This document shows, in pieces, positions 1 through 64,000 of a DNA stretch of 64,000 nucleotides. Both the position numbers and the translations under genes were made by a program. The notes below the pieces were generated by a model. The model saw nothing but the letters and a program-made list of their open reading frames with translations, was not told the origin of the DNA and did no database searches. Every line of letters begins with the position of its first letter. The stretch's first letter is position 1. The DNA is from an uncultured Flavobacteriaceae bacterium (lineage in GTDB: Bacteria > Bacteroidota > Bacteroidia > Flavobacteriales > Flavobacteriaceae): the NCBI GenBank assembly GCA_947498845.1, contig CANMLX010000022.1, forward strand, positions 1,452 through 65,451, written 5' to 3'.

Positions 1-310
1 ATAGGTTTCTTGTATTAACACACCCCTGACTCCCCTCTTTATTAGAGGGGACACTCTTACGCTGTATTTCACTTACAAATAAGATACCGCTTTAACTAAA
101 CTGTTTGAAATATTCATTTAAAAAGATGTGGGTACACCGTAGCTGCCAGCAGGCAGGTGCTTTATTTTTTTGCCTTGTGTAAAGAAAAAATAATTCAATT
201 AATTTATACGAAATTTTTAATCATAAATCGTATAAAGCTTTTAGAACAAAGAGATTTGTCATTTTTACAGAATGTTATCTAAAAATGCAAAACGGGTATG
301 AGTAGTGTAT

Positions 311-973
311 TTATATAAGCCCTAAATCTTTAACCAAAGCCACCAGATGTATGGAGTTATTAGCTTTAAACATGTCTTTAAGTTTGGTTAATTGTTTTTC
401 TACAGCACTTAAGCTGGAAGGCGAATAATTATGGTGTTTTAAATAGGAGCTAATCTCTTTTTGAGATAACCCATAGGAAAGTTGTTTAATAATCTCAATA
501 TCGGTATCATTAATTTCTAAATTAGATTTTGGACTCAAGGCATTTTTTACCTGTGGCGATAAAAATTGTTTTTTGTTGTAGACCTCTTTTATGGCCTGAG
601 CTAATTCTTGCGAACCCTTTCTGTCTTTACAAACATAGGCACCAACATTATTATTCATTAAGTTTCTAACGCGTTGTAAACGGGTATCCATAGAATACAC
701 AATAACAGATACTTCGGGGTGGTTTGCTTTTACAGTAAGCGCCAATTGTTCGCCAGTACAAATGGTACATTCGCGATGGTCTTTTTTAAAAGACAGGTCT
801 GTGATTAACAAATCGAAAGGGGCATTGATTAAAACCGCTTTTTTTACTTTTAAATAGGCATCGTCGCAATATTGTGCTGTTTCTACTGTAGTAATACCAT
901 AGGTATTTAAAATAGTTAAAACACTTTTGTTGATATCGTCGTGATCATCGACTATTAAAACTTTATTAAACAT
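311..973 (-). CDS. two-component response regulator, receiver + LuxR/GerE-type HTH (NarL/FixJ class)
   Basis: 220-aa ORF. N-terminal receiver pattern (VLIVDDH ... DLLITDL). C-terminal LuxR-type HTH (TDIEIIKQLSYGLSQKEISSYL). Lies 2 nt downstream of the kinase gene. Confidence 0.85.
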   Translation of the reverse strand: MFNKVLIVDDHDDINKSVLTILNTYGITTVETAQYCDDAYLKVKKAVLINAPFDLLITDLSFKKDHRECTICTGEQLALTVKANHPEVSVIVYSMDTRLQRVRNLMNNNVGAYVCKDRKGSQELAQAIKEVYNKKQFLSPQVKNALSPKSNLEINDTDIEIIKQLSYGLSQKEISSYLKHHNYSPSSLSAVEKQLTKLKDMFKANNSIHLVALVKDLGLI

Positions 974-975
974 AA

Positions 976-2622
976 CTATACTGTAATTTTTACTTTAAAT
1001 CCTTTATTGATTGATGATTCAAAGGTAATAGTTCCGTTTATAGATTTTATGCGGTTTTCCACATTTAGCAAACCTGTGCTCTTTTTTAGGTGGGTTCCAA
1101 CACCATTATCGCTATAAGAAATGCTTATTTTATGTTTGGTTTGACTAAAACTTAAAGCCACAAGAGAGGCTTGACTGTGCTTTTTCATATTTACCATAAG
1201 TTCCTGTAACACCCTGTAAAGTGTAGTTTTTTTAAGGTTGTCCAGCGATTCCCAGTGTATTTTAGAGATGTCTTTAGTAATAATAGTCACACTATCGTTT
1301 TTATAACTAAGTACTAAATCTTTTAAAAGGTCGGTGTAATTGGCATCGGTATCTATCGTACTATTTTCTTTAGAAATATCTCGTGTTCGGTTGTAAATAG
1401 ACTCCAAATCGTCCAGGAGTTCTTCCTTAAATTCTGGAGAGCTTTCCAGTTTGGTCATGACGTTATGGATATCGTTAGCCACCTCGTCGTGTACTTTTTT
1501 AGAAATACGGGTTTCGGTATTATAGACTTGCTGTATTTTATCTTTTTTATGGCGTGCTTTTAAAATGAAAAACAAGAAAATAGAAAAGAGCAAAACAGAT
1601 AGTCCTGCATATTGGTACTTAATTCTTTTGGCTTTTTCTTGTTCTTTTTGCAGCTGGTGTTGTATGGCGAGTTTCTCCTGTTTTAGATAATTAAATTTTG
1701 CATGCGCATATTTGTTTTCGGCTATTTGTCGGGCTTTTTGGGTACTGTCTTTTAATGTTTTGTATTCTATTATATGAGGATCAATGTTTAATGCGACTAA
1801 ATTAGATAATGCATCTTCAATCAATGAAGCACTTTTAATGGTTTTAGCACATTCATAGCCTTTATTAGCATAAAATAGAGCTTTTGTATTATCCTGAAGA
1901 TCTTTATAATGCTCAAACAAGTATTTATAATTTATGTATTTGCCTATCCTATAGTCTATAGTAGTTTTTAATTTTAATGCTTTTACTAATTTTTCAAGAG
2001 CTCCTTCCCGTTTTAATTTAGATTGTACATAACCAAGGTTACCTAAGACTCTTGAGATCTGTATAGAATCTCCAATTTTAAGGCTATTTTCGTATATCTT
2101 TTTAAGTTGACTTTCTGCAAGGACATAGTTTTTCTGTTCTATATGTATCAAGGCTTTATTATTATTAATAATGTTTATGTGTAACCTAGAAGTAGCAAAA
2201 TTTAAAGCTTTATCATAGTATTTAAGAGCATCTATATAATTTGTAGATTCTCTGTTTATTCCGCCTAATTCATTATACAGACCAACTTTACTTTCGCTAG
2301 TGAATTCATTTTTTTTGAGAGCATCTAATAGGCTTATGGCTTTTACAACACTTGTTTCACTACCATAATAATCTCCTAATTTATACTGTATAATGGCTAT
2401 TTGTCTTAAATGATTAATAGTTGATACTGTATCTTTTGAAAGTAAACTTTCTTCCTTTTTTTTATTAAAAAAAACATAAGCTTTAGCTAAACTTGAAGGT
2501 GTTTTGGGGGCATTTGCTAACTTAGAATAATATGCTAAACTATCCTGTTCTTGTCGGTTATTTAAACAAAAACAATAGCTAAGAGATAAAAAAAAGAGGA
2601 ATGAAAGATATTGGTATTTCAT
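976..2622 (-). CDS. TPR-repeat sensor histidine kinase (HisKA_3/HATPase_c type)
   Basis: 548-aa ORF with N-terminal signal/TM and TPR-like repeats. TM helix YAGLSVLLFSIFLFFIL, H-box KVHDEVANDIHN, ATPase region SDNGVG...GLLNVENR. Paired with the LuxR-type regulator. Confidence 0.8.
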   Translation of the reverse strand: MKYQYLSFLFFLSLSYCFCLNNRQEQDSLAYYSKLANAPKTPSSLAKAYVFFNKKKEESLLSKDTVSTINHLRQIAIIQYKLGDYYGSETSVVKAISLLDALKKNEFTSESKVGLYNELGGINRESTNYIDALKYYDKALNFATSRLHINIINNNKALIHIEQKNYVLAESQLKKIYENSLKIGDSIQISRVLGNLGYVQSKLKREGALEKLVKALKLKTTIDYRIGKYINYKYLFEHYKDLQDNTKALFYANKGYECAKTIKSASLIEDALSNLVALNIDPHIIEYKTLKDSTQKARQIAENKYAHAKFNYLKQEKLAIQHQLQKEQEKAKRIKYQYAGLSVLLFSIFLFFILKARHKKDKIQQVYNTETRISKKVHDEVANDIHNVMTKLESSPEFKEELLDDLESIYNRTRDISKENSTIDTDANYTDLLKDLVLSYKNDSVTIITKDISKIHWESLDNLKKTTLYRVLQELMVNMKKHSQASLVALSFSQTKHKISISYSDNGVGTHLKKSTGLLNVENRIKSINGTITFESSINKGFKVKITV

Positions 2623-2648
2623 TCCTCTAAAATACTATTAATTATGAG

Positions 2649-2819
2649 TTATCCTCCGATACTTTTTTTATCAGAAGGAGGAGGAATACTTCCACCATCT
2701 AAACAACATCTTTGTTCAATGTTATCAAGTGTGTTAGTATCGTTTAAACTCTCAGGTGTACAATAGAATAAAACAGTGTTTGCTAAGACAAAGAATACGA
2801 TTAAGATTAATTTTCTCAT
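2649..2819 (-). CDS. small exported Cys-containing peptide (56 aa), not in the ORF track
   Basis: My translation: MRKLILIVFFVLANTVLFYCTPESLNDTNTLDNIEQRCCLDGGSIPPPSDKKSIGG. It has an ATG start, a hydrophobic signal-like N-terminus and a TAA stop 26 nt upstream of the kinase start, on the same strand. Confidence 0.4.
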   Translation of the reverse strand: MRKLILIVFFVLANTVLFYCTPESLNDTNTLDNIEQRCCLDGGSIPPPSDKKSIGG

Positions 2820-3566
2820 TGTTTTGTTGATTTAAAATTTGACAATAGTGTGGCTGTCCGAGGTTTCTCGGATACTTGAGTTGCGAGAAGCAACGCGCGT
2901 CATAAAAAGTTTTAGACGCCTGTCTTTTAGGGAAGTAAGGCGCGCAAGAGTCCTGTTATGTAATTACTTCCTGGTATTACATAACCTTACTTTTACACTC
3001 CTGATGGAATTAAAAGATGTAAAATCGTATTACGATAAGGGTGTTAATTTCGGCAAAAATCAATTTTTGATTTTGAGAGCAATGGCGAAATTATAGTTGA
3101 AGTAGTTTCTGGAAATTTCTATATCACATTTTGTGGTGGAATTGGTATTAACCAAAATTTCCTTGTTTTTGGCTTCTTTATAATGGCCATTTCAAAGTAA
3201 TAATCGCTAGTATCGATGCACTACTTTTAAAATCATTTTGATGCGTTACCGCCTTTGTGTAATAAGATTTAAATGGCTTTAAGAGGTTTAAAACACGATT
3301 ATGTAAGTGTTCTATAAAACACATAATAACGTTTCCGTCTCCCGTGCCACCTTCTAATTCACTTGGTTTGGCGTCTGTGGCTTTACGACACATAACGAGT
3401 TGTTAATTTGGTATGCATTGTTTTTAATTTTTATTGGTTGATATATTTAGTTTGTTAATGTAAATTGGTTTAATTTTAACCTGATTTGTGTTGTTATAAT
3501 TTTGAATATTAATTACTTAAAAATGTCTTTTTTGAGAGCCATCGAAAAGTGTTTTTAATTAATAGG

Positions 3567-3590
3567 TTTCGACTGCGCTCAACCTGACAA
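3567..3590. repeat. short intergenic repeat motif TTTCGACTGCGCTCAAYSTGACAA (R3), copy 1
   Basis: TTTCGACTGCGCTCAACCTGACAA here versus TTTCGACTGCGCTCAATGTGACAA at 6459-6482. The reverse complement shares the TGTCANNTYGAG end motif of the R2 repeats. Confidence 0.6.
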
Positions 3591-3595
3591 TAATT

Positions 3596-3773
3596 AAACC
3601 CGCATTATGCAATAAAAAATTTATTACATCTTGTAGCTACTGTAAATACTAGCGCTTCGCTGCGTTTTTTAATTTCACTCCCGCATATGTGGGACTATGC
3701 AGAAATTAAGAAAACACTAGTGTTTTTTGCATCTACAAGCTTCATGACAACCTTCTATTGCATAAAGCGGGTT
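3596..3773. repeat. ~178-bp long imperfect palindromic repeat (PR1), copy 1
   Basis: Ends AAACCCGCATTATGCAATA / TATTGCATAAAGCGGGTT are inverted. Inner arms also pair (CTTGTAG/CTACAAG; centre TCCCGCATATGTGGGA). A second copy sits at 35693-35860 in inverted orientation. Confidence 0.7.
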
Positions 3774-3903
3774 AAACTTTTAATATTTAAGTATTTGATT
3801 AATAAAAATTAATCGAAATCAGGTTTTTAAGCATTAATGGTGTTTTATAGGCTGCTATTTAAAATTCATTAGTTTTATATAAGTGTTTTAGTTTTAAAAA
3901 ATG

Positions 3904-4431
3904 TTACCCTCTTTTTGTGCTTTTTTTCTTTTTAACTTTCTTTTTTTTAGGGTTTAATTTTGTTTTTACTCTTCTAATCTCACTAGTCATGGTGTTTATA
4001 AAACCATCATTAAAACCATAATTTTTTGCTTCCTTAAAAGCCTTTATTGCTTTTTTGTACGCTTTTGTAATTTCAAACAACTGGCCTTGTTTACTCCATA
4101 TTTCTCCTTTGTCAATGCCTTTAATTGTAAGCGCAAAATCAATTAATTTTTGTGCTTCCTCAATATCTTCGTTCCAAAGTAATACTTGAATATATCTGGG
4201 ATATATTTTTTGAAACTCCATATGGTTTGCCATGGCTTCTGCGAAAAAGGATTTAGATTGCTCATAATCTCCTAAAATTTCGCCATACATTCGGGCCATT
4301 AAATACAATGCATAAGCATTTTTAGCATCGTAAGACAGGGCATAGTTTAGATTTTCTACAACGTCTTCCAAATCGTATGGATAAGCATCTATGGCTTTTA
4401 GTAAATAGGTGTTCAACAAATTTTGTTCCAT
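3904..4431 (-). CDS. TPR-like hypothetical protein with Lys-rich C-terminal tail
   Basis: 175-aa ORF with an ATG start. Helical repeat-like sequence, C-terminus KLNPKKKKVKKKKSTKRG. I recognise no named family. Confidence 0.55.
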   Translation of the reverse strand: MEQNLLNTYLLKAIDAYPYDLEDVVENLNYALSYDAKNAYALYLMARMYGEILGDYEQSKSFFAEAMANHMEFQKIYPRYIQVLLWNEDIEEAQKLIDFALTIKGIDKGEIWSKQGQLFEITKAYKKAIKAFKEAKNYGFNDGFINTMTSEIRRVKTKLNPKKKKVKKKKSTKRG

Positions 4432-5517
4432 CTTTTATCGTTTTAATGGTTTTCCTTTGGTGTTTTCCACGTATTTTAATGTGGAGAACACTAAATCAAT
4501 ACTTTTTTGGATTTTAAAGGGACTTTAAGACGGCAACATGATAGTTAACTATCTCTAAATATGCATTTTATAGTTATATGCATTTTGTTGATGTTTTACA
4601 TATAAGTATAATTTTTAATTAAAATGTTACATTTTTGAACAAATTTATTTATTTATAAGTATATTTTTACAAATTTAATTTAACTATAAATGCATTTGCT
4701 CTTTTGCTTTACGCCCTTTGTACTCTGGTTTAAATTCTTGTTATTGTTTTCATATTTTTAATTCGTTTTTTTGAAACTACATTTTGATTCTTCTTTGCGA
4801 TGAGCAAAACATAATTCTGTTTTTTATTTGATAATCGAGATTTAAATGCTCCGAGGCTTGCCTCGAAATCAAAATGTTTTTTTCAATGAATGCCTCGTGG
4901 GCTTGCCTCGAGGTAGTTTACTGTTTGGGAAATGTTGTTTAGCAGGCTTGCTAGTGGCTGGAAACAAAACATCCGAAACAGTTTTTAATTTGCTTCGGAT
5001 GTTTCATTTTTTTATGAAAAAGTATATTAACTATACGCTCGAAGCTCATCAAAAGAGAACATCTCTTTTGGACAACCGTTTTGTGATACAGATATAATCA
5101 TACCTTCGAGTTTTTATTAATTTGTTTTTGTCGCATTTTTGCGTTGCAAAGTTTTAAATTTATTTTTCAATTTTCAAAATTTATTTTTTCATTTTTATAA
5201 AAATTAAGTGCTTAATACGAAGTATTAACTTTTTTTGAAAAAAACAACTTTTTTAATTTTTTATTGCAAAGCCCATAGGGTGCACGTAATAGTATACGTT
5301 AAACTAATCCAGTTGAAAAGCGGGATCACAATTTTGATATTTTCCATTTGTTTTTGAATCTTCATTTTTTGCGTTTAATAGCCTTTTGGTTTTAATTTCT
5401 GAAGCAAAGATGCAACTATTGTACGCAATTATTTTGCGCAGTAAAAAAGACATTAAAATTATGAGTGTTTTTCCAAAAATTTTTAAAGTGAATTTAAAGC
5501 AATTATTTTGTGACATA

Positions 5518-6030
5518 GCAGGCTATTGGATTAAAGATAAAAACGTTATTGAGGATAGGTAGGTCGTCCTATAGACTTAATATTCACAGGCATTTAGGAG
5601 TTATTATGACTTAGATCATTTAAAAGAATTATTCCATTATTTCACTATTTATAAGGGGCAATTAAGTGTTCCATTTGAGGTCGTTTATGCCATATTTTAC
5701 CACGATATAATTTACGATGTTTGGAGTAAAAAAAATGAGCTAAAAAGTGCAGAATTAGCAGTTAAATATTTAAAAATTGAGGGGGTAAGCAGCATTTCTA
5801 CAGATAGAATTTATAGCTTAATTTTAGCAACCAAAGCTCATAATTGTAAAGCCAATGAAGACGAAAAATGGTTGGTAGATTTCGATTTAGCCATACTGGG
5901 ACAATCATGGGACATTTACCAGAGCTATACCAAACAAATACGTGAAGAATACAAAGCCGTGCCTAGTTTTATGTACAAAACAGGAAGAAAGAAGGTATTG
6001 CAACATTTTTTAGATAAAAACGGTGTGAAC
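5518..6030 (+). pseudogene. HD-superfamily phosphohydrolase-like gene, degraded
   Basis: The frame containing ...AIFYHDIIYDVWSKKNELKSAELA...DFDLAILGQSWDIYQSYTKQIREEYKAVPSFMYKTGRKKVLQHFL has no start codon. It has in-frame stops upstream (TAG ~5560, TAG ~5569, TAA ~5575). The 3' end runs into the transposase relic. Confidence 0.6.
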
Positions 6031-6290
6031 TCATTTAGACTTTTTCTTGCAGAACTTTTTGATAGCAATTATAATAAAAGCCAAATAGTTTAGCTCTTTC
6101 CAAGAGTTAGCAAAAGAATTAAACCTGTTGAGCAGAGACCGAAAGCTATCTATCCAAGTGTTGGTTTGTTCAATGGCATATCTTTGACTATACAGTTGTT
6201 GGTAAAAATATTCATATTTATCCATGCTGCCATTGTGTTTGTTAAAACAGATATTGGCATGAATTTCTTTGGTCTCACAACATTTTGTAA
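6031..6290 (-). pseudogene. C-terminal fragment of an IS5/IS4-like DDE transposase
   Basis: ...CETKEIHANICFNKHNGSMDKYEYFYQQLYSQRYAIEQTNTWIDSFRSLLNRFNSFANSWKELNYLAFIIIAIKK matches the conserved C-terminal Y-x-x-R-x-x-IE-x-x-N-x-W-x-D-x-F-R block of DDE IS5-type transposases. The catalytic N-terminal two-thirds are missing. Confidence 0.6.
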
Positions 6291-6373
6291 GTTTCTACCA
6301 GCTATATTTTGAATTTACTGTAAAAGAAAATAATGATTTTTTTCTTTGTATGAATTATAAAATTAAAGCATAG

Positions 6374-6523
6374 CCTAAGTTCAATGTCATTAAGTTAAGA
6401 AGTTTTCATCATTAAACTAAATGCGTTTATTTCTATAAAAACGTGTAATTTAATTACATTTCGACTGCGCTCAATGTGACAAATTATACAAATTGAGCTT
6501 AACTTAATGATATTGAGCCGTAG
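6374..6523. repeat. ~150-bp hairpin/MITE-like element containing R3 motif copy 2
   Basis: Arms CCTAAGTTCAATGTCATTAAGTTAAG (6374-6399) and CTTAACTTAATGATATTGAGCCGTAG (6498-6523) are inverted repeats (~21/26). R3 motif at 6459-6482. Confidence 0.5.
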
Positions 6524-6552
6524 TTACGGTTCTTTTTTATGTTGAAGATAGC

Positions 6553-6602
6553 ATTTCAAAAGATACTTTTTAACTCAGTAAATTCATTTGGGAATTGGTA
6601 TA
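6553..6602. repeat. ~50-bp repeat, possible IS terminus relic, copy 1
   Basis: ATTTCAAAAGATACTTTTTAACTCAGTAAATTCATTTGGGAATTGGTAT matches 55868-55916 with 2 mismatches, in the same orientation. Confidence 0.65.
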
Positions 6603-6790
6603 ATAAGTAAAAAAGTTAATCTTTTGCTTGATATTACCAAACGTAGCCTCTAAATCCCCAACAACATTATTTGCGTTTTTCGATAACCCTCTCTATTATT
6701 GGATTGTCTACATTTTCGATAATTAAGGCAGCTTACAGAAATGTTATATATCTTTTCTGTTTTTAAATGTTAGAACTAAAATATATTAAA

Positions 6791-7336
6791 TCACCTCAAA
6801 GGAAACCCTTTCCCGGCCCACCAGGGATGTATTTCTACTTTTAAGCGTCCAGCTTTTACCATTGGATCTGCGTTGGCTAAACTATCGGCCATTTTCAAAG
6901 TGGGAACATTGTATATGGTAATGCCCTTAATGTCTCCATCATCATCAAAAGGACCAGAGATATCGGCATACCCAAGTTCATACATTTTATCTAAATGGGC
7001 TAAGTGATCTTTTTGTAACTGTGCTGTTTCTTCTTCGTTTTGTACACGTATCTCACCCTTTTTTAAAAACACCATAAAATATTGCTGCATAATAATGGTG
7101 TCTTTGGTAGTTTTGTCTACATAATCAAAGATTTTAAACCCTTTTTCAATAAGTGCTTCTTTAATTTGTTTTATACTTTTTTTATTAGGTTTTGGTGTTT
7201 TGATTGTTATAGAATCGGTAGTTTCTTTAACAGTTTCAACAGATGTTTCGAGGCTAATTTCACTAGGGGTTTCAGTTTTGTTTTTACATGAAAAACAAAT
7301 AAATAATACTATAAAGCAAGTTATTATTATTCTCAT
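6791..7336 (-). CDS. YciI-like domain lipoprotein
   Basis: C-terminal YciI-like region (HLAHLDKMYELGYADISGPFDDDGD...DPMVKAGRLKVEIHPWW). The internal Met gives a lipoprotein-type signal MRIIITCFIVLFICFSC, so I prefer start 7336 over the track start 7399. Confidence 0.7.
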   Translation of the reverse strand: MRIIITCFIVLFICFSCKNKTETPSEISLETSVETVKETTDSITIKTPKPNKKSIKQIKEALIEKGFKIFDYVDKTTKDTIIMQQYFMVFLKKGEIRVQNEEETAQLQKDHLAHLDKMYELGYADISGPFDDDGDIKGITIYNVPTLKMADSLANADPMVKAGRLKVEIHPWWAGKGFPLR

Positions 7337-7521
7337 AATCGTTGGTTTTGGTTTGTTATACCAAATAATCCATATAATTACGTCAAAATACGTGTTCATT
7401 TTTCCTCTTTCTTTATTGTGGTAACGCTTACATAGCTATACTATGCAAACATCCTATAGCTTCAAAAGAGAAAAAAGCAACTGTGCATTTTTAGCATAAC
7501 TTTATAGTTTATTTGGTATTA

Positions 7522-7992
7522 TTAATGCCATTCCTTAAAGGGGACTTTGCTTAATTGTGAATTATAATACTTAATAACCCCCGTTACTTCTTTTCCCAAC
7601 CATACTGGTTTTGTAAAGGTATCATTTTCAGTTTTTAATTCCACTTCGGCAACAATTAATCCTTGGTTATCACCAAAAAACTCATCAATTTCAAACACAT
7701 GATCACCTAGTGTTACTTCATAACGTATTTTATCAATTAGTATTGGCTCACATAGTTTTAGGAGTGCTTCTGCCTCGTCTAAGGTAATTTCTTTTTCCCA
7801 TTCAAAACGCGATAAACCATCGTTGGTAGATTTTCCTTTTACCGTTAAATAGCCTTTATCTCCTTTTATTCTTATACGTACAGTACGCTCTTTATGGGTG
7901 TTTAAAAACCCTTGAGTAATTCTCGTTTTTTTATCTGCTTCGTCTTTAAAAGCATGTGACATGACTAAAAATTTACGTTCTATTTCTATCAT
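7522..7992 (-). CDS. CYTH-domain protein (triphosphate tunnel metalloenzyme)
   Basis: 156 aa. N-terminal MIEIERKFLV is the CYTH ExExK signature, and the size is typical. Confidence 0.8.
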   Translation of the reverse strand: MIEIERKFLVMSHAFKDEADKKTRITQGFLNTHKERTVRIRIKGDKGYLTVKGKSTNDGLSRFEWEKEITLDEAEALLKLCEPILIDKIRYEVTLGDHVFEIDEFFGDNQGLIVAEVELKTENDTFTKPVWLGKEVTGVIKYYNSQLSKVPFKEWH

Positions 7993-8010
7993 AGTTTACA
8001 AGATAAATTG

Positions 8011-8853
8011 TTAGGGGTTTATAAAGGCAATCGTTTTATTGACTAAAATGCTAAGTTCATTGGATAGTGTATTCTTTTCCCAAGGGTGTTTGGTGTTGAA
8101 TACATGATCGCATTTTGGGATAGGGAAAAGCACACTGTTTTTATTCCATTGATGTAAATGCTCTGCTTCTATAAATAGTACCGAAGGATCATCAATACCA
8201 TGAGCAATTAAATGTGGAATTTTAATGTTTTTACAGGCATTTTCAATATTTAAGCGTTCCTTGTTTGCTATAAAATCTTGATAAAACTGATAGTAATGTG
8301 GCATTTGTTGCTTGGTTCTCCCATTCAACACATATTTAACACCTGTTTGTTTCCACGCTTCTAAATTACCTATAGTGGCGGTTCGTTTTTCAAAATTGCA
8401 AACGCCTGCCCAGGTTATAAGATTAGAAATACGATTATCTTCGGCTGTTTTTATAGTAACAATTCCGCCTCCTCTACTGTGGCCTATAAGTGATAGGTTG
8501 CTGGTATTGGCAACTTGTTTTAACGACGTACTTTGTTCAATCCAATTAATTACAGTATCCAGATCGTCTAATTCTTTAGTGTAATTATTATTACCAAAAG
8601 CTTCTAAATCTGGGAAATCAATAGGGTGTTCTACCGTACCTCCATTATGCGAAAAATTAAATTTTATAAAATAAAACCCCGCTTTAGCAAAGGTTTTACC
8701 AACCAAATCCCAAGGGCCCCAATCTTTAAATCCTTTGTAGCCGTGACAAAAAATAACTACTGGCTTTGGTGTTTTATCTTCAATATAAAACGTATCAATT
8801 AATATAGGCTTTCCGTGATTACCTTGGACACTATTATTTTTAGAAATAATCAT
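8011..8853 (-). CDS. alpha/beta hydrolase
   Basis: 280 aa. Nucleophile elbow GHSRGG, and an HG-type oxyanion region FCHGYKG. Confidence 0.75.
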   Translation of the reverse strand: MIISKNNSVQGNHGKPILIDTFYIEDKTPKPVVIFCHGYKGFKDWGPWDLVGKTFAKAGFYFIKFNFSHNGGTVEHPIDFPDLEAFGNNNYTKELDDLDTVINWIEQSTSLKQVANTSNLSLIGHSRGGGIVTIKTAEDNRISNLITWAGVCNFEKRTATIGNLEAWKQTGVKYVLNGRTKQQMPHYYQFYQDFIANKERLNIENACKNIKIPHLIAHGIDDPSVLFIEAEHLHQWNKNSVLFPIPKCDHVFNTKHPWEKNTLSNELSILVNKTIAFINP

Positions 8854-8855
8854 GA

Positions 8856-11615
8856 TTATATCTCTTTTTCAATAAAATCTATATTAGGGTTGCAAATCTC
8901 TTTAATTAATATTGTGAGTTCATTTTCAAAATCTAATAACACATCATCTGTTATTAATGTATATTTACTTCTACTAAATGCACTTTCTTTTTTAGCAAAT
9001 TTCAAAACCCCTGCGTTTAAATTTTTAAAAGAGATAATACCTGCTTCGATAGGTAAAGTTATGGTGTTTGCTTTTTTAAGCATATAGGCGTAGGTTAAAA
9101 TTTGAAAACTTTTACTGTATTTTTTATAATCGCTAGTGATGTCTCCCCAATCAACCACCTCTACTTGATTTTGCTGTACTTTACCTGTTTTATAATCTAT
9201 AATACGTGTTATGCCATTAAATTGATCTATTCTGTCTACCTTACCTTTTAGTTTTACAGGAGTATTTATTTCAGGAATATTGATCACCAATTCACTGTTA
9301 GCTTCAATGGCTATTATCTTTATTTCATGACCTTCTTTTAGGTTCTTAATCTCTAAGTTTATAAAGTTTAAAACATAGCGTTTAGCAATTTCGAAAATAA
9401 TAAGGTTTTTTCCTTTTGTAATATCTCCTTCTTTGAATTCATTTTTAAAATGATGGCGTACGCTTTCTTCAATATTTGGTTTTAAATTTACTATAGAGGA
9501 AGCACTTAAAATAGTACCAACCAGAGGTTTGTATAAATCTTCGAGTGTATTATGAACCACAGTTCCTAACGTATTTGCAGCTATAGTTTCTTCAACAGTA
9601 TTATATTCGCTTATGTTTAAAATTTTTTGATAGTAAAAATCGATTGGGTTTCTTATGTAGTTCGTTAAAGATGAAGGTGACACCCCTTTTTTAACGATTT
9701 TAAGTATATGATCGTGTAACGCTTTCGTTTTTTTTATGATAGTTCGGGATTGTGTAATTTTTGGAACATGAGGCATAATAATTTTATGATCTATATTATG
9801 AATGCCTTCCAAGTCAAGCTGTGTTATAAAACGGCTTTTTTCGCCTCCTGTGAGTACATCTGCCTCTGTGTTATAAAGTATAAATACATGTTTTGCACGT
9901 TGTAATAGCCTATAAAAGTGATACGTATATACAGCATCTTTTTCTTTATAAGTAGGCAGATTGTTTTCTAATTTTACATCGAAGGGGATAAATGAGTTGT
10001 TACTTTTTCCAGAGGGCAATATACCTTCGTTTACAGAAGAAATAATAATGGTTTCAAAATCTAAAACTCTGGATTCTAGCATTCCCATAATTTGCAACCC
10101 TTCTAGCGGTTCTCCTTGAAAATCTAAAGTTTCAGCACTTAATAATTCCTTATATACATGGTAAAGTGTAGAGACATCTTTTAAGTAAGGATACTTATCG
10201 TTTAATCGGGATAATTCATTAAATAATTCATTAAATCGAAACAAATATTCTAATTGTAATAAATTAGAATTCTTATTTAAATTAAAATGCGCTTTTAAAG
10301 CCAGAATTAATTTTGTACAGTTTTTTAAGGCAATTTGAGCCGAGGTATCCCAATTAGAAAACAGGATGTTAACAATGTTGTTCTCTTTATCTCCTGTTAT
10401 GCTTCCTATGCGGTTTTTATCCAGGTAAACAATATTATTTCTATCGATTACGTCTATAATTTTTGATGCATAATCTATAGATTCTAATTGAAATAATGGT
10501 CTAATAAATTGATGTGATAAAATGCTGATAACATCTTTATAGTAAAATGAATTTGAAGCTATTTTATGTAAGTTAAATAAGGCATCAAATAGCGATGCTA
10601 GGGGGATTGATTTTAAAGGAAACCCCATGGTTATATTTAAAGCCTTTATAGTTGTAGGTAATGAATTTAATACTGGGATTAATAAGTTTTCATCACCTAA
10701 AACTACAGCTGTATTTTGTAGAGAAGCATCTTTTTGTTGTAACTCTTTTAAAAGAGCACCAATGTATTTGGCTTGTCCAACATTTTTAGGAATGCCACAT
10801 ACCGAAATATTTTTTTCCTCAGCATAGTTGTTGGTAATCCAGTTAAACGTATTCTTTTTAAAATAGGGCCATTTACTTTTATGTTGTCTGGTAAATAGAC
10901 CAGCATCGTGTAGTTTATTATTTATAAATACGTTGTCTATATCCCAATAGATGCTTGCCAAATCGTTTTGAAGCAGTTCTTGGATAATAACTTCTTCACA
11001 GGTATTTAAAGCATTAAACCCTAAAAAAATATGCTGTGTTTTAGGATTGTTTTGAATATAACTTTCTAGGTTATCAACGGCTTCTCTATAAATTAAACCT
11101 TGATAGCCTATGTTTTCATTTAAAAGGTGTTGAGTGAAATTATCGTAATAGGTTTTAAGCTTTTTCCAAAAGGCTAAATAGTTTTTAACGAATTGGGTTT
11201 TATTATTTTCTAAGGACCAGTGTTTAAGGTCTTGTATAGCACTTAGGTATTCAAAGATGTTTTTTTGAGGAATTAAGTAACGATCAATTTCATTAAAATC
11301 CTGAATTAAAATTTGTGCCCATTTGGTAAACGATTCAAAACTGTCCCTATCTTTCTCTTTGGTGAGTTTACAATAGATGGTATAGAATTCAAAAATAAGA
11401 TGGGTATTGGTGCTATTTTTAAGTTGAGACAGGTCTTCTACAAAGGCTTCTATACTAATAACTTTGGGAGCAAAAATTGTTTGTTTTATAATTGAAGCTA
11501 GTTGGTGTTTTAAGAATACTCCAGCTCTTTTACTTGGAAGAATAAAGGTTAATTCTGAAAAGTTGGCGTTGGTTTTTTGTAGATCTTTTAAAACATCAAA
11601 AATAAAGCTAGTCAT
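8856..11615 (-). CDS. PD-(D/E)XK nuclease family protein, AddB-like
   Basis: 919 aa. C-terminal nuclease motif GKVDRIDQ...RIIDYKTGK. Located near the UvrD-like helicase-nuclease. Confidence 0.7.
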   Translation of the reverse strand: MTSFIFDVLKDLQKTNANFSELTFILPSKRAGVFLKHQLASIIKQTIFAPKVISIEAFVEDLSQLKNSTNTHLIFEFYTIYCKLTKEKDRDSFESFTKWAQILIQDFNEIDRYLIPQKNIFEYLSAIQDLKHWSLENNKTQFVKNYLAFWKKLKTYYDNFTQHLLNENIGYQGLIYREAVDNLESYIQNNPKTQHIFLGFNALNTCEEVIIQELLQNDLASIYWDIDNVFINNKLHDAGLFTRQHKSKWPYFKKNTFNWITNNYAEEKNISVCGIPKNVGQAKYIGALLKELQQKDASLQNTAVVLGDENLLIPVLNSLPTTIKALNITMGFPLKSIPLASLFDALFNLHKIASNSFYYKDVISILSHQFIRPLFQLESIDYASKIIDVIDRNNIVYLDKNRIGSITGDKENNIVNILFSNWDTSAQIALKNCTKLILALKAHFNLNKNSNLLQLEYLFRFNELFNELSRLNDKYPYLKDVSTLYHVYKELLSAETLDFQGEPLEGLQIMGMLESRVLDFETIIISSVNEGILPSGKSNNSFIPFDVKLENNLPTYKEKDAVYTYHFYRLLQRAKHVFILYNTEADVLTGGEKSRFITQLDLEGIHNIDHKIIMPHVPKITQSRTIIKKTKALHDHILKIVKKGVSPSSLTNYIRNPIDFYYQKILNISEYNTVEETIAANTLGTVVHNTLEDLYKPLVGTILSASSIVNLKPNIEESVRHHFKNEFKEGDITKGKNLIIFEIAKRYVLNFINLEIKNLKEGHEIKIIAIEANSELVINIPEINTPVKLKGKVDRIDQFNGITRIIDYKTGKVQQNQVEVVDWGDITSDYKKYSKSFQILTYAYMLKKANTITLPIEAGIISFKNLNAGVLKFAKKESAFSRSKYTLITDDVLLDFENELTILIKEICNPNIDFIEKEI

Positions 11616-11633
11616 ATGCTATAAAAGTAAAAA

Positions 11634-11661
11634 ACGCCTCGGATATCCCGAAGCGTTTTTT
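11634..11661. terminator. bidirectional rho-independent terminator
   Basis: ACGCCTCGG-ATATC-CCGAAGCGT hairpin (one mismatch) with an A-run before and a T-run after. Lies downstream of the ompA-like gene. Confidence 0.65.
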
Positions 11662-11696
11662 GAAAAACTTATTTATGTTTTATGTATGAACTTAGT

Positions 11697-13103
11697 TTAT
11701 TTTACTAAGTTAATTTCAACACGTCTGTTTTGAGCTCTACCAGCTTTAGTTTTGTTAGATGCGATTGGTTTAGACTCTCCATAACCTATAGAAGAAAGTC
11801 TTGATCCGTCAACACCATGACTACCTAAGTAAGACTTAACAGAAGCAGCTCTAGAATCAGATAATCTCTGGTTTAATGCAGCACTACCTACGCTATCTGT
11901 ATGCCCTTCAACTGTAAATCTAGCAGTTGGGTATTCTTTAAGGATTCCAACGATGTCACTTAATACTTGTTCAGACTGAGATTTGATAGTCGATTTACCT
12001 GTATCGAATAAAATCGTCTTAGCATAATCATTTAATTTCTTTTGAACAACATCAGTTACTTCTGGACAACCGTTATTAGCAACAGTTCCTTTAACGTCAG
12101 GACATTGATCATCTTTGTCTAATACACCGTCACCATCTTTGTCTGCCCAAGGACATCCTTTGTTAGCAGCAGGACCAGCTTCGTTAGGACAGCTATCGTC
12201 AGCATCAGTTACACCATCACCATCAGCATCTGGACAACCAGATAACGCTTTTAAACCAGCAACGTTAGGACATCTATCGTTTTTATCAGCGATACCATCA
12301 CCATCAGAATCTGGACAACCGTTAAATTCTGCAGTTCCAGCAACTTCAGGACAATCGTCTTTACTATCTTCTATACCATCACCGTCTGTATCAGGACATC
12401 CGTTGAATTCTTTTAAACCAGCAACATCTGGACAAGCATCGTCTTTATCGAAGATACCATCACCATCGATATCAGATCCACCAAATCTTATAGAAAGACC
12501 AGCTGAATGTTGGAAATGTGTACTTAAATATTCTTCGAAAGCATGCTTGTATGATGTTTGAACAGTTAAACCTAAGTTATCGTTAAACCATACGTTGAAA
12601 CCTAAAGTACCATTAACTGTACCAGCTCCAATATCATTAATCCAAGTGTAACCACCTCCAACACCTACAAAAGGATCGAAAGTTTTCCACTCTAATTTTT
12701 CACCAATTCCGTACTTAACTGTACCATCAACACCGTAGTATGATAAATCGTCAACTTCAAGAGTTTGCTCTGGATCACTTCCAGGAACATCACCCCATTT
12801 GTCAATTCTATTTAAAGATCCAGTTACTCCAAAAGAGAATCCCTCACCTACGTACCTTGATACACTAAGAGTAGATAAAGAAGGCAAAATATTCCAGTGA
12901 TCTTCTACATTAAAGTATTCTTCAAAAATAGTCTCACTAAATTGTATTCCATTTTGTAGACCGTCTCCAGATGGGTAACCATCGACAGCATTTACACCAA
13001 TGCTAATTTGCCATGGGTTGTTTTTGTCTTGCGCGTTTACGTTGCTAAAAACAAGAATAAGCAACATAGCGGACAATAATCGGCTAAGATTTTTCATATT
13101 CAA
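11697..13103 (-). CDS. OmpA-family outer membrane protein with thrombospondin type-3 repeats
   Basis: 468 aa with a signal peptide and N-terminal beta-barrel region. Repeated DxDxDGxxDxxDxCP calcium-binding units and a C-terminal OmpA/MotB domain ([11 protein letters not shown]...NRRVEI). Confidence 0.9.
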
Positions 13104-13257
13104 AAAGTTTAATTTTTAAGTGTTAATTAAGAACAAATGTAAGTTGTTAAATGTTATTAACAAAGACAAATATATAAAAAAAATGTAGACAACCTTGAAT
13201 TGTGATTATTTTCAGAGTTAATATAAAAAAGGTTTATTCTTAATTATACAATCAATT

Positions 13258-16200
13258 TCAATAGCTTTTTATGTCTATATTTTCATTAATGTACACAAGA
13301 ATTTTCTCTTTAACAAAATACCCCATTTCTTTGATTATGGTTTCATAACGATCTAGTTGGTTAACATATTTAATGTTTTCACTTCCTGTTTTATAGTCTA
13401 TAATCACTATTTTATCGTTAGGCATTTTAATAATTCTGTCTGGTCTAATGGTATTACCCTCTTTAGTGAGTATATCTAATTCATTATAAATAATAGTATC
13501 GGAATTAAAATAATTTTTAAGTTTTGGGTGTTCAACTATATCTAAAATTAATGCTTTTAATATAGTCGATTGTTCGTTGGTAATTAATGCGGTATTTACA
13601 AAATTACCCAAAACAATATCTATATCATCTAATAGTTTTATTTGAGCCATTATGGCATGTATTAAATTTCCTTTTTCAAGCGCTTTTTCTTGATTTGTAT
13701 CCCATAAATATCCCGATTTTGTAACTACTTTAATATTATGCTGGGTTTTATCGTTGGATATAAACTCTTTTTGTTTAAAACTCTCAGTATTAAATTCTTT
13801 AGTTTGAGATGCTTTATCTGGTGTTCCAAAAGAATATTTTAATTGTGAATTATTCCATTGGTTTAAATGTTCTAAGTATTTAATAAGTAATTCGGAATAT
13901 CTCTTAGGATTTCCTTTTGAGGGCTTTTCTTTTTTTGAAATAACGTATAACTGTTCAACAGGACGTGTAAGGGCTACATATAACAAATTTATATTATCTA
14001 ACTCTTGTTGAGATTTGTGCCTGTTGAATATGGTTTTGCCTTCTTCTCCATAATATTCAAAATCTTTGTTATAATTTAAGAGTGTATGTGAGAAACCAGC
14101 ATGTTTTTTGGTATTTAGGGCAATCCATTCTTTAGGTTCTAGTTCGCTGTAAATATCTAAATCGGCATAAGGAAAAATCACAACAGGAAATTCTAAGCCT
14201 TTAGATTTGTGTATGGTCATAATTTGGACTGCATTTTGACCTTTTGGTGAAATAATACTAAAAATGTCCTTTTTTGTCTCATAGTATTTTAAAAATCCTG
14301 AAATATCCGAGCCTTTCTTCTGTGAAAAATCCAGAACAATATCCAAATAAAACTGGATGTAGGCATTAGGCTTTTTAATTAAATTAAAACTCCTAAAAAG
14401 GGTTTCAACCAAATCATATAAAGACAGCTCTAACAAGGTATCAGGATTCACAATAACACCATATGTTTCAAAACTATAAAAAAGTTTATCTAATGGTAAG
14501 TTGATATGCTTTATAAAGAAATCATGGGTGTCTTCGATGTTAAAGGCTAAGCTTAAATAGTCTAGGATTTTAATTTTTAGCTCATTGTTTTTTGGCTGCG
14601 TTATAAAAGATAATAGATGGTTAATAAATCTAACTTCTGGAGCATTATCTATAAGTAAAGTTTCAGAAGATATAATTGGGATATCATGTTCGCTTAAATA
14701 GTTAGCAATAGCAATGCCTTCTTTTTTCTTCCTAACCAAAACACAAATAGCACCATAATGGTATCCTTTTTCTAAGCAATAATTAATAGTCTCCAGAACG
14801 CTTTGGGAGAAAAAGGCATCTCTATCATCGTCTTTTCCTATATCTAAAAAAGACAGCTCAACATAACCCGTGTTTTCCTTAGTGATGTTTTGGAATGCAT
14901 TTTCGTAGAGGTTTTTATAAGCTTCGTTATTAAAAACAGTACGGGCTAAAAACTTAAAAAACCCATTATTAAAATGTACTATTTCTTTAAAACTTCTATA
15001 ATTGTCTGGAAGGCTTTTAACTGTTTTATCAATAAAAAACGGATTCGTTGTATTGAATAGGTCAATAAATTGCTCGGCTTTACCACCACGCCATCTATAA
15101 ATCGCTTGTTTAGCATCTCCTACTAACATGGCGCGACCTGTTTCTGTGGATAGTGAGTTTCCTAATAAAGGAATTAAATTCTCCCATTGCATTACAGAAG
15201 TGTCCTGAAACTCATCAATAAAATAATGTCTAAATTTTTCACCAATACGCTCGTATATAAAAGGTGTTGGTTGATCTTTTATTTCTTTGCTTATAATGGC
15301 ATTAAATTCTGAAATCAAGAGTTTGTTTTGATCTTCTTTAAGTAATTTCAATTCATTATTAATAGCATTCAAAACAGATAGTGGCGTACTATTTTTATAT
15401 AGATTTTTGAGAAATTTAAGCCTAAATACAGCCGCTTTGGTAGCAGAAAAAACATTAGCAATTTTAGGTTGGATTTGCTCAATTATTGAAGCAACACTAT
15501 CTGGCACCCGTTTAGGGTATAGTGTATTACCGTTAAGTAAGTCCATTTGCCAATTAGTATCGAAACTAACATCAAATTTTTTATTACTAAGGCTATTAAA
15601 GTGCTTAGGCAAAGAGCCTCTTGAAAAATCATCATGTTCTATGTTGGATATTTCTATTAAACTAAGAATAGCTTGAGCACTCTCAACAATAGAGGTTTCT
15701 AAAACGGCTATTTCGTTTTTTGCCTGCGTTTTTAGTTCCTTAAAGTCTTGTGGTGATTTATCGGCTAATGTTTCAATGAATACAAGATCATTTTCATTAA
15801 CCAAAAGTTTGGCAATTTTATTAAAGTCAAAAGAAATATCCCAACTCTTATCATCATCAGCTTTTTCTAAAGCAAAATCTACTAAAACTTCGGTGAGTAG
15901 CTCGTCTGTTCCTGCTTTAGTAATTAAATTATCTACAGCTTGATGTAGTAAAAGCTCTTGATCTAATTCAACTTCAAAGTTTAAAGGCAGTTTAAGGTCG
16001 TAGGCAAATGTGCGAATTAATTTATGCGTAAAACCATCAATAGTAGAAATATCAAAGGCAGCATAATTATGAATAATCGTATTAAGCAGTGTTTTAGATT
16101 TTAAATGTAGGTTTTTGGGCAGTAAGTCCAATTCTTCACAAATGGCTTCAAACATGGGGTCTGATGCCTCTAAAATTGAAGCATCCGAAAACGTTTTGAG

Positions 16201-16386
16201 CGTATGTATAATACGCTCTTTCATTTCTCCAACAGCTTTATTGGTAAAAGTAATAGCTAGTATATGCCTAAACTCCAGAGGTTTATTAGAGCCCAATAAA
16301 ATCTTTAGATATGCTTTTACAAGCGTATAGGTTTTTCCACTTCCAGCAGAGGCATTGTATACCGTTAAACCATGACTTGTTTGCAT
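13258..16386 (-). CDS. UvrD/Rep-type helicase with C-terminal PD-(D/E)XK nuclease, AddA-like
   Basis: 1042 aa. Walker A ASAGSGKTYTL, motif FIDEFQDTS, C-terminal RPDRII...VIIDYKTG nuclease motif. Confidence 0.85.
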   Translation of the reverse strand: MQTSHGLTVYNASAGSGKTYTLVKAYLKILLGSNKPLEFRHILAITFTNKAVGEMKERIIHTLKTFSDASILEASDPMFEAICEELDLLPKNLHLKSKTLLNTIIHNYAAFDISTIDGFTHKLIRTFAYDLKLPLNFEVELDQELLLHQAVDNLITKAGTDELLTEVLVDFALEKADDDKSWDISFDFNKIAKLLVNENDLVFIETLADKSPQDFKELKTQAKNEIAVLETSIVESAQAILSLIEISNIEHDDFSRGSLPKHFNSLSNKKFDVSFDTNWQMDLLNGNTLYPKRVPDSVASIIEQIQPKIANVFSATKAAVFRLKFLKNLYKNSTPLSVLNAINNELKLLKEDQNKLLISEFNAIISKEIKDQPTPFIYERIGEKFRHYFIDEFQDTSVMQWENLIPLLGNSLSTETGRAMLVGDAKQAIYRWRGGKAEQFIDLFNTTNPFFIDKTVKSLPDNYRSFKEIVHFNNGFFKFLARTVFNNEAYKNLYENAFQNITKENTGYVELSFLDIGKDDDRDAFFSQSVLETINYCLEKGYHYGAICVLVRKKKEGIAIANYLSEHDIPIISSETLLIDNAPEVRFINHLLSFITQPKNNELKIKILDYLSLAFNIEDTHDFFIKHINLPLDKLFYSFETYGVIVNPDTLLELSLYDLVETLFRSFNLIKKPNAYIQFYLDIVLDFSQKKGSDISGFLKYYETKKDIFSIISPKGQNAVQIMTIHKSKGLEFPVVIFPYADLDIYSELEPKEWIALNTKKHAGFSHTLLNYNKDFEYYGEEGKTIFNRHKSQQELDNINLLYVALTRPVEQLYVISKKEKPSKGNPKRYSELLIKYLEHLNQWNNSQLKYSFGTPDKASQTKEFNTESFKQKEFISNDKTQHNIKVVTKSGYLWDTNQEKALEKGNLIHAIMAQIKLLDDIDIVLGNFVNTALITNEQSTILKALILDIVEHPKLKNYFNSDTIIYNELDILTKEGNTIRPDRIIKMPNDKIVIIDYKTGSENIKYVNQLDRYETIIKEMGYFVKEKILVYINENIDIKSY

Positions 16387-16465
16387 TTATTATAATTTGA
16401 AGACAAGATAAAAACTATCAATGATATGATAATGATTTATTATTTTTAATTAAAGGTATTATATG

Positions 16466-16473
16466 TAAATTTG
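16466..16473 (+). promoter_or_regulatory. Bacteroidota -7 promoter box (TAAATTTG)
   Basis: Matches TAnnTTTG, 34 nt upstream of the sod ATG. Confidence 0.4.
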
Positions 16474-16507
16474 AAGAAACATTTTTTAATCTATTAAAAC
16501 AAAAATT

Positions 16508-17116
16508 ATGGCTTTCGAATTACCTAAATTAGGATATGCTTACGATGCTTTAGAACCTCATATTGATGCTAGAACTATGGAAATACACCATTCTAAGCAC
16601 CACCAAGGCTATACAAACAAGTTAAATGCTGCAATTGAAGGAACAGATTTAGAAGGAAAATCTATAGAAGATATTTTAACAAATTTAGATATGGATAATG
16701 CTGGTGTAAGAAATAATGGTGGTGGGTTCTATAACCACTCATTGTTTTGGGAAGTGATGAATCCAGAAGGAAAGGGCTATTTGTCTGGAGAATTAAAGGA
16801 CGCTATCGAAGCTGCTTACGGAGATGTAGATGCCTTTAAAGATGCTTTTGCTAAGGCTGCTGCAACACGTTTTGGTTCTGGTTGGGCTTGGTTATGTGTG
16901 CATAAAGGAGGTAAAGTAGAAGTATGTTCTTCTCCAAATCAAGACAATCCATTAATGCCAGGTGTTGGTTGTGGTGGCACACCTATTTTAGGTATAGATG
17001 TATGGGAACATGCGTATTACTTAAATTATCAAAACAGACGTCCAGATTATATCCAAGCATTTTTTAATGTTGTAAACTGGAACGAAGTTGAAAAACGTTA
17101 TGCAGAAGCTAAGTAA
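16508..17116 (+). CDS. Fe/Mn superoxide dismutase
   Basis: 202 aa. [32 protein letters not shown] and the DVWEHAYYL signature. Confidence 0.95.
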
Positions 17117-17142
17117 GACGAACATACATATTCAAAAAAATT

Positions 17143-17173
17143 AAGGTAGTAATTTAAAATTGCTACCTTTTTT
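17143..17173 (+). terminator. rho-independent terminator after sod
   Basis: AAGGTAGTAA-loop-TTGCTACCTT hairpin followed by a T-run. Confidence 0.65.
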
Positions 17174-17193
17174 ATTTTTAAAGCGTTTACCAA

Positions 17194-18105
17194 ATGATTT
17201 ATAAATTACCTTTTTTAGTCCTTTTTGTGTTTAGTATTGGAGCAGCGCAACAACAGTCTAATACAAGTATTATAAAAAAGCATTTAAAGGCCATAACTAA
17301 AACAACTACGTATAGAAATCACTTAAACACTGCTCAATTAAATAAAACAGCAGACTATATTAAAAGTGAATTTATAAAATACACCAAAGAAGTATCGTTT
17401 CAAGAGTTTAAAGTTGAAGGGAAAACGTATAAAAATGTGATTGCATCCTTTGGTACAGAACATAAAAAGAGCATCATTGTAGGAGCACATTATGATGTTT
17501 GTGGCGATCAAGAAGGGGCAGATGATAATGCTAGTGGTGTTGTGGGATTATTAGAATTATCAAGACTATTAAAAGGAATTAAACTTAATTATAGAATTGA
17601 TTTGGTAGCCTATTCCCTTGAAGAACCACCATATTTTAGAACCGAAAACATGGGGAGCTACATCCATGCTAAACATTTAGTTGATCATAAGGTTGACGTT
17701 TACGGCATGGTAAGTTTAGAGATGATAGGTTATTTTTCAAATAAAGAACAATCTCAGTTATATCCAGATCCCAGATTAGGTTTGCTCTACGGAAATAAAG
17801 GCGACTTTATTACGGTTGTAAATAAGTCGGGTAAAAAACAATTTGCAACAGATTTTAGTAATGCATTTAAAAGAAGTGCGCCTATTAAAACCGTTGTTTT
17901 TGAAAGCGACCCCAGTAAACAACCCATAGATTTTTCAGATCATTTAAACTATTGGGAATTTGGCTTTAGTGCAGTCATGATTACAGACACCGCTTTTTTA
18001 AGAAACAAGAATTACCACAAAAAAACAGATACTATGGAAACTTTAGATTTACAGTCTATGTCTAAAGTAATAGATGGCGTATTTAAGGTGCTTGTTAGCA
18101 TTTAA
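17194..18105 (+). CDS. M28-family zinc aminopeptidase (secreted)
   Basis: 303 aa with a signal peptide. Metal-ligand regions GAHYD and ADDNASG, then a downstream LEEP motif. Confidence 0.8.
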   Translation: MIYKLPFLVLFVFSIGAAQQQSNTSIIKKHLKAITKTTTYRNHLNTAQLNKTADYIKSEFIKYTKEVSFQEFKVEGKTYKNVIASFGTEHKKSIIVGAHYDVCGDQEGADDNASGVVGLLELSRLLKGIKLNYRIDLVAYSLEEPPYFRTENMGSYIHAKHLVDHKVDVYGMVSLEMIGYFSNKEQSQLYPDPRLGLLYGNKGDFITVVNKSGKKQFATDFSNAFKRSAPIKTVVFESDPSKQPIDFSDHLNYWEFGFSAVMITDTAFLRNKNYHKKTDTMETLDLQSMSKVIDGVFKVLVSI

Positions 18106-18214
18106 ACCAATTACCATCTATAATACTCTAAATTTCAAATCATAGAATATTATTTTTTCGGCAAGGAGTTTGATACAGTTAAATCATGCTCTTTTAAACA
18201 GAATTTTGTCAATC

Positions 18215-19132
18215 ATGAAAAAATACTATTCCATTTCCATTCCAAAGCCATGCCATGAAAATTGGGATGCCATGTCTCCAAAAGAAAAAGGTAAGTTTTG
18301 TACATCGTGTTCTAAAACAGTTATCGATTTTACTAAAATGAATACGTATGAAATACAAGACTTTATTTCGGAAAATAAGAACAGTAACATTTGCGGGCAC
18401 TTTAAACAAACACAATTAGACAGTATTAATTTACATGTACCAGCGAAAATTTTAGAACAACAACAAAGTTTTCACAGGCTATTTTTATTGGTGTTACTAA
18501 TTGTTATGGGTACAACATTGATGAACTGTACCAATACACAAGGCAATAAACAGAAAATAGATAGTGTTGAGGTTATTGACACGTTAAACTGTAATAAAAC
18601 GATAAGCATTTTAGACAGTCTTCCACGCCCTGTTATAGAAAAAAAAGACACCGTAATAAAAAAGGTTTGTAAACCAAAAATTAAAAAACCAATAGCCCCA
18701 GAAGAATTAATTGATGGTATGATAGAAATTGAGACTCTTGGAGAAATAGCTGTAATTGAACCACCAGATGAAGATATTGTAATGGGATTTATTAGTGTAG
18801 ATGCGCCAGCAGAATTTAAAAACACACCACCAACGTTATCTATTAAAGAGAAAAGAACTTATTTTCAAAAAGAAATACAGAAGGTAGTAACCCATAATTT
18901 TAAACCTAATGTTGATCTAGGTTTAACAGGAAAGCAGAGGGTTAATACCCAATTTAAAATTAACAAAGAAGGACATATTGTTGATATTAAAGTTAGGGCA
19001 CCTCATCCTAAATTAGAAAAAGAAGCCATTCGGGTTATTAAGCTTCTACCCCAATTTATCCCTGCTAAGCAAAGAGGAAACCCTGTAACTATGGTTTACA
19101 ATTTACCAATCGTTTTTCAAATAGAAGAATAA
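18215..19132 (+). CDS. TonB C-terminal-domain protein with N-terminal Cys-rich (zinc-ribbon-like) segment
   Basis: CHENWDAMSPKEKGKFCTSCSKTVIDFT, one TM, and a C-terminal TonB-like domain (...QRGNPVTMVYNLPIVFQ). I prefer the ATG at 18215 (MKKYYS) over the track start 18170. Confidence 0.7.
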   Translation: MKKYYSISIPKPCHENWDAMSPKEKGKFCTSCSKTVIDFTKMNTYEIQDFISENKNSNICGHFKQTQLDSINLHVPAKILEQQQSFHRLFLLVLLIVMGTTLMNCTNTQGNKQKIDSVEVIDTLNCNKTISILDSLPRPVIEKKDTVIKKVCKPKIKKPIAPEELIDGMIEIETLGEIAVIEPPDEDIVMGFISVDAPAEFKNTPPTLSIKEKRTYFQKEIQKVVTHNFKPNVDLGLTGKQRVNTQFKINKEGHIVDIKVRAPHPKLEKEAIRVIKLLPQFIPAKQRGNPVTMVYNLPIVFQIEE

Positions 19133-19139
19133 TAAAAAC

Positions 19140-20909
19140 TTGTACTTTTGCCAAGTGCAAAACAATATTTTAAATACGATTAATTCGCCTAAAGACTTAC
19201 GTCTTTTAAATAAAAAAGACCTGCCTCAATTAGCGCAAGAACTACGTAATTTTATTATAAATATAGTTGCAACCAAGGAAGGGCATTTAGGAGCAAGTTT
19301 AGGTGTTGTAGAATTAACCATTGCATTACACTATATATTTAATACACCCGAAGACCAAGTTATCTGGGATGTAGGACATCAAGCTTACGGCCATAAAATA
19401 CTAACAGGGCGACGCGATCAATTTCATACCAACAGACAATTGGGAGGCATAAGTGGCTTCCCAAAGCGCAGCGAGAGTATTTACGATACGTTTGGTGTTG
19501 GGCATTCGTCTACGTCTATTTCGGCAGCTTTAGGAATGGCCATTGCATCGCAATTAAAAGGGGAAAGCAAACACCATATTGCGGTTATTGGGGACGCATC
19601 TATTGCTAGTGGAATGGCTTTTGAAGGGCTAAACCATGCAGGCGTTACTAGTGCTAATTTGTTAGTAATTTTAAATGATAATGCTATTGGTATTGACCCT
19701 AGTGTGGGCGCTTTAAAGCAATATTTAACCAATGTTAAAAAAGGCACACAAAAGCGTAACAATATTATTGAAGCGTTAAACTTTGACTATTCAGGCCCTA
19801 TCGACGGACATGATATGGATGCTATTATTTTAGAATTAGAGCGCCTAAAAACAGTAAAAGGGCCTAAGCTTCTGCATGTTATCACTACAAAAGGCAAAGG
19901 TTTAAAACAAGCCGAAAGAGATCAGGTAAAATACCATGCACCAGGAAAGTTTGATGCGTCTACAGGAGATTTATTACCAAAAACCAGCAAAGATCAACCG
20001 CCAAAGTATCAAGACGTTTTTGGGCATACCATAGTTGAATTGGCAAAACAAAATAAAAATATAGTAGGCATCACTCCAGCAATGCCTACAGGGAGTTCTC
20101 TTAAATATATGATGGACGCGATTCCAGAACGCGCTTTCGATGTAGGTATTGCCGAGCAGCATGCTGTAACGCTTGCTGCTGGTATGGCAACACAAGGATT
20201 AATCCCTTTTTGTAATATATACTCCACATTTTTACAACGTGCTTACGACCAGATTATACACGATGTAGCCTTACAAAAGCTACCTGTTATTTTTTGTCTA
20301 GATCGTGCAGGTTTAGTTGGGCAAGATGGTGCTACACACCATGGGGTTTTTGATTTAAGTTATTTAAGGTGCATCCCTAATCTCATTATTTTTGCACCAA
20401 GAAATGAGGTAGAATTACGAAATATTCTTTACACAGCACAGTTAGGATTAAAATTGCCTATCGCGATTCGCTACCCAAGAGGGAGAGGCGTGACTATAGA
20501 TTGGAAACAGCCTTTTTCTAAAATAGAAATTGGAAAAGCCGTGCAACTTAAAGAAGGTAAAAACCTTGCTGTACTTAGTATAGGGAGCATTGCAAAAAAT
20601 GTTTCAGAAGCCATTATAGATTTAAATATTGCGCATTTTGATATGCGTTTTGTAAAACCCTTGGACGAAACCTTATTCCATGATATTTTTAAAACATACA
20701 ATACCCTTGTTACTGTTGAAGATAATACTATAACTGGTGGTTTTGGAAGTGCTGTTTTAGAATTTGCAGCTATTCATGATTATAAAAACACCATTAAAAC
20801 TTTAGGTGTTCCTGATAATTTTATAGAGCATGGTAATGTGGATGAATTGTGGGCTTTAGTAGGGTTAGATGTTGAGGGGTTAAATAAAAAAATAGTAGAT
20901 TTGGTATAA
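19140..20909 (+). CDS. dxs: 1-deoxy-D-xylulose-5-phosphate synthase
   Basis: 589 aa. WDVGHQAYGHKILTGR and the TPP-binding region IGDASIASGMAFEGLNHAG. The start is uncertain: TTG 19140 or GTG 19155 (a TACTTTTG -7-like box at 19143-19150 overlaps the TTG option). Confidence 0.9.
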   Translation: MYFCQVQNNILNTINSPKDLRLLNKKDLPQLAQELRNFIINIVATKEGHLGASLGVVELTIALHYIFNTPEDQVIWDVGHQAYGHKILTGRRDQFHTNRQLGGISGFPKRSESIYDTFGVGHSSTSISAALGMAIASQLKGESKHHIAVIGDASIASGMAFEGLNHAGVTSANLLVILNDNAIGIDPSVGALKQYLTNVKKGTQKRNNIIEALNFDYSGPIDGHDMDAIILELERLKTVKGPKLLHVITTKGKGLKQAERDQVKYHAPGKFDASTGDLLPKTSKDQPPKYQDVFGHTIVELAKQNKNIVGITPAMPTGSSLKYMMDAIPERAFDVGIAEQHAVTLAAGMATQGLIPFCNIYSTFLQRAYDQIIHDVALQKLPVIFCLDRAGLVGQDGATHHGVFDLSYLRCIPNLIIFAPRNEVELRNILYTAQLGLKLPIAIRYPRGRGVTIDWKQPFSKIEIGKAVQLKEGKNLAVLSIGSIAKNVSEAIIDLNIAHFDMRFVKPLDETLFHDIFKTYNTLVTVEDNTITGGFGSAVLEFAAIHDYKNTIKTLGVPDNFIEHGNVDELWALVGLDVEGLNKKIVDLV

Positions 20910-21002
20910 TTGTAACCCGATTTTGAGGGAACAAAATTTTGAGCATTTGCAGATAGTGCAAGTAGTATGGCTTTGGAATAGATAGAGGGCGACGCTTTTG
21001 TG

Positions 21003-21455
21003 TTAAGCTGTTTGAGGAATATTTCTACTAATTTTAAATAACTGCATGTAAGCAAGTGTTAAAACAACTGTTGTTGCAAATCCCATGACTGCAACTGTAA
21101 ATGTTACTAAACCTACACTAAAACTATAGCTGTTTCCATAGGGTTGTAGTAATTTTAACATAAATAAGGCGTCAACCTCTGTAGCATAAAACAAAAAGAA
21201 AAATGTAAAAATTAAAGTCGCAATAAAGCCAGATGCAATGCCTGTAGAAAATCCTCCAGAATAAGAAAAGTGTACTCTCTTTTTAAGTTTATTGTGCCGA
21301 ATGGATGCAAAGACACCTAAGCCAACAATAACACTATTAAATAAGCTAAATATTGGTTTTGTATGTAAATTAAATAATGACAAGATTAAAAAGAAAGCTA
21401 TCAACCCTAATCCTACTACTATTCCCAATTTAACAGAAAGGTCTAACTTATTCAT
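21003..21455 (-). CDS. DUF4199-like four-TM membrane protein
   Basis: About 150 aa with four hydrophobic helices, in the size and pattern of the Bacteroidota DUF4199 family. Internal ATG 21455 (MNKLDLSVKLG) preferred. Confidence 0.55.
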   Translation of the reverse strand: MNKLDLSVKLGIVVGLGLIAFFLILSLFNLHTKPIFSLFNSVIVGLGVFASIRHNKLKKRVHFSYSGGFSTGIASGFIATLIFTFFFLFYATEVDALFMLKLLQPYGNSYSFSVGLVTFTVAVMGFATTVVLTLAYMQLFKISRNIPQTA

Positions 21456-21532
21456 AATGAATACTTTTAGATACATGTAAATGTCGTAAAAAAAATAGTG
21501 ATACGCTACAATTTTATGTTAATTTTCCATAT

Positions 21533-21662
21533 GCTAGAAGCTACTATTAATGAAATGGAGAAGCTTAGAAACTAATAAGATGTTCTTAAAGCATTCATAG
21601 AACATGGTAATGTGGACGAGTTGTAGAAGCCAGTTGGGTTGGATGTGACGTGTTAAAACAGT
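21533..21662 (+). pseudogene. relic copy of the dxs 3' end
   Basis: 21594-21662 (CATAGAACATGGTAATGTGGACGAGTTGTAGAAGCCAGTTGGGTTGGATGTGACGTGTTAAAAC) aligns at ~80% to dxs 20822-20890 and contains in-frame stops. Similarity is weaker back to ~21533. Confidence 0.6.
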
Positions 21663-21767
21663 TAATTATCAAGCTTATTTGAGTAGTTTTTTATAGGTAT
21701 TTTGTCTAGCAATCCCTAACTTGATTTCTTTTTAAGTAAATAGTTTATATTAAATAAAATTAAAACA

Positions 21768-22256
21768 ATGAAACAAAATTTAATTGAACTCCACTCAGTT
21801 AGAGCAAAGTTTTTTTTGAACCTTTACATAGTAAATATTATTATGTTTTCAATATTACTTTTTGTGTTAGTTTATCAATCTGTATTTCAAAATAAAGACC
21901 CCAATTATATAATCTATGGAATGGTTATTCTAGTAATCTTAATAAGCTTAGGAATGTATTACTATTCTTTTCTAGGTTATTTGGATGTTAAAGGGAATAT
22001 TCTAATCTTAAAAAAGCCTTTCAGAAAAAAGGAGTGGAAAATAAACTTAGAAGACATTATTAGTGTTGATAAGGAACGTTTATTCATAACCAAAGGGAAA
22101 CATATTAAATTAAGCACATATAATAAAGATAAAACAGACACAATAGCTTATTACATTTTAACATCTAGGTTTGAAGCGCTTTTTGGGTCTGATGATGCCG
22201 AATATTTATGGGAACAAGCACGCAGAAGAAAGAACGAGTTAAAAAGAATAACTTAA
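21768..22256 (+). CDS. hypothetical membrane protein (2 TM + soluble C-terminal domain)
   Basis: 162-aa ORF with an ATG start and two clear hydrophobic helices. No recognisable motif. Confidence 0.5.
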   Translation: MKQNLIELHSVRAKFFLNLYIVNIIMFSILLFVLVYQSVFQNKDPNYIIYGMVILVILISLGMYYYSFLGYLDVKGNILILKKPFRKKEWKINLEDIISVDKERLFITKGKHIKLSTYNKDKTDTIAYYILTSRFEALFGSDDAEYLWEQARRRKNELKRIT

Positions 22257-22263
22257 TTTTTTT

Positions 22264-23604
22264 CTAAAAACTAATCCCCTGTATCTTTTTATATTCTAAA
22301 ATAGCTTTACTATCAGAGAGTAAAGAGACATGGTAACATACACTAGATAAGCGCTCGTACAAACTAGAGCTGTCTGTTTTAATTGTTTTTGGTAAGCCTT
22401 TTAAGATAAGTTTATCGTAATTAGATCCAGTGTTATTAAAACAATTATTTACAGCATTGGTATAGGTTTTTAATAGGGTGTTAATAACGCCATAGCCTGC
22501 TATTTCTTTATCAACGACTTCACTAGATTGGTATACTTTATCTACACTTATTTTAATAATGTCGTTTATTTGGGGGTCGTATTTGCTTTTATCCAGCAAA
22601 GCACAATCAAAATCACCATTTAAAATAGCATCCTCATGAGTCATAAAAATGTCTACAGCTTCGTTTATAAGGGAGCCAATAGCTAGGGCACGTAAATACC
22701 CTATACGATCTTCTTTGGTAGAAAGCGCATAATAGTTTTCGGGTCTAATGGTATTTCTAATAATCTTAGATAAATATTCCAGAGCAAATTCTTCTTGAAT
22801 TAAACCTAAATTAATACCATCTTCAAAATCGATAATAGTGTAGCAAATATCGTCTGCAGCTTCAACTAAATACGTAAGTGGATGACGTGAAAAGCTTAAA
22901 TGGGTTTTACTTCTGGATAAAAGACCTAAGTCTTTAGCAACATCTATAAAGGTATCTTTTTCACTTTGAAAAAAACCATATTTTTTATCAGCAATATGCT
23001 TGGTAGGTTTTTTTGGTAATGACTCTTTAGGATATTTCATAAAAGCGCCTAAAGTGGCATAACTTAAACGTAGGCCACCAATGCGTCCAGTTCTGTTTTC
23101 GGTAAGAATTTTAAAGCCGTTAGCGTTACCTTCAAAATCACAGAGGTCTTGGTATTCTTTAGGGGTTAATTCATCTTTATAGGTTTTACCTTCACCAGTA
23201 ATAAAAAATTCGCCAATAGCTTTTTCTCCAGAATGCCCAAAAGGCGGGTTACCAATATCGTGTGCTAATGCAGCAGCAGCGACAATGGCTCCAAAATCGT
23301 TGGCACGATACCCATGAATACTTTCCAAATGTGGATACTTTTCTATAATTCTTTTACCAGCAAGCCTCCCGAGAGAACGCCCAACAACACTAACCTCCAA
23401 ACTATGGGTTAAGCGGGTATGTACAAAATCGGTTTGTGATAAAGGAATAACTTGTGTTTTGTCTTGTAGGCTTCTAAACTCCGATGAGAAAATAATACGA
23501 TCGTAATCTACTTCAAACCCTAAACGCGTCTCGTCTTGTTCTTTACGTAATCTTTTATTTGTGTCTCCAAAACGTTTTAAAGAGAGCAATTGTTCCCAAT
23601 TCAT
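22264..23604 (-). CDS. dgt: dGTP triphosphohydrolase-like HD-domain protein
   Basis: 446 aa. HD-domain motifs RLTHSLEV and AHDIGNPPFGH, with DD downstream. Confidence 0.9.
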   Translation of the reverse strand: MNWEQLLSLKRFGDTNKRLRKEQDETRLGFEVDYDRIIFSSEFRSLQDKTQVIPLSQTDFVHTRLTHSLEVSVVGRSLGRLAGKRIIEKYPHLESIHGYRANDFGAIVAAAALAHDIGNPPFGHSGEKAIGEFFITGEGKTYKDELTPKEYQDLCDFEGNANGFKILTENRTGRIGGLRLSYATLGAFMKYPKESLPKKPTKHIADKKYGFFQSEKDTFIDVAKDLGLLSRSKTHLSFSRHPLTYLVEAADDICYTIIDFEDGINLGLIQEEFALEYLSKIIRNTIRPENYYALSTKEDRIGYLRALAIGSLINEAVDIFMTHEDAILNGDFDCALLDKSKYDPQINDIIKISVDKVYQSSEVVDKEIAGYGVINTLLKTYTNAVNNCFNNTGSNYDKLILKGLPKTIKTDSSSLYERLSSVCYHVSLLSDSKAILEYKKIQGISF

Positions 23605-23784
23605 AGTGTAACTTTAAGCGTGGACAATATAGTTAAATTGATAGAAATAGTGCACTTTTTGTAATGATGATTGTATACAATGCGTTAACAACAGGATAAC
23701 TTTTTAATGACTAACTGTTAACTTTTTAGTAACATACGCATCGTACTTAAATGAGATCTTTGCAGTGCTATTATTTTAAACTAA

Positions 23785-24183
23785 ATGAGACAACTTTTAT
23801 TTACACTTACACTCCTACTAGGATTAACGTCTTTTGGTCAAAATGCTGGTGGAATTAGCGGCAGTGTTATAGATTTAGACTCCGATAACCAATCCCCTTT
23901 ACTGTTCGCAACAGTTATGATAAAAGAAACTGGAGCCAAAGTAATGACCGACGAAAACGGCCATTTTAAATTTAATGGTATTCAAAATGGAGACTACACT
24001 TTAGTATGTAGTTTTACAGGTTACGCTACTAAAGAAGTTAAAGCGAAAGTATTAAAAAGCAAAGACGCTCAAATAAAATTATACTTAGAACCCAGCACAT
24101 TATCTTTAGATGATTTTGCTTTAGTTATGGCTGCCAATAAAAAAGTTGATAGTGACGAAAAAGAGCAAGCCAATAATAATTAA
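23785..24183 (+). CDS. stand-alone CarboxypepD_reg-like domain protein (secreted)
   Basis: 132 aa with a signal peptide. GSVIDLDSDNQSPLLFATVMIKETG...TDENGHFKF...GDYTLVCSFTGY resembles the N-terminal domain of the TonB-dependent receptor at 24785. Confidence 0.7.
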   Translation: MRQLLFTLTLLLGLTSFGQNAGGISGSVIDLDSDNQSPLLFATVMIKETGAKVMTDENGHFKFNGIQNGDYTLVCSFTGYATKEVKAKVLKSKDAQIKLYLEPSTLSLDDFALVMAANKKVDSDEKEQANNN

Positions 24184-24258
24184 CAATGAATGATTAGTAA
24201 TATGTGATATTGCTATTATTTTTAAGACATATTATCTATATCTAATAAAAATTTAAAA

Positions 24259-24287
24259 CCTTTAGAACTTAGTTCTGAAGGTTTTTT
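24259..24287 (+). terminator. rho-independent terminator
   Basis: CCTTTAGAAC-TTAG-TTCTGAAGG hairpin (one mismatch) followed by T6. Confidence 0.6.
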
Positions 24288-24357
24288 GTTTTAACGTGAC
24301 TTGAGTTTTAAATTCTGATAAATGATTTATTGTTATGACACTGGAAAAACAATGACT

Positions 24358-24480
24358 TGTCATGTCGACAGAGTGAAGTATGAGCGACGGAGACATCTCA
24401 CTTGTTGACCTCCTCGTAAAGCATCGTTTCACATCTTCAATCAAAATGTATTTTAATTTCAATAGCATTCGGAATTGACA
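24358..24480. repeat. R2 palindromic-ended intergenic repeat, copy 1
   Basis: Left end TGTCATGTCGACAGAGTG; right end reverse complement TGTCAATTCCGAATG. The internal block CTTCAATCAAAATGTATTTTAATTTCAATA is shared with 31508-31537. Confidence 0.6.
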
Positions 24481-24784
24481 ATATTAGTAGTAAGATTTTG
24501 GTATAAGATATTGATTGTTAGATCGTAATGTGTATTTCTCACACTAATATAGATATTATGCAATAGGTATTCGTTATAGATGGGCTATTGCTCAATCCAG
24601 ATTTAAGTAAGAAAACTTACAGATGTTTTTTTAGGAACGATATGTTAATTAATTGTAAAAAAACTGCCAAAAAACAGCTAATCAAGTAACATTAACCTAA
24701 CACTTTTATTACGATTCTTTAAACATTAAGTAACAAGAGGTTTATATAGTGGTAGTTTCTTTGCAAAAAATTAATATCATAAAA

Positions 24785-27562
24785 ATGATGAAAAAAATAT
24801 CACTAGTATTAGTGTTACTCTCAACAATATTTTCCTATGCTCAAGACACGGGATCGGTAGCAGGAAAATTAACTGACAAGGAGTACAACAATGAGCCTCT
24901 AGCTTATGCGAATGTACTTATTAAGGGGACTACAAAAGGGACCACATCAGATTTTGATGGCTTGTATTCTTTGGAAGGCTTAGCCCCAGGGGCGTATACC
25001 TTGATATTTAGTTTTGTAGGTTACGAAACGCAGCAAATTCCTGTGAATATAGTCGCAGGGAAAGTAACTACAGTAAATGTACCAATGGGTGCGAGTGCGG
25101 CTTCTTTGGATGAAATTGTGATTAAAACAACAACTAAAAAAGAAAGCGAAGAAGCATTAAATTTAGAACAAAAGAAAGCTGTTGAAATAAAAACAGCTAT
25201 TGGAGTTCAAGAACTGACTAAAAAAGCTGTGTCAAATGCAGCAGCAGCAACATTAAAAGTTACTGGAGTAAACAAGAAAGAAGGCTCTAGTAAAATTTAT
25301 GTTAGAGGATTGGGCGATAGATACAATACAACAACACTTAACGGATTGCCATTACCTTCTAACGACCCAAGAAATAAGAATGTTGATTTATCGTTATTTG
25401 GGACAAGCATTATACAAAATGTTGGGATTAGCAAAGCATTTTCATCATATATGTCATCAGATGTATCTGGAGCAAATATTGATGTAGTAAGTAACGAGAA
25501 TTCTAAAAAGTCACTATTAAAAATAGGAGTATCAACAGGAATGAACACTCAAACAACACTTAAAGATTTTAAAGAAATTGATGGAGCTAATTGGTTTGGT
25601 GTAAATTCTAATACAAAACATGATATAAGAAGTTTAAATACATATAATTTTAAAAATGGCTATACTCCAAATTCAGGACTAGCAAGCCCTAATTTTGGGT
25701 TGTCAGTTAATTATGGAAAAAAGATTACATTATCAGATGAGAGTAACCTAAGTTTTTTCTTAGTAGGTTCTTTTTCTAATAAGTATAGTTATTATGATGG
25801 AATATCGGACAACGTAATACGACTACTTGATAATGGAAATTTAAGTATTGGAGATAAATACAATACCGAAACATTTAACTATAATGCCTCAAAAATGGCA
25901 ATGGGAAACATTACTTATAAAATTAATAATAATCATAAGTTAAAGTTTAATCATTTATTCGTACACTCCAATAATCAAAAAATACAGGACTTTGTTGGAA
26001 CTACTAATGATGTAGGTAGAGGTGATGATGATAATAGATTGGTTAACAAGCTATTTCAAACAGAAATTCAAAACAGACTTTTTGTAAATCAATTACTTTC
26101 AGAAAATAAGTTTGAAGAATCCATTGATGTAAATGCTGCAGTTGCTTATAATGCTATTTATAATGATGAACCAGACAGAAGAAGTAATGTATTTATAATA
26201 AATAATGATACTAATACAACAAGGATTTCCCAAAATGCAGTAAGAAATAACAGTAGATATTATGGTAACCTATTCGAAAGTAATATAGCTGGTAACTTAA
26301 ATGCTATTAAATATTTGGGAGATCGTTCTGAAAACAAAGGAAAAATCACAGTGGGTTATAATGGAAATGTTATAAATAGAAAGTTTGATGCAATGAACTT
26401 TGATCACAGATTTGTTGATCCAATTAATACTTTTATTAATCCTAATAATTTTAATTCAGTTTTTAGCCAAGATAATTTTGATGATGGATTTTTCTCAATA
26501 GAAACTTCTAGAGGTCAAAATAATGATGCTGAATCGTTTATTCCAAGTCTATATGATGGTGAAAAAACACTTCATTCAGCTTATGTAGATGCGATTTATA
26601 AGTTTAATGATAAGTTTACTGCAAATGTAGGGATACGTGCAGAGGATATAAAAATGAATGTAAGTTGGAATGTACCGATAGCTCTTATAGGATTTTCTAA
26701 AGAGGGAGAGGTAGATTTAGATAAAAGTTATGTATTACCAACACTTAATTTAAAATACCAACTTAATGACAAAATTAACTTAAGAGCTTCAGGTAGTGTC
26801 ACTTATACTTACCCTCAGTTTAAAGAAGTTGCTCCGTTTCCTTATGAATATATCAATTCCATAGAAAGAGGTAATCCAGGTTTAATACCTTCTGATAATT
26901 ATAATGGAGAACTTAAGTTTGAAATGTTTCCAAGTAAAAGCGAACTAATTTCTGTAGGAGTATTTGGTAAAACAATCCAAAATTCTATCAACCGTTTTGA
27001 AGAAAACTCTGCTGCTGAAAATGCTTATACTTATATTAATGCTGGAGACGCAACGGTTTTTGGAGCTGAATTAGAAGGTAAGTTTGATTTGTTCTCTAAT
27101 GAGTCAGCAGATGGTGAAAAAACTAATAACCTTACATTAGGAGGTAATTTAACAGTTATGAGCACTAAAGTTACTTATGATGAGGCATCAAACCCTACAA
27201 TAAACTTTACAGGAAATGATTCACAATTAGAAGGAGCTGCGCCATTAACATTTAACGCAGACATTTCATATGGACTTAATAAAGGTGAAAAGGAAACTAT
27301 AGGAACATTAGTATTTAACTACCAAAGTGATAAGGTTTATAGTATTTCTTCAAACTTTAAAGAAAATGTTATTGAAAAAGGAGTGCCTTTGTTAGATTTT
27401 GTATTTAGCCATAAGTTTAATAAAACTTTAGGAGTGAAATTCAATGCTAAGAACTTACTAAATGCAAGTTTTGAAAGATATAGAGATATTGATAGTAAAC
27501 CTACAATGATATCCTACAAAAAAGGAATTTCAATATCTGCAGGAATAAGTTTTAACCTGTAA
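24785..27562 (+). CDS. TonB-dependent receptor with CarboxypepD_reg N-terminal domain
   Basis: About 925 aa from MMKKISLVLVLLSTIFSYAQ. Contains a CarboxypepD_reg domain, a plug (IYVRGLGDRYNTTTLNGLPLPS) and a long beta-barrel ending ...GISFNL. Confidence 0.9.
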   Translation: MMKKISLVLVLLSTIFSYAQDTGSVAGKLTDKEYNNEPLAYANVLIKGTTKGTTSDFDGLYSLEGLAPGAYTLIFSFVGYETQQIPVNIVAGKVTTVNVPMGASAASLDEIVIKTTTKKESEEALNLEQKKAVEIKTAIGVQELTKKAVSNAAAATLKVTGVNKKEGSSKIYVRGLGDRYNTTTLNGLPLPSNDPRNKNVDLSLFGTSIIQNVGISKAFSSYMSSDVSGANIDVVSNENSKKSLLKIGVSTGMNTQTTLKDFKEIDGANWFGVNSNTKHDIRSLNTYNFKNGYTPNSGLASPNFGLSVNYGKKITLSDESNLSFFLVGSFSNKYSYYDGISDNVIRLLDNGNLSIGDKYNTETFNYNASKMAMGNITYKINNNHKLKFNHLFVHSNNQKIQDFVGTTNDVGRGDDDNRLVNKLFQTEIQNRLFVNQLLSENKFEESIDVNAAVAYNAIYNDEPDRRSNVFIINNDTNTTRISQNAVRNNSRYYGNLFESNIAGNLNAIKYLGDRSENKGKITVGYNGNVINRKFDAMNFDHRFVDPINTFINPNNFNSVFSQDNFDDGFFSIETSRGQNNDAESFIPSLYDGEKTLHSAYVDAIYKFNDKFTANVGIRAEDIKMNVSWNVPIALIGFSKEGEVDLDKSYVLPTLNLKYQLNDKINLRASGSVTYTYPQFKEVAPFPYEYINSIERGNPGLIPSDNYNGELKFEMFPSKSELISVGVFGKTIQNSINRFEENSAAENAYTYINAGDATVFGAELEGKFDLFSNESADGEKTNNLTLGGNLTVMSTKVTYDEASNPTINFTGNDSQLEGAAPLTFNADISYGLNKGEKETIGTLVFNYQSDKVYSISSNFKENVIEKGVPLLDFVFSHKFNKTLGVKFNAKNLLNASFERYRDIDSKPTMISYKKGISISAGISFNL

Positions 27563-27588
27563 GCAAATAAATACTTGATAAAATGTGA

Positions 27589-27615
27589 CCCTCTAAATTT
27601 TTTAGGGGGTTTTTT
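27589..27615 (+). terminator. rho-independent terminator
   Basis: CCCTCTAAA-TTT-TTTAGGGGG hairpin followed by a T-run. Confidence 0.6.
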
Positions 27616-27750
27616 ATTTAATAGCACCTCAACACCAATAACATTAACTTAACATTACCTCTCTTTCTTAATACAATGGTAATATTTACATAAAACACAA
27701 GTTAAGCAGTTCAAGTTATTTTGCTACAAATTTTAAAAATCAACAAAAAA

Positions 27751-28950
27751 ATGAAAACATTAAAAAATTTGCTTATTGCTGTAGTGATAGTTTCAGTCTT
27801 CTCATGTTCGTCTGACGACGATAATAGGACTATTGATCCAGGCAATGGTGGTGAAAATCCAATAACAGGAACAGAATTAAGTGGAGATCTTACAGCAGAT
27901 GGAAAATTAGAAGCAAGTAAAGAATATACTTTAACAGGATCTTTTACTATTAAAAGTGGTGCTACTTTAGAAATCGAACCAGGTACAGTAATTAAAGCTA
28001 AATCTGGAAGAACAGACATCTTTTTAGCAGTAGAAAGAGGTGGGAAATTAGTAGCTAAAGGTACAGCTGCTAACCCAATTAGATTTACTTCAGATGCTGC
28101 TTCACCTAAAGCTGGTGATTGGGGAGGAATTGTTTTAGCAGGTAAAGCACCTAGCAATAAAGGAGCGAATGTTCAGTCTGAAGTTGCAGGATTACTTTAT
28201 GGTGGTACAGAAACTACAGATAGTTCAGGAGAATTAAGCTATGTAATAGCAGAATATACTGGAGCTAAAATTAACGGTGAGCAAGAATTTAATGGCATTT
28301 CTTTCTTTGGTGTAGGTAGTGGCACTATAGTTAATAATATAGTAGTTAGCAATGGTAGCGATGACGGTATTGAGTTTTTCGGAGGAACAGTGAACGTAAC
28401 TAATGCTTACTGTGCTAATATTGCTGATGATATGTTCGATTGGACTGAAGGATATACTGGTACTATTACAAACGCGTTTGGTGTACGTAACGATGGTTTC
28501 GATGCTGCAACAGATGACCCAAGAGGTATTGAAGGTGATAGTAATGGATCAAATCCTACAGCAGCTCCTATCTCAACGCCAACTTTAAAGAATGTTACAA
28601 TATTAAACTTAAATCCAGATGTAGCTCTTAAAGCAGGTGCAGAAATTAGAAGAGGAACAAAAGCTGTGATAAACAACATTTTATTTGCTGCTTATGGTAA
28701 TGCATCTTTTGGTAACAGAATAGATACTGCTGATGATAAAGGAAATGGTGAATTAACTATTTCTGGCGCTTCTGCTCAAGGTAACGTGGGAGACGATAAA
28801 GAAGGAGGTGCTATTACTGGTACTGTAACAGAAATTACAGATGGTATTACAGTTACTGCAGATAATACTGTTACTACTAAAGCTGGAGTAGGTGCAGATT
28901 TAACTGCTTTTGCTTGGGCTAACCAAAGTTTTGTGGTTACTAAGTTATAA
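27751..28950 (+). CDS. lipoprotein partner of the receptor, Gly/Thr-rich beta-helix-like
   Basis: Lipoprotein signal MKTLKNLLIAVVIVSVFSC. Repetitive G/T/N-rich sequence (GDWGGIVLAGKAP..., NGSDDGIEFFGGTVNV). Immediately downstream of the receptor. No named family recognised. Confidence 0.65.
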   Translation: MKTLKNLLIAVVIVSVFSCSSDDDNRTIDPGNGGENPITGTELSGDLTADGKLEASKEYTLTGSFTIKSGATLEIEPGTVIKAKSGRTDIFLAVERGGKLVAKGTAANPIRFTSDAASPKAGDWGGIVLAGKAPSNKGANVQSEVAGLLYGGTETTDSSGELSYVIAEYTGAKINGEQEFNGISFFGVGSGTIVNNIVVSNGSDDGIEFFGGTVNVTNAYCANIADDMFDWTEGYTGTITNAFGVRNDGFDAATDDPRGIEGDSNGSNPTAAPISTPTLKNVTILNLNPDVALKAGAEIRRGTKAVINNILFAAYGNASFGNRIDTADDKGNGELTISGASAQGNVGDDKEGGAITGTVTEITDGITVTADNTVTTKAGVGADLTAFAWANQSFVVTKL

Positions 28951-28989
28951 ACTAGGAAATTTAGTAAGCTACAAATTCAAAATAAATAC

Positions 28990-29018
28990 AAAAAGCATCC
29001 CAATCGGGATGCTTTTTT
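28990..29018. terminator. bidirectional terminator (duplicated at 30721-30748)
   Basis: A-run, GCATCCC-AATC-GGGATGC hairpin, T-run. Confidence 0.7.
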
Positions 29019-29050
29019 CAATGTTACTAAAAACATGTTAGTGTTATATT

Positions 29051-29260
29051 TTAAAGAGATCCAACGGTCTTGCTATAATCAACCTCTTTAAGAGTGCCTT
29101 CAATAACGTAAACCCACTTGCCTACTTTTTTACCTCCTTTGTAATAGGCCGTCACTATTTTTTTACCTTTTTCATCAAAACTCAACCATTCTCCTTCTAA
29201 TTTGCCATCTGCGGTATAAGATCCCAGCTGGGAGATAGTTTGTCCAAGTAACGGCTACCG
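29051..29260 (-). pseudogene. 3' fragment of a YwqK/MORN-like gene (partial copy of 30786-31103)
   Basis: Encodes ...GQTISQLGSYTADGKLEGEWLSFDEKGKKIVTAYYKGGKKVGKWVYVIEGTLKEVDYSKTVGSL* with no start codon; the frame is closed upstream by TAG. 29051-29150 is 98/100 identical to 30786-30885. Confidence 0.75.
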
Positions 29261-29434
29261 CTCGTGTCCTCACGAGTGGCTGCAACAGTAAGAAATAAAA
29301 TAAAGAATTAAGCAATCATAGCACTACAGGTTGCTTTTATTTTTTATGTGTGAGCTTTTTTGATTTTAAAATCCCGAATTAAGTTTTTGGATAAAATTAG
29401 ATACTAATTGGATATATTCATAATACTAATTACA

Positions 29435-29442
29435 TATATTTG
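29435..29442 (+). promoter_or_regulatory. Bacteroidota -7 promoter box (TATATTTG) for the Fic gene
   Basis: Matches TAnnTTTG, 25 nt upstream of ATG 29467. Flanked by GGATA-type direct repeats. Confidence 0.4.
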
Positions 29443-29466
29443 TAATTGGATAAAATCGGATACAAA

Positions 29467-30531
29467 ATGGATATATCTAAAAAAATAGCGTTTCAACCTT
29501 TAATATTTCAGGACATCATACAAAAATTAAGTGTTATAGATACCTTTAAAGGAGGTTGGGATCTTATTGAAAATAAAGAGAAACGTTATTTAAAAGAATT
29601 ACGTGATATAGCTACAATTCAAAGTATTGGTTCATCTACTAGAATAGAAGGGGCAACACTAACTAATGATGAAGTAAAACAATTACTTAAATCTGTAAAG
29701 ATTAGAAAACTGGATAAACGAGAAGAACAAGAAGTTGTAGGGTACTATGAAGCTTTGGAATTTATATTGAAACATTATGAAGATATAAACCTTTCTGAAC
29801 GTTACTTGCATCAATTACATGCTATTCTCTTAAAATATAGTAGTAAAGATCAACGTCACAAAGGGCAATATAAAAACTTATCCAATCAAGTAGTAGCTAA
29901 CTACCCAGATGGTGAACAAAAAATTATATTTAGAACTACCGAGCCACATTTAACAGCCAATGAAATGCATGATTTGATAGTATGGACTAATGGGCAATTG
30001 AAAGAAGAGAAATTGCATCCTATACTTATTACATCTGTTTTTGTTTATGAGTTTTTATCCATTCACCCATACCAGGATGGTAATGGTAGGTTATCAAGAT
30101 TGTTAACTACATTTTTATTATTAAAACAATATTACAATTTCATTGAATACGTATCATTTGAACATGTTATTGAAAACAAAAAGGACATGTATTATAGAGT
30201 ATTGATGGAAACTCAAAAGAATAGAGACACAGATAGTGAAATACTAGACCGTTGGGTGATTTTCTTTTTAGATTGCTTGATAGACCTTACCGAGAAATTA
30301 AAAGCTAAATATCAAACATACAATAATCTAAAAAGTAGCACCAATAATAGACAAAAACAAGTACTCGCTTACATAGAAGAACATAAAACTATTCAGATAA
30401 AAGATTTAGAAGAAAATTTGTCTGATTACTCAAGAAATACACTTAAAAAAGACTTAAAATATTTAGTTCAGGAAGGTTTTATATTGACTACTGGTTCAGG
30501 TCGTGGTGTACGCTATCATGCTAAAGAATAA
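29467..30531 (+). CDS. Fic-family protein (class II, auto-inhibited) with C-terminal winged-helix-like domain
   Basis: Fic motif HPYQDGNGRLSR. N-terminal inhibitory motif S-T-R-I-E-G fits (S/T)xxxE(G/N). C-terminal ~70 aa look like a DNA-binding wHTH. ATG 29467 preferred over TTG 29446. Confidence 0.85.
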   Translation: MDISKKIAFQPLIFQDIIQKLSVIDTFKGGWDLIENKEKRYLKELRDIATIQSIGSSTRIEGATLTNDEVKQLLKSVKIRKLDKREEQEVVGYYEALEFILKHYEDINLSERYLHQLHAILLKYSSKDQRHKGQYKNLSNQVVANYPDGEQKIIFRTTEPHLTANEMHDLIVWTNGQLKEEKLHPILITSVFVYEFLSIHPYQDGNGRLSRLLTTFLLLKQYYNFIEYVSFEHVIENKKDMYYRVLMETQKNRDTDSEILDRWVIFFLDCLIDLTEKLKAKYQTYNNLKSSTNNRQKQVLAYIEEHKTIQIKDLEENLSDYSRNTLKKDLKYLVQEGFILTTGSGRGVRYHAKE

Positions 30532-30785
30532 ACTTGCTAAGTTCGTTAAAAACTTTATATCTGTCTGAAGCTTGTAACTAACATTAGGTCATAAATATAA
30601 AAGTGAACCCGCTTTTAAGTTAGGTGACTGTATAGGTTTTTTTAGTTTTAAAATCACGAATAAGTACTGTCATCCTTTAAAAGAAATTGAAAAAACAAAC
30701 AGAATTATATAATATCATACAAAAAGCATCCCAATCGGGATGCTTTTTGTATGATACTAAAAACATGTCAGATTTAGATGTTATT

Positions 30786-31103
30786 TTAAAGAGACCCAAC
30801 GGTCTTGCTATAATCAACCTCTTTAAGAGTGCCTTCAATAACGTAAACCCACTTGCCTACTTTTTTACCTCCTTTGTAATAGGCAGTAACGACCTTTTTA
30901 CCTTTTTCATCAAAACTAAGCCACTCGCCTTCTAATTTACCATCGGCAGTATAAGACCCAGTTTGGCTTATCTCGCCATTGTCATGATAGTAAACCACGT
31001 CTATTAAGTTGGTGTCTTCGTTTAAGGTTAAAGTACGTTCTTTTTGAGCAAATGTTGATACGCTTATCAATAGTACTGCAATAAGTGTTATATATTTTTT
31101 CAT
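30786..31103 (-). CDS. exported YwqK/MORN-variant repeat protein (orphan immunity-like)
   Basis: Signal peptide MKKYITLIAVLLISVSTFAQ. Repeats DGKLEGEWLSFDEKGKKV / GGKKVGKWVYV. Confidence 0.65.
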   Translation of the reverse strand: MKKYITLIAVLLISVSTFAQKERTLTLNEDTNLIDVVYYHDNGEISQTGSYTADGKLEGEWLSFDEKGKKVVTAYYKGGKKVGKWVYVIEGTLKEVDYSKTVGSL

Positions 31104-31397
31104 AAGTATGTAATGTTTTAGGGGCATATCTAACGCTTCAAGTAATCATTCTATTACAATTAAAAATCTTATTAAAGCTCGTTTTATATGTCTATTATTA
31201 ATTATTTCTATGGCAAATATATATAATAATTAACATTCAAACAACTATTACGTAACATTAAATTAACATTGAAAGTATAAGACACTGATTTTTAGTTTTT
31301 TAATATAGAAAAATAATTAACAAGCAAAGAAAGTATAGTACTACATAATGAGCTAAAATATAGTAAAAGATACCTGTTGTGTATTTGGTTAAAATTC

Positions 31398-31547
31398 TGT
31401 CAATTCGAGTGATTTTTTGTAATGAAATGAAGAAAAATTGTATCGAGAATAAGAATTTTAACTTCTAGAATAGTTCTCGATACACTTTTTAAGCTTCGCT
31501 TGGTATCTTCAATCAAAATATATTTTGATTTCGATAATCTCAAAAGC
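31398..31547. repeat. R2 palindromic-ended repeat, copy 2 (interrupted by IS110; right end at 33090-33103)
   Basis: Left end TGTCAATTCGAGTG. Internal hairpin GTATCGAGAA...TTCTCGATAC. Right-end reverse complement TGTCAGTTCGAGC lies beyond the IS. Confidence 0.6.
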
Positions 31548-31572
31548 ACTACTAATGACGTAACATATTAAT

Positions 31573-32871
31573 TCATTGATTTACAATAACTTTCATATTT
31601 AGTTCGTTTGCTAGTTTTTTAATGTTTTTTTGTTTTCTTACCAAGAGTTCTTCTCTGTAAAGTTGAGCCCCTTTTTTAATATAATCCATACCCTCGATGA
31701 ATAATTTCCAGTAGAGTATAGCTAGTTTCCTTGCCATAGCTTTTATAGCTACCATTGGACCTTTGCGACTTCTTAGCCGCCTACCAAATTCACCGATTGC
31801 CGAGGTCTTACTCTTTATTAGGCTTTGGGCAATATTCCTAAATATTCGCCCTGCCTGGTTGTTTGTTCTCTTTTTCTTGGATCGTCTTTTCTTTCCCGAC
31901 CAGTTCTGACCTGGAGCCAACCCCAACCATGAAGTAAAGTGTTTTTCCGTTTTCCATTTACTCAAATCATGACTAGTCTCTGATAAAAGTTTCATCCAAG
32001 AATAATCTGTGATCCCTTCGATTTTAGTAGCATCGATGTTTTTGAATATAGAAAGCATGTTTGCTCCAAGGTTGTCTACTTGGGGTTTGTTATGGCGAAT
32101 TGGTTTTCTTGGACTCTCAAGATTATCATCACTTTTATTCTTGCCTAAAATCTTGATCTGTTTTTCTATTTCTTGGTCACAGGCTTTGATTTGCATTTGG
32201 TAAAATTGATAACTCTGATAGGCTTGTCGCAAAGCAAAAAGGCCAGACTCTGTATAATAGCCCTCCAGAGATTTTAATACCTTGTCTCTCTTTGTTTTCA
32301 AAATAGAACTATGACAAAGGTTGGCTAGCTTCTGTTTATCCCTTGCTCCAGATAATATAGCCTCAATGATGCGTAGACCACTAACACCATGAATTTGACT
32401 CAATACTTCTTTTAATCTAATGTTCATTTCTAAAAGTGCCTTCTGCATATGTTGTATATGCATAGAAGCACTTCTGATATGATCATCCCGAAGCCGTGTA
32501 TAACTTCTAAGGTTTTTCATATGCTCTTCCAATACAAAACATCTGTTTAATAGCCCATAACTGTGTAATTGTTGGATCCATTGGCAGTCCTTGATATCTG
32601 TTTTGCGACCTGGTACTTGTTTGGTTTCACGACCATCTACTAGCCAAGTCTCAAAACCCATCTCCTCTAAAATCATATAGAGTACCATCCAATAGCTGCC
32701 TGTAGCTTCCATGGCAACGCTCTCTATGCCATGAGACTTTAGGTGGTTCCCGCAACTTATAAAATCTTCTGTAAAGGTGTCAAAAACCTTGACCTGTTCA
32801 TTTTCAATGGCTACAAAAATCTGTTGGGCACCAATATCAATACCTGCTGAATGTTTTCTAATTTTTTTCAT
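31573..32871 (-). CDS. IS110-family (DEDD/RuvC-like + Ser) transposase/recombinase
   Basis: 432 aa. AGIDIG, MEATGSYW, KTDIKDCQWIQQLH (DEDD residues), C-terminal HFTSWLGLAPGQNWSGKK. Confidence 0.9.
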   Translation of the reverse strand: MKKIRKHSAGIDIGAQQIFVAIENEQVKVFDTFTEDFISCGNHLKSHGIESVAMEATGSYWMVLYMILEEMGFETWLVDGRETKQVPGRKTDIKDCQWIQQLHSYGLLNRCFVLEEHMKNLRSYTRLRDDHIRSASMHIQHMQKALLEMNIRLKEVLSQIHGVSGLRIIEAILSGARDKQKLANLCHSSILKTKRDKVLKSLEGYYTESGLFALRQAYQSYQFYQMQIKACDQEIEKQIKILGKNKSDDNLESPRKPIRHNKPQVDNLGANMLSIFKNIDATKIEGITDYSWMKLLSETSHDLSKWKTEKHFTSWLGLAPGQNWSGKKRRSKKKRTNNQAGRIFRNIAQSLIKSKTSAIGEFGRRLRSRKGPMVAIKAMARKLAILYWKLFIEGMDYIKKGAQLYREELLVRKQKNIKKLANELNMKVIVNQ

Positions 32872-33089
32872 ACGATTGTTTTTAATATTTCCACACCCTT
32901 AAAGTGATAGTTCATAGATAAACTACTAAACGGGCTCTAAGCTCCAAAATTCTTTACTCTACTTCAAAGACCCAAACTCGAATACAGGCTGTAATGCACT
33001 AACTGAGATACGGACACACTGTGAGGAAAATATTGTGATATACAAAGTTAAAAACGTCATTCTTTTTTCTTTGTAATTTTTTTCGAGTG
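32872..33089 (-). ncRNA. candidate IS110 bridge (guide) RNA in the 5' non-coding arm
   Basis: Position and length fit the IS110-subgroup layout. It contains an 8-nt copy of the IS 3' terminus (ACTACTAA at 32922-29 = 31548-55). It also contains a 7-nt complement of the 5' terminus (ACTCGAA at 32976-82 versus TTCGAGT at 33082-88). Not folded. Confidence 0.35.
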
Positions 33090-33303
33090 GCTCGAACTGA
33101 CATTTTGATATTTTTTAGATTTCTAAATGCACGACAGGTTAAAAATATATAAATAAGTGTTAGGCATTAATTTTAGTAATTGTAAAATACCTTGATTATA
33201 TTGAGTTACTAATATAAAAATTTAGGTCTTAAAAAATAACGTTTAAATAACAATAAAAACAGTATTAGTTAAGATATTTGCGCACTTATAACCTAACGCC
33301 CTT

Positions 33304-35586
33304 ATGGACAACATTTACTTTTACATGCTTATCGCTATTACAGTATTAGCAGTCGCTGATATTGTAGTTGGTGTAAGTAATGATGCAATAAATTTTTTAA
33401 ACTCTGCCATAGGCTCCAAAGCCATTTCTCTAAAAACCATAATGATTGTTGCCAGTATTGGCATTTTTGTAGGTGCCGTGTTTTCCAGTGGATTAATGGA
33501 GGTGGCCAGAAAAGGCATTTTTGTGCCCGCCCAGTTTAATTTTCATGAAATCATGCTCATATTTATGGCGGTAATGATTACCGACATTCTTTTACTAGAT
33601 TTTTTTAATACGTTAGGCTTACCTACATCTACTACAGTTTCCATAGTGTTTAATTTACTGGGAGCCGCTGTAGTTATGGCTATTATTAAAATTAATGCTT
33701 CAGATACAGAGACTATTGCCAACCTAGGCAATTATATTAACTCTAAAAAAGCAAAAGAAATTATTGGGGGCATCTTGTTATCGGTCGTTATTGCTTTTAG
33801 TATTGGTGCTTTTGTACAATGGATCACACGTTTAATCTTTACCTTTCATTATGAAAAAAAGATTAAAAATTTTGGCGCTTTTTTTGGAGGTTTAGCTTTA
33901 ACCGCTATTCTTTACTTTATTTTTATGAAGGGTTTAAAAGGCACCCCTTATTATAAAGACTTAAAAGGTGTTATTGAAGGCCGTGAACTACTAATTATAC
34001 TCTCAGGTTTTGTATTATTTACGTTGCTTTCTTATGTGTTTCAAAAAATAACTCAAAAAAGCATTCTTATTGTAGTAATAGTAGTGGGAACGTTTGGATT
34101 AGCATTAGCATTTTCTGGAAACGATTTGGTAAACTTTATAGGTGTACCAATGGCTGCTTATCATTCTCACGAGGCCTGGATAGATTCGGGTGTGATTGCT
34201 ACAGACTTTACTATGGGGGTATTGAATAAAAAAATGCCAGCAGAACCTTTTTTGCTATTTATAGCAGGCGCCATTATGGTTGTTACATTATGGTTTTCTA
34301 AAAAAGCAAGAACAGTAGCAGAAACAGAAATAAGTTTATCAAGACAAGGCGCTACACACGAAAAATTTAGTCCCAACATATTGTCCAGAAATATTGTAAA
34401 AGGGATTACCTGGTTATCACAAAACTTAGGAGGGATTGTTCCTGTTGAAACGCAACGTAAAATAGATGCCAGATTTAAAAAAGTTGATACAGTAGCCTTA
34501 ACAAAAGACCAAAGTATAGATGCCCCTGCTTTCGATTTAATAAGAGCATCTGTAAACCTTATGGTAGCAGGCGTGCTTATATCTATTGCTACAACAATGA
34601 AATTACCACTCTCTACAACCTATGTTACTTTTATGGTAGCAATGGGAACATCTTTAGCCGATAGAGCATGGGGATCTGAAAGTGCTGTATACAGAGTAGC
34701 AGGTGTTTTAAATGTTATTGGAGGATGGTTTGGTACTGCATTTGGTGCTTTCACAGCAGCTGGAATCGTGGTATTCTTTATTAATTGGAATCCAATGGTA
34801 ATGACACCTATTTTATTGGTGCTTACAGCTATACTACTCGTAAGAAATTATATTTCTCATAAAAAGAAATCCGACATCATTAAAGATGAAAGTACACTTA
34901 TAAAAGCAGAGAGCAGCTCTATACAGGGTGTAATACATGAGAGTGTTAACAATATAGTAAATGTATTGTCGAGAGGAAACAAAGTATACTCATCTACAAT
35001 TACCGGATTAGCCAAACAAGATTTATCCCTATTAAAAAAGAATAAAAAGAATATTGTAAAACTATCTGATGAAGTAGAAGAATTGCGAGATCATATTTTT
35101 TATTTTATTAAAAATTTAGATGAAACCAGTAGTGTTGGCGCCAGTAATTTTTACATTAATATATTGGGGTATTTACAGGATATGACACAATCTTTAGAAT
35201 ACATATCCAAAGTAAGCCATAAGCATGTAAATAATAATCACAAAAAACTTAGATTCAATCAAATAAAAGAGCTAAGGCAAGTAGATGATGCCATGAATAC
35301 CTTGTTAGAAACTACGATTTCTGCATTTAAATCTATGTCGTTTGAGGAAATAGGGGCTGTACTAAATAATAAACAAGAGCTATTTAATTTAGTGACCGAA
35401 AAAATCCAAAAGCAAGTTGAAAGAACCAGAACAGAGGAATCTAGTCCAAAGAATACAACCTTGTATTTTGGCGTTTTATTAGAAACAAAAGATTTACTAA
35501 AGGCTATCATGGATCTTTTAAACGAATATCACAGCGCTCACGATGCCTCGGTAGCACCAGCTACCATTTCGGGAAGTGATAGATAA
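33304..35586 (+). CDS. inorganic phosphate transporter (PiT/PHO4 family) with long C-terminal cytoplasmic helical domain
   Basis: 760 aa with many TM helices. Duplicated PHO4 signatures GVSNDAINFLNSAIGS and GNDLVNFIGVP. The C-terminal ~230 aa are soluble and helical (PhoU-like by position). Confidence 0.85.
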   Translation: MDNIYFYMLIAITVLAVADIVVGVSNDAINFLNSAIGSKAISLKTIMIVASIGIFVGAVFSSGLMEVARKGIFVPAQFNFHEIMLIFMAVMITDILLLDFFNTLGLPTSTTVSIVFNLLGAAVVMAIIKINASDTETIANLGNYINSKKAKEIIGGILLSVVIAFSIGAFVQWITRLIFTFHYEKKIKNFGAFFGGLALTAILYFIFMKGLKGTPYYKDLKGVIEGRELLIILSGFVLFTLLSYVFQKITQKSILIVVIVVGTFGLALAFSGNDLVNFIGVPMAAYHSHEAWIDSGVIATDFTMGVLNKKMPAEPFLLFIAGAIMVVTLWFSKKARTVAETEISLSRQGATHEKFSPNILSRNIVKGITWLSQNLGGIVPVETQRKIDARFKKVDTVALTKDQSIDAPAFDLIRASVNLMVAGVLISIATTMKLPLSTTYVTFMVAMGTSLADRAWGSESAVYRVAGVLNVIGGWFGTAFGAFTAAGIVVFFINWNPMVMTPILLVLTAILLVRNYISHKKKSDIIKDESTLIKAESSSIQGVIHESVNNIVNVLSRGNKVYSSTITGLAKQDLSLLKKNKKNIVKLSDEVEELRDHIFYFIKNLDETSSVGASNFYINILGYLQDMTQSLEYISKVSHKHVNNNHKKLRFNQIKELRQVDDAMNTLLETTISAFKSMSFEEIGAVLNNKQELFNLVTEKIQKQVERTRTEESSPKNTTLYFGVLLETKDLLKAIMDLLNEYHSAHDASVAPATISGSDR

Positions 35587-35692
35587 GTTGTTATTGTAAA
35601 ATAAATAAGACTTATGGAGTCAAGAAAGTTACATTTCCAAATTAAAGCCGTCATGTTGCTTTATAATATAATTTAAAATCTTATTTATGGCT

Positions 35693-35860
35693 TAACCCAG
35701 ATTTGGAACTTCGTTATGAAGCTTTGAGATACAATAAACACTTACTTTTTCTTGATTTTAGTCCCGCATGTGCGGAAGTGAAATCAAAAAACGCAGTGAA
35801 GCGGTAGAATTTGCAGTAGCTACAAGATGTAATAAATTTTCTATTGCATAAAGTGGGTTT
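35693..35860. repeat. PR1 long palindromic repeat, copy 2 (inverted relative to copy 1)
   Basis: 35761-35860 aligns to the reverse complement of 3596-3697 at roughly 88% by eye. The other arm (35693-35765) is more diverged. Confidence 0.65.
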
Positions 35861-35915
35861 AACATCAGAATTGGTATTGCTGCTATAAAATACGGTAGGA
35901 GCAAATCTAAAAAAC

Positions 35916-35923
35916 TATATTTG
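35916..35923 (+). promoter_or_regulatory. Bacteroidota -7 promoter box (TATATTTG)
   Basis: Matches TAnnTTTG, 40 nt upstream of the ppnP ATG. Confidence 0.35.
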
Positions 35924-35963
35924 CAGCTTTAAATTTTATTACAAAAATCAAAAAATAATAAAT

Positions 35964-36245
35964 ATGATTTCAGCTAACGAATATTTTGAAGGCAATGTAA
36001 AATCTTTAGGTTATAAATCGGCTAAAGGGAACTCCACAGTAGGTGTAATGGAAGCAGGGGAATACGAATTTGGAACGACTACTCACGAAACAATGATTGT
36101 TATTGAAGGAGAAATGACCGTTAAATTGCCAAATGCATCAAATTGGAAAACATATGTTGCTGGTGAACGCTATGAGATTTCGGCTAATGAGAAATTTCAA
36201 GTTAAGGTTGAGACACAAACATCGTATTTATGTCAATATAAATAA
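35964..36245 (+). CDS. ppnP: pyrimidine/purine nucleoside phosphorylase PpnP (DUF1255)
   Basis: 93 aa. NEYFEGNVKSLGY...VGVMEAGEYEFGT...E.M.V..G is typical of PpnP/YaiE. Confidence 0.85.
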   Translation: MISANEYFEGNVKSLGYKSAKGNSTVGVMEAGEYEFGTTTHETMIVIEGEMTVKLPNASNWKTYVAGERYEISANEKFQVKVETQTSYLCQYK

Positions 36246-36492
36246 CCTGAGTTCGACTTAAGAACACTATTTTTAAAAACACAAGCGCTTATATACCAAT
36301 AACTTAACTTATAAAAGTGTGTTATATCGCTCTTGAGGCTATGAAAATATATTAAATTCTAGCTAAAAACCACTAAACACGCCATCTTCTTCCTTAAATT
36401 ACGATAAACTAGCGCGCTAGTCTATCGTAATTATAAGTTGAATCTAGCATGTTTATTGACTTTTATCTATGATTCTTAAATCGAACTCAGGT
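36245..36492. mobile_element. 248-bp MITE, copy A (TA target duplication, ~20-bp TIRs)
   Basis: TIRs ACCTGAGTTCGACTTAAGAA / TTCTTAAATCGAACTCAGGT, flanked by TA (36243-44, 36493-94). Central palindrome TTACGATAAACTAGCGCGCTAGTCTATCGTAA (36399-36430). No ORF. Confidence 0.8.
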
Positions 36493-36520
36493 TAAATTGA
36501 GTAATGTAATGCAAATAAAA

Positions 36521-36554
36521 ATGCGTTGTTATCAATTGATAACAACGCATTTTT
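36521..36554. terminator. bidirectional terminator downstream of the GH2 gene
   Basis: Perfect 13-bp stem ATGCGTTGTTATC-AATT-GATAACAACGCAT with flanking A-run and T-run. Confidence 0.7.
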
Positions 36555-36571
36555 ATTTAAGTGAATACCAT

Positions 36572-39109
36572 TTACTTTATATTTAGAGTAACAGATTGGT
36601 CTTTTAACCCTTCTATTTTAGCGGTAATTATTACAGAACCTTTAACTTTTTTAGATTGAATAATTGCCAATGCTTGCCCTCTACCAGTTTCCACACTATT
36701 TGATTGAAAATCGTTAATATTATCTGGTTCACCATTATCAACACCCAATAATTTTGCCTCTCCAGAAACTTCAAAAGTCACCTTCTTGTTTTCTGTTCTC
36801 ACTAGGTTCCCATTTTTATCTTTTAACTGGACGACTAAGTGAGACACATCATAAGCATCGGCTTCTAGAGTAGTTTTATCTGCATTCAATGTAAATTCAG
36901 TAACATCTGTTGTTGTTTCTAAAGTAGTTTCTACAGCTTTGCTATTGTAAACGCCTTTAGCTTCTAATTTACCAGCATTAAAAGGTACTGTCCAACGTAG
37001 AATACGGTCTGGTGTTTTTTCTAGTTCTCTAAACCCTAAAGATTTTCCATTTAAAAACAATTCTACTTTTGGCGCATTAGTAGAAACTTCTACCATGATA
37101 TCTTCTCCTTTTTTATAATTCCAGTGCATGTTGGTATTTCTCCAGTTATAAGCACTAGAATTTTCTGGTAGTTCTTGTGCAGACGTGCCTGTCTTTTTAA
37201 ACCCAGAATTTTCCAGAGGAATGGTTCCAAATGACATATGTGGTTCATCGACCCAAATGCTCTTAAAATAATTCCACCCTTGTACTTTGAATCCAGCAAT
37301 GTTTAACATGTCAGACCATCCACTTTTATTAGGCCAATCCCCATGCTTTTCTCCTAAATACCCAATACCTGTCCACATATACATACTATATACACCAGGA
37401 TTTTCAATAACTGCTTTCCAATCGTTATAATTTCCAGAACATTCATTAATAGTAACTTGTTTATCAGGGAAGTGTTTTTGAGCCCATGGGATATCGGGAT
37501 TTCTATAACTAAAACCAGCAATATCAACAATATCGGCAAAACCACTAACCATACTTACTTGAGGAATTATAAAGTTTGCGGTAGTAGTACGTGTAGGGTC
37601 TAATGCCTTTACCTGATTGTTTAGTTTTTTAGCGGTTTCTACTAAAATATACTCTCCTTTTTTAGAAGCATCATAACGTGCTTTCATTTCTTCAGGTGAA
37701 AACTTTGGTTTTCCTCCCCAGTATCCAGTATGCTCTTGTGGATCGTCTGGGTTATTCCAAAAACCAGTAACATAACGATAATGTAAATAAGTCCATTCAA
37801 TTTCATTACCAATACTCCATTGTATAACAGATGGATGATTACGATCTCTTAATATAGATCTTGTCAAGTCACTTTCCCACCATTTTTGAAAATGCTCTAC
37901 ATAACCACGCGAAATATAATCGTTGTGTCTATCATGAAAGTTTAAGCGCTTATCTTTAGCGTAGTCCCATTCATCAAAAATTTCATCTTGAACTAATACC
38001 CCCATTTCATCACAAAGGTCTAAAAACTCTTGAGAGAATGGGTTATGAGAAGGGCGAATACCATTAACACCCCCATCTTTTAACAACTGTAATCTTCGCC
38101 TCCAAACACCTTTAGGAACGGCTGCACCTACTAATCCACCATCGTGATGTATACACACGCCTTTAATTAATGTGTTTTCCCCATTTAAAAAGAAGCCTTC
38201 TCCTGCTTTAAATTCGAGTTTTCGAATACCAAAAGGTGTTACGTATTCATCAAGTTTTTTCCCATTAGCAACTATAGTTGTAATGGCTTTGTACATGTTA
38301 GGGTTATTATAATGCCAAAGTTTAGGTTGCTCTACTGTTAAATCTTGCTTAAATTCTTGTGCTTTACCAGAGTCTAGACTTAGGTCACTAGATTTTGTAG
38401 CGACTTGGTTTCCATTAGCATCAACAATTTTAGTATTTAATGTAAAATGACTTGTTTTGGTTAATTGATTTACGACTTTAATATCAATATCTACTAAAGC
38501 TTTTTCTTTAGAAATTTCAGGAGTTTTTACAAATGTTCCCCAGATAGGAATATGAAGTTTGTCAAGTGTTACTAACTTTACTTTACGGTAAATGCCACTT
38601 CCAGGATACCAGCGACCATCCACATAACGTGTGCGATCTACATGTACTGTTAACACATTTTCTTCTCCTTTTGGTTTTAAAATATTTGTTAAATCAAAAT
38701 ATACGGGAGAATATCCATAAGGGTTTTCTCCTATTTGCTTACCATTTAACCAAAAAGTTGCGTTATTATATACCCCATCAAATAAGATAAAAGTACTTTT
38801 TTTAGAAGCATCATTTTCTGTTACAAAGTGTTTTTGATAAATACCAACGCCTCCAGGAAGATATCCTGTTGCCCCATCCCATTTTTTATCAAAAGAATGC
38901 TCAATACTCCAATCATGCGGTAAGCGAATATCACGCCAATTAGTATCATCCAATGGAACAATAGTTGGTTTTAATGAGTCTTTAACTTCTGTAAATTTCC
39001 AGTCGAAGTTAAAATCGGTTTCTCTAGTGATTGAGGTAGAAGTTTTTTCTTTTTGTTGGCACGAAATTAAACCAATAAAGATGGTAAAAAGTAGGATTAT
39101 TTTTCTCAT
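36572..39109 (-). CDS. glycoside hydrolase family 2 (beta-galactosidase-like), secreted
   Basis: 845 aa with a lipoprotein-like signal (...GLISC). GH2 acid/base region NHPSVIQWSIGNE and C-terminal Ig-like domains. Confidence 0.85.
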   Translation of the reverse strand: MRKIILLFTIFIGLISCQQKEKTSTSITRETDFNFDWKFTEVKDSLKPTIVPLDDTNWRDIRLPHDWSIEHSFDKKWDGATGYLPGGVGIYQKHFVTENDASKKSTFILFDGVYNNATFWLNGKQIGENPYGYSPVYFDLTNILKPKGEENVLTVHVDRTRYVDGRWYPGSGIYRKVKLVTLDKLHIPIWGTFVKTPEISKEKALVDIDIKVVNQLTKTSHFTLNTKIVDANGNQVATKSSDLSLDSGKAQEFKQDLTVEQPKLWHYNNPNMYKAITTIVANGKKLDEYVTPFGIRKLEFKAGEGFFLNGENTLIKGVCIHHDGGLVGAAVPKGVWRRRLQLLKDGGVNGIRPSHNPFSQEFLDLCDEMGVLVQDEIFDEWDYAKDKRLNFHDRHNDYISRGYVEHFQKWWESDLTRSILRDRNHPSVIQWSIGNEIEWTYLHYRYVTGFWNNPDDPQEHTGYWGGKPKFSPEEMKARYDASKKGEYILVETAKKLNNQVKALDPTRTTTANFIIPQVSMVSGFADIVDIAGFSYRNPDIPWAQKHFPDKQVTINECSGNYNDWKAVIENPGVYSMYMWTGIGYLGEKHGDWPNKSGWSDMLNIAGFKVQGWNYFKSIWVDEPHMSFGTIPLENSGFKKTGTSAQELPENSSAYNWRNTNMHWNYKKGEDIMVEVSTNAPKVELFLNGKSLGFRELEKTPDRILRWTVPFNAGKLEAKGVYNSKAVETTLETTTDVTEFTLNADKTTLEADAYDVSHLVVQLKDKNGNLVRTENKKVTFEVSGEAKLLGVDNGEPDNINDFQSNSVETGRGQALAIIQSKKVKGSVIITAKIEGLKDQSVTLNIK

Positions 39110-39180
39110 TAGTAATATTATAAATACAAATAGTTCAGTATCTTATCTAAAATTAGTAAGATGCCCACGAAAATATAAAA

Positions 39181-39215
39181 AGCCAATAATTCTGTAGAGA
39201 ATATTGGCTTTTATT
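39181..39215. terminator. bidirectional terminator downstream of galE
   Basis: AGCCAATAATTCT-GTAG-AGAATATTGGCT hairpin (1-nt bulge) with flanking A/T runs. Confidence 0.6.
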
Positions 39216-39250
39216 TTTAAAAATTTACAGGATGTTAAGATATTGTAAAG

Positions 39251-40270
39251 TTATGATCGTACTTTTTGCTCCCAATTCCAAGCAGAAAGCATAGCGTTAT
39301 CTAGGCTAAGTTGTGTTTTCCAGCCTAAATCGTCATTAGCTTTAGTAGTATCTGCATATGCAGAAATAATATCGCCTTCTCTTCTTCCTACTATTTTGTA
39401 TTTTAATTTTTTACCAGAAACACGCTCAAAAGAGTTAACAACTTCCAATACAGAACTTCCTTTACCTGTTCCTAAATTAAACGTTTCGTAGCTAGATTTA
39501 TTTTCACCTTTAAGCAAACGTCCTAAAGCAACCACGTGTGCTTTTGCTAAATCTACTACATGAATATAGTCTCTAATACACGTACCGTCTGGTGTTGGGT
39601 AATCATCTCCAAAAACAGATAACTCATCTCTTAAACCCATTGCCGTTTGTGTAATAAAAGGCACTAAGTTTTGTGGGACTCCTATTGGTAATTCTCCTAT
39701 TTCGGTAGATTCATGGGCTCCTATAGGGTTAAAGTAACGTAGTGCAATAGCTTTTAAACTAGGAACAACTTTACAAGTGTCTGCTATAATTTCTTCTCCT
39801 ATTTGCTTAGTATTCCCATAAGGAGATTCTGCCATTTTTACAGGAGCATTTTCAGTAATGGGTAATTCATCTGCTTGCCCATATACGGTACATGACGAGC
39901 TAAATATAAAGCTTGCAGCAGGTAATTTTTTTAATTCTTTTAAGATATATACTAAGGTAGAAATGTTATTTTCGTAATATAATAAAGGCTCTTGCACACT
40001 TTCACCAACAGCTTTACTTGCAGCAAAATGAATAACACCTTTAATATCATTATGCTTTTTAAAGAACTTTTCAACATCTGCTTTCTCTCGTAAGTCTAAT
40101 TTTTCAAAAAGTGGAGTTTTACCAGTTATGGCTGTAATGCCATCCAAAACCTTTTCTGAAGAGTTTGATAAATTATCGATAATAACAACTTGGTAACCTT
40201 CATTTTGTAATTCCACTACAGTATGCGAGCCTATAAAGCCTAATCCTCCAGTAACTAATATCTTATTCAT
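39251..40270 (-). CDS. galE: UDP-glucose 4-epimerase
   Basis: 339 aa. Rossmann motif GGLGFIGSH and catalytic SPYGNTK (YxxxK). Confidence 0.9.
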   Translation of the reverse strand: MNKILVTGGLGFIGSHTVVELQNEGYQVVIIDNLSNSSEKVLDGITAITGKTPLFEKLDLREKADVEKFFKKHNDIKGVIHFAASKAVGESVQEPLLYYENNISTLVYILKELKKLPAASFIFSSSCTVYGQADELPITENAPVKMAESPYGNTKQIGEEIIADTCKVVPSLKAIALRYFNPIGAHESTEIGELPIGVPQNLVPFITQTAMGLRDELSVFGDDYPTPDGTCIRDYIHVVDLAKAHVVALGRLLKGENKSSYETFNLGTGKGSSVLEVVNSFERVSGKKLKYKIVGRREGDIISAYADTTKANDDLGWKTQLSLDNAMLSAWNWEQKVRS

Positions 40271-41417
40271 TTATATAGTTTATAATTGTTGATGTTATGT
40301 ATGCTATTTGTTCGTTGTCTAATTCTGTATGCATTGGTAACGAAATCACTTCTTTAGCTAATTGATTTGTTACTGCAAAATCGGTGTCGTTATACCTACT
40401 ATCTACATATGCTTTTTGTTTATGTAGTGGAATAGGGTAATAGACACCACAGGGAATCTCATTTTCATTTAAATGTTTTACCAAAGCATCTCTATCTATG
40501 CCTTTAACCCTTAAAGTATATTGATGAAATACATGGCAATCACAAGCATCACAGATGGTTTTACATCCGTTTGCGATTTTAGGGATTGTTATTTTGTCAA
40601 CACCTTCAAAAGCTTTATTGTATTTTTTTGCAGCTGTTTGCCTGGCTTTATTATAGGTATCTAATTTAGGTAGCTTAGTATTTAAAACGGCAGCTTGTAT
40701 ACTATCTAAGCGAGAATTAACACCTACTACATCATGATGGTATCTTTTATACATGCCATGATTAACGATACCTCGTATAGTATGCGCTAAGTCGTCGTTA
40801 TTTGTGAAAATTGCACCACCGTCCCCATAGCAGCCTAAATTTTTAGAAGGAAAAAATGATGTTGCCCCTACATGTCCTATTGTGCCTGCTTTGGCTTTAG
40901 TTCCGTTTTTATAAGTATAATTTGCTCCTATAGCTTGAGCATTATCTTCTATAACAAAAAGGTTATGCGTTTTTGCAATATCCATAATGGCTTCCATATT
41001 GGCACTTTGCCCAAATAAATGCACAGGAACAATAGCTTTAGTTTTTGGTGTGATGGCGTTTTTTATCGCTTCAATATTGATATTAAAATCGTCTTCATTT
41101 ACATCAACTAAAACAGGTGTTAAGTTAAGTAATGCAATAACTTCAACAGTCGCCGCAAATGTAAAATTAGCTGTAATAACCTCATCACCAGGTTTAAGAC
41201 CTAGACCCATCATGGCAATTTGTAGTGCATCGGTGCCATTGGCACAAGGGATAACGTGTTTAACGCCTAAATACGTTTCTAAATTTTTTTGGAATTCATG
41301 AACTTTAGGACCATTTATATATGCAGTATTTTCAAGAACATCTTGAATCGAACTATTAATAGTATCCTTTATATCATTATACTGACCTTTAAGGTCAACC
41401 ATTTGAATTTTTTTCAT
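40263..41417 (-). CDS. DegT/DnrJ/EryC1/StrS-family PLP-dependent sugar aminotransferase
   Basis: 384 aa. Family pattern NGTDALQIA...; PLP-lysine region SFFPSKNLG. Overlaps galE by 8 nt. Confidence 0.9.
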   Translation of the reverse strand: MKKIQMVDLKGQYNDIKDTINSSIQDVLENTAYINGPKVHEFQKNLETYLGVKHVIPCANGTDALQIAMMGLGLKPGDEVITANFTFAATVEVIALLNLTPVLVDVNEDDFNINIEAIKNAITPKTKAIVPVHLFGQSANMEAIMDIAKTHNLFVIEDNAQAIGANYTYKNGTKAKAGTIGHVGATSFFPSKNLGCYGDGGAIFTNNDDLAHTIRGIVNHGMYKRYHHDVVGVNSRLDSIQAAVLNTKLPKLDTYNKARQTAAKKYNKAFEGVDKITIPKIANGCKTICDACDCHVFHQYTLRVKGIDRDALVKHLNENEIPCGVYYPIPLHKQKAYVDSRYNDTDFAVTNQLAKEVISLPMHTELDNEQIAYITSTIINYINE

Positions 41418-41568
41418 TCTTAAAATTTCAACACCATCTTTAGTGTATTAATTGGTTTAATTTCAATTAAAAGCCCATGGTTTTCGGCGAACAAAATTAC
41501 AAAATTCAAGTGTGTAATCTATAGATTTATTTTAAAGAAATGTATTTTAGCATTAAACATTAATACTA

Positions 41569-42804
41569 TTGCAACTTATATATAACATTGGCATTACAAT
41601 AGCGGCATTTGTTTTAAAATGTATAGCTCTTTTTAATAAGAAAATTAAACTTGGAGTTCTAGGTCGTAGACAAGTATTTAAAGTTTTAGAACATCTAGTA
41701 AAAGAAGATTGTAAAACACTTTGGTTTCATTGCGCATCTTTGGGAGAGTACGAACAAGGGCTTCCTGTATTTCAAGAATTGAAAAAGCATTATACTAAGC
41801 ATAAGATTGTGTTAAGTTTTTTTTCGCCTTCGGGTTACGAAATACGGAAAAATACGCCTTTAGCAGATGCGGTCGTGTATCTGCCTATGGATACCAAAGT
41901 AAATTCAAAACGCTTTTTAGATTTGGTTAATCCAGAATTAACCGTTTTTGTTAAATATGATATTTGGCCTAATATAGTATTAGAACTAAAAAAAAGAAAT
42001 TTACGTGCTATTTTAATTTCGGCTGCATTTAGAAAAAACCAAATCTATTTTAAACCTTATGGAGGCTTATTTAAAAAGGCGCTTTTTACATTTGAACATA
42101 TTTTTACACAAAATCAAAGTTCCAAAGTACTTTTAAATGGTATTAACTATAAAAGTGTTTCTGTATCTGGTGACACGCGATTTGATAGGGTGAGCAATCA
42201 ATTACTTATAGATAATAAATTAGATTTTGTAGAAGCATTTAAAGGTGATAATTTATGTGTTGTTGCGGGTAGTACATGGCCAGAAGACGAGGTACTTTTT
42301 ATCAATTTTATCAATTCTAAGGTTTTAGAAAACGTAAAATTTATTGTGGCGCCTCATAATATAAAACCAAATCAGATTAAAAGTTTTGCAGAGAAATTAA
42401 ATATCAAAACAGTACTTTTTTCTGAAAGAAACAATAAACAATTAAAAGATTATAATGTATTAATAGTAGATACCATAGGCTTATTATCTAAAATCTACAG
42501 CTATGCAGATATTGCTTATGTGGGGGGTGCTATGGGAACCACAGGGCTACACAATACACTAGAGCCAGCTGTTTTTGGAGTGCCTGTTATTGTAGGGAAA
42601 AACCATAGAGGTTTCCCTGAGGCTCAAGAGATGATAAACTATGGGGGAATGTTCTCAATACAAAACCAAGACAGGTTTAACACTACACTAAATAAATTAA
42701 TTAGCGATAATATTTACCGTACACAATGCGGTACTAAAAGCGCTAGTTTTATCAAAGAAAATAAAGGGGCAGTGTTAAAAATAATAGACTACCTCAAAAT
42801 ATAG
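41569..42804 (+). CDS. waaA: 3-deoxy-D-manno-octulosonic acid (Kdo) transferase
   Basis: 411 aa. WFHCASLGEYEQGLPV is typical of the KdtA N-terminal domain. TTG start as given by the track. Confidence 0.85.
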   Translation: MQLIYNIGITIAAFVLKCIALFNKKIKLGVLGRRQVFKVLEHLVKEDCKTLWFHCASLGEYEQGLPVFQELKKHYTKHKIVLSFFSPSGYEIRKNTPLADAVVYLPMDTKVNSKRFLDLVNPELTVFVKYDIWPNIVLELKKRNLRAILISAAFRKNQIYFKPYGGLFKKALFTFEHIFTQNQSSKVLLNGINYKSVSVSGDTRFDRVSNQLLIDNKLDFVEAFKGDNLCVVAGSTWPEDEVLFINFINSKVLENVKFIVAPHNIKPNQIKSFAEKLNIKTVLFSERNNKQLKDYNVLIVDTIGLLSKIYSYADIAYVGGAMGTTGLHNTLEPAVFGVPVIVGKNHRGFPEAQEMINYGGMFSIQNQDRFNTTLNKLISDNIYRTQCGTKSASFIKENKGAVLKIIDYLKI

Positions 42805-43809
42805 CTATGTTATTTTCATAAATGCTTCGGCTTTTTCAACCATATGTTTGCTCCCACAAATAAAGGGTACACGTTGGTGTAGCTCGTTAGGTTCAATATC
42901 CATAATTCTAATAAAACCATCGCTGGCTTTTCCATTAGCTTGTTCTGCTAAAAAAGCCATAGGGTTGCACTCATATAATAACCTAAGTTTTCCGTTTGGG
43001 TTTTTAGAACTTTGGGGATAAAGGTAAATACCACCTTTAATCATATTTCTATGAAAATCGGATACCAACGACCCAATATACCTAGACGTATAAGGTCTGT
43101 CACCTTCCTCTTCTTGGCAGTATTTAATATAGTTTTTTATGCCTTGAGGAAAATGGATGTAATTACCTTCATTAACCGAATAAATAGTGCCGTATTCAGG
43201 AAATTGCATGTTAGGGTGCGATAAATAAAAAGAGCCTATAGCAGGGTTTAAAGTAAAGCCATTAACACCATTGCCAGCGGTATAAACTAGCATAGTAGAA
43301 GTACCGTAAACAATATAGCCTGCAGCAACCTGCTCGCTACCTTTTTGTAAAAAATCTTCAAGTTTTACAGGAGTACCTATAGGAGAAATGCGTCTATAAA
43401 TGGAAAAAATTGTACCTACCGAAACATTAACATCTATGTTTGATGAGCCATCTAAAGGATCTATTAAAACCACATATTTATTTTGATGGCTTTCATCTTG
43501 ACTATTAATAGTTATAAAATCGTCTTCCTCTTCGCTGGCAATGCCACAAACTATGTTTCGTCTTGTAAGTGTTTGTATAAATTTTTCGTTAGCATAAACA
43601 TCTAACTTTTGTTGATCTTCTCCTTGAATGTTTGTATCTCCAACAGCACCAATAATATCAACCAAACCAGCATTGTTAACCTCATGATTTACAACTTTAG
43701 CAGCTAATCTTAAAGAATTTAAAAGGCTGGAAAGTTCTCCTGAAGAATATTTAAAAGCCGATTGGTTTTCTATAATAAATTCTCCAAGTGTCTGTTTTTT
43801 GTGATGCAT
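42805..43809 (-). CDS. fbp: fructose-1,6-bisphosphatase class I
   Basis: 334 aa. [21 protein letters not shown] and GGIYLYP signatures. Confidence 0.95.
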
Positions 43810-44049
43810 GTTACTTGATTTTAAAGTTGCAAATATCTAAAAATTTACAAACAACTACATCGTTTTCGTTAGGTTTAATTGGAGCCAAAATTTACAACAT
43901 TTAAATCTCGATTATTGAGTAAACTTTAAAAGCTATATTTGAATTCAATTTAAATGTATGAAATGAGCCATAATAACTAATGAGAATACCCATCGAAATG
44001 TTAAATGGCGAATTACATCTGACAGATAAAAAACAATAAAATTTAACAG

Positions 44050-44529
44050 ATGAATATTATAATAAGAAATGCCACCAAAAGTGATATGGCTCAGGTTTTA
44101 GAGCTTATAAAAGCATTGGCGATTTTCGAAAAAGAACCCGATGCTGTTGAAGTTTCCGTAAGAGATTTAGAGCAAGATGGTTTTGGTAAAAATCCTTTGT
44201 TTCATTGTTTTGTTGCAGAGATAAATTCTAAAATAGAAGGTATTGCATTAATTTTTACGCGCTATTCAACATGGAAAGGTAAAACAATACATTTAGAGGA
44301 TTTAATTGTGAATGAAACCATGAGAGGAAAAGGGATTGGTTCACTGTTATTAGATGAAGTTATAACCTATGGGCATAATCTAGGTGTAAAGCGTATTAGT
44401 TGGGACGTTTTAAATTGGAATGCCCCGGCCATAGAATTTTACGAGAAAAAGGGCGCTGAAATAATGAAAGAATGGAATCTGGTACATTTAAATAAAGAAG
44501 GTATAAAAAACTATATAGCCAAATTGTAA
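44050..44529 (+). CDS. GNAT-family N-acetyltransferase
   Basis: 159 aa. Acetyl-CoA binding motif MRGKGIGSLLL. Confidence 0.85.
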   Translation: MNIIIRNATKSDMAQVLELIKALAIFEKEPDAVEVSVRDLEQDGFGKNPLFHCFVAEINSKIEGIALIFTRYSTWKGKTIHLEDLIVNETMRGKGIGSLLLDEVITYGHNLGVKRISWDVLNWNAPAIEFYEKKGAEIMKEWNLVHLNKEGIKNYIAKL

Positions 44530-44530
44530 C

Positions 44531-45781
44531 ATGCAAATATTTAAATTTGGAGGGGCATCTGTAAAAGATGCTAATGGTGTAAAAAACTTGGCTCAAGTAC
44601 TACAGGTAGTTGGTTATAAGGATACACTTGTTGTGGTATCTGCCATGGGCAAAACCACTAATGCTTTGGAATTGGTTATTACAAATTATTTTGAAAATAA
44701 AACCGAACTAGAACCTGCTATAAATACTGTTGCTCAATATCACAAAACAATTTTATTAGACTTGTTTAGCAATAAAATGCATCCTGTTTTTAATAACGTA
44801 TTAGGGTTATTTAAAGAACTAAAACAATTCTTAAACAGTAATAAATCACCTAATTATAATTTTGTTTACGATCAGGTGATAGGCTATGGAGAACTAATTT
44901 CAACCACTATAGTAAGTGCTTATCTAAACAGTATTACTATAACTAACAAGTGGTTAGATGCTCGAGAACATATAAAAACAGATAATTATTACAGGCGAGC
45001 CAATGTAATTTGGGAAGAAACTCAAAATAACATTTCAAGAAATTTTAATAAGAACAATCTAAGTATCACTCAAGGCTTTTTAGGCAGCGATACAAATAAC
45101 TTTACAACAAGTTTAGGAAGAGAAGGGAGTGATTACACTGCGGCCATTTATGCGTATTGTTTAAATGCAGATCGTGTAATAATATGGAAAGATGTTCCTG
45201 GGGTTTTAAATGCAGACCCTCGTTATTTTGAGCAGACGCAATTATTACATCAAATATCTTATCAAGAAGCCATAGAATTAGCATTTTATGGCGCTTCTGT
45301 AATTCATCCTAAAACATTACAACCATTACAGCAAAAGGAAATTCCTTTATATGTAAAGTCATTTTCTAATCCAGAAAACGCAGGGACAAGAGTTGGGAAG
45401 GGGATAACTCTTGATCCCGAGATACCATGCTTTATTGTAAAAAAGAATCAAATACTTATTTCTTTATCATCTTTGGATTTCTCATATATTGTAGAAGAAA
45501 ATATAAGCGAGATATTTGCGTTACTACATCAGTGTAAAATGAAAGTGCACATGATACAAAATTCGGCTATAAGTTTTTCGGTATGTATTGAAAATAATTA
45601 TAATAACTTAGAAAAGTTATTACAACACTTAAAAGCAAAATTTAGTGTAAATTGCTACGCTAATGTAGTGCTTTACACTATTAGGCATTATAATAAAGTA
45701 GTTTTAAAAAAGTTAGAAAAAGATAAAACTATATTACTTAAGCAATTAACACAAGACACAGTACAAATAGTAACTAAATAA
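44531..45781 (+). CDS. lysC: aspartate kinase
   Basis: 416 aa. N-terminal KFGGASV and the amino-acid kinase fold pattern, with C-terminal ACT-like regions. Confidence 0.9.
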   Translation: MQIFKFGGASVKDANGVKNLAQVLQVVGYKDTLVVVSAMGKTTNALELVITNYFENKTELEPAINTVAQYHKTILLDLFSNKMHPVFNNVLGLFKELKQFLNSNKSPNYNFVYDQVIGYGELISTTIVSAYLNSITITNKWLDAREHIKTDNYYRRANVIWEETQNNISRNFNKNNLSITQGFLGSDTNNFTTSLGREGSDYTAAIYAYCLNADRVIIWKDVPGVLNADPRYFEQTQLLHQISYQEAIELAFYGASVIHPKTLQPLQQKEIPLYVKSFSNPENAGTRVGKGITLDPEIPCFIVKKNQILISLSSLDFSYIVEENISEIFALLHQCKMKVHMIQNSAISFSVCIENNYNNLEKLLQHLKAKFSVNCYANVVLYTIRHYNKVVLKKLEKDKTILLKQLTQDTVQIVTK

Positions 45782-45797
45782 CCTGAGTGCGATTAAT
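45781..45797. repeat. solo MITE terminus relic
   Basis: ACCTGAGTGCGATTAAT resembles the MITE TIR ACCTGAGTTCGATTTAA. It starts inside the lysC TAA stop, in the same AAATA|ACCTGAG context as copy A at the ppnP stop. Confidence 0.5.
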
Positions 45798-46030
45798 ATT
45801 GTAACCACAGCTTTGCTTATTTTTGATCAGAAATTTTTTTAAATTTTTGAGTAATATCAGGATATTGCGAGGAGATTTTGGGGAATTTATGGTAAAAAGA
45901 AGAAAGTCTTTAAAAGAAAAGTTAGTATCACCTCATTTTTACACTAGAAACCTAAGGCAACACTAATCTTTCTGCGAAAACAAGATTAATCGTACTTAGG
46001 TTAAATAGTATATTTATTACTTTTACATTC

Positions 46031-47860
46031 ATGACCAAACAACCAGATATAGGATTGGTAACCGCAAAAGAAGTTGCTAAAGCGATACAATTAAACAAGT
46101 ATGGTTTTATAGGCACTTTTATAGGATGGTTGCTTATGAAAGTTCTTAAAATATCTACTTTAAACAAAATTTATAAACGCAATAAGCATTTAAGCGATGT
46201 CCCATTTTTAAATGGTATTTTGGAGGACTTTGAAATAAAATTTGAAATCCCCGAGCAAGACTTAAAGCGCTTACCTAAGGATGGCGCCTATATAACGGTT
46301 TCTAATCACCCGTTAGGAGGAATAGATGGCATTCTGCTTTTAAAATTAATGTTAGAACAGCGCAAAGACTTTAAGATTATTGCAAATTTCCTGTTGCATC
46401 GTATAGAGCCTTTAAAACCTTACATTATGCCAGTAAATCCATTCGAAGAGCGCAAAGATGTAAAATCAAGTATAGCAGGATTTAAAAACTCCATTTTACA
46501 TTTACGTGAAGGGCATCCGTTAGGTGTGTTCCCTGCAGGAGAAGTATCTACATATAGAGATGGAAAGTTGGTCGTAGATAAACCATGGGAAGAGGCAGCA
46601 ATGAAGCTCATTAAAAAAGCCGAAGTACCTGTTGTACCTATTTACTTCCACGCGAAAAATAGTAAGTTATTCTATAAGCTGTCTAAAATAAGTGACACCT
46701 TTAGAACAGCGAAATTGCCGTCCGAATTACTTACCCAAAAGCGTAGAGTTATAAAAGTGAGGATAGGGAAACCCATATCTGTTAAAGATCAAAAGGAATA
46801 TAAGGATCTTAAAAGTTTTTCAGAATTTATAAGAAGAAAAACCTACATGTTATCTAATGCTTTTGAAAATAAATCTAAGATTTTAGATAATCTATCTTCG
46901 TCGTTAAAAACTCAAAAAGTGCCAAAAAACATTGTAACACCAGTTGATGTTAAGGCAATGATTGATGAGGTAGAAGTGCTTCGTAAAAATGATGCACGAT
47001 TACTTGAAAGTAAAAATTATGAGGTGTTTTTAGCCGAAGCATCTAAAATACCAAATGCATTAAGAGAAATAGGGCGTTTAAGAGAAATAACATTTAGAGA
47101 AGTTGGCGAAGGCACTAACGAAGCTATAGATCTAGATGATTTTGATGCCTATTACCACCATATGTTTTTATGGGACAATAATAAAAAAGTTATTGCTGGT
47201 GCTTATCGAATGGGCTTAGGCGCCAAAATTTTTGAAAAATATGGTATAAACGGATTTTACTTGCAAGATTTATTTCGTTTTGAACCCGAATTGCATAAAA
47301 TGATGAGCGAATCTATTGAAATGGGGCGCGCCTTTATCATTAAAGCCTATCAACAAAAACCAATGCCTTTATTTTTACTGTGGAAAGGCATAGTGCATAC
47401 TACATTACGTTATCCAGAACACAAATACTTAATAGGAGGTGTTAGTATAAGTAACCAGTTTTCTAACTTTTCAAAATCATTAATGATTGAGTTTATGAAA
47501 TCGCATTACTACGATCCTTACCTGGCTCAATATGTGCATCCTAAAAAAGAATTTAAAGTAAAGTTAAAGGATGCCGATAAAGATTTTGTTTTTGATGAAA
47601 CAGAAGCCGATTTAAATAAATTCGATAAGATTATAGACGAAATAGAACCAGGAGCACTGCGTTTACCAGTACTATTAAAAAAATACATTAAACAAAATGC
47701 AAAATTAGTGGCTTTTAATGTAGACCCCTTGTTTAACAATGCAGTGGATGGGCTTATGTATATTAAAATTGCCGATTTACCAGAAAGCACAGTACGCCCA
47801 GTAATGGAAGAGTTTCAAGCAGAATTGGAAGGGAAGTTTATTGAAAATAATGGAGGTTAA
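46031..47860 (+). CDS. bifunctional acyltransferase (PlsC-like O-acyltransferase + GNAT-like N-acyltransferase), OlsF-like aminolipid synthase
   Basis: 609 aa. N-terminal acyltransferase motif SNHPLGGIDG...PAGEVS. C-terminal ~300 aa resemble OlsB/hemolysin-like N-acyltransferases. The OlsF assignment is by architecture only. Confidence 0.65.
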   Translation: MTKQPDIGLVTAKEVAKAIQLNKYGFIGTFIGWLLMKVLKISTLNKIYKRNKHLSDVPFLNGILEDFEIKFEIPEQDLKRLPKDGAYITVSNHPLGGIDGILLLKLMLEQRKDFKIIANFLLHRIEPLKPYIMPVNPFEERKDVKSSIAGFKNSILHLREGHPLGVFPAGEVSTYRDGKLVVDKPWEEAAMKLIKKAEVPVVPIYFHAKNSKLFYKLSKISDTFRTAKLPSELLTQKRRVIKVRIGKPISVKDQKEYKDLKSFSEFIRRKTYMLSNAFENKSKILDNLSSSLKTQKVPKNIVTPVDVKAMIDEVEVLRKNDARLLESKNYEVFLAEASKIPNALREIGRLREITFREVGEGTNEAIDLDDFDAYYHHMFLWDNNKKVIAGAYRMGLGAKIFEKYGINGFYLQDLFRFEPELHKMMSESIEMGRAFIIKAYQQKPMPLFLLWKGIVHTTLRYPEHKYLIGGVSISNQFSNFSKSLMIEFMKSHYYDPYLAQYVHPKKEFKVKLKDADKDFVFDETEADLNKFDKIIDEIEPGALRLPVLLKKYIKQNAKLVAFNVDPLFNNAVDGLMYIKIADLPESTVRPVMEEFQAELEGKFIENNGG

Positions 47861-48244
47861 CCCCAAGTATAGACGTTCTAAATTTTCTCTACTTAACTAA
47901 TAGTAAGATCAAAATTATTGTAAAATAATTAAATTCAAGACCTTTTTAGAGACAGACGGACGGATGACCAATGACTGCTCACTAAAAAATATATATTTAT
48001 GATTGCGGATTCTTAAAATGTAACGATCCTGTTTCCTGCTAGTTCTGGTATTTTTAATCTGAAAAATTTTATTTATACTTTAAGTATAACAATTTAGCTA
48101 TAATTAGCACAAACTAACATAACTATAACAATTCAAATCAATTGCGTTTCAATAAAATTTATATTTTTGGAACAGTAATTGTAATTTACTATTTAAATAT
48201 GAAGATTTAAACAGTATATGTTAAGTTGTAATACCCCAATTAAA

Positions 48245-49024
48245 ATGAAAAAAATACTACTAATAATCGCTTTTGCAATAACCCAAGTGGGTTTTGCTCA
48301 AATAGAACCTGCTTTTGAAGAAGGTGAATGGTTTAAGTTTAAAATGAGTTATAGTAACTTTTTAAAAGCAGGAAATGCTACACTTACTGTTAAAGATGCA
48401 AAATTAGGTGATAAAGATGTTTATCATGTACAAGGAAAGGGTTGGACAACAGGTATGATAAAATGGTTTTTTAAAGTTGAAGATAGGTACGAGAGTTATT
48501 TTGATAAGAAAACCATTATGCCTTATAAGTTTATTAGAAATATAGATGAGGGGGGGCATACCAAAGATATTGAAATAGATTTCGATCAAGTTAACAACAA
48601 AGCGCATATTAACGATAAAAAACATAAAAGAAAAAAGGTGATAGATACCAAGCCAAACATACAGGATATGGTATCTACGTTTTATTACTTGAGAAATAAC
48701 CTAGATACAACTACCTTAAAATCAGGTGACGAAGTACGTGTAGACATGTTTTTTGATGAAGAAAACTACGGGTTTAAATTACAGTTTTTAGGAGAAGAAA
48801 CTATTAAAACAGATTTTGGGATGGTAAAATCTTTAAAGTTTAGACCGTATGTATTGGCGGGGCGTGTTTTTAAAGAAGAAGAAAGTTTAACGCTATGGGT
48901 GTCAAAAGACAAAAATAAAGTACCTTTGCGCATCAAAGCAGATTTAGCTGTTGGGTCGCTACGTGCAGATCTAGACGCATTTAAAGGATTAAAGCATCCG
49001 TTCCAAATAGTTGTTAACAATTAA
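48245..49024 (+). CDS. DUF3108-like secreted protein
   Basis: Signal peptide MKKILLIIAFAITQVGFAQ. FEEGEWFKFKMSY...G.ATL pattern. ATG 48245 preferred over 48218. Confidence 0.6.
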   Translation: MKKILLIIAFAITQVGFAQIEPAFEEGEWFKFKMSYSNFLKAGNATLTVKDAKLGDKDVYHVQGKGWTTGMIKWFFKVEDRYESYFDKKTIMPYKFIRNIDEGGHTKDIEIDFDQVNNKAHINDKKHKRKKVIDTKPNIQDMVSTFYYLRNNLDTTTLKSGDEVRVDMFFDEENYGFKLQFLGEETIKTDFGMVKSLKFRPYVLAGRVFKEEESLTLWVSKDKNKVPLRIKADLAVGSLRADLDAFKGLKHPFQIVVNN

Positions 49025-49944
49025 TGAAATTAGACTCAGACATAACCAATAAGTTAAAAGAAAAATACGAGTCCATAGACCAAGATTTTAATGTTCATTT
49101 AGAAGGGTTATATCATAGTAAGCCCATAAATTATTGGGATTATATTCAAACCGATGCACTACTAAATCTCCAATTGCCTAGAACAAATTTCCCTGATGAA
49201 ATGGTATTTATAATGTACCATCAAATTAGTGAGTTATTGTTTAAAATGATACTTACAGAAATAGATCAGGTGGCTAAAAATGAGGTGGATGTAGCCATCT
49301 TTACCGAAAAAATCTCGAGAATTAAACGCTATTTCGATGTCCTTACATCTTCATTCAGTATCATGAAAGATGGTATGAATAGCGATCAATACAACAAATT
49401 TAGAACCACACTTACGCCAGCAAGCGGATTTCAAAGTGCGCAATACAGAAAAGTAGAGTTTGCATCAACAGAGTTGTCTAATCTAATTGATAAAAGGTTT
49501 AGAGATAAAATAGACAGTACATCAACATACGAAAATGCATTTGAGCATTTGTATTGGCAAGCAGCAGGTAAAGACTTTAAAACAGGAAAAAAAACATACA
49601 CACTAACAGCTTTTGAAGAACGTTATAAAGACGAGTTTATAAGGTTTGCAAAATACTATAAGAACAATAATTTGTGGACTAAATTTAAAAAGCTGCCCAA
49701 ATCTTCACAAACAAACAAAACGCTAGTAAAAGCGATGCGGGATTATGATTATACAGTAAACGTAAAGTGGGTTATGGCACATTATAATACTGCAAATCAC
49801 TATCTAAATATTGGAGGAGAGACAGCAGAAGCCACAGGAGGGAGCGAATGGGTAAAATATATGCATCCAAAATATCAGAAAAGAATATTTTTTCCAGATT
49901 TATGGACAGAAAAAGAAAAGGAAGATTGGGGAATAACTATTTAG
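49024..49944 (+). CDS. kynA: tryptophan 2,3-dioxygenase family protein
   Basis: 306 aa. YWDYIQTDALLNLQ and HQISELLFKM resemble bacterial TDO helices. Confidence 0.75.
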   Translation: MKLDSDITNKLKEKYESIDQDFNVHLEGLYHSKPINYWDYIQTDALLNLQLPRTNFPDEMVFIMYHQISELLFKMILTEIDQVAKNEVDVAIFTEKISRIKRYFDVLTSSFSIMKDGMNSDQYNKFRTTLTPASGFQSAQYRKVEFASTELSNLIDKRFRDKIDSTSTYENAFEHLYWQAAGKDFKTGKKTYTLTAFEERYKDEFIRFAKYYKNNNLWTKFKKLPKSSQTNKTLVKAMRDYDYTVNVKWVMAHYNTANHYLNIGGETAEATGGSEWVKYMHPKYQKRIFFPDLWTEKEKEDWGITI

Positions 49945-51212
49945 TAGTTTTAGTGCTACTAGTATCGTTAATAAGTTGTAAAGAAGATGCTAAACCAGTA
50001 ATCAAAGAAAGTTTAGCAGTTATAGAAGAGCCAGAACCAGTCTTTGAGTTTGGGTTTAATATCGACGACTATATAATAAAACACGACACCATTAAAAATG
50101 GTGATACCTTTGGCGTTATACTAGAACGCAACAGGATTGGTTATCCTAAAATTTACCAAATCGCAGAAAAAGCAAAAGACTCATTTGATATACGAAAGTT
50201 ACAAGTAGGTAAACCTTATACGTTATTCTGCTCAAAAGACTCTTTAGAATTGCCCGAAGCCTTTGTGTACCAACCTACAAAAGAAGACTACGTAGTCATA
50301 AAATTTAAAGACTCTATTTATGCTTACAATAAGCACAAGCCTATAAAGTATGTTGAAAAAACAGCAACAGGAGTTATAACAAATAGCATTTCTCAAACAT
50401 TAGAAGAACAAGGTTTAAGTCAGCGTTTAGCTTATAAAATGGCAGACGAAATATTTGCATGGACCATAGATTTTAGACGTTTACAAAAAGGAGACCGCTT
50501 TAAGGTAATATATACCGATAAATATATAGATGATAGTATCTACGTGGGTATAGATAATGTAAAAGCAGCCTATTTTGAGCATAAAAACGAACCCTTTTAC
50601 GCCTTTGAATTTTTAACCGATTCTGTAAAAGGTATTACAGATTATTTTAGTGAAGAAGCCAAAAATTTAAGACGTGCCTTTTTAAAAGCACCAGTTAAAT
50701 TTAGTCGTATCTCATCAAGATATAATTTAAAACGAAGAATAGCCGTTTACGGCTACAAAGTACGTCCACATAAAGGCACCGATTTTGCTGCACCCATAGG
50801 CACACCAATTATGGCAACCTCCAATGGAACAGTAACAAAAGCCAGTTATACAGGAGGTAATGGTAATTATGTAAAAATACGCCATAATGCGACCTACGAA
50901 ACCCAATATTTACATATGAGTAAGCGTAATGTAAAAGTGGGACAGTTTGTAAAACAAGGAGATGTAATAGGCTGGGTAGGGATGACAGGAAAAACAGGAG
51001 GACCACATGTGTGTTATCGTTTCTGGAAAAACGGAAGACAAGTAGACCCCTTTAAACAAAAATTACCAGAGTCTAAACCAATTTCAGATTCTTTAAAAGT
51101 AAAATACTTGGACTTTATTAAGCCTATAAAAGCAGAGTTAGATGACATTACTTTTAAGAGAAAAAAGAAAAAAGACATAACTAATAACAATCAAGTTACA
51201 CTTAACAATTAA
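49902..51212 (+). CDS. M23-family metallopeptidase lipoprotein
   Basis: Signal [27 protein letters not shown]23 motifs [16 protein letters not shown] and YLHMSK...GGPHV. The preferred start still overlaps kynA by 43 nt (the track start 49848 overlaps by 97 nt). Confidence 0.8.
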
Positions 51213-51213
51213 A

Positions 51214-52833
51214 ATGGCACTACCAAATATTAATCCAACAACTACGCCTTCTTGGAAAAAATTACAAGAACATTTTGAAGCTGTAAAAAATGACCATATG
51301 AAAGATTTATTTGCTCAAGATAAAAACAGAGCAGATAAATTTACCATTAAATGGAACGACTTTTATGTAGACTTTTCTAAGAACAGAATTACAGAAGAAA
51401 CCTTCAAGTACCTTTTAGAATTGGCCAACGATGTTAAACTAAAAGAAGCAATAGAAAGCCAATTTTTGGGAGATATAATTAATCAAACAGAAGGTAGAGC
51501 AGTATTACATACCGCGTTAAGAGCTCCAGAAACAGCAGTAGTTAATGTAGATGGTAAAAATGTAATACCAGAAGTATACGAGGTTAAAAGAAAGATTGAG
51601 GCATTTACTAACGAAGTAACATCAGGAGCTAGAAAAGGGTATACAGGAAAGCCATTTACAGATATTGTAAATATAGGTATAGGAGGATCTGATCTTGGAC
51701 CAGCCATGGTTGTAGATGCATTACAGTATTATAAAAACGAATTAACAACACATTTTGTAAGTAATGTAGATGGCGACCATGTTAATGAAGTTATTAAAAA
51801 ATTAAATCCAGAAACCACACTTTTTGTAATTGTATCAAAAACATTTACAACACAAGAAACGATATCTAATGCGAACACTATAAAAACGTGGTTCTTACAA
51901 TCGGCATCGCAAGACGATATTGCTAAGCATTTTGTGGCAGTTTCCACAAATATAGAAGCAGTAAAAAACTTTGGTATAGATACTAATAATATATTCCCAA
52001 TGTGGAATTGGGTAGGAGGACGTTTTTCTCTATGGAGTGCAGTGGGGCTATCCATTAGTTTGGCTGTAGGCTATAAAAATTATGAGAGTTTGTTGAGTGG
52101 TGCCAACAAAATGGACGATCATTTTAAAAACGAAGACTTTAAAAATAACATTCCAGTAGTTCTTGCTTTAATTAGCGTATGGTACAATAACTTTTTTAAA
52201 GCCGAAAGTGAAGCGGTAATAGCATACTCTCAATACTTAAACCAATTTGCAACCTATCTACAACAAGGTATTATGGAAAGTAATGGTAAAAGTGTAGATA
52301 GAAATGGCAACCCTATAGATTACGAAACAGGAACATTAATCTGGGGAGAACCAGGTACAAATTCGCAACATGCCTTTTTTCAGCTTATACACCAAGGGAC
52401 TAAGCTAATACCAGCAGACTTTATAGGGTTTACAAAATCCCTTCATGGTAATCAAGAGCACCAGGACAAGTTAATATCTAACTTTTTAGCACAAACAGAG
52501 GCGTTATTAAATGGCAAAACCGAAGCACAAGTAGTTGCTGAAGATACTACAGAAGCTATAGTGCCTTTCAAAATATTTAAGGGGAATAAACCAACAAATA
52601 CTATTTTTATTAATAAATTAACACCAGAAAGTTTAGGTAAGCTTATAGCGATGTATGAACATAAAATATTTGTACAAGGGATTATTTGGAATATTTTTAG
52701 CTACGATCAATTTGGAGTAGAGCTAGGAAAGCAGTTAGCAAACAAAATTTTACAAGAATTTAACAATAATGTAAAAAACGAACATGATTCATCTACTGCA
52801 TCTTTATTAAATTTTTATAAAAAAATGGCCTAA
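51214..52833 (+). CDS. pgi: glucose-6-phosphate isomerase
   Basis: 539 aa. [20 protein letters not shown] and GxxWxxNSFDQxGVELGK-type C-terminus ([11 protein letters not shown]). Confidence 0.95.
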
Positions 52834-52857
52834 AAAAATCTTATTTTCATAAAAATC

Positions 52858-52905
52858 AGAAAGAAAAAACGCATAAAGATTTATTTTTATGCGTTTTTTC
52901 TTTCT
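52858..52905 (+). terminator. strong terminator hairpin after pgi
   Basis: Perfect 20-bp stem AGAAAGAAAAAACGCATAAA / TTTATGCGTTTTTTCTTTCT with an 8-nt loop. Confidence 0.7.
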
Positions 52906-52962
52906 ATTTATTTAACTTAGTTTTCTTAACAATCACATAATAGTTAAACATCAATCAAAAAG

Positions 52963-52970
52963 TAATTTTG
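52963..52970 (+). promoter_or_regulatory. Bacteroidota -7 promoter box (TAATTTTG)
   Basis: Matches TAnnTTTG, 30 nt upstream of the receptor ATG at 53001. Confidence 0.4.
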
Positions 52971-53000
52971 TAAGACTAATTCAATTTAATTAATCCAATA

Positions 53001-55793
53001 ATGAAAAAAATTACTCAACTAGTATTTTTTGTTGCCCTATTTTGTGCAACAACAATTATGGCACAAAGCACAATAAAAGGTGTGGTAATTGATGCCGAAT
53101 TCAACTCAGTATTACCTGGCGCTAATGTTGTAGAAAAAGGTACTACAAATGGTGTCTCTACAGATTTTGATGGTAAGTTTACGCTTAAAACACAAAAGGC
53201 TTCAGGAGAAGTAATTATATCTTATGTAGGATATGGTTCGGTTACATTACCATTTAATGGTGATACCAATTTAGGTGAAATCACAATCTCTACAGATAAT
53301 AGTTTACAAGAAGTTGTAATTAATGCTTCTGGTAATATTGATCTTGTAGTAGATAGAAAAACACCAATTGCTGTGAGTACTGTTACAGCTAAAGAAATTG
53401 CTTTAAAAGCAGGGAATATGGAATTTCCAGAAATTATGAATAAAACACCTAGTGTATATGCAACAAAACAAGGTGGAGGTTATGGAGATTCTAGAATTAC
53501 GCTACGTGGTTTTGATCAAAGAAATACGTCGTATTTAATTAATGGTCAACCAGTAAACGACATGGAAAATGGTTGGGTATTCTGGTCTAACTGGCAAGGA
53601 TTAACCGATGTAGCTTCGGGAATCCAAATTCAAAGAGGTTTAGGAGCATCTAAATTAGCGGTGCCTTCTGTTGGTGGTACAGTGTCTATTGTAACTAAAA
53701 ATGCAGCAAAACAACGAGGGGGTTCGCTTTCTACAATGATTGGTAATGACAATTATGTTAAAAGTACCGCAATATACAATACAGGTGTAAATGAAAAAGG
53801 ATGGTCTAGCAGTTATTTAATTGGCAAATGGTCTGGAGATGGTTATGTTTATAATACAAGAGGTGAAGGCTATAACTACTTTTTTGCTGTAGGGTATCAG
53901 CCTGTAGGCTCTAATCATAAATTTAACCTTTCTTTTTTAGGAGCTGGACAATGGCACCATCAAAGAGATGTTGATGTATCAATTCGTGATTATGAAAATT
54001 TTGGAGAAGATGGAATTGACCCAAGATGGAACTCAAACGGTGGTATTTTAAATGGTAAAGAATACAACTTAAGAAGAAACTTCTACAACAAACCTTTAGC
54101 GACACTTAACTGGGATTGGGATATTACAGAAGATCTACAGCTAGCTACAACTGTTTATGCATCATGGGGACGTGGTGGAGGTACTGGTCCTAGAGGGAAT
54201 AACTTTCGTGATGGAGTTGCAGATGTTCTTCCATTTCGTAAAGACCTGACTGAGCACTACTTAGAAAACGAAAGAGGGTCGCGTTTATCAAATGGATTTA
54301 TTAATTTCGATGCTATTGTAGCTAATAACAGAGCTACAACTCAAGGTTATTCTGGAGATATAGCTTCAGATCATTACGCTGGACGATTAATAGGATCTAA
54401 TGGTTTTAGAGAAGATGGTGTTAACAGAGCGGTATTAATTAGAAGAGCCTCAATGAACTCTCATGATTGGTATGGCGCTATTGCAAATCTAAAATATACA
54501 AAGAATAAGTTTACATACTCTCTTGGAGTTGATTTAAGAGATTATACTGGATATCACTATAGAGTAGTTAACGATTTATTAGGTTTAGATGGTTACTTTT
54601 CAACAGGCAATGAAAATTCAGCAGGTCAAATTATTAATACAACAATAGCAGCGAAGCCTTTTAGAGATACTGGGTTAAATGGGCCAAAGATTAATTTCTA
54701 CAATATTGGAAATGTGGGATGGGCAGGAATTAACGGACTTATAGAGTATGATGATGACGAAATATTTGCTGCCGTTTTACAAGGAGGTTATTCTAACCAA
54801 TCTTTCCAAAGAGACGATTATTTTGCACAACCTCATAATCCAATATCAGATACAAAGAATATAGGTGGTGGTTATGTAAAAGGAGGCGTTAATTTTAACA
54901 TCGACGATCAACATAATGTATTTGGTAATGCAGGATACATAAGTCGTCAGCCTAATTTTGATGCAGTATTTCCTGGATTTGCAAACGATATCAATCCAGA
55001 TTTACAAAACGAAGAGATCATTTCTTTTGAACTAGGCTATGGTTTAAAATTAGATAACCTTAATGTTAAATTGAATTTATATAACACAAATTGGGGTAAT
55101 CGTTTTTTAACCCAAAGTGCAGATGTGTTATTGATAGATAATACAGGAGCTCCTATTTTAGATGATGATGGCAATCAAGCTACAGTACAAGGAACAGCTC
55201 AATTTAAAGATATTGACGTAGTTCATAGAGGTATTGAATTAGAAGCAACTTACAAACCTATAAATAAATTGAGAATAACAGGAATGTTATCTATAGGAGA
55301 TTGGAGATATACTAAAGATTTCACCGCAGGTATATTTGATGACAATAACCAACCATTAGGTGAAGAGCTTACACTTTTTTTAGAAGATGTTAAAGTTGGT
55401 GATGCTGCACAATTTACTGCTTTTGGAGAAGTTGATTATAAGATATTAGATAATTTGTCTGTTGATTTAGGTTGTAGATACGCCGATAATTTATATGCAG
55501 ATTATGGTATAGAAGATGATGCGTTTTTTAGTGACGATAATAAAGGAGCGCTTAAGTTACCATCGTTTACATTATTTGATGCAGGAGCTACCTATAGCTT
55601 TAATGTCCTTAAAAAACGAGCTAGTATACGAATTAATGTAAACAATGTATTTGACACACTTTACATTGCTGAGTCTGAAACTAATATACATGCTGAAGAA
55701 GGGGCTGAGACGTGGAATGGTATTGATAAAACAAACTTGGTATGGTTTGGATTTGGAAGAACTTGGAACGCTTCTTTTAAATTCAATTTCTAA
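53001..55793 (+). CDS. TonB-dependent receptor with CarboxypepD_reg N-terminal domain
   Basis: 930 aa with a signal peptide. CarboxypepD_reg (IKGVVIDAEFNSVLPGANVV), plug (ITLRGFDQRNTSYLINGQPVND), barrel ending ...ASFKFNF. Confidence 0.9.
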   Translation: MKKITQLVFFVALFCATTIMAQSTIKGVVIDAEFNSVLPGANVVEKGTTNGVSTDFDGKFTLKTQKASGEVIISYVGYGSVTLPFNGDTNLGEITISTDNSLQEVVINASGNIDLVVDRKTPIAVSTVTAKEIALKAGNMEFPEIMNKTPSVYATKQGGGYGDSRITLRGFDQRNTSYLINGQPVNDMENGWVFWSNWQGLTDVASGIQIQRGLGASKLAVPSVGGTVSIVTKNAAKQRGGSLSTMIGNDNYVKSTAIYNTGVNEKGWSSSYLIGKWSGDGYVYNTRGEGYNYFFAVGYQPVGSNHKFNLSFLGAGQWHHQRDVDVSIRDYENFGEDGIDPRWNSNGGILNGKEYNLRRNFYNKPLATLNWDWDITEDLQLATTVYASWGRGGGTGPRGNNFRDGVADVLPFRKDLTEHYLENERGSRLSNGFINFDAIVANNRATTQGYSGDIASDHYAGRLIGSNGFREDGVNRAVLIRRASMNSHDWYGAIANLKYTKNKFTYSLGVDLRDYTGYHYRVVNDLLGLDGYFSTGNENSAGQIINTTIAAKPFRDTGLNGPKINFYNIGNVGWAGINGLIEYDDDEIFAAVLQGGYSNQSFQRDDYFAQPHNPISDTKNIGGGYVKGGVNFNIDDQHNVFGNAGYISRQPNFDAVFPGFANDINPDLQNEEIISFELGYGLKLDNLNVKLNLYNTNWGNRFLTQSADVLLIDNTGAPILDDDGNQATVQGTAQFKDIDVVHRGIELEATYKPINKLRITGMLSIGDWRYTKDFTAGIFDDNNQPLGEELTLFLEDVKVGDAAQFTAFGEVDYKILDNLSVDLGCRYADNLYADYGIEDDAFFSDDNKGALKLPSFTLFDAGATYSFNVLKKRASIRINVNNVFDTLYIAESETNIHAEEGAETWNGIDKTNLVWFGFGRTWNASFKFNF

Positions 55794-55820
55794 GCCAATA
55801 TCTATAATAAAAACAAATAA

Positions 55821-55854
55821 AAAAGGCTGTCTTTACCAAAAGACAGCCTTTTTT
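55821..55854 (+). terminator. rho-independent terminator after the receptor gene
   Basis: AAAAGGCTGTCTT-TACCAA-AAGACAGCCTTTTTT. Confidence 0.7.
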
Positions 55855-55867
55855 ATGTTGAAATAGA

Positions 55868-55918
55868 ATTTCAAAAGGCACTTTTTAACTCAGTAAATTC
55901 ATTTGGGAATTGGTATTA
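55868..55918. repeat. ~50-bp repeat, possible IS terminus relic, copy 2
   Basis: Matches 6553-6602 (2 mismatches). Its end overlaps the stop codon of the 221-aa gene. Confidence 0.65.
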
Positions 55919-56581
55919 CTCATTGATAATAATACCGTTATTATAAATATACTTTTTAACTTCTTCTCCTTCTGGAGTATAAATAACCCAAATAGCATGT
56001 TTTTTTCCATTGACATAATACCCTCTTTCGTTTAAAATACCTGTATCGTAGTAATAGTCATAGTAATACCCACATCCATTTTTATAGGTTTCGTAATAAT
56101 TTTTTTCGTCTGCTTTATCAAAATCGGTTGATAAGAATGGAGATAGAACTTTTCCATCAAGATCAAATACTTCATATTTTCCATCAAGAATACCATTTGA
56201 ATAATTAAACCTTTTTACAATTACAAATGTATTTCCCTTTTTCCACTCTTTTACCCAAGAACCTTCTTTTTTCCCACCCTTTATCAAACCTTTTAAGTAT
56301 CCAGTTAAATGCGTATTGGTACTATTATTTGGTAGTGAATATAAAGCAATTTTCATATTGGCATTAACTAAAGTAGAATCTTTTACATATATATACAGTC
56401 CTTCATTATTAATTGTCATAACCTGTTTTGCTTCTTCTTCTAAGAGCGGTATTTTTCTAAGATGCTCTGTAACTTCTTCGGTGAGATATTCTCTTTCCAC
56501 GTCTTCAATTACAACTTTCTTTTGCCCTAAGCAATTAAAAAGTATTAGAGATAACAAAAAACTTAATATTCTATGTTTCAT
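55916..56581 (-). CDS. exported YwqK/MORN-variant repeat protein, candidate immunity protein
   Basis: 221 aa. Signal peptide MKHRILSFLLSLILFNCLGQ. Repeats GKKEGSWVKEWKKGNTF, NGILDGKYEVFDLDGKV, NGKKHAIWVIYTPEGEEV. Last gene of the Hcp-toxin operon. Confidence 0.6.
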   Translation of the reverse strand: MKHRILSFLLSLILFNCLGQKKVVIEDVEREYLTEEVTEHLRKIPLLEEEAKQVMTINNEGLYIYVKDSTLVNANMKIALYSLPNNSTNTHLTGYLKGLIKGGKKEGSWVKEWKKGNTFVIVKRFNYSNGILDGKYEVFDLDGKVLSPFLSTDFDKADEKNYYETYKNGCGYYYDYYYDTGILNERGYYVNGKKHAIWVIYTPEGEEVKKYIYNNGIIINE

Positions 56582-56592
56582 AATTAATATAG

Positions 56593-57702
56593 CTATGAAT
56601 AATACGTTTTAATATCAAATTGTATAGCTTTCCATTGCCATTGAAAAAAACTTTTCCGATCACTGTGTCTTTGAAAATAGTCCATAAAGTTATCTTTTGT
56701 ACTAGCTTTTATAGGAAAAACATGCTGATTAGATTTTTTAATAGTTTTAGCTTGTTCAATACGCAATTTTCTTTGTTCTATAGCTTCTACACGATTTTCA
56801 ATAGAGGTCTTTCTACGCTCAATTTTCTTTTCATAAATATTGATATTTCCATTTAAAGTTTTTATATTCTTTATGGCTATTGGATCACTTGGATATTTCT
56901 TCATTTCTTCAAGACGCATAAAAGAAGCTTCTTTTTTTTGTTCAAATTCAGCTATTTCTGTTTTAAAGGTTTGTATTTCCTCTTTCCATTTATTGATGTT
57001 TTTATTATACTGTTCTATTTTCTCTTGCCAATCATTATCAAACGTATGTTCGCACCCCAATACATGTGCTATTTCATGAGCATAAACTGTAGAACTATAT
57101 AAACCATCATAGAAAATACTACAATTTCTTCGTTCTGCAGCCCATAATTGCCCATCACCTGCTGTCCCAGGTTTTTGTATAGGTGTAATGAATAACAAAA
57201 TTCCTTTATGTGATTTTTCTTTTTCGTATTCTGCAATATAAAATTTTCTAACCATTGAACTTACTTGTTCTTTATCTCCTATGAATTTTGCGCCATCATA
57301 AGTAGTTTCTTCTGCGGATAACATTTCTTGAGTCAATTCTAAAATACATTCTGTGGGAACAATTTTTGTTTTAACTAAAGCTTGTTGTAATGAATTGTTA
57401 TTTAAGTAGTTTTCTAAATCAATTATTTCTAAAGCATTGTTTATGCCCTCAAGATCACGCTCTTTACTTTTACTTCTCACCACTTTTACAATCTTAATAT
57501 CAAGATCATAGGTAGTGTCATTTTTAAAAAATGTTATTTTGCCAACAACATCATCATACTTATCCAATAAATCACATACAGTATCTTGACTTAGTGCGTT
57601 GTCGCAAAATACGTTAATGGAGACATCTCCCTTATCCAGATCTTTCACCTTTACTTCTTCAGGTTCAAAACGTATGCCATCTTTTGCTGGAAGCTTTATC
57701 AC
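56593..57702 (-). CDS. zinc metallopeptidase (metzincin HExxHxxGxxH) with coiled-coil insertion, candidate toxin
   Basis: 369 aa with a GTG start. HEIAHVLGCEH at residues 209-219 (nt 57046-57078). About 100 aa of heptad-like K/E-rich sequence follows, then DNFMDYF...FFQWQW. No signal peptide. Confidence 0.6.
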   Translation of the reverse strand: MIKLPAKDGIRFEPEEVKVKDLDKGDVSINVFCDNALSQDTVCDLLDKYDDVVGKITFFKNDTTYDLDIKIVKVVRSKSKERDLEGINNALEIIDLENYLNNNSLQQALVKTKIVPTECILELTQEMLSAEETTYDGAKFIGDKEQVSSMVRKFYIAEYEKEKSHKGILLFITPIQKPGTAGDGQLWAAERRNCSIFYDGLYSSTVYAHEIAHVLGCEHTFDNDWQEKIEQYNKNINKWKEEIQTFKTEIAEFEQKKEASFMRLEEMKKYPSDPIAIKNIKTLNGNINIYEKKIERRKTSIENRVEAIEQRKLRIEQAKTIKKSNQHVFPIKASTKDNFMDYFQRHSDRKSFFQWQWKAIQFDIKTYYS

Positions 57703-58022
57703 ATCATCCTTTTGAGTTTTTCATCATTTAATTTATCTATTTTTAGAAGCAACGAGACATTTTCCTGCTTAGGGAACATACTTAACCAAGGTATAAAATA
57801 GTCTTGCCCTTCTATTTTTGTAGGATTATATTCCTGTTTTAATGCTTCATAGCTTTGACATATCGTTTCATAGTTGGAACGCATCCAATCAAAACCAAAC
57901 TCACCATTATAATCCTCTTTTCTTTCAAGTCTGGCAATAAATTCTAACTCATCTCTTATTTCAATTGAAGTTATAGCTTTAACTTGGTTGTCAATGATAA
58001 GTTCAAAGGTGTTTGTTCCCAT
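57699..58022 (-). CDS. 107-aa protein of unknown function (adaptor, or detached N-terminal domain of the toxin)
   Basis: The ATG abuts the Hcp-like stop codon. The stop overlaps the next start (GTGA). Contains YNGEFGFDWMR. No family recognised. Confidence 0.5.
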   Translation of the reverse strand: MGTNTFELIIDNQVKAITSIEIRDELEFIARLERKEDYNGEFGFDWMRSNYETICQSYEALKQEYNPTKIEGQDYFIPWLSMFPKQENVSLLLKIDKLNDEKLKRMM

Positions 58023-58721
58023 CTATGATGATTTTTTTTGTTTAACAACTTCCAATTTTATTTTTTCCGTATTACTCTTTATTGAATAATTCTCCAGCAT
58101 ATCATTAACAAGTAACTCTTCTTCATATTTAAAATCCTTGGTTTTATCTGCCAGGTTTATTGTTAATGTTTTTCCAACCATATTTTCTGTTTCTGCAACA
58201 ACATAAATATAATCACCCACCTTGTATTCGGGGTTTTTGTTTCCTTCTAAATCGGTAATAAAATAGTCGACAACTTTAGGCTCAGTTTCTTCCTCTCTTG
58301 CCATAGGTGTTGTATTGCTAGTGTAAGTTGTTCTCCAGTGTGCAGAATATTCTCCATCACTACTAGAATCTTTTACACCTCCACATGTTATCTTTAAGGT
58401 TTCGGTCATTGGTTGCTTTCCTATGGCCGAAAAATGATTGCGCCAACCAACAAGATGACAATCATAAAAAAAGAGTTTTCTTGTTTTAGTTCCTAAAACT
58501 CTTGGATAAATATGTAGCTCCAATTGTTTTCTTTGATCTGAAGCAAAAGACCAATCTGCAAGATGTAAATCTCTTCTTGATTCAATTACTAAATTTAAAC
58601 CATTAAATAAAGGATTTCCCGTAGGGCGCCCATTTGTATCTGCCTGTTGATTAAAACCTAAGTTAAAGCTTAGAACATTTACTTCTTTATTATCGATAAT
58701 CAATTTTGCTAGTACGCTCAT
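58023..58721 (-). CDS. tssD: T6SS(iii)-type tube protein Hcp/TssD-like with ~110-aa C-terminal extension
   Basis: 232 aa. The N-terminal ~120 aa follow the Bacteroidota TssD pattern as I recall it: AKLIIDNKEVNVLSFNLGF..ADTNGRPTG...LVIES...KLFFYDCHLVGW...GKQPMTETLKI. The rest is an unrelated beta-rich extension. Confidence 0.7.
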   Translation of the reverse strand: MSVLAKLIIDNKEVNVLSFNLGFNQQADTNGRPTGNPLFNGLNLVIESRRDLHLADWSFASDQRKQLELHIYPRVLGTKTRKLFFYDCHLVGWRNHFSAIGKQPMTETLKITCGGVKDSSSDGEYSAHWRTTYTSNTTPMAREEETEPKVVDYFITDLEGNKNPEYKVGDYIYVVAETENMVGKTLTINLADKTKDFKYEEELLVNDMLENYSIKSNTEKIKLEVVKQKKSS

Positions 58722-58812
58722 GAATTATTTTATAGATTTTTAGTTTTCTAAATTAAGAAAATTCCACACAATAAAAGTATTAAGATTCGTATAAAATATT
58801 AAAAAACACTTA

Positions 58813-58820
58813 CAAACATA
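58813..58820 (-). promoter_or_regulatory. candidate -7 promoter box (TATGTTTG on minus strand) for the Hcp-toxin operon
   Basis: Matches TAnnTTTG ~92 nt upstream of ATG 58721, with a TTG ~23 nt further upstream. Confidence 0.3.
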
Positions 58821-58882
58821 GTTCGGCTTAAATATCTAAAAGTCAAGAGTTTCTTTTTTAAATAAAAAGACAATTAAAATCG

Positions 58883-58890
58883 TACTTTTG
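58883..58890 (+). promoter_or_regulatory. Bacteroidota -7 promoter box (TACTTTTG)
   Basis: Matches TAnnTTTG, 24 nt upstream of ATG 58914. Confidence 0.4.
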
Positions 58891-58913
58891 GAATAAATTT
58901 CAACGTTATATTT

Positions 58914-59363
58914 ATGAAGAAGTGTTTTTTAATTTTAGTGTTTTTTGTGTCTTATTTGGGGTTTTCCCAAAACAACTATATCGTTAAAACAGAAGATGGT
59001 AGACGCGTACTACTAAAAGCAGATTATACCTGGGAGTATATAGATTTAGAAAAACCAACAAATACTTCTAATGTTCAAACATTGCCAGGAGCTACGAAGA
59101 ATAATTCTTGTCATGTGGCTTCAAATTTTGAAGAGCCCAAGTTGAATAAAAAAATACAAGCACAACTTAAAAAAGGTCGCGCTACCATTAGTCATGTAAA
59201 AAAGAAGGTTGCTAAGGATTATAACTGTACCGTAGATCAAGTACTGCTGTTATCTGCTAAAGAACAAAAATCAAGAGATGTTTACTATTTCTGCGCAAAT
59301 GGTACAAAAGTAACCTATAAACGTGTAGGGAATTCTATTTTAAAGGCAATAAAGGTTTTTTAA
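58914..59363 (+). CDS. secreted hypothetical protein
   Basis: 149 aa. Signal peptide MKKCFLILVFFVSYLGFSQ, four Cys. Divergent from the Hcp operon. Confidence 0.55.
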   Translation: MKKCFLILVFFVSYLGFSQNNYIVKTEDGRRVLLKADYTWEYIDLEKPTNTSNVQTLPGATKNNSCHVASNFEEPKLNKKIQAQLKKGRATISHVKKKVAKDYNCTVDQVLLLSAKEQKSRDVYYFCANGTKVTYKRVGNSILKAIKVF

Positions 59364-59604
59364 TAAAAAGGTCTGTAAAGATATTTAACGAACACAAAAC
59401 TAAAGGTGAATTTGACGTAAAAAAACATTTTTATTCCTGTTTTTCCTGTAAAATTAAAGGTTGTTGCCTTGAGCACAGTTTAAAGGTCTTTAAAATCCAG
59501 AATTTAAATTAGGGCTCGATTTCACTCTTGACAAAACAAATTATTCCATAATAATCAGATAACTAATTTTACCTTATACGATTTACGATTAAAATTTTCG
59601 TACA

Positions 59605-59715
59605 TGTCAGTTCGAGTGTTTTTTATGAAGAGATAACGAAATAAAAAATGTATCGAGAACAGGTTAGCAGTTTCTCGATACATCACGCTAAGGCGTGACA
59701 CTCAAAGAAATGACA
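59605..59715. repeat. R2 palindromic-ended repeat, copy 3
   Basis: Left end TGTCAGTTCGAGTG. Hairpin GTATCGAGAAC...TTTCTCGATAC. Right-end reverse complement TGTCATTTCTTTGAGTG. A further right-end-like fragment ends at 59533. Confidence 0.6.
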
Positions 59716-59740
59716 AAAATATTTATACGAAATTAAATTA

Positions 59741-59989
59741 ACCTGAGTTCGATTTAAGAATCATAGATAAAAGTCAATAAACATGCTAGATTCAACTTAT
59801 AATTACGATAGACTAGCGCGCTAGTTTATCGTAATTTAAGGAAGAAGATGGCGTGTTTAGTGGTTTTTATCTAGAATTTAATATATTTTCATAGCCTCAA
59901 GAGCGATATAGTACACTTTTATAAGTTAAGTTATTGGTATATAAGTGTTTTGTGTTTTTAAAAATAGTGTTCTTAAGTCGAACTCAGGT
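59741..59989. mobile_element. 249-bp MITE, copy B (inverted relative to copy A)
   Basis: The reverse complement matches 36245-36492 with ~7 differences (~97%). Flanked by TA (59739-40, 59990-91). Confidence 0.8.
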
Positions 59990-60052
59990 TAAATTACGTA
60001 ATAAATCGTATTATACCAGTTCTAGTATTTAGAATACAATTCCTTATAAAAC

Positions 60053-60085
60053 AAAAAACTGCTCCGAGAGTAGAGCAGTTTTTTT
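60053..60085. terminator. bidirectional terminator downstream of the anti-sigma-like gene
   Basis: AAAAAA-CTGCTC-CGAGAGTA-GAGCAG-TTTTTTT. Confidence 0.65.
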
Positions 60086-60126
60086 GATATTAACCCTTAA
60101 GGCTAATATCCGATCTAACCAAAAAC

Positions 60127-61710
60127 CTAAAATTTAATGCCGAATCCAGTATAAACTCCGAGGAAAAAAGGCTGGAAATCGCCAGATGTATTATTAAACG
60201 TATTAATTTGATATTTAAACATAGGCTCTAAATTCAAATTAATCTTCTTTGATATTTTATAGTTTAGCCCTAAACCAATATTAGCACTATAACTTGCCTT
60301 ATTAACGTTAGCCCTATCATCTATGGTCACTGTTTGACCTTCACTACGAGAAGACAAATCACTTTCAACTAAAAGAAAGGAACTAAAACCTCCAATAACA
60401 TTAACACCAAGTCTCTTATTAGAAATAGCATATTGAATTTCCAAAGGAATCTCTATAAATCCAAAAGACTGATTAACAGATGTAGAAGATGTCTCAAAGG
60501 TAGATGGTGTATCGTCTGTAAAAGCAGATGCGCTAACAAAAGACACAGCCCCGTCTGCAGACTCTAAACCTTCCACTTTATTTCTATTAACAACATTGCT
60601 TAAAGCTACTGCTCTAGAACTTATTGTAGGGGCTTTAAAAGATAATATATCATTTGTATTATAAGCCAGATTCACCCTATTAATTCCAGACCTTATGCTC
60701 AACCTATTATTTACAGCATAACTAGCATTAATACCATAGCTCATATTTACTTCTCCGCTTTTTGAGTTATTGTTAAATTGTGACCCTATTGTAGAGCCTT
60801 CTCCTATACTACTAAAATATACAGGAGCTACATTTGGAGCTACACTCCATTTTTTATTTGAGTTATCAACAGATTCTTCTTCCAACAAAGATTCGTTTTG
60901 TGCTATAGCATCTTCTATAGCTTGTTTTTCTTCTTTGTTTTCTACTACTTTTTCTACTGTCTCTTCTTCTACTACTTTAACCTTTTTTTCTATGTCTTTA
61001 AAAGCATCTTTTTTATTGGCAATCAAAGTTTTATCATTACTTTCTTTAAGTATTTTATCCTCTATAATTACTTTAGAATTACTGTTTAAAGGGGGCTCTT
61101 CATTTTTAATATGCTTATTTACAGGTTCTCCTTCAGTAGTTTTTAGGGTAGCAGTACTACTCTTGCTATCTACAATTAAAGGCTTGAGCTTATTTTCTCT
61201 TTGCTTTAAAACAGGTAGTTGGTTTAATTGTTCTATAGTCTCTTTACCTTTATTTGAAGTTGCTACCGAAGATGATTTTTTATTAGACTTAACACCTGTT
61301 TCTGTTGTTTTAACGTGTAACGATGTACTGTTTTTAGGGTTATTTTGGCCTTGATCGTTAGCTATCTCGATACCTTTATCTTGAGATGTTAAATTATTTA
61401 GTTGTACCTCTTCTTTTTTAATCGATGGAGCATCTTGTTTAACATTAATAGTATCATTGTTATTTATATCAACAACTTGCTGTGTAACAGTTTCTTTTTT
61501 AGAATTAAAATACAAAACGCCTACAGTAAAGAATAATAGCAATGCGGCTGCTACACCAGCGTAACGCCACCAAATAGGAAATACGTTATGTTTTTTCTTT
61601 TTCTTATTAAGCTCCTTTTCTATTTTATCCCAAACGGCATCATTAGGAGTCACTTCAAAATCTTTAAAGCGCTCTTGGAATAATCTATCTATGTTTTTTT
61701 TATTTCCCAT
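60127..61710 (-). CDS. anti-sigma-like membrane protein with C-terminal outer-membrane beta-barrel-like domain
   Basis: 527 aa with one TM (YAGVAAALLLFFTVGVLYF). Low-complexity K/E/N-rich linker. C-terminal ~220 aa have alternating beta-strand character and end ...GFGIKF. Lies 2 nt downstream of the ECF sigma gene. Confidence 0.6.
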   Translation of the reverse strand: MGNKKNIDRLFQERFKDFEVTPNDAVWDKIEKELNKKKKKHNVFPIWWRYAGVAAALLLFFTVGVLYFNSKKETVTQQVVDINNNDTINVKQDAPSIKKEEVQLNNLTSQDKGIEIANDQGQNNPKNSTSLHVKTTETGVKSNKKSSSVATSNKGKETIEQLNQLPVLKQRENKLKPLIVDSKSSTATLKTTEGEPVNKHIKNEEPPLNSNSKVIIEDKILKESNDKTLIANKKDAFKDIEKKVKVVEEETVEKVVENKEEKQAIEDAIAQNESLLEEESVDNSNKKWSVAPNVAPVYFSSIGEGSTIGSQFNNNSKSGEVNMSYGINASYAVNNRLSIRSGINRVNLAYNTNDILSFKAPTISSRAVALSNVVNRNKVEGLESADGAVSFVSASAFTDDTPSTFETSSTSVNQSFGFIEIPLEIQYAISNKRLGVNVIGGFSSFLLVESDLSSRSEGQTVTIDDRANVNKASYSANIGLGLNYKISKKINLNLEPMFKYQINTFNNTSGDFQPFFLGVYTGFGIKF

Positions 61711-61712
61711 TA

Positions 61713-62255
61713 TTACAAGGAATGTATATTTTGCTTTACTTTATTATGTTCAATATTGTTCTTTAAAATCTGCCTAGCTCTTGCGAGATTAGATTTTGAA
61801 GTCCCTATCGTTATACTTAGCATTTCTGCTATCTCTTTATGTGAGTATCCATCAAGCACATACAAGTTAAAAACCAGCCTGTATCTATCGGGTAACTCTT
61901 GAATAATTTGTAGCAGATAATCAATGGATACTTCTTCCTCTTCTATATCTACTTCAATAGCTTCAGTGATGTCTTCATTTATTATATCAAAAACCTTTTC
62001 ATTTCTATAACGCTGCAACACAGTGTTAATCGTAATTCGCTTTAACCAACCTTCAAAAGAGCCTTTGTTTTTATACTGCCCTATTTTATTAAAAATCACT
62101 AAAAAGGCATCCTGTAAGTTATCTTCTGCTTCTGTATAGTTACGTGAGTATTTTAAGCACACAGAAAACAATTTGCCCGTAAAGAGTTTGTATAATTCTC
62201 CTTGAGCTTTATTATCATTTACTTTACAATTTTCTATGAGCTGCTTTAAACTCAA
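61713..62255 (-). CDS. ECF-type RNA polymerase sigma-70 family factor
   Basis: 180 aa. Region 2 (EDNLQDAFLVIF...F.GW) and region 4 HTH (GYSHKEIAEMLSITIGTSKSNLARAR). Confidence 0.9.
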   Translation of the reverse strand: MSLKQLIENCKVNDNKAQGELYKLFTGKLFSVCLKYSRNYTEAEDNLQDAFLVIFNKIGQYKNKGSFEGWLKRITINTVLQRYRNEKVFDIINEDITEAIEVDIEEEEVSIDYLLQIIQELPDRYRLVFNLYVLDGYSHKEIAEMLSITIGTSKSNLARARQILKNNIEHNKVKQNIHSL

Positions 62256-62290
62256 GTTACACAGAGTTGTTAGTTAACACTTAAAATTAA

Positions 62291-62713
62291 TTATTCTACA
62301 ACAGGCACTTCAATAGTTAAATATTTATCATTTTCATCTTCATCTTCTCCTTGCCAAAATTTGAAAATATAAGAACCATTGCTTGTAACATTAAAATTAA
62401 ATGTTGCTTCTACCAATTGATTTGTTAAATCTTCACAATCATCTCTATTAAAATCAACAGCTATAACAGCTACAGTACGTTCGTTGTTCTCTCTCATATA
62501 ATAAAATTCATTAAATGAGTGACACGTTGATGGCCTAAAATAATTTACTGTTATTGGATAGGTTTTTCCAAGTTCAAATTCATCTGGAATCTCGACAACA
62601 CTTTCTATAGGTAATACTTCAAAATCATAAGTAATATTAGCATCACCATCATCTACACTACAACCGTACAGAAATACAAGAAAAGTGCTTAAAATAAAAA
62701 ACTTCTTCATCAT
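62291..62713 (-). CDS. hypothetical lipoprotein
   Basis: 140 aa. Lipobox in MMKKFFILSTFLVFLYGC. Confidence 0.6.
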   Translation of the reverse strand: MMKKFFILSTFLVFLYGCSVDDGDANITYDFEVLPIESVVEIPDEFELGKTYPITVNYFRPSTCHSFNEFYYMRENNERTVAVIAVDFNRDDCEDLTNQLVEATFNFNVTSNGSYIFKFWQGEDEDENDKYLTIEVPVVE

Positions 62714-62784
62714 TAAACAATTTAAATTACTCTTAAATCTATACTAATAGATGCACATTCTTGCAATAGGTTGCGTACAAAACT

Positions 62785-62813
62785 AAAAAACCCCGATTAG
62801 TTCGGGGTTTTTT
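62785..62813. terminator. bidirectional terminator downstream of recA
   Basis: AAAAAA-CCCCGA-TTAGT-TCGGGG-TTTTTT. Confidence 0.7.
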
Positions 62814-62818
62814 AACAT

Positions 62819-63820
62819 TTAGTCACTTTTTAAGGCCGCTTTTATTTTTTCTTCGAGCTCTTCAAAAAGCTCTGGATTATCTTTTATAATGGCTTTTACA
62901 GCATCCCTACCTTGACCTAATTTTGTTTCGCCATAACTAAACCAGGAGCCGCTTTTCTTAATCACCTCATGATCTACAGCGATATCTAAAATTTCCCCAA
63001 CCTTAGAAACACCCTCTCCATACATAATATCAAATTCGGCTGTTTTAAATGGTGGAGCAACTTTGTTTTTTACTACTTTAACTCTTGTTTTGTTTCCAAG
63101 AACTTCACCACTACTATCTTTTATCTGTGTTGATCTTCTAATATCCAACCTAACCGAAGCATAAAATTTCAATGCATTACCTCCAGTAGTTGTTTCTGGG
63201 TTACCAAACATAACCCCAATTTTTTCACGTAATTGGTTAATAAAAATTACAGTACAATTTGTTTTACTTATTGATGCTGTTAATTTTCTTAAAGCTTGGG
63301 ACATTAAACGTGCATGTAAGCCCATTTTAGAATCTCCCATCTCACCTTCAATTTCACTTTTAGGTGTTAACGCTGCTACAGAATCTACTACTACAATATC
63401 TATAGCCCCCGAACGTATTAAATTATCTGCAATCTCTAATGCTTGTTCGCCATTATCTGGTTGAGAGATAATTAAATTATCTATGTCTATACCTAATTTT
63501 TCGGCATAAAACCTATCAAAAGCATGTTCTGCATCAATAAAAGCTGCAATCCCTCCAGCTTTTTGTGCTTCGGCAATAGCATGCAATGTTAAGGTTGTTT
63601 TACCCGAAGATTCTGGACCGTAAATTTCTATCACACGTCCTCGAGGATATCCCCCAACACCCAAGGCAATATCTAACCCTAAAGATCCTGATGAAATAGC
63701 GTCTACATCTTGTACGGCAGCATCGCTCATCTTCATGACAGTCCCTTTACCGTAGGCTTTATCTAATTTATCTAAAGTAAGTTTTAATGCTTTTAATTTG
63801 GCTTCTTTTTCGTTGCTCAT
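62819..63820 (-). CDS. recA: recombinase RecA
   Basis: Walker [10 protein letters not shown]; FIDAEHAFD; conserved L1/L2 regions. ATG 63820 ([12 protein letters not shown]) preferred over the track start 63835. Confidence 0.95.
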
Positions 63821-64000
63821 TATGTCTTTTCTCATAAAGTTATGCTTGCTAAAATACGATTACTTTTATCATCTTACAATTTTATCACGCAACCTTTTTA
63901 TACATTTTGCATCTAGTAAATAAAGTGGGTTAAATTTTGCTGTGAAAAAGAAGAATTTAAACTTTAAATCCACTACTGTAAACGCATTAGGTGTTTCAGC

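What the first reader, a model, noticed from the sequence alone, without database searches (positions are those of the whole stretch)
32872..33089. Candidate bridge RNA in the IS110 left arm, with short guide-like matches to both IS termini
**Layout:** the element has 218 nt of non-coding sequence 5' of the recombinase gene and only 25 nt 3' of it. This is the layout of IS110-subgroup elements, whose 5' arm encodes a bispecific bridge RNA (established for IS621-type elements).

**Terminus matches:**
- 32922-32929 (ACTACTAA) is identical to the last 8 nt of the IS at 31548-31555.
- 32976-32982 (ACTCGAA) is the reverse complement of 33082-33088, which are nt 2-8 of the other terminus.

Read as RNA, one segment has the sense of one end and the other is antisense to the other end, which fits a donor-binding loop.

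**Weaker flank matches:** AACTGA (33001-06) equals the flank at 33095-33100, and TGAGAT (33004-09) is the reverse complement of the flank at 31537-42.
Basis: partly seen in the sequence, partly recalled or inferred. Interest (0 to 1): 0.7.

Follow-up and report, generated by a model that had tools for sequence, protein, structure and literature searches.

The report
Bridge RNA gene of an IS110 element

Summary
A structured RNA of about 150 nt lies at window 32882-33033 on the minus strand. That is the recombinase strand, inside the 5' arm of a 1,542-bp IS110-family element (31549-33090).

- **Structure:** Across 34 relatives, five helices are 90.7% paired, against 35-51% when partners are slid. 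A covariance model built on them also finds the RNA upstream of distant, held-out recombinases in other phyla.
- **Guides:** Two loop segments, each just 3' of a conserved hairpin, covary with DNA.
  - UUCGAG (32982..32977) copies the target's left flank plus an AG core.
  - UUAGUAG (32929..32923) copies the element's right end plus the same core.
The 8-nt match is this donor guide. The 7-nt reverse-complement match is real in the sequence but misassigned. The conserved partner is the direct copy at the left junction (33096..33091).
- **Right-hand guides:** I found no donor right guide. A target right guide is supported mainly in other phyla.
- **Layout:** The guide order is the mirror of IS621 and resembles the IS1111 type, although the RNA is encoded upstream of the gene.

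Verdict: a new member of a known kind, of moderate interest.

The parts
31549..33090 (-). IS110-family insertion sequence, 1,542 bp. It reads CCACTCGAA...ACGTCATTAGT-AG in recombinase sense. One AG core copy is counted at the right end; the other lies in the flank at 33091-33092.
   Evidence: An empty paralogous site at 59606-59625. Divergence points between multi-copy relatives L001/L002, L019-L040 and L086-L088.
31573..32871 (-). Recombinase gene, 432 aa, with a DEDD RuvC-like domain and a Transposase_20 domain. D12, E55, D92, D95 and S325 are invariant in the clade.
   Evidence: Pfam PF01548 1e-16 and PF02371 6e-12. NCBIfam NF033542 'IS110 family RNA-guided transposase', 208 bits. A clade profile hits the IS621 transposase (3.7e-16) and the ISCro4 transposase in the PDB.
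32882..33033 (-). Bridge RNA gene (covariance-model match). The layout is outer stem P1, then loop 1 closed by P1b, then loop 2 closed by P2.
   Evidence: cmsearch with R1: 120.3 bits, E = 3e-26, the only hit in the 64 kb and on the minus strand only. Helix covariation.
33043..33050 (-). Bacteroidota-type -7 promoter box TAACTTTG, 9 nt upstream of the RNA model start. Transcription start is inferred near 33036-33039.
   Evidence: A strict TAnnTTTG lies within 40 nt upstream of the RNA in 15 of 32 non-redundant Bacteroidota arms, against 0 of 32 control windows. The consensus itself is from my own knowledge of Bacteroides promoters.
33021..33027 (-). P1 5' strand. It pairs with 32890-32896.
   Evidence: All 7 pairs show changes on both sides; 75.6% of cells are paired.
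33012..33015 (-). P1b 5' strand (GUCC). It pairs with 32970-32973 and closes loop 1.
   Evidence: 97.1% paired, with GGCC/GGUU, AGCU/AGCU and AAUC/GAUU variants.
33002..33010 (-). 5' strand of loop 1 (UAUCUCAGU), the putative right-target guide. AUCUCA is complementary to TGAGAT at 31537-31542.
   Evidence: [quoted passage not shown] The cognate mean is 3.96 against 3.00 (z 5.4). Not significant in Bacteroidota. The window match lies at +8..+13; the chance of 6 nt or more is 1.4%.
32985..33001 (-). Conserved hairpin 1 (UAGUGC...GCCUG), which separates the two strands of loop 1.
   Evidence: Four pairs are invariant and the fifth switches CG (18) to UA (14).
32977..32984 (-). Guide A, the left-target guide (UAUUCGAG). 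UUCGAG is a sense copy of target positions -4..+1 including the AG core.
   Evidence: Column identity to the cognate left flank is 93-100%, against 9-50% to the donor. The longest cognate run is 6.14 against 3.33 for non-cognate pairs and 6.39 against 3.20 in the wider set. An exact 6-mer copy lies 40-100 nt upstream in 23 of 32 held-out RNA hits.
32961..32969 (-). P2 5' strand. It pairs with 32897-32905 and closes loop 2.
   Evidence: All 9 pairs show changes on both sides; 88.5% of cells are paired.
32932..32945 (-). Conserved hairpin 2 (GGAGC..GCCC), shortened in the window compared with most relatives.
   Evidence: Pair 113-141 is GC in 17 sequences and AU in 17. 97% paired.
32923..32930 (-). 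Guide B, the left-donor guide (UUUAGUAG). UUAGUAG is a sense copy of the element's right end plus the AG core.
   Evidence: Column identity to the cognate right end is 91-100%, against 7-46% to the target. The longest cognate run is 7.07 against 4.32.
33091..33101 (-). Left half of the target at the left junction, GTCAGTTCG-AG. The core is 33092..33091.
   Evidence: Direct reading. Identical to the empty site at 59606-59616.
31549..31561 (-). Right end of the element, ACGTCATTAGT-AG. It is the left donor half plus core and includes the right sub-terminal inverted repeat ACGTCATT at 31554-31561.
33054..33061 (-). Left sub-terminal inverted repeat AATGACGT, 29 nt inside the left end. It is the partner of 31554-31561.
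   Evidence: The repeat covaries across relatives: TTGTCAT/ATGACAA in L003, L006, L013 and L037, and GAGTTTC/GAAACTC in the Acidobacteria group.
31399..31548 (.). Body of the palindromic repeat that was hit. The left arm GTCAATTCGAGTGATTTT is at 31399-31420. The right arm is split by the element.
   Evidence: 31491-31536 and 31398-31449 have paralogues at 24.4 kb and 59.6 kb.
59606..59625 (+). Unoccupied paralogous target site, GTCAGTTCGAG|TGTTTTTT.

Best explanation
The 5' arm encodes a bridge (seek) RNA of about 150 nt, probably transcribed from a Bacteroidota-type promoter just inside the left sub-terminal repeat, on the recombinase strand.

**Fold:** an outer stem encloses two internal loops, and each loop is split by a conserved hairpin.

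**Guides:**
- In loop 1, the strand 3' of the hairpin (UUCGAG) is a sense copy of the target's left flank plus an AG core. [quoted passage not shown]
- In loop 2, the equivalent strand (UUAGUAG) is a sense copy of the element's right end plus the same core. [quoted passage not shown]

**Mechanism (inferred):** bound by the DEDD/serine recombinase, the RNA brings the two DNAs together. Exchange at the shared AG core then inserts the element into GTCAGTTCG-AG-TG sites, which lie in a palindromic genomic repeat.

**Shown here:** the RNA-level structure, guide-to-DNA covariation, the shared core, an intact catalytic set, and the element boundaries.

**Inferred only:** transcription, protein binding and the chemistry, all by homology with IS621 and with IS1111/ISEc21-type elements.
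For: **Protein family.** An IS110 RNA-guided transposase. A clade profile reaches the IS621 and ISCro4 transposases in the PDB, and the catalytic residues are invariant.

**Structure.**
- 34 sequences give 90.7% of cells paired, against 35-51% when partners are slid.
- 245 cells have changes on both sides, against 82 in shuffles (0 of 500 shuffles reach it).
- RNAalifold independently recovers four of the five helices.

**Model search.** Model R1 hits the window once, on the minus strand, at 120 bits. It also hits just upstream of the recombinase gene in 28 loci that were not used to build it; 26 of these are from other phyla, the other two (L031, L035) being Bacteroidota.

**Guides.**
- Guide A matches the left flank in 93-100% of cognate pairs. 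Guide B matches the right end in 91-100% of cognate pairs. Cross-pairings match far less.
- Cognate against non-cognate z scores are 13-25.
- The core switches to AC in both guides and both junctions of L037.
- 23 of 32 held-out RNA hits carry an exact 6-mer copy of guide A at the left junction.

**Close relatives.** Relatives at 80-89% identity differ in guide A and in the flank concordantly.

**Boundaries.** An empty site at 59606 fixes them.

**Promoter.** The promoter box is enriched upstream of the RNA.
Against: - There are no expression data.
- The single-sequence fold is not better than shuffles (z = 0.10).
- No Rfam family matches.
- No RNA segment covaries with the left end of the element (right donor). 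The right-target guide signal is absent in the Bacteroidota set.
- In the window, guide A matches only 6 nt at the occupied junction, or 7 nt at the reconstructed target site.
- Only one copy of the element lies in the 64 kb, so recent activity is not shown.
Confidence: 0.9

Rival explanations
1. The arm is only a structured 5' leader and promoter of the recombinase mRNA, for example for translational control. On this view the short repeats are DNA-level recombinase binding sites, like the sub-terminal repeats of other insertion sequences, and not RNA guides.
For: - The RNA model ends 10 nt before the ATG, and no terminator is evident.
- A true DNA-level sub-terminal inverted repeat exists, ACGTCATT / AATGACGT.
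- No right-donor guide was found.
Against: - Guide A covaries with sequence outside the element (the target flank). A binding-site repeat inside the element cannot explain this.
- G-U pairs and compensatory changes show selection at the RNA level on the recombinase strand.
- Homologous recombinases are shown experimentally to need such RNAs (PMC11208160, PMC11187229).
Confidence: 0.05
2. The RNA gene is real in the family, but this copy is a decayed or immobile relic, and the window-specific matches are chance.
For: - The element is single-copy in the window.
- The matches are not significant within the single sequence.
- Hairpin 2 is shortened in the window.
- The putative right-target match lies at an unusual offset.
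Against: - The open reading frame is intact with all catalytic residues.
- The RNA scores 120 bits, as high as the relatives.
- Both guides match their cognate junctions exactly over 6-7 nt.
- The short hairpin 2 is shared with the 70-89% identical relatives L081, L085, L086 and L001, so it is a lineage trait, not decay.
Confidence: 0.04

Closest known systems
IS621 bridge RNA (IS110 group; Durrant et al. 2024, PMC11208160; Hiraizumi et al. 2024, PMC11208158)
   Same: - Encoded in the left non-coding end, upstream of a DEDD/serine recombinase.
- Has two internal loops, each interrupted by a hairpin. One loop reads the target and the other reads the element's own ends.
- Both guides include a shared core dinucleotide.
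- Natural targets are repetitive palindromic elements.
- The recombinases are distant homologues (profile E = 3.7e-16).
   Different: [quoted passage not shown]
- The core is AG, not CT.
- The left guides are 6-7 nt rather than 8-9 nt.
- No right-donor guide was detected, and the right-target guide is weak.
- There is no separate 5' stem-loop. An outer stem encloses both loops instead.
- The protein is 432 aa and is not found by a single-sequence search against IS621.
IS1111-type seekRNA / bridge RNA (ISEc11, ISPa11, ISKpn4; Siddiquee et al. 2024, PMC11187229)
   Same: [quoted passage not shown]
- There is a sub-terminal inverted repeat of 7-8 bp, with a 3-bp extension beyond it at the right end (ACGTCATT-AGT before the core).
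- ISPa11 also targets REP sequences.
   Different: - The RNA here is upstream of the recombinase gene, not downstream. The paper notes a few such exceptions.
- The left extension beyond the inverted repeat is 29 nt (about 30-40 nt in relatives) rather than about 7 bp.
- Phylogenetic placement relative to IS1111 could not be tested here.
ISEc21 seekRNA (IS110 type with an upstream non-coding region; PMC11187229)
   Same: The non-coding region upstream of the gene gives a short RNA that co-purifies with the recombinase and can be reprogrammed.
   Different: - In ISEc21 the bottom-strand match precedes the top-strand match. Here the order is reversed.
- A 38%-identical E. coli and Citrobacter relative that I examined (L090) sits in the frameshift region of IS3-family elements. 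[quoted passage not shown]
ISPpu10 (bioRxiv 10.64898/2026.03.19.712850)
   Same: Insertion into conserved intergenic hairpin-forming repeats. That preprint reports that the target DNA structure contributes to recognition in addition to RNA pairing.
   Different: The conserved GTCA five bases upstream of the guided segment is only an observation.

Membership tests
IS110-family bridge/seek RNA | Encoded in a non-coding end of an element whose only gene is a DEDD (RuvC-like) plus Tnp-domain recombinase. | tested here: met
   The RNA lies at 32882-33033, directly upstream of the CDS at 31573-32871.
IS110-family bridge/seek RNA | A conserved secondary structure with two internal loops, supported by covariation. 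| tested here: met
   (90.7% paired; 27 of 34 pairs change on both sides), and held-out hits.
IS110-family bridge/seek RNA | A loop segment covaries with the left flank of the insertion site. | tested here: met
IS110-family bridge/seek RNA | A loop segment is complementary to the right flank of the insertion site. | tested here: inconclusive
   In held-out phyla the cognate mean is 3.96 against 3.00 (z 5.4), and 25% of cognate pairs reach 5 nt or more against 5.7% of non-cognate pairs. There is no signal in the Bacteroidota set. The window has 6 nt, but at +8..+13.
IS110-family bridge/seek RNA | The second loop covaries with the element's own ends (the donor). | tested here: met
   Met for the right end. 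No segment was found for the left end, whether read as sense or antisense.
IS110-family bridge/seek RNA | The same core dinucleotide is present in the target, the donor and both guides. | tested here: met
   AG throughout, and AC in all four places in L037. The second core base at the right junction deviates in 8 of 30 Bacteroidota insertions.
IS110-family bridge/seek RNA | The RNA is expressed, binds the recombinase and is required for transposition. | not testable with these tools
   There is only a conserved promoter-like box.
IS110-family bridge/seek RNA | A match to a curated RNA family model. | tested here: not met
   The Rfam 15 E-value scan of 31000-33600 gave no relevant hit. Whether Rfam holds a bridge RNA model at all is unknown to me.
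IS621-like (IS110 group) layout | [quoted passage not shown] | tested here: not met
   The sense guides follow the hairpins, on the 3' side, in contrast to PMC11208160.
IS1111 group | Sub-terminal inverted repeats of 7-17 bp. | tested here: met
   ACGTCATT / AATGACGT, covarying in relatives. The left copy is unusually deep, 29 nt from the end.
IS1111 group | The guide RNA is encoded downstream of the recombinase gene, with a long right end. | tested here: not met
   The right non-coding end is 22 nt, and the RNA is upstream.
IS1111 group | The recombinase clusters with IS1111-type proteins. | not tested
   No reference IS1111-group sequences were available. The hits of a tblastn search against plasmids carry only the generic name 'IS110 family transposase'.

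The most novel reading that the evidence does not exclude
This widespread clade may be a distinct bridge-RNA architecture. It numbers at least 7,982 homologues and spans Bacteroidota, Acidobacteria, Chloroflexi and Proteobacteria.

- The RNA is encoded upstream, as in IS110-type elements, but the guide order and the sub-terminal repeats are as in IS1111-type elements.
- Site choice may rest mainly on one 6-7-nt left guide per DNA, plus a conserved DNA motif or hairpin (GTCA five bases upstream in Bacteroidota).
- The target left half mimics the element's own right end. As a result these elements home into palindromic repeats and into the ends of related elements, building head-to-tail arrays.
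Probability: 0.25. Interest if true: 0.55.

Novelty: new member of a known kind. Interest (0 to 1): 0.35.

Why it matters
**Annotation.** The work turns an unannotated 219-nt arm into a defined RNA gene with nucleotide-level guide assignments, exact element boundaries and a predicted preferred site. An empty copy of that site lies at 59606.

**A usable model.** It also yields a covariance model for a large, poorly described branch of RNA-guided recombinases. Members of that branch could be screened as compact editing enzymes (432 aa plus an RNA of about 150 nt).

**Open questions it raises:**
- The mirrored guide order.
- The very short effective guides.
- Frequent insertions whose right flank does not match any guide.
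- Natural head-to-tail arrays.

These bear on how much pairing bridge recombination really needs, and on how IS110 and IS1111 layouts are related. None of this overturns current understanding.

Tried and rejected
- **Single-sequence fold of the arm:** no better than shuffles (z = 0.10), so not informative.
- **Rfam scan:** nothing relevant.
- **Other copies of the element:** none in the window, and none by exact-protein look-up.
- **Single-sequence search of the protein against the PDB:** no hit. Only a clade profile reached IS621.
- **Antisense or sense guides for the right target and right donor:** I searched every loop strand, the hairpin-1 loop and the 3' tail, both column-wise and alignment-free. 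Nothing turned up in the Bacteroidota set. Only the loop-1 5' strand against the right target appeared, once other phyla were added.
- **A split donor guide:** I tested whether the frequent GAGUCAC in the 5' strand of loop 2 reads the conserved GTCA of the right end. There was no clean diagonal, so I rejected it.
relatives lack the palindrome at the left end, so I rejected it.
- **A 38%-identical enterobacterial relative (L090, L091):**
  - Model R1 did not match it.
  - By eye it has the same layout.
  - It sits in the frameshift region of IS3-family elements, so I did not equate it with ISEc21.
- **ISfinder name or IS1111/IS110 subgroup:** could not be obtained from the annotations.

Full report
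**1. What is at the locus**

Window 31573-32871 on the minus strand is an intact 432-aa open reading frame. It carries the two Pfam domains of IS110-family recombinases: DEDD_Tnp_IS110 at 1e-16 and Transposase_20 at 6e-12. It also passes NCBIfam NF033542, 'IS110 family RNA-guided transposase', with 208 bits against a cut-off of 140.

A single-sequence search does not reach any solved structure. A profile of 17 clade members does hit the IS621 transposase (E = 3.7e-16) and the ISCro4 transposase. In the printed IS621 alignment, both the N-terminal RuvC-like part and the C-terminal serine-bearing part align. D12, E55, D92, D95 and S325 are invariant in the clade alignment. In the printed alignment these correspond to the GID, E-TG, KTD..D and SG motifs of IS621.

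The family is large: at least 7,982 proteins have E ≤ 1e-10. The element is single-copy in the window.

**2. Boundaries**

Read in recombinase sense (window minus strand), the two junctions are:
- Left junction: AAAATGTCAGTTCG-AG-CCACTCGAAAAAAA
- Right junction: TTACGTCATTAGT-AG-TGCTTTTGAGATT

The motif GTCANNNCGAG occurs three times in the window, against 0.34 expected:
- at the left junction;
- at 31399 (GTCAATTCGAGTGATTTT);
- at 59606 (GTCAGTTCGAG|TGTTTTTT).

The last is an unoccupied paralogue of the target. Occupied and empty sites differ exactly by CCACTCG...CATTAGTAG, with AG shared. Multi-copy relatives diverge at the same points: L001/L002, seven Cyclobacteriaceae copies, and L086-L088.

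The element is therefore 31549-33090 (1,542 bp). Its 5' arm is 219 nt and its 3' arm is 22 nt plus the core.

The target is one arm of a palindromic repeat of about 170 bp: 31399-31548 plus 33091-33101, with an internal hairpin at 31433-31490. Relatives likewise sit in palindromic repeats of the form GTCATTYNGAG...GAATCTC...CTCNRAATGAC.

**3. The observation as such**

Taken alone they are not significant. In dinucleotide shuffles of the arm, an 8-nt direct match to the right end appears in 7.8% of shuffles, and a 7-nt reverse-complement match to the left end in 16.8%. The arm's own fold has z = 0.10, and Rfam gives nothing. Everything below rests on comparison.

**4. A conserved structured RNA**

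A scan of one genome per species returned 80 loci with relatives at 36-73% identity. Closer relatives, at 80-89%, came from metagenome contigs.

The arms align well. I read five helices from the alignment:
- an outer stem, P1;
- P1b, closing loop 1;
- hairpin 1 (UAGUGY..RCCUG);
- P2, closing loop 2;
- hairpin 2 (GGURC..GYCCG).

On 34 distinct sequences, 90.7% of cells form standard pairs, against 35-51% when the 3' partners are slid by 1-3 columns. 27 of 34 pairs change on both sides. 245 cells carry double changes, against 82.5 in shuffles, and none of 500 shuffles reaches the observed value.

RNAalifold, run without my structure, recovers P1b, hairpin 1, P2 and hairpin 2. Frequent G-U pairs fix the strand as the recombinase strand.

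A covariance model of this alignment hits the window once, at 32882-33033 on the minus strand, with 120.3 bits. It also hits just upstream of the recombinase gene, on the gene's strand, in 28 loci that were not used to build it. Twenty-six of these are from Ignavibacteria, Acidobacteria, Chloroflexi, Verrucomicrobia and Proteobacteria; the other two (L031, L035) are Bacteroidota. The held-out hits from other phyla are an independent test.

**5. Guides**

I fixed the junctions of each locus from a guide-independent motif (GTCA-N5-A). I then compared every RNA column with every junction position.

Two diagonals stand out, and both are in sense orientation:
- The six bases 3' of hairpin 1 (window UUCGAG, 32982..32977) equal target positions -4..+1 in 93-100% of 28 RNA/target pairs. 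They equal the donor in only 9-50%.
- The bases 3' of hairpin 2 (window UUAGUAG, 32929..32923) equal the right end at -5..0 in 91-100% of 22 pairs. They equal the target in only 7-46%.

Alignment-free comparison of cognate with non-cognate pairs agrees. The longest runs are 6.14 against 3.33 and 7.07 against 4.32 in Bacteroidota, and 6.39 against 3.20 and 6.86 against 3.35 in the full set.

Some concrete cases:
- L013: ATGGTAG in both guide and flank.
- L003: TTAGTAG in both.
- L016: CCTCAG in both.
- L037: the core is AC in both guides and at both junctions.

In 23 of 32 held-out RNA hits, an exact copy of the last six bases of guide A lies 40-100 nt upstream of the RNA, at the left junction. 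About 3% would be expected for a given 6-mer in 130 nt.

Between the window and its 87%-identical relative, the guide (AUUCGAG against UAACGAG) and the flank (GTTCGAG against TTACGAG) change together at one position.

**6.

- ACTACTAA (32922-32929) is guide B. Seven of its eight bases are the covarying segment, and the eighth falls in the flank.
- ACTCGAA (32976-32982) is guide A. Its conserved partner is the direct copy CTCGAA at 33091-33096, which is the left flank plus core. With the reconstructed target TTCGAG|T the match is 7 nt.
- The reverse-complement partner at 33082-33088 exists because the window's left end happens to read TTCGAG-CCA-CTCGAA. Relatives lack this palindrome. The two segments therefore belong to two different loops and have the same polarity.
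- TGAGAT (flank 31537-31542) is complementary to AUCUCA in the 5' strand of loop 1. By position, that strand corresponds to the second target guide.
  - The cognate mean is 3.96 against 3.00 (z 5.4).
  - 25% of cognate pairs reach 5 nt or more, against 5.7% of non-cognate pairs.
  - In Bacteroidota the signal is not significant.
  - Copies of one element sit next to different right flanks (L019-L040, L086-L088).
  - The window's match is at +8..+13, further out than in relatives, so I treat it as possible, not shown.
- AACTGA has no comparative support.

**7. What was not found**

No RNA segment covaries with the left end of the element (the right donor half), in either sense. A split guide for the conserved GTCA was tested and rejected.

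**8. Other anatomy**

*Sub-terminal inverted repeat.* The right end carries ACGTCATT (31561..31554) and the left arm carries AATGACGT (33061..33054). This repeat covaries across relatives: TTGTCAT/ATGACAA, and GAGTTTC/GAAACTC in Acidobacteria.

*Promoter box.* Directly 3' of the left copy is TAACTTTG (33050..33043). This matches the Bacteroides -7 promoter consensus TAnnTTTG, which I cite from my own knowledge. The strict motif lies within 40 nt upstream of the RNA in 15 of 32 non-redundant Bacteroidota arms, and in 0 of 32 control windows.

*RNA 3' end.* The RNA model ends 10 nt before the ATG. The RNA may therefore be cut from, or be the 5' part of, the recombinase transcript. This is inference.

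**9. Mechanism**

*Shown:*
- a structured RNA on the recombinase strand;
- one guide per loop that copies the left half plus core of the target and of the donor respectively;
- a shared core;
- an intact recombinase.

*Inferred by homology* with IS621 (PMC11208160, PMC11208158) and with the seekRNA elements (PMC11187229):
- The element excises as a circle that joins ...CATTAGT-AG-CCACTCG....
- The RNA-recombinase complex pairs guide B with the bottom strand of that junction, and guide A with the bottom strand of GTCAGTTCG-AG-TG.
- Strands are exchanged at the core.

At the right junction, the second core base differs from the guide in 8 of 30 Bacteroidota insertions, while the left junction always reads AG. 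This fits either a tolerated core mismatch resolved from one strand, or an effective one-base core.

**10. Comparison with known systems**

[quoted passage not shown] Here the bottom-strand (sense) guides are on the 3' side of both loops.

Siddiquee et al. report this reversed order for IS1111-type seekRNAs, where the top-strand complement comes first. They report the IS621 order for ISEc21. IS1111-type elements also have 7-17-bp sub-terminal repeats, which this element has. But they encode the RNA downstream of the gene, whereas here it is upstream. The same paper notes a few IS1111-type elements with an upstream non-coding region.

I could not place the protein phylogenetically for lack of reference sequences. 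I therefore file this as a member of the bridge/seek RNA kind, with an IS1111-like guide order in an IS110-like position. I do not file it as an IS621-type RNA.

**11. Novelty and score**

RNA-guided recombination by IS110/IS1111 elements is established, and NCBI already names this protein family 'RNA-guided'. Finding the RNA here is expected.

What is new:
- the nucleotide-level assignment for this branch;
- a working covariance model;
- several side observations: the mirrored order with upstream coding, very short effective guides, frequent right flanks that match no guide, and homing into the ends of related elements.

Interest 0.35; a new member of a known kind.

Noticed in passing
window 31399-31548 with 33091-33101; paralogues near 59606-59715 and 24419-24464: The genome carries a family of palindromic repeats of about 110-170 bp. 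Their arms read GTCARTTCGAGTG...CACTC..TGAC and they have an internal hairpin GTATCGAGAA..TTCTCGATAC. The element sits in one arm. The copy at 59606 offers an empty, perfectly matching site.
   Followed up: partly
L057:166-3587; L003-L005; L079; L085:430-560: Related elements form head-to-tail arrays in which guide A of each copy equals the right end of the copy in front. L057 (Chloroflexales) has three different elements chained in this way. These elements therefore target each other's ends. The GTCA-N5-AG left half of Bacteroidota targets looks like the elements' own right end.
   Followed up: partly
L085:470-500: In the 89%-identical relative, a right end is joined directly to GGAAATGACG. 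This leaves only 8 bp between the two sub-terminal repeats, an IS1111-like junction, and it lacks the leading stretch of about 28 nt of the usual left end. It may be a tandem junction, a deletion derivative or an alternative donor junction.
   Followed up: no
right junctions of L008, L009, L010, L014, L017, L024, L031, L034 (and L081, L085, L087, L088): The base after the first core A at the right junction is A, C or T instead of the G specified by both guides. The left junction always reads AG. This affects 8 of 30 Bacteroidota insertions.
   Followed up: partly
L090:941-2543 (Citrobacter plasmid) and E. coli chromosomes L092, L093: A 38%-identical enterobacterial relative is inserted at the slippery TTAAAAAAC frameshift region of IS3-family elements. 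Its arm shows by eye the same hairpin-then-guide layout (CCCCG-UAAAAAAAC), but model R1 does not detect it. Sequence matching it occurs in 2,082 of 5,426 complete E. coli genomes, mostly as partial matches; only 74 genomes hold a place covering at least 80% of the query, which also included IS3- and IS66-derived flanks.
   Followed up: partly
window 33062-33090: The left end between the terminus and the inner repeat is A-rich (CCACTCGAAAAAAATTACAAAGAAAAAAG). It is conserved among the closest relatives as C.C..CGAAAAAAAATTACAAAGAA. Its role is unknown; it might be a spacer or part of a junction promoter.
   Followed up: no

Follow-up and report, generated by a model that had tools for sequence, protein, structure and literature searches.

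The locus under study is a compact minus-strand block within the window, that is, the whole 64,000-nucleotide (64-kb) stretch of Flavobacteriaceae DNA analysed here (Table 1). It begins with a TssD/Hcp-type gene (gene 1), continues with two further ORFs (ORF 2 and ORF 3) and ends with a gene for a candidate exported immunity protein (gene 4). The four minus-strand ORFs called in a sequence-only reading of this DNA are all present at their coordinates, and so is the tight packing that it described: the TAG of gene 1 (58023-58025) abuts the ATG of ORF 2 (58020-58022), both being in the same frame, and a spacer of 11 nt (56582-56592) precedes gene 4.

Terminator-like hairpins lie on either side of the block, as had been claimed (55817-55856 and 60053-60084), and the first of them is common to gene 4 and to a convergent TonB-dependent receptor gene. 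About 90 nt 5′ of the gene 1 start, a short sequence fits TAnnTTTG, the promoter consensus of Bacteroidota, and could act as a −7 element. The proposed bracketing by mobile-element relics held on one side only: a MITE-like element, of which a near-identical second copy is found at 36238-36499, lies upstream of the module, but the other side has the terminator alone. In the region 55000-61000, Rfam gave only sub-threshold matches, all at terminators. PADLOC returned zero matches. Of the 46 ORFs in the window that reach 120 aa, none matched a Pfam family of the T6SS machinery, in agreement with the earlier statement that TssB/C/K/VgrG/PAAR-like genes are absent from these 64 kb. The module is an orphan within the window.

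Table 1. Coordinates of the features of the locus and the evidence used to define them.
Feature	Position	Strand	Basis
Gene 1, TssD/Hcp with C-terminal domain (CTD)	58023..58721	-	Pfam and PDB sequence matches
ORF 2, 107 aa, assigned to the effector N-terminal part	57699..58022	-	Toxin HMM, ortholog alignment
ORF 3, 369 aa from GTG 57702; homology reaches 57717	56593..57717	-	Motifs, ortholog model
Frameshift site, A4 run	57710..57713	-	Three-frame translation against ortholog DNA
Gene 4, 221 aa, exported immunity candidate	55916..56581	-	Family conservation, leader from alignment
Bidirectional terminator hairpin	55817..55856	.	18-bp stem then T-run; inverted repeat I8
Possible Bacteroidota −7 promoter element, TATGTTTG	58813..58820	-	Motif search, fits TAnnTTTG
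MITE-like element, ~262 bp, 27-bp terminal inverted repeats	59734..59996	.	Repeat analysis

Gene 1 had been proposed to encode a TssD/Hcp of the Bacteroidota T6SS(iii), and the profile search bore this out. Indeed, its residues 1-130 align with positions 1-128 of the 128-position Pfam profile PF17642 (TssD) at E=1.3e-29 and 103.1 bits, above the curated cut-off of 25.8, and a PDB sequence search returned Hcp1 (6bdc, E=1.3e-8) and a Bacteroidales TssD (7yw0). From these matches we assign gene 1 as a genuine T6SSiii TssD/Hcp. Its TssD/Hcp part (aa 1-136, 58314-58721) is followed by a CTD of about 85 aa (aa 148-229, 58035-58280), which is kept in seven extended proteins encoded directly upstream of toxin homologs, six of them matching TssD, and also inside the fused protein P0038. 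With a TAG stop after the CTD, Hcp and toxin are not one polypeptide here. The nearest TssD relative of gene 1, P0102 (62% identity), is encoded on a metagenome contig that also bears a phage tape-measure-like gene, as might be the case if this Hcp-like gene were part of a phage tail, or of an extracellular contractile injection system, and not of a T6SS. We regard this as extremely unlikely: PF17642 is the T6SSiii TssD family, the solved structures matched by gene 1 are Bacteroidales TssD and Hcp1, and relatives adjoin TssC, ClpV and VgrG.

ORF 3 comprises a beta-rich domain and a metzincin catalytic domain. The HEIAHVLGCEH motif noticed earlier is present at aa 209-219 (57046-57078) and a Met-turn, NFMDY, at aa 338-342 (56677-56691); an antiparallel helical insert of about 100-110 aa separates the active-site helix from the Met-turn. 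Across 22 family members the H, E, H, G and H of the zinc motif and the N, D and Y of the Met-turn do not vary, and the Met, present in at least 90% of sequences, hardly does; these residues are also highly conserved in an alignment of 89 sequences. In Pfam, the window protein has matches at the motif that stay below the curated thresholds of Reprolysin_5 (23.3 bits, cut-off 27) and Peptidase_M10 (19.1 bits, cut-off 24), and it has no match to Peptidase_M43; four relatives have a precomputed match to this last family (PF05572). NCBIfam gave nothing meaningful for any of the four proteins. The fold comparison was run on the ortholog P0003, not on the window protein. Its AlphaFold model (pLDDT 92.8) has as best Foldseek matches ADAMTS-5, adamalysin II, atrolysin C and ADAM33 (probability 1.00, E=1e-5 to 1e-4, target-normalised TM 0.43-0.50), together with fragilysin-3. 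The model thus supports the metzincin assignment, and places the HExxHxxGxxH ORF in a metzincin-fold family of the adamalysin/ADAMTS kind.

ORF 2 had been read as a separate gene that could not be placed in any family. This did not hold, as it matches the N-terminal part of the toxin: it is recognized by the toxin HMM (E=1.3e-34), can be aligned with P0003, an intact ortholog of 481 aa, over residues ~20-105 of the latter and also mid-protein with the fused TssD-toxins P0002 and P0004, and carries a GEFGFDW motif (57885-57905). Toxin homology passes through ORF 2 and resumes in the ORF 3 frame 5′ of its GTG (KDDVIKLPAKDG). Three-frame translation and DNA comparison with four orthologs placed the frameshift in the A4 run at 57710-57713, which sits in CTCAAAAGGATGATG; when one A is added to restore A5, ORF 2 and ORF 3 rejoin in a single 476-aa ORF, collinear with P0003 (53% identity, E=1e-158). 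This point is read through without interruption in all of the ~114 relatives. A nearby A5 run (57717-57721) is an alternative, less likely site for the frameshift. As judged by homology, ORF 2 and ORF 3 are two halves of one effector gene of ~476 aa, and the locus holds three genes where four had been described; the GTGA start/stop overlap at 57699-57702, present as described, is therefore a by-product of the frameshift and not an operon junction.

The alternative, in which four separate genes are functional, would have ORF 2 encode a 107-aa adaptor and ORF 3 a 369-aa protease; translation of the latter would begin at the GTGA through termination-reinitiation, or −1 slippage of the ribosome would join it to ORF 2. 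The stop-start overlap does exist, and the break falls between predicted secondary-structure blocks of the ortholog model, in the loop that connects strands 98-107 and 115-117, so that an association of the two chains is in principle conceivable. However, the split arrangement is conserved in 0 of the ~114 relatives and 0 of 27 genomic loci, homology in the ORF 3 frame extends 5′ of the GTG, and the site has no canonical X XXY YYZ slippery heptamer, all of which makes this alternative very improbable. On sequence inspection, we rejected as the main reading programmed −1 frameshifting, such a heptamer being absent from either A-run, and transcriptional slippage, for which the A-runs are too short. 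We also discarded the idea of one ancestral fused gene with two lesions, the TAG and the frameshift: the TAG is no lesion, because the boundary between TssD-CTD and toxin is conserved and intact in several genomes.

The missing A could also have been lost in sequencing or assembly, in which case the module is intact and the cell would make a normal 476-aa effector. In favour of this, the frameshift is the sole lesion in 1.43 kb, the remainder of the gene being 53-57% identical to orthologs without further stops; it falls in a homopolymer, and the source is a draft assembly (a 74.6-kb contig). On the other hand, A4 or A5 is a short run for a homopolymer error on most sequencing platforms, and independent decayed copies of the toxin occur in a Flavivirga (L004) and a metagenome (L033), with fragments in three more loci (L011, L029, L032), so that real decay seems common in this family. 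We hold an error to be unlikely, though not negligibly so. The protein collection includes gene 4, RecA, PGI and SOD of the same contig; the products of genes 1-3 are missing from it, as would be expected if the source record called a pseudogene here. In clusters at 90%, RecA and PGI are singletons, and the cluster of SOD places the organism no more precisely than among marine Flavobacteriaceae. As sequenced, then, the toxin is probably inactive or undeliverable because its N-terminal part is severed by the 1-nt deletion, and the module is probably decaying in this genome.

Gene 4 starts with a leader bearing a conserved Cys17 (56525-56581, read from the alignment), which predicts export by a signal peptide or lipoprotein leader; the product is probably a lipoprotein. 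Its C-terminal half contains MORN-variant-like repeats. It is 57% identical to the gene that follows the fused TssD-toxin of Aquimarina muelleri, and in most related loci a gene of its family comes directly after the toxin; the family also occurs in tandem arrays and as an orphan copy. The leader and this conserved position sustain the earlier proposal of an exported immunity candidate, and they fit a toxin that would act in the periplasm. The YwqK/MORN label stands at the level of the family, in which MORN_2 matches 11 of 32 members (best E=6.3e-8), but not for gene 4 itself, which gave nothing against MORN_2 at E<=1 and stays below every Pfam and NCBIfam threshold. The LIC20035 family adhesin model (NF033566) matches ten members of the family. 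PDB sequence searches with gene 4 and with the profile of its family found nothing significant, and the AlphaFold model of gene 4, built from four sequences, had a pLDDT of 39 and was unusable for fold comparison.

This gene pairing also bears on the target of the protease. The nearest predicted structural matches, adamalysin-like proteins and fragilysin, cut eukaryotic substrates, and one could imagine a T6SS-delivered anti-eukaryotic or extracellular protease beside an unrelated exported protein. Nevertheless, the toxin is mostly paired with a small exported gene, which moreover occurs in arrays and as orphan copies, the signature of an immunity gene, and a non-antibacterial role strikes us as very unlikely.

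The family is linked to the T6SS in several ways. TssD domains were found in 21 of the 114 toxin relatives and DUF4280 in 12. A Pedobacter cluster with TssC (E=2.7e-229), ClpV and TssD has the toxin directly after VgrG, and the toxin likewise comes after VgrG in a Flavobacterium. A Tenacibaculum sp. carries TssD-CTD (261 aa), toxin (481 aa) and gene 4 homolog (236 aa), all intact, an arrangement repeated in T. gallaicum, Algibacter lectus, Rapidithrix and a Flavobacteriaceae MAG. Six genomes or loci encode an extended TssD, of 225-269 aa, just 5′ of a toxin homolog. P0002, P0004 and P0038 are TssD-toxin fusions, and fusions of this type include proteins of 611 aa (A. muelleri) and 602 aa (metagenome). 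One toxin domain is thus found with several trafficking partners: TssD, DUF4280, an adjacent VgrG when the N-terminus is another one, and carriers of more than 1,100 aa. Seen against these relatives, the boundary between gene 1 and the effector is a natural one. Representatives of the family, from marine and soil Bacteroidota, number 260 at a cut-off of E<=1e-30 and 1,080 when this is relaxed to E<=1e-10. Nothing specific emerged from literature searches on the toxin family and on the T6SS of Aquimarina-like genera.

What the analysis establishes is the identity of the domains, the frameshift, the conservation of gene order and the family link to the T6SS. We consider it probable that the locus is an auxiliary Hcp-linked T6SSiii effector-immunity module whose toxin gene is frameshifted in this genome. 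Gene 1 would be a specialized tube subunit, most likely a dedicated carrier onto which the adjacent effector is loaded, a role that in close relatives falls to a covalent TssD-toxin fusion. The effector, of ~476 aa, would combine N-terminal beta-rich domains with an adamalysin-like zinc metalloprotease bearing a long helical hairpin insert. Because its conserved partner, gene 4, is exported, we infer that it works in the periplasm of the target bacterium; gene 4 most likely inhibits the protease in the periplasm of the producer itself. With the 1-nt deletion in the A-run, a full-length or deliverable toxin is probably no longer produced, the carrier and the immunity gene remaining intact.

A more specific reading, which we put forward tentatively as possible but doubtful, is that the ~85-aa CTD is a dedicated docking domain, through which the TssD subunit carries the large (~55 kDa) effector non-covalently. 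The family could then alternate between covalent TssD-toxin and TssD-CTD-toxin forms and a non-covalent TssD-CTD/toxin form, switching from one mode to the other. The cargo could then represent a class of adamalysin-like metzincin not characterized before, with a helical-hairpin insert, acting in the periplasm on a new target of the cell envelope and held in check by a MORN-like lipoprotein inhibitor.

T6SSiii effectors are barely characterized outside gut Bacteroidales, and the locus points to a large, unnamed and unstudied family of metzincin effectors. The family offers a natural experiment in loading, with Hcp fusion, an adjacent Hcp-CTD gene, PAAR-like fusion and a VgrG neighbour, and the presumed periplasmic substrate of the protease and its proposed inhibition by a MORN-like lipoprotein could, once identified, expose a new vulnerability of the envelope. 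For this genome, the outcome is a correction of the annotation, to three genes in place of four, with a frameshifted and probably decaying toxin and a retained immunity gene.

Modules of this kind are ordinary, but nobody has studied this protease family. There are precedents for effectors fused or adjacent to Hcp, for orphan Hcp genes and for T6SS toxins that are periplasmic metallopeptidases (PMC4714493, PMC13213661, PMC6899460). Evolved Hcps are described as Hcp-ET in Enterobacteriaceae and as evolved Hcp in Bacteroidales GA2 T6SS loci (PMC4714493; cited in PMC11148199). They share with our family an N-terminal Hcp/TssD joined to a toxin at the C-terminus, with an immunity gene next in line, and 21 relatives are built exactly so. 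In the window, however, a stop codon closes the TssD gene after its own ~85-aa domain, and the toxin is a separate gene, for a metzincin protease instead of a nuclease or deaminase; furthermore, the DNA comes from a marine Flavobacteriaceae, and no T6SS cluster surrounds the locus.

VgrG2b of Pseudomonas aeruginosa has a C-terminal metallopeptidase toxin and a periplasmic immunity protein (PMC6899460). A T6SS zinc metallopeptidase that targets the periplasm and is neutralized by an exported immunity protein is also what we would expect here, but the window protease is an adamalysin-like metzincin with HExxHxxGxxH, Met-turn and helical hairpin insert, and its carrier is an Hcp of T6SS subtype iii, not a VgrG of subtype i. 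With adamalysin/reprolysin (M12B), pappalysin (M43) and fragilysin it shares the HExxHxxGxxH zinc site, the NxMDY Met-turn and the catalytic fold, and differs from them in the helical insert of ~100 aa and the N-terminal beta-rich domains bearing GEFGFDW. Gene 4 resembles MORN-variant (PF07661)/YwqK immunity proteins in being a small, putatively MORN-like repeat protein whose gene comes right after that of a polymorphic toxin, but it is predicted to be exported by a signal peptide or lipobox, whereas YwqK of Bacillus is cytoplasmic.

The effector-specific minor Hcps of Bacteroides fragilis, where Hcp1-Hcp2 recognise the effector Bte1 (PMC13213661), offer the best functional analogy for gene 1. 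The window has one TssD with an extra CTD, in an orphan locus, and not a pair of plain Hcps. In both cases an hcp gene immediately precedes the genes for its effector (in the window, its putative one) and for the immunity protein, and the hcp and effector genes co-segregate.

The four minus-strand ORFs of the module lie exactly where the sequence-only reading had placed them, and the junctions that it described are all present, including the 11-nt spacer ahead of the final ORF, as are terminator-like hairpins at both of the claimed bounding terminators. Its claim that the 64 kb hold no secretion machinery agrees with our Pfam scans. Indeed, among all 46 window ORFs of at least 120 aa we found no T6SS machinery; the genes recognised include such housekeeping genes as PGI, RecA, SOD, DXP synthase, TonB-dependent receptors, an ECF sigma factor, a GH2 and an M23 peptidase, and also a Fic protein and a transposase of the IS110 family. 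A divergent ORF with a signal peptide, close upstream of gene 1, matches DUF3157 (E=2.5e-7). A ~262-bp MITE-like element occurs twice in the window, in near-identical copies whose match is not expected by chance; it has an internal palindrome, and its terminal inverted repeats (TAAATTAACCTGAGTTCGAYTTAAGAA) are 27 bp long.

Coordinates of the features of the module, its surroundings and related loci
Feature	Location	Position	Strand	Remark
Module	window	55916-58721	minus	four ORFs
Gene 1 (TssD/Hcp)	window	58023-58721	minus	232 aa
ORF 2	window		minus	107 aa
ORF 3 (metzincin)	window		minus	369 aa
Gene 4 (candidate immunity)	window	55916-56581	minus	221 aa
TAG/ATG junction	window	58025-58020	minus	gene 1/ORF 2
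1-nt deletion	window	57710-57713	minus	A-run
GTGA overlap	window	57699-57702	minus	ORF 2/ORF 3
Terminator-like hairpin	window	55817-55856
Terminator-like hairpin	window	60053-60084
MITE-like element, one copy	window	36238-36499		opposite orientation to the other copy
MITE-like element, other copy	window	59734-59996
DUF3157 ORF	window	58914-59363	plus	149 aa
Signal-peptide protein, MORN-variant-like repeats	window	30786-31127	minus	113 aa
Fic-domain gene	window	29446-30531
IS110-family transposase	window	31573-32871
TssD fusion and small-gene array	L005, Aquimarina aquimarini	6815-12843
Tle1-like phospholipase-domain protein	L014, Pedobacter petrophilus	13669-15993		774 aa
Broken TssD-toxin gene	L033, marine metagenome	1061-2675		266-aa and 225-aa pieces

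The N-terminal half of gene 1 had been described as TssD/Hcp-like, and this is borne out: its residues 1-130 cover the whole Pfam TssD profile (PF17642) at 103 bits and E=1.3e-29, and a sequence search of solved structures retrieves Hcp1 (6bdc, E=1.3e-8) and a Bacteroidales TssD (7yw0). Judged from its sequence, gene 1 is a T6SSiii tube protein plus an additional domain. This C-terminal domain (CTD, residues 148-229) is separate and conserved, being common to seven extended upstream proteins of 222-269 aa, six of which match the TssD HMM. Its carriers are Tenacibaculum (two species), Algibacter lectus, Rapidithrix thailandica and two MAGs, and it is also found inside one fused TssD-toxin (P0038).

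ORF 2 and ORF 3 had been taken for separate genes, which cannot be maintained. Indeed, the homologs of ORF 3 are undivided proteins: in Aquimarina muelleri DSM 19832 (611 aa) and in a metagenome protein (602 aa) the order is TssD, ORF 2-like, ORF 3-like, and in Tenacibaculum sp. 1_MG-2023 the toxin is a stand-alone 481-aa protein (P0003), whose first ~105 residues match ORF 2. Upstream of the GTG of ORF 3, homology to the toxin family goes on in the ORF 3 frame (…KDDVIKLPAKDGIRFEP), and ORF 2 drifts out of frame until it reaches a stop. Set against ortholog DNA, the A-run of CTC AAA A(A)G GAT GAT has lost one nucleotide, and restoring the missing A yields a 476-aa ORF collinear with its Tenacibaculum counterpart (E=1e-158, with 53% identity over 461 aa). 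In the numbering of this repaired ORF, H209 and E210 of ORF 3 become H316 and E317. By the measure of these homologs, ORF 2 and ORF 3 are one gene. The GTGA start/stop overlap does exist, but it is a consequence of the frameshift and not of operon packing, because one added A rejoins the two ORFs. Unlike it, the TAG/ATG boundary between gene 1 and the effector is natural, since Tenacibaculum has the three genes unbroken and in the same order, for a TssD-CTD of 261 aa, a toxin of 481 aa and a partner of 236 aa, and five more loci show this arrangement.

The missing A may reflect true decay of the gene or an error of sequencing or assembly. The frameshift is the sole lesion in the effector gene, and the window comes from a draft assembly (74.6-kb contig). 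The protein collection lacks the products of genes 1-3, yet holds those of gene 4, RecA, PGI and SOD from the same contig, which suggests that the source annotation already handles this stretch as a pseudogene. Independent broken copies of the toxin family are found in Flavivirga aquatica, on the metagenome contig L033 and in several more loci; decay is therefore common among such modules. The L033 TssD is the closest to that of gene 1 (62% identity) and is joined directly to the toxin N-terminus; this contig also bears a phage tape-measure-like gene (PF10145).

The metzincin motif noticed in ORF 3 is upheld by conservation and by fold. In a 22-sequence alignment the H, E, H, G and H of HExxHxxGxxH are invariant, and an NxMDY motif supplies the nearly invariant Met of a metzincin Met-turn. 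The AlphaFold model, made for the intact ortholog P0003 from 89 family sequences, is confident (pLDDT 92.8, pTM 0.88). Its N-terminal domains (residues ~35-188) are rich in beta strands, and an alpha/beta catalytic domain comes after them; between its active-site helix and its Met-turn, this catalytic domain holds an insert of two ~45-residue helices (338-379 and 386-436). A Foldseek search of the PDB with this model retrieved ADAMTS-5, adamalysin II, atrolysin C, ADAM33 and other snake-venom metalloproteinases (probability 1.00, E ~1e-5 to 1e-4, target-normalised TM 0.43-0.50), with fragilysin-3 next in the list. The window effector itself gives only sub-threshold matches to Reprolysin_5 and Peptidase_M10 in Pfam. 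Together, the motifs, the modelled fold and these scores indicate that the effector is an adamalysin-like metzincin outside the curated Pfam families. Our literature searches brought up nothing published on this metzincin family, nor on the CTD of TssD.

The signal peptide proposed for gene 4 is well founded: its leader has a positive N-terminus, a hydrophobic core and a Cys17 conserved across the family, which argues that the protein is exported and probably a lipoprotein. Its relatives carry LSSC or FISC, typical lipoboxes, with a Gln two to three residues later. The YwqK/MORN assignment finds some support at the level of the family, as MORN_2 (PF07661) matches 11 of 32 members (best E=6.3e-8), but gene 4 itself has no MORN_2 match in Pfam. 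A four-sequence AlphaFold model of gene 4 was unusable (pLDDT 39). Gene 4 is 57% identical to the gene after the A. muelleri TssD-toxin fusion, and in most related loci the gene next to the toxin on its downstream side matches the family profile, tandem arrays being frequent. There are good grounds to presume an immunity function for gene 4 and periplasmic action of the toxin. In A. aquimarini (L005) an orphan copy of the gene-4 family stands in an array that follows another TssD-toxin: a 606-aa TssD fusion with a different C-terminal toxin precedes seven small genes, two of which belong to the family (68% and ~44% identity), in what resembles an orphan-immunity array. In the window, a signal-peptide protein with MORN-variant-like repeats, between the Fic-domain gene and the IS110-family transposase, weakly matches the gene-4 family HMM (E=4e-5) and could be an orphan immunity-like gene.

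The family is linked to T6SS in other genomes. Of the 114 relatives collected by family profile, a TssD domain is present in 21 and DUF4280 in 12, and four are flagged as Peptidase_M43. We take DUF4280 to be PAAR-like; it forms the N-terminus of the F. chilense homolog. In Pedobacter petrophilus the toxin homolog directly follows VgrG, within a cluster that also has four TssD genes, ClpV, a Tle1-like effector and TssC (PF17541, E=2.7e-229), and in one Flavobacterium the homolog likewise comes after VgrG. The Tle1-like protein of P. petrophilus (L014) is flanked by more TssD genes. An exhaustive profile search returned 260 representatives at E<=1e-30, a figure that rises to 1,080 at E<=1e-10; among them are C-terminal ends of proteins of more than 1,100 aa. 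These fusions, the VgrG adjacency and the C-terminal positions make up the pattern of a polymorphic T6SS toxin whose delivery modules are interchangeable. A contig of a Limnohabitans sp. MAG (L024), binned as betaproteobacterial, encodes a 702-aa protein with a match to the toxin-family HMM (E=1e-23), which could be mis-binning or transfer beyond Bacteroidota.

Beyond the observed domains, frameshift, synteny and family-T6SS linkage, we infer the loading, target compartment, neutralisation and loss of function as follows. The TssD-CTD subunit would enter the Hcp tube at low stoichiometry, the T6SSiii being encoded elsewhere, and would present the effector, by a covalent link in the fused relatives and otherwise by way of the CTD and the effector N-terminal region. 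Contraction would then carry the protease into the periplasm of a neighbour, where it may cleave an envelope substrate, the producer being shielded by the exported gene-4 protein. As read from its sequence, the window copy is unable to produce the effector at full length, which leaves only its carrier and immunity genes as clearly functional.

In Bacteroidales, Hcp-toxin fusions of the evolved-Hcp type are known, as are occasional Hcp genes that lie outside T6SS loci (PMC4714493); minor Hcps of B. fragilis recognise an adjacently encoded effector (PMC13213661), and P. aeruginosa VgrG2b is a T6SS metallopeptidase that acts in the periplasm and is paired with an exported immunity protein (PMC6899460). 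By these precedents the window locus belongs to a kind already known; it brings an uncharacterised effector family and a correction of the annotation.
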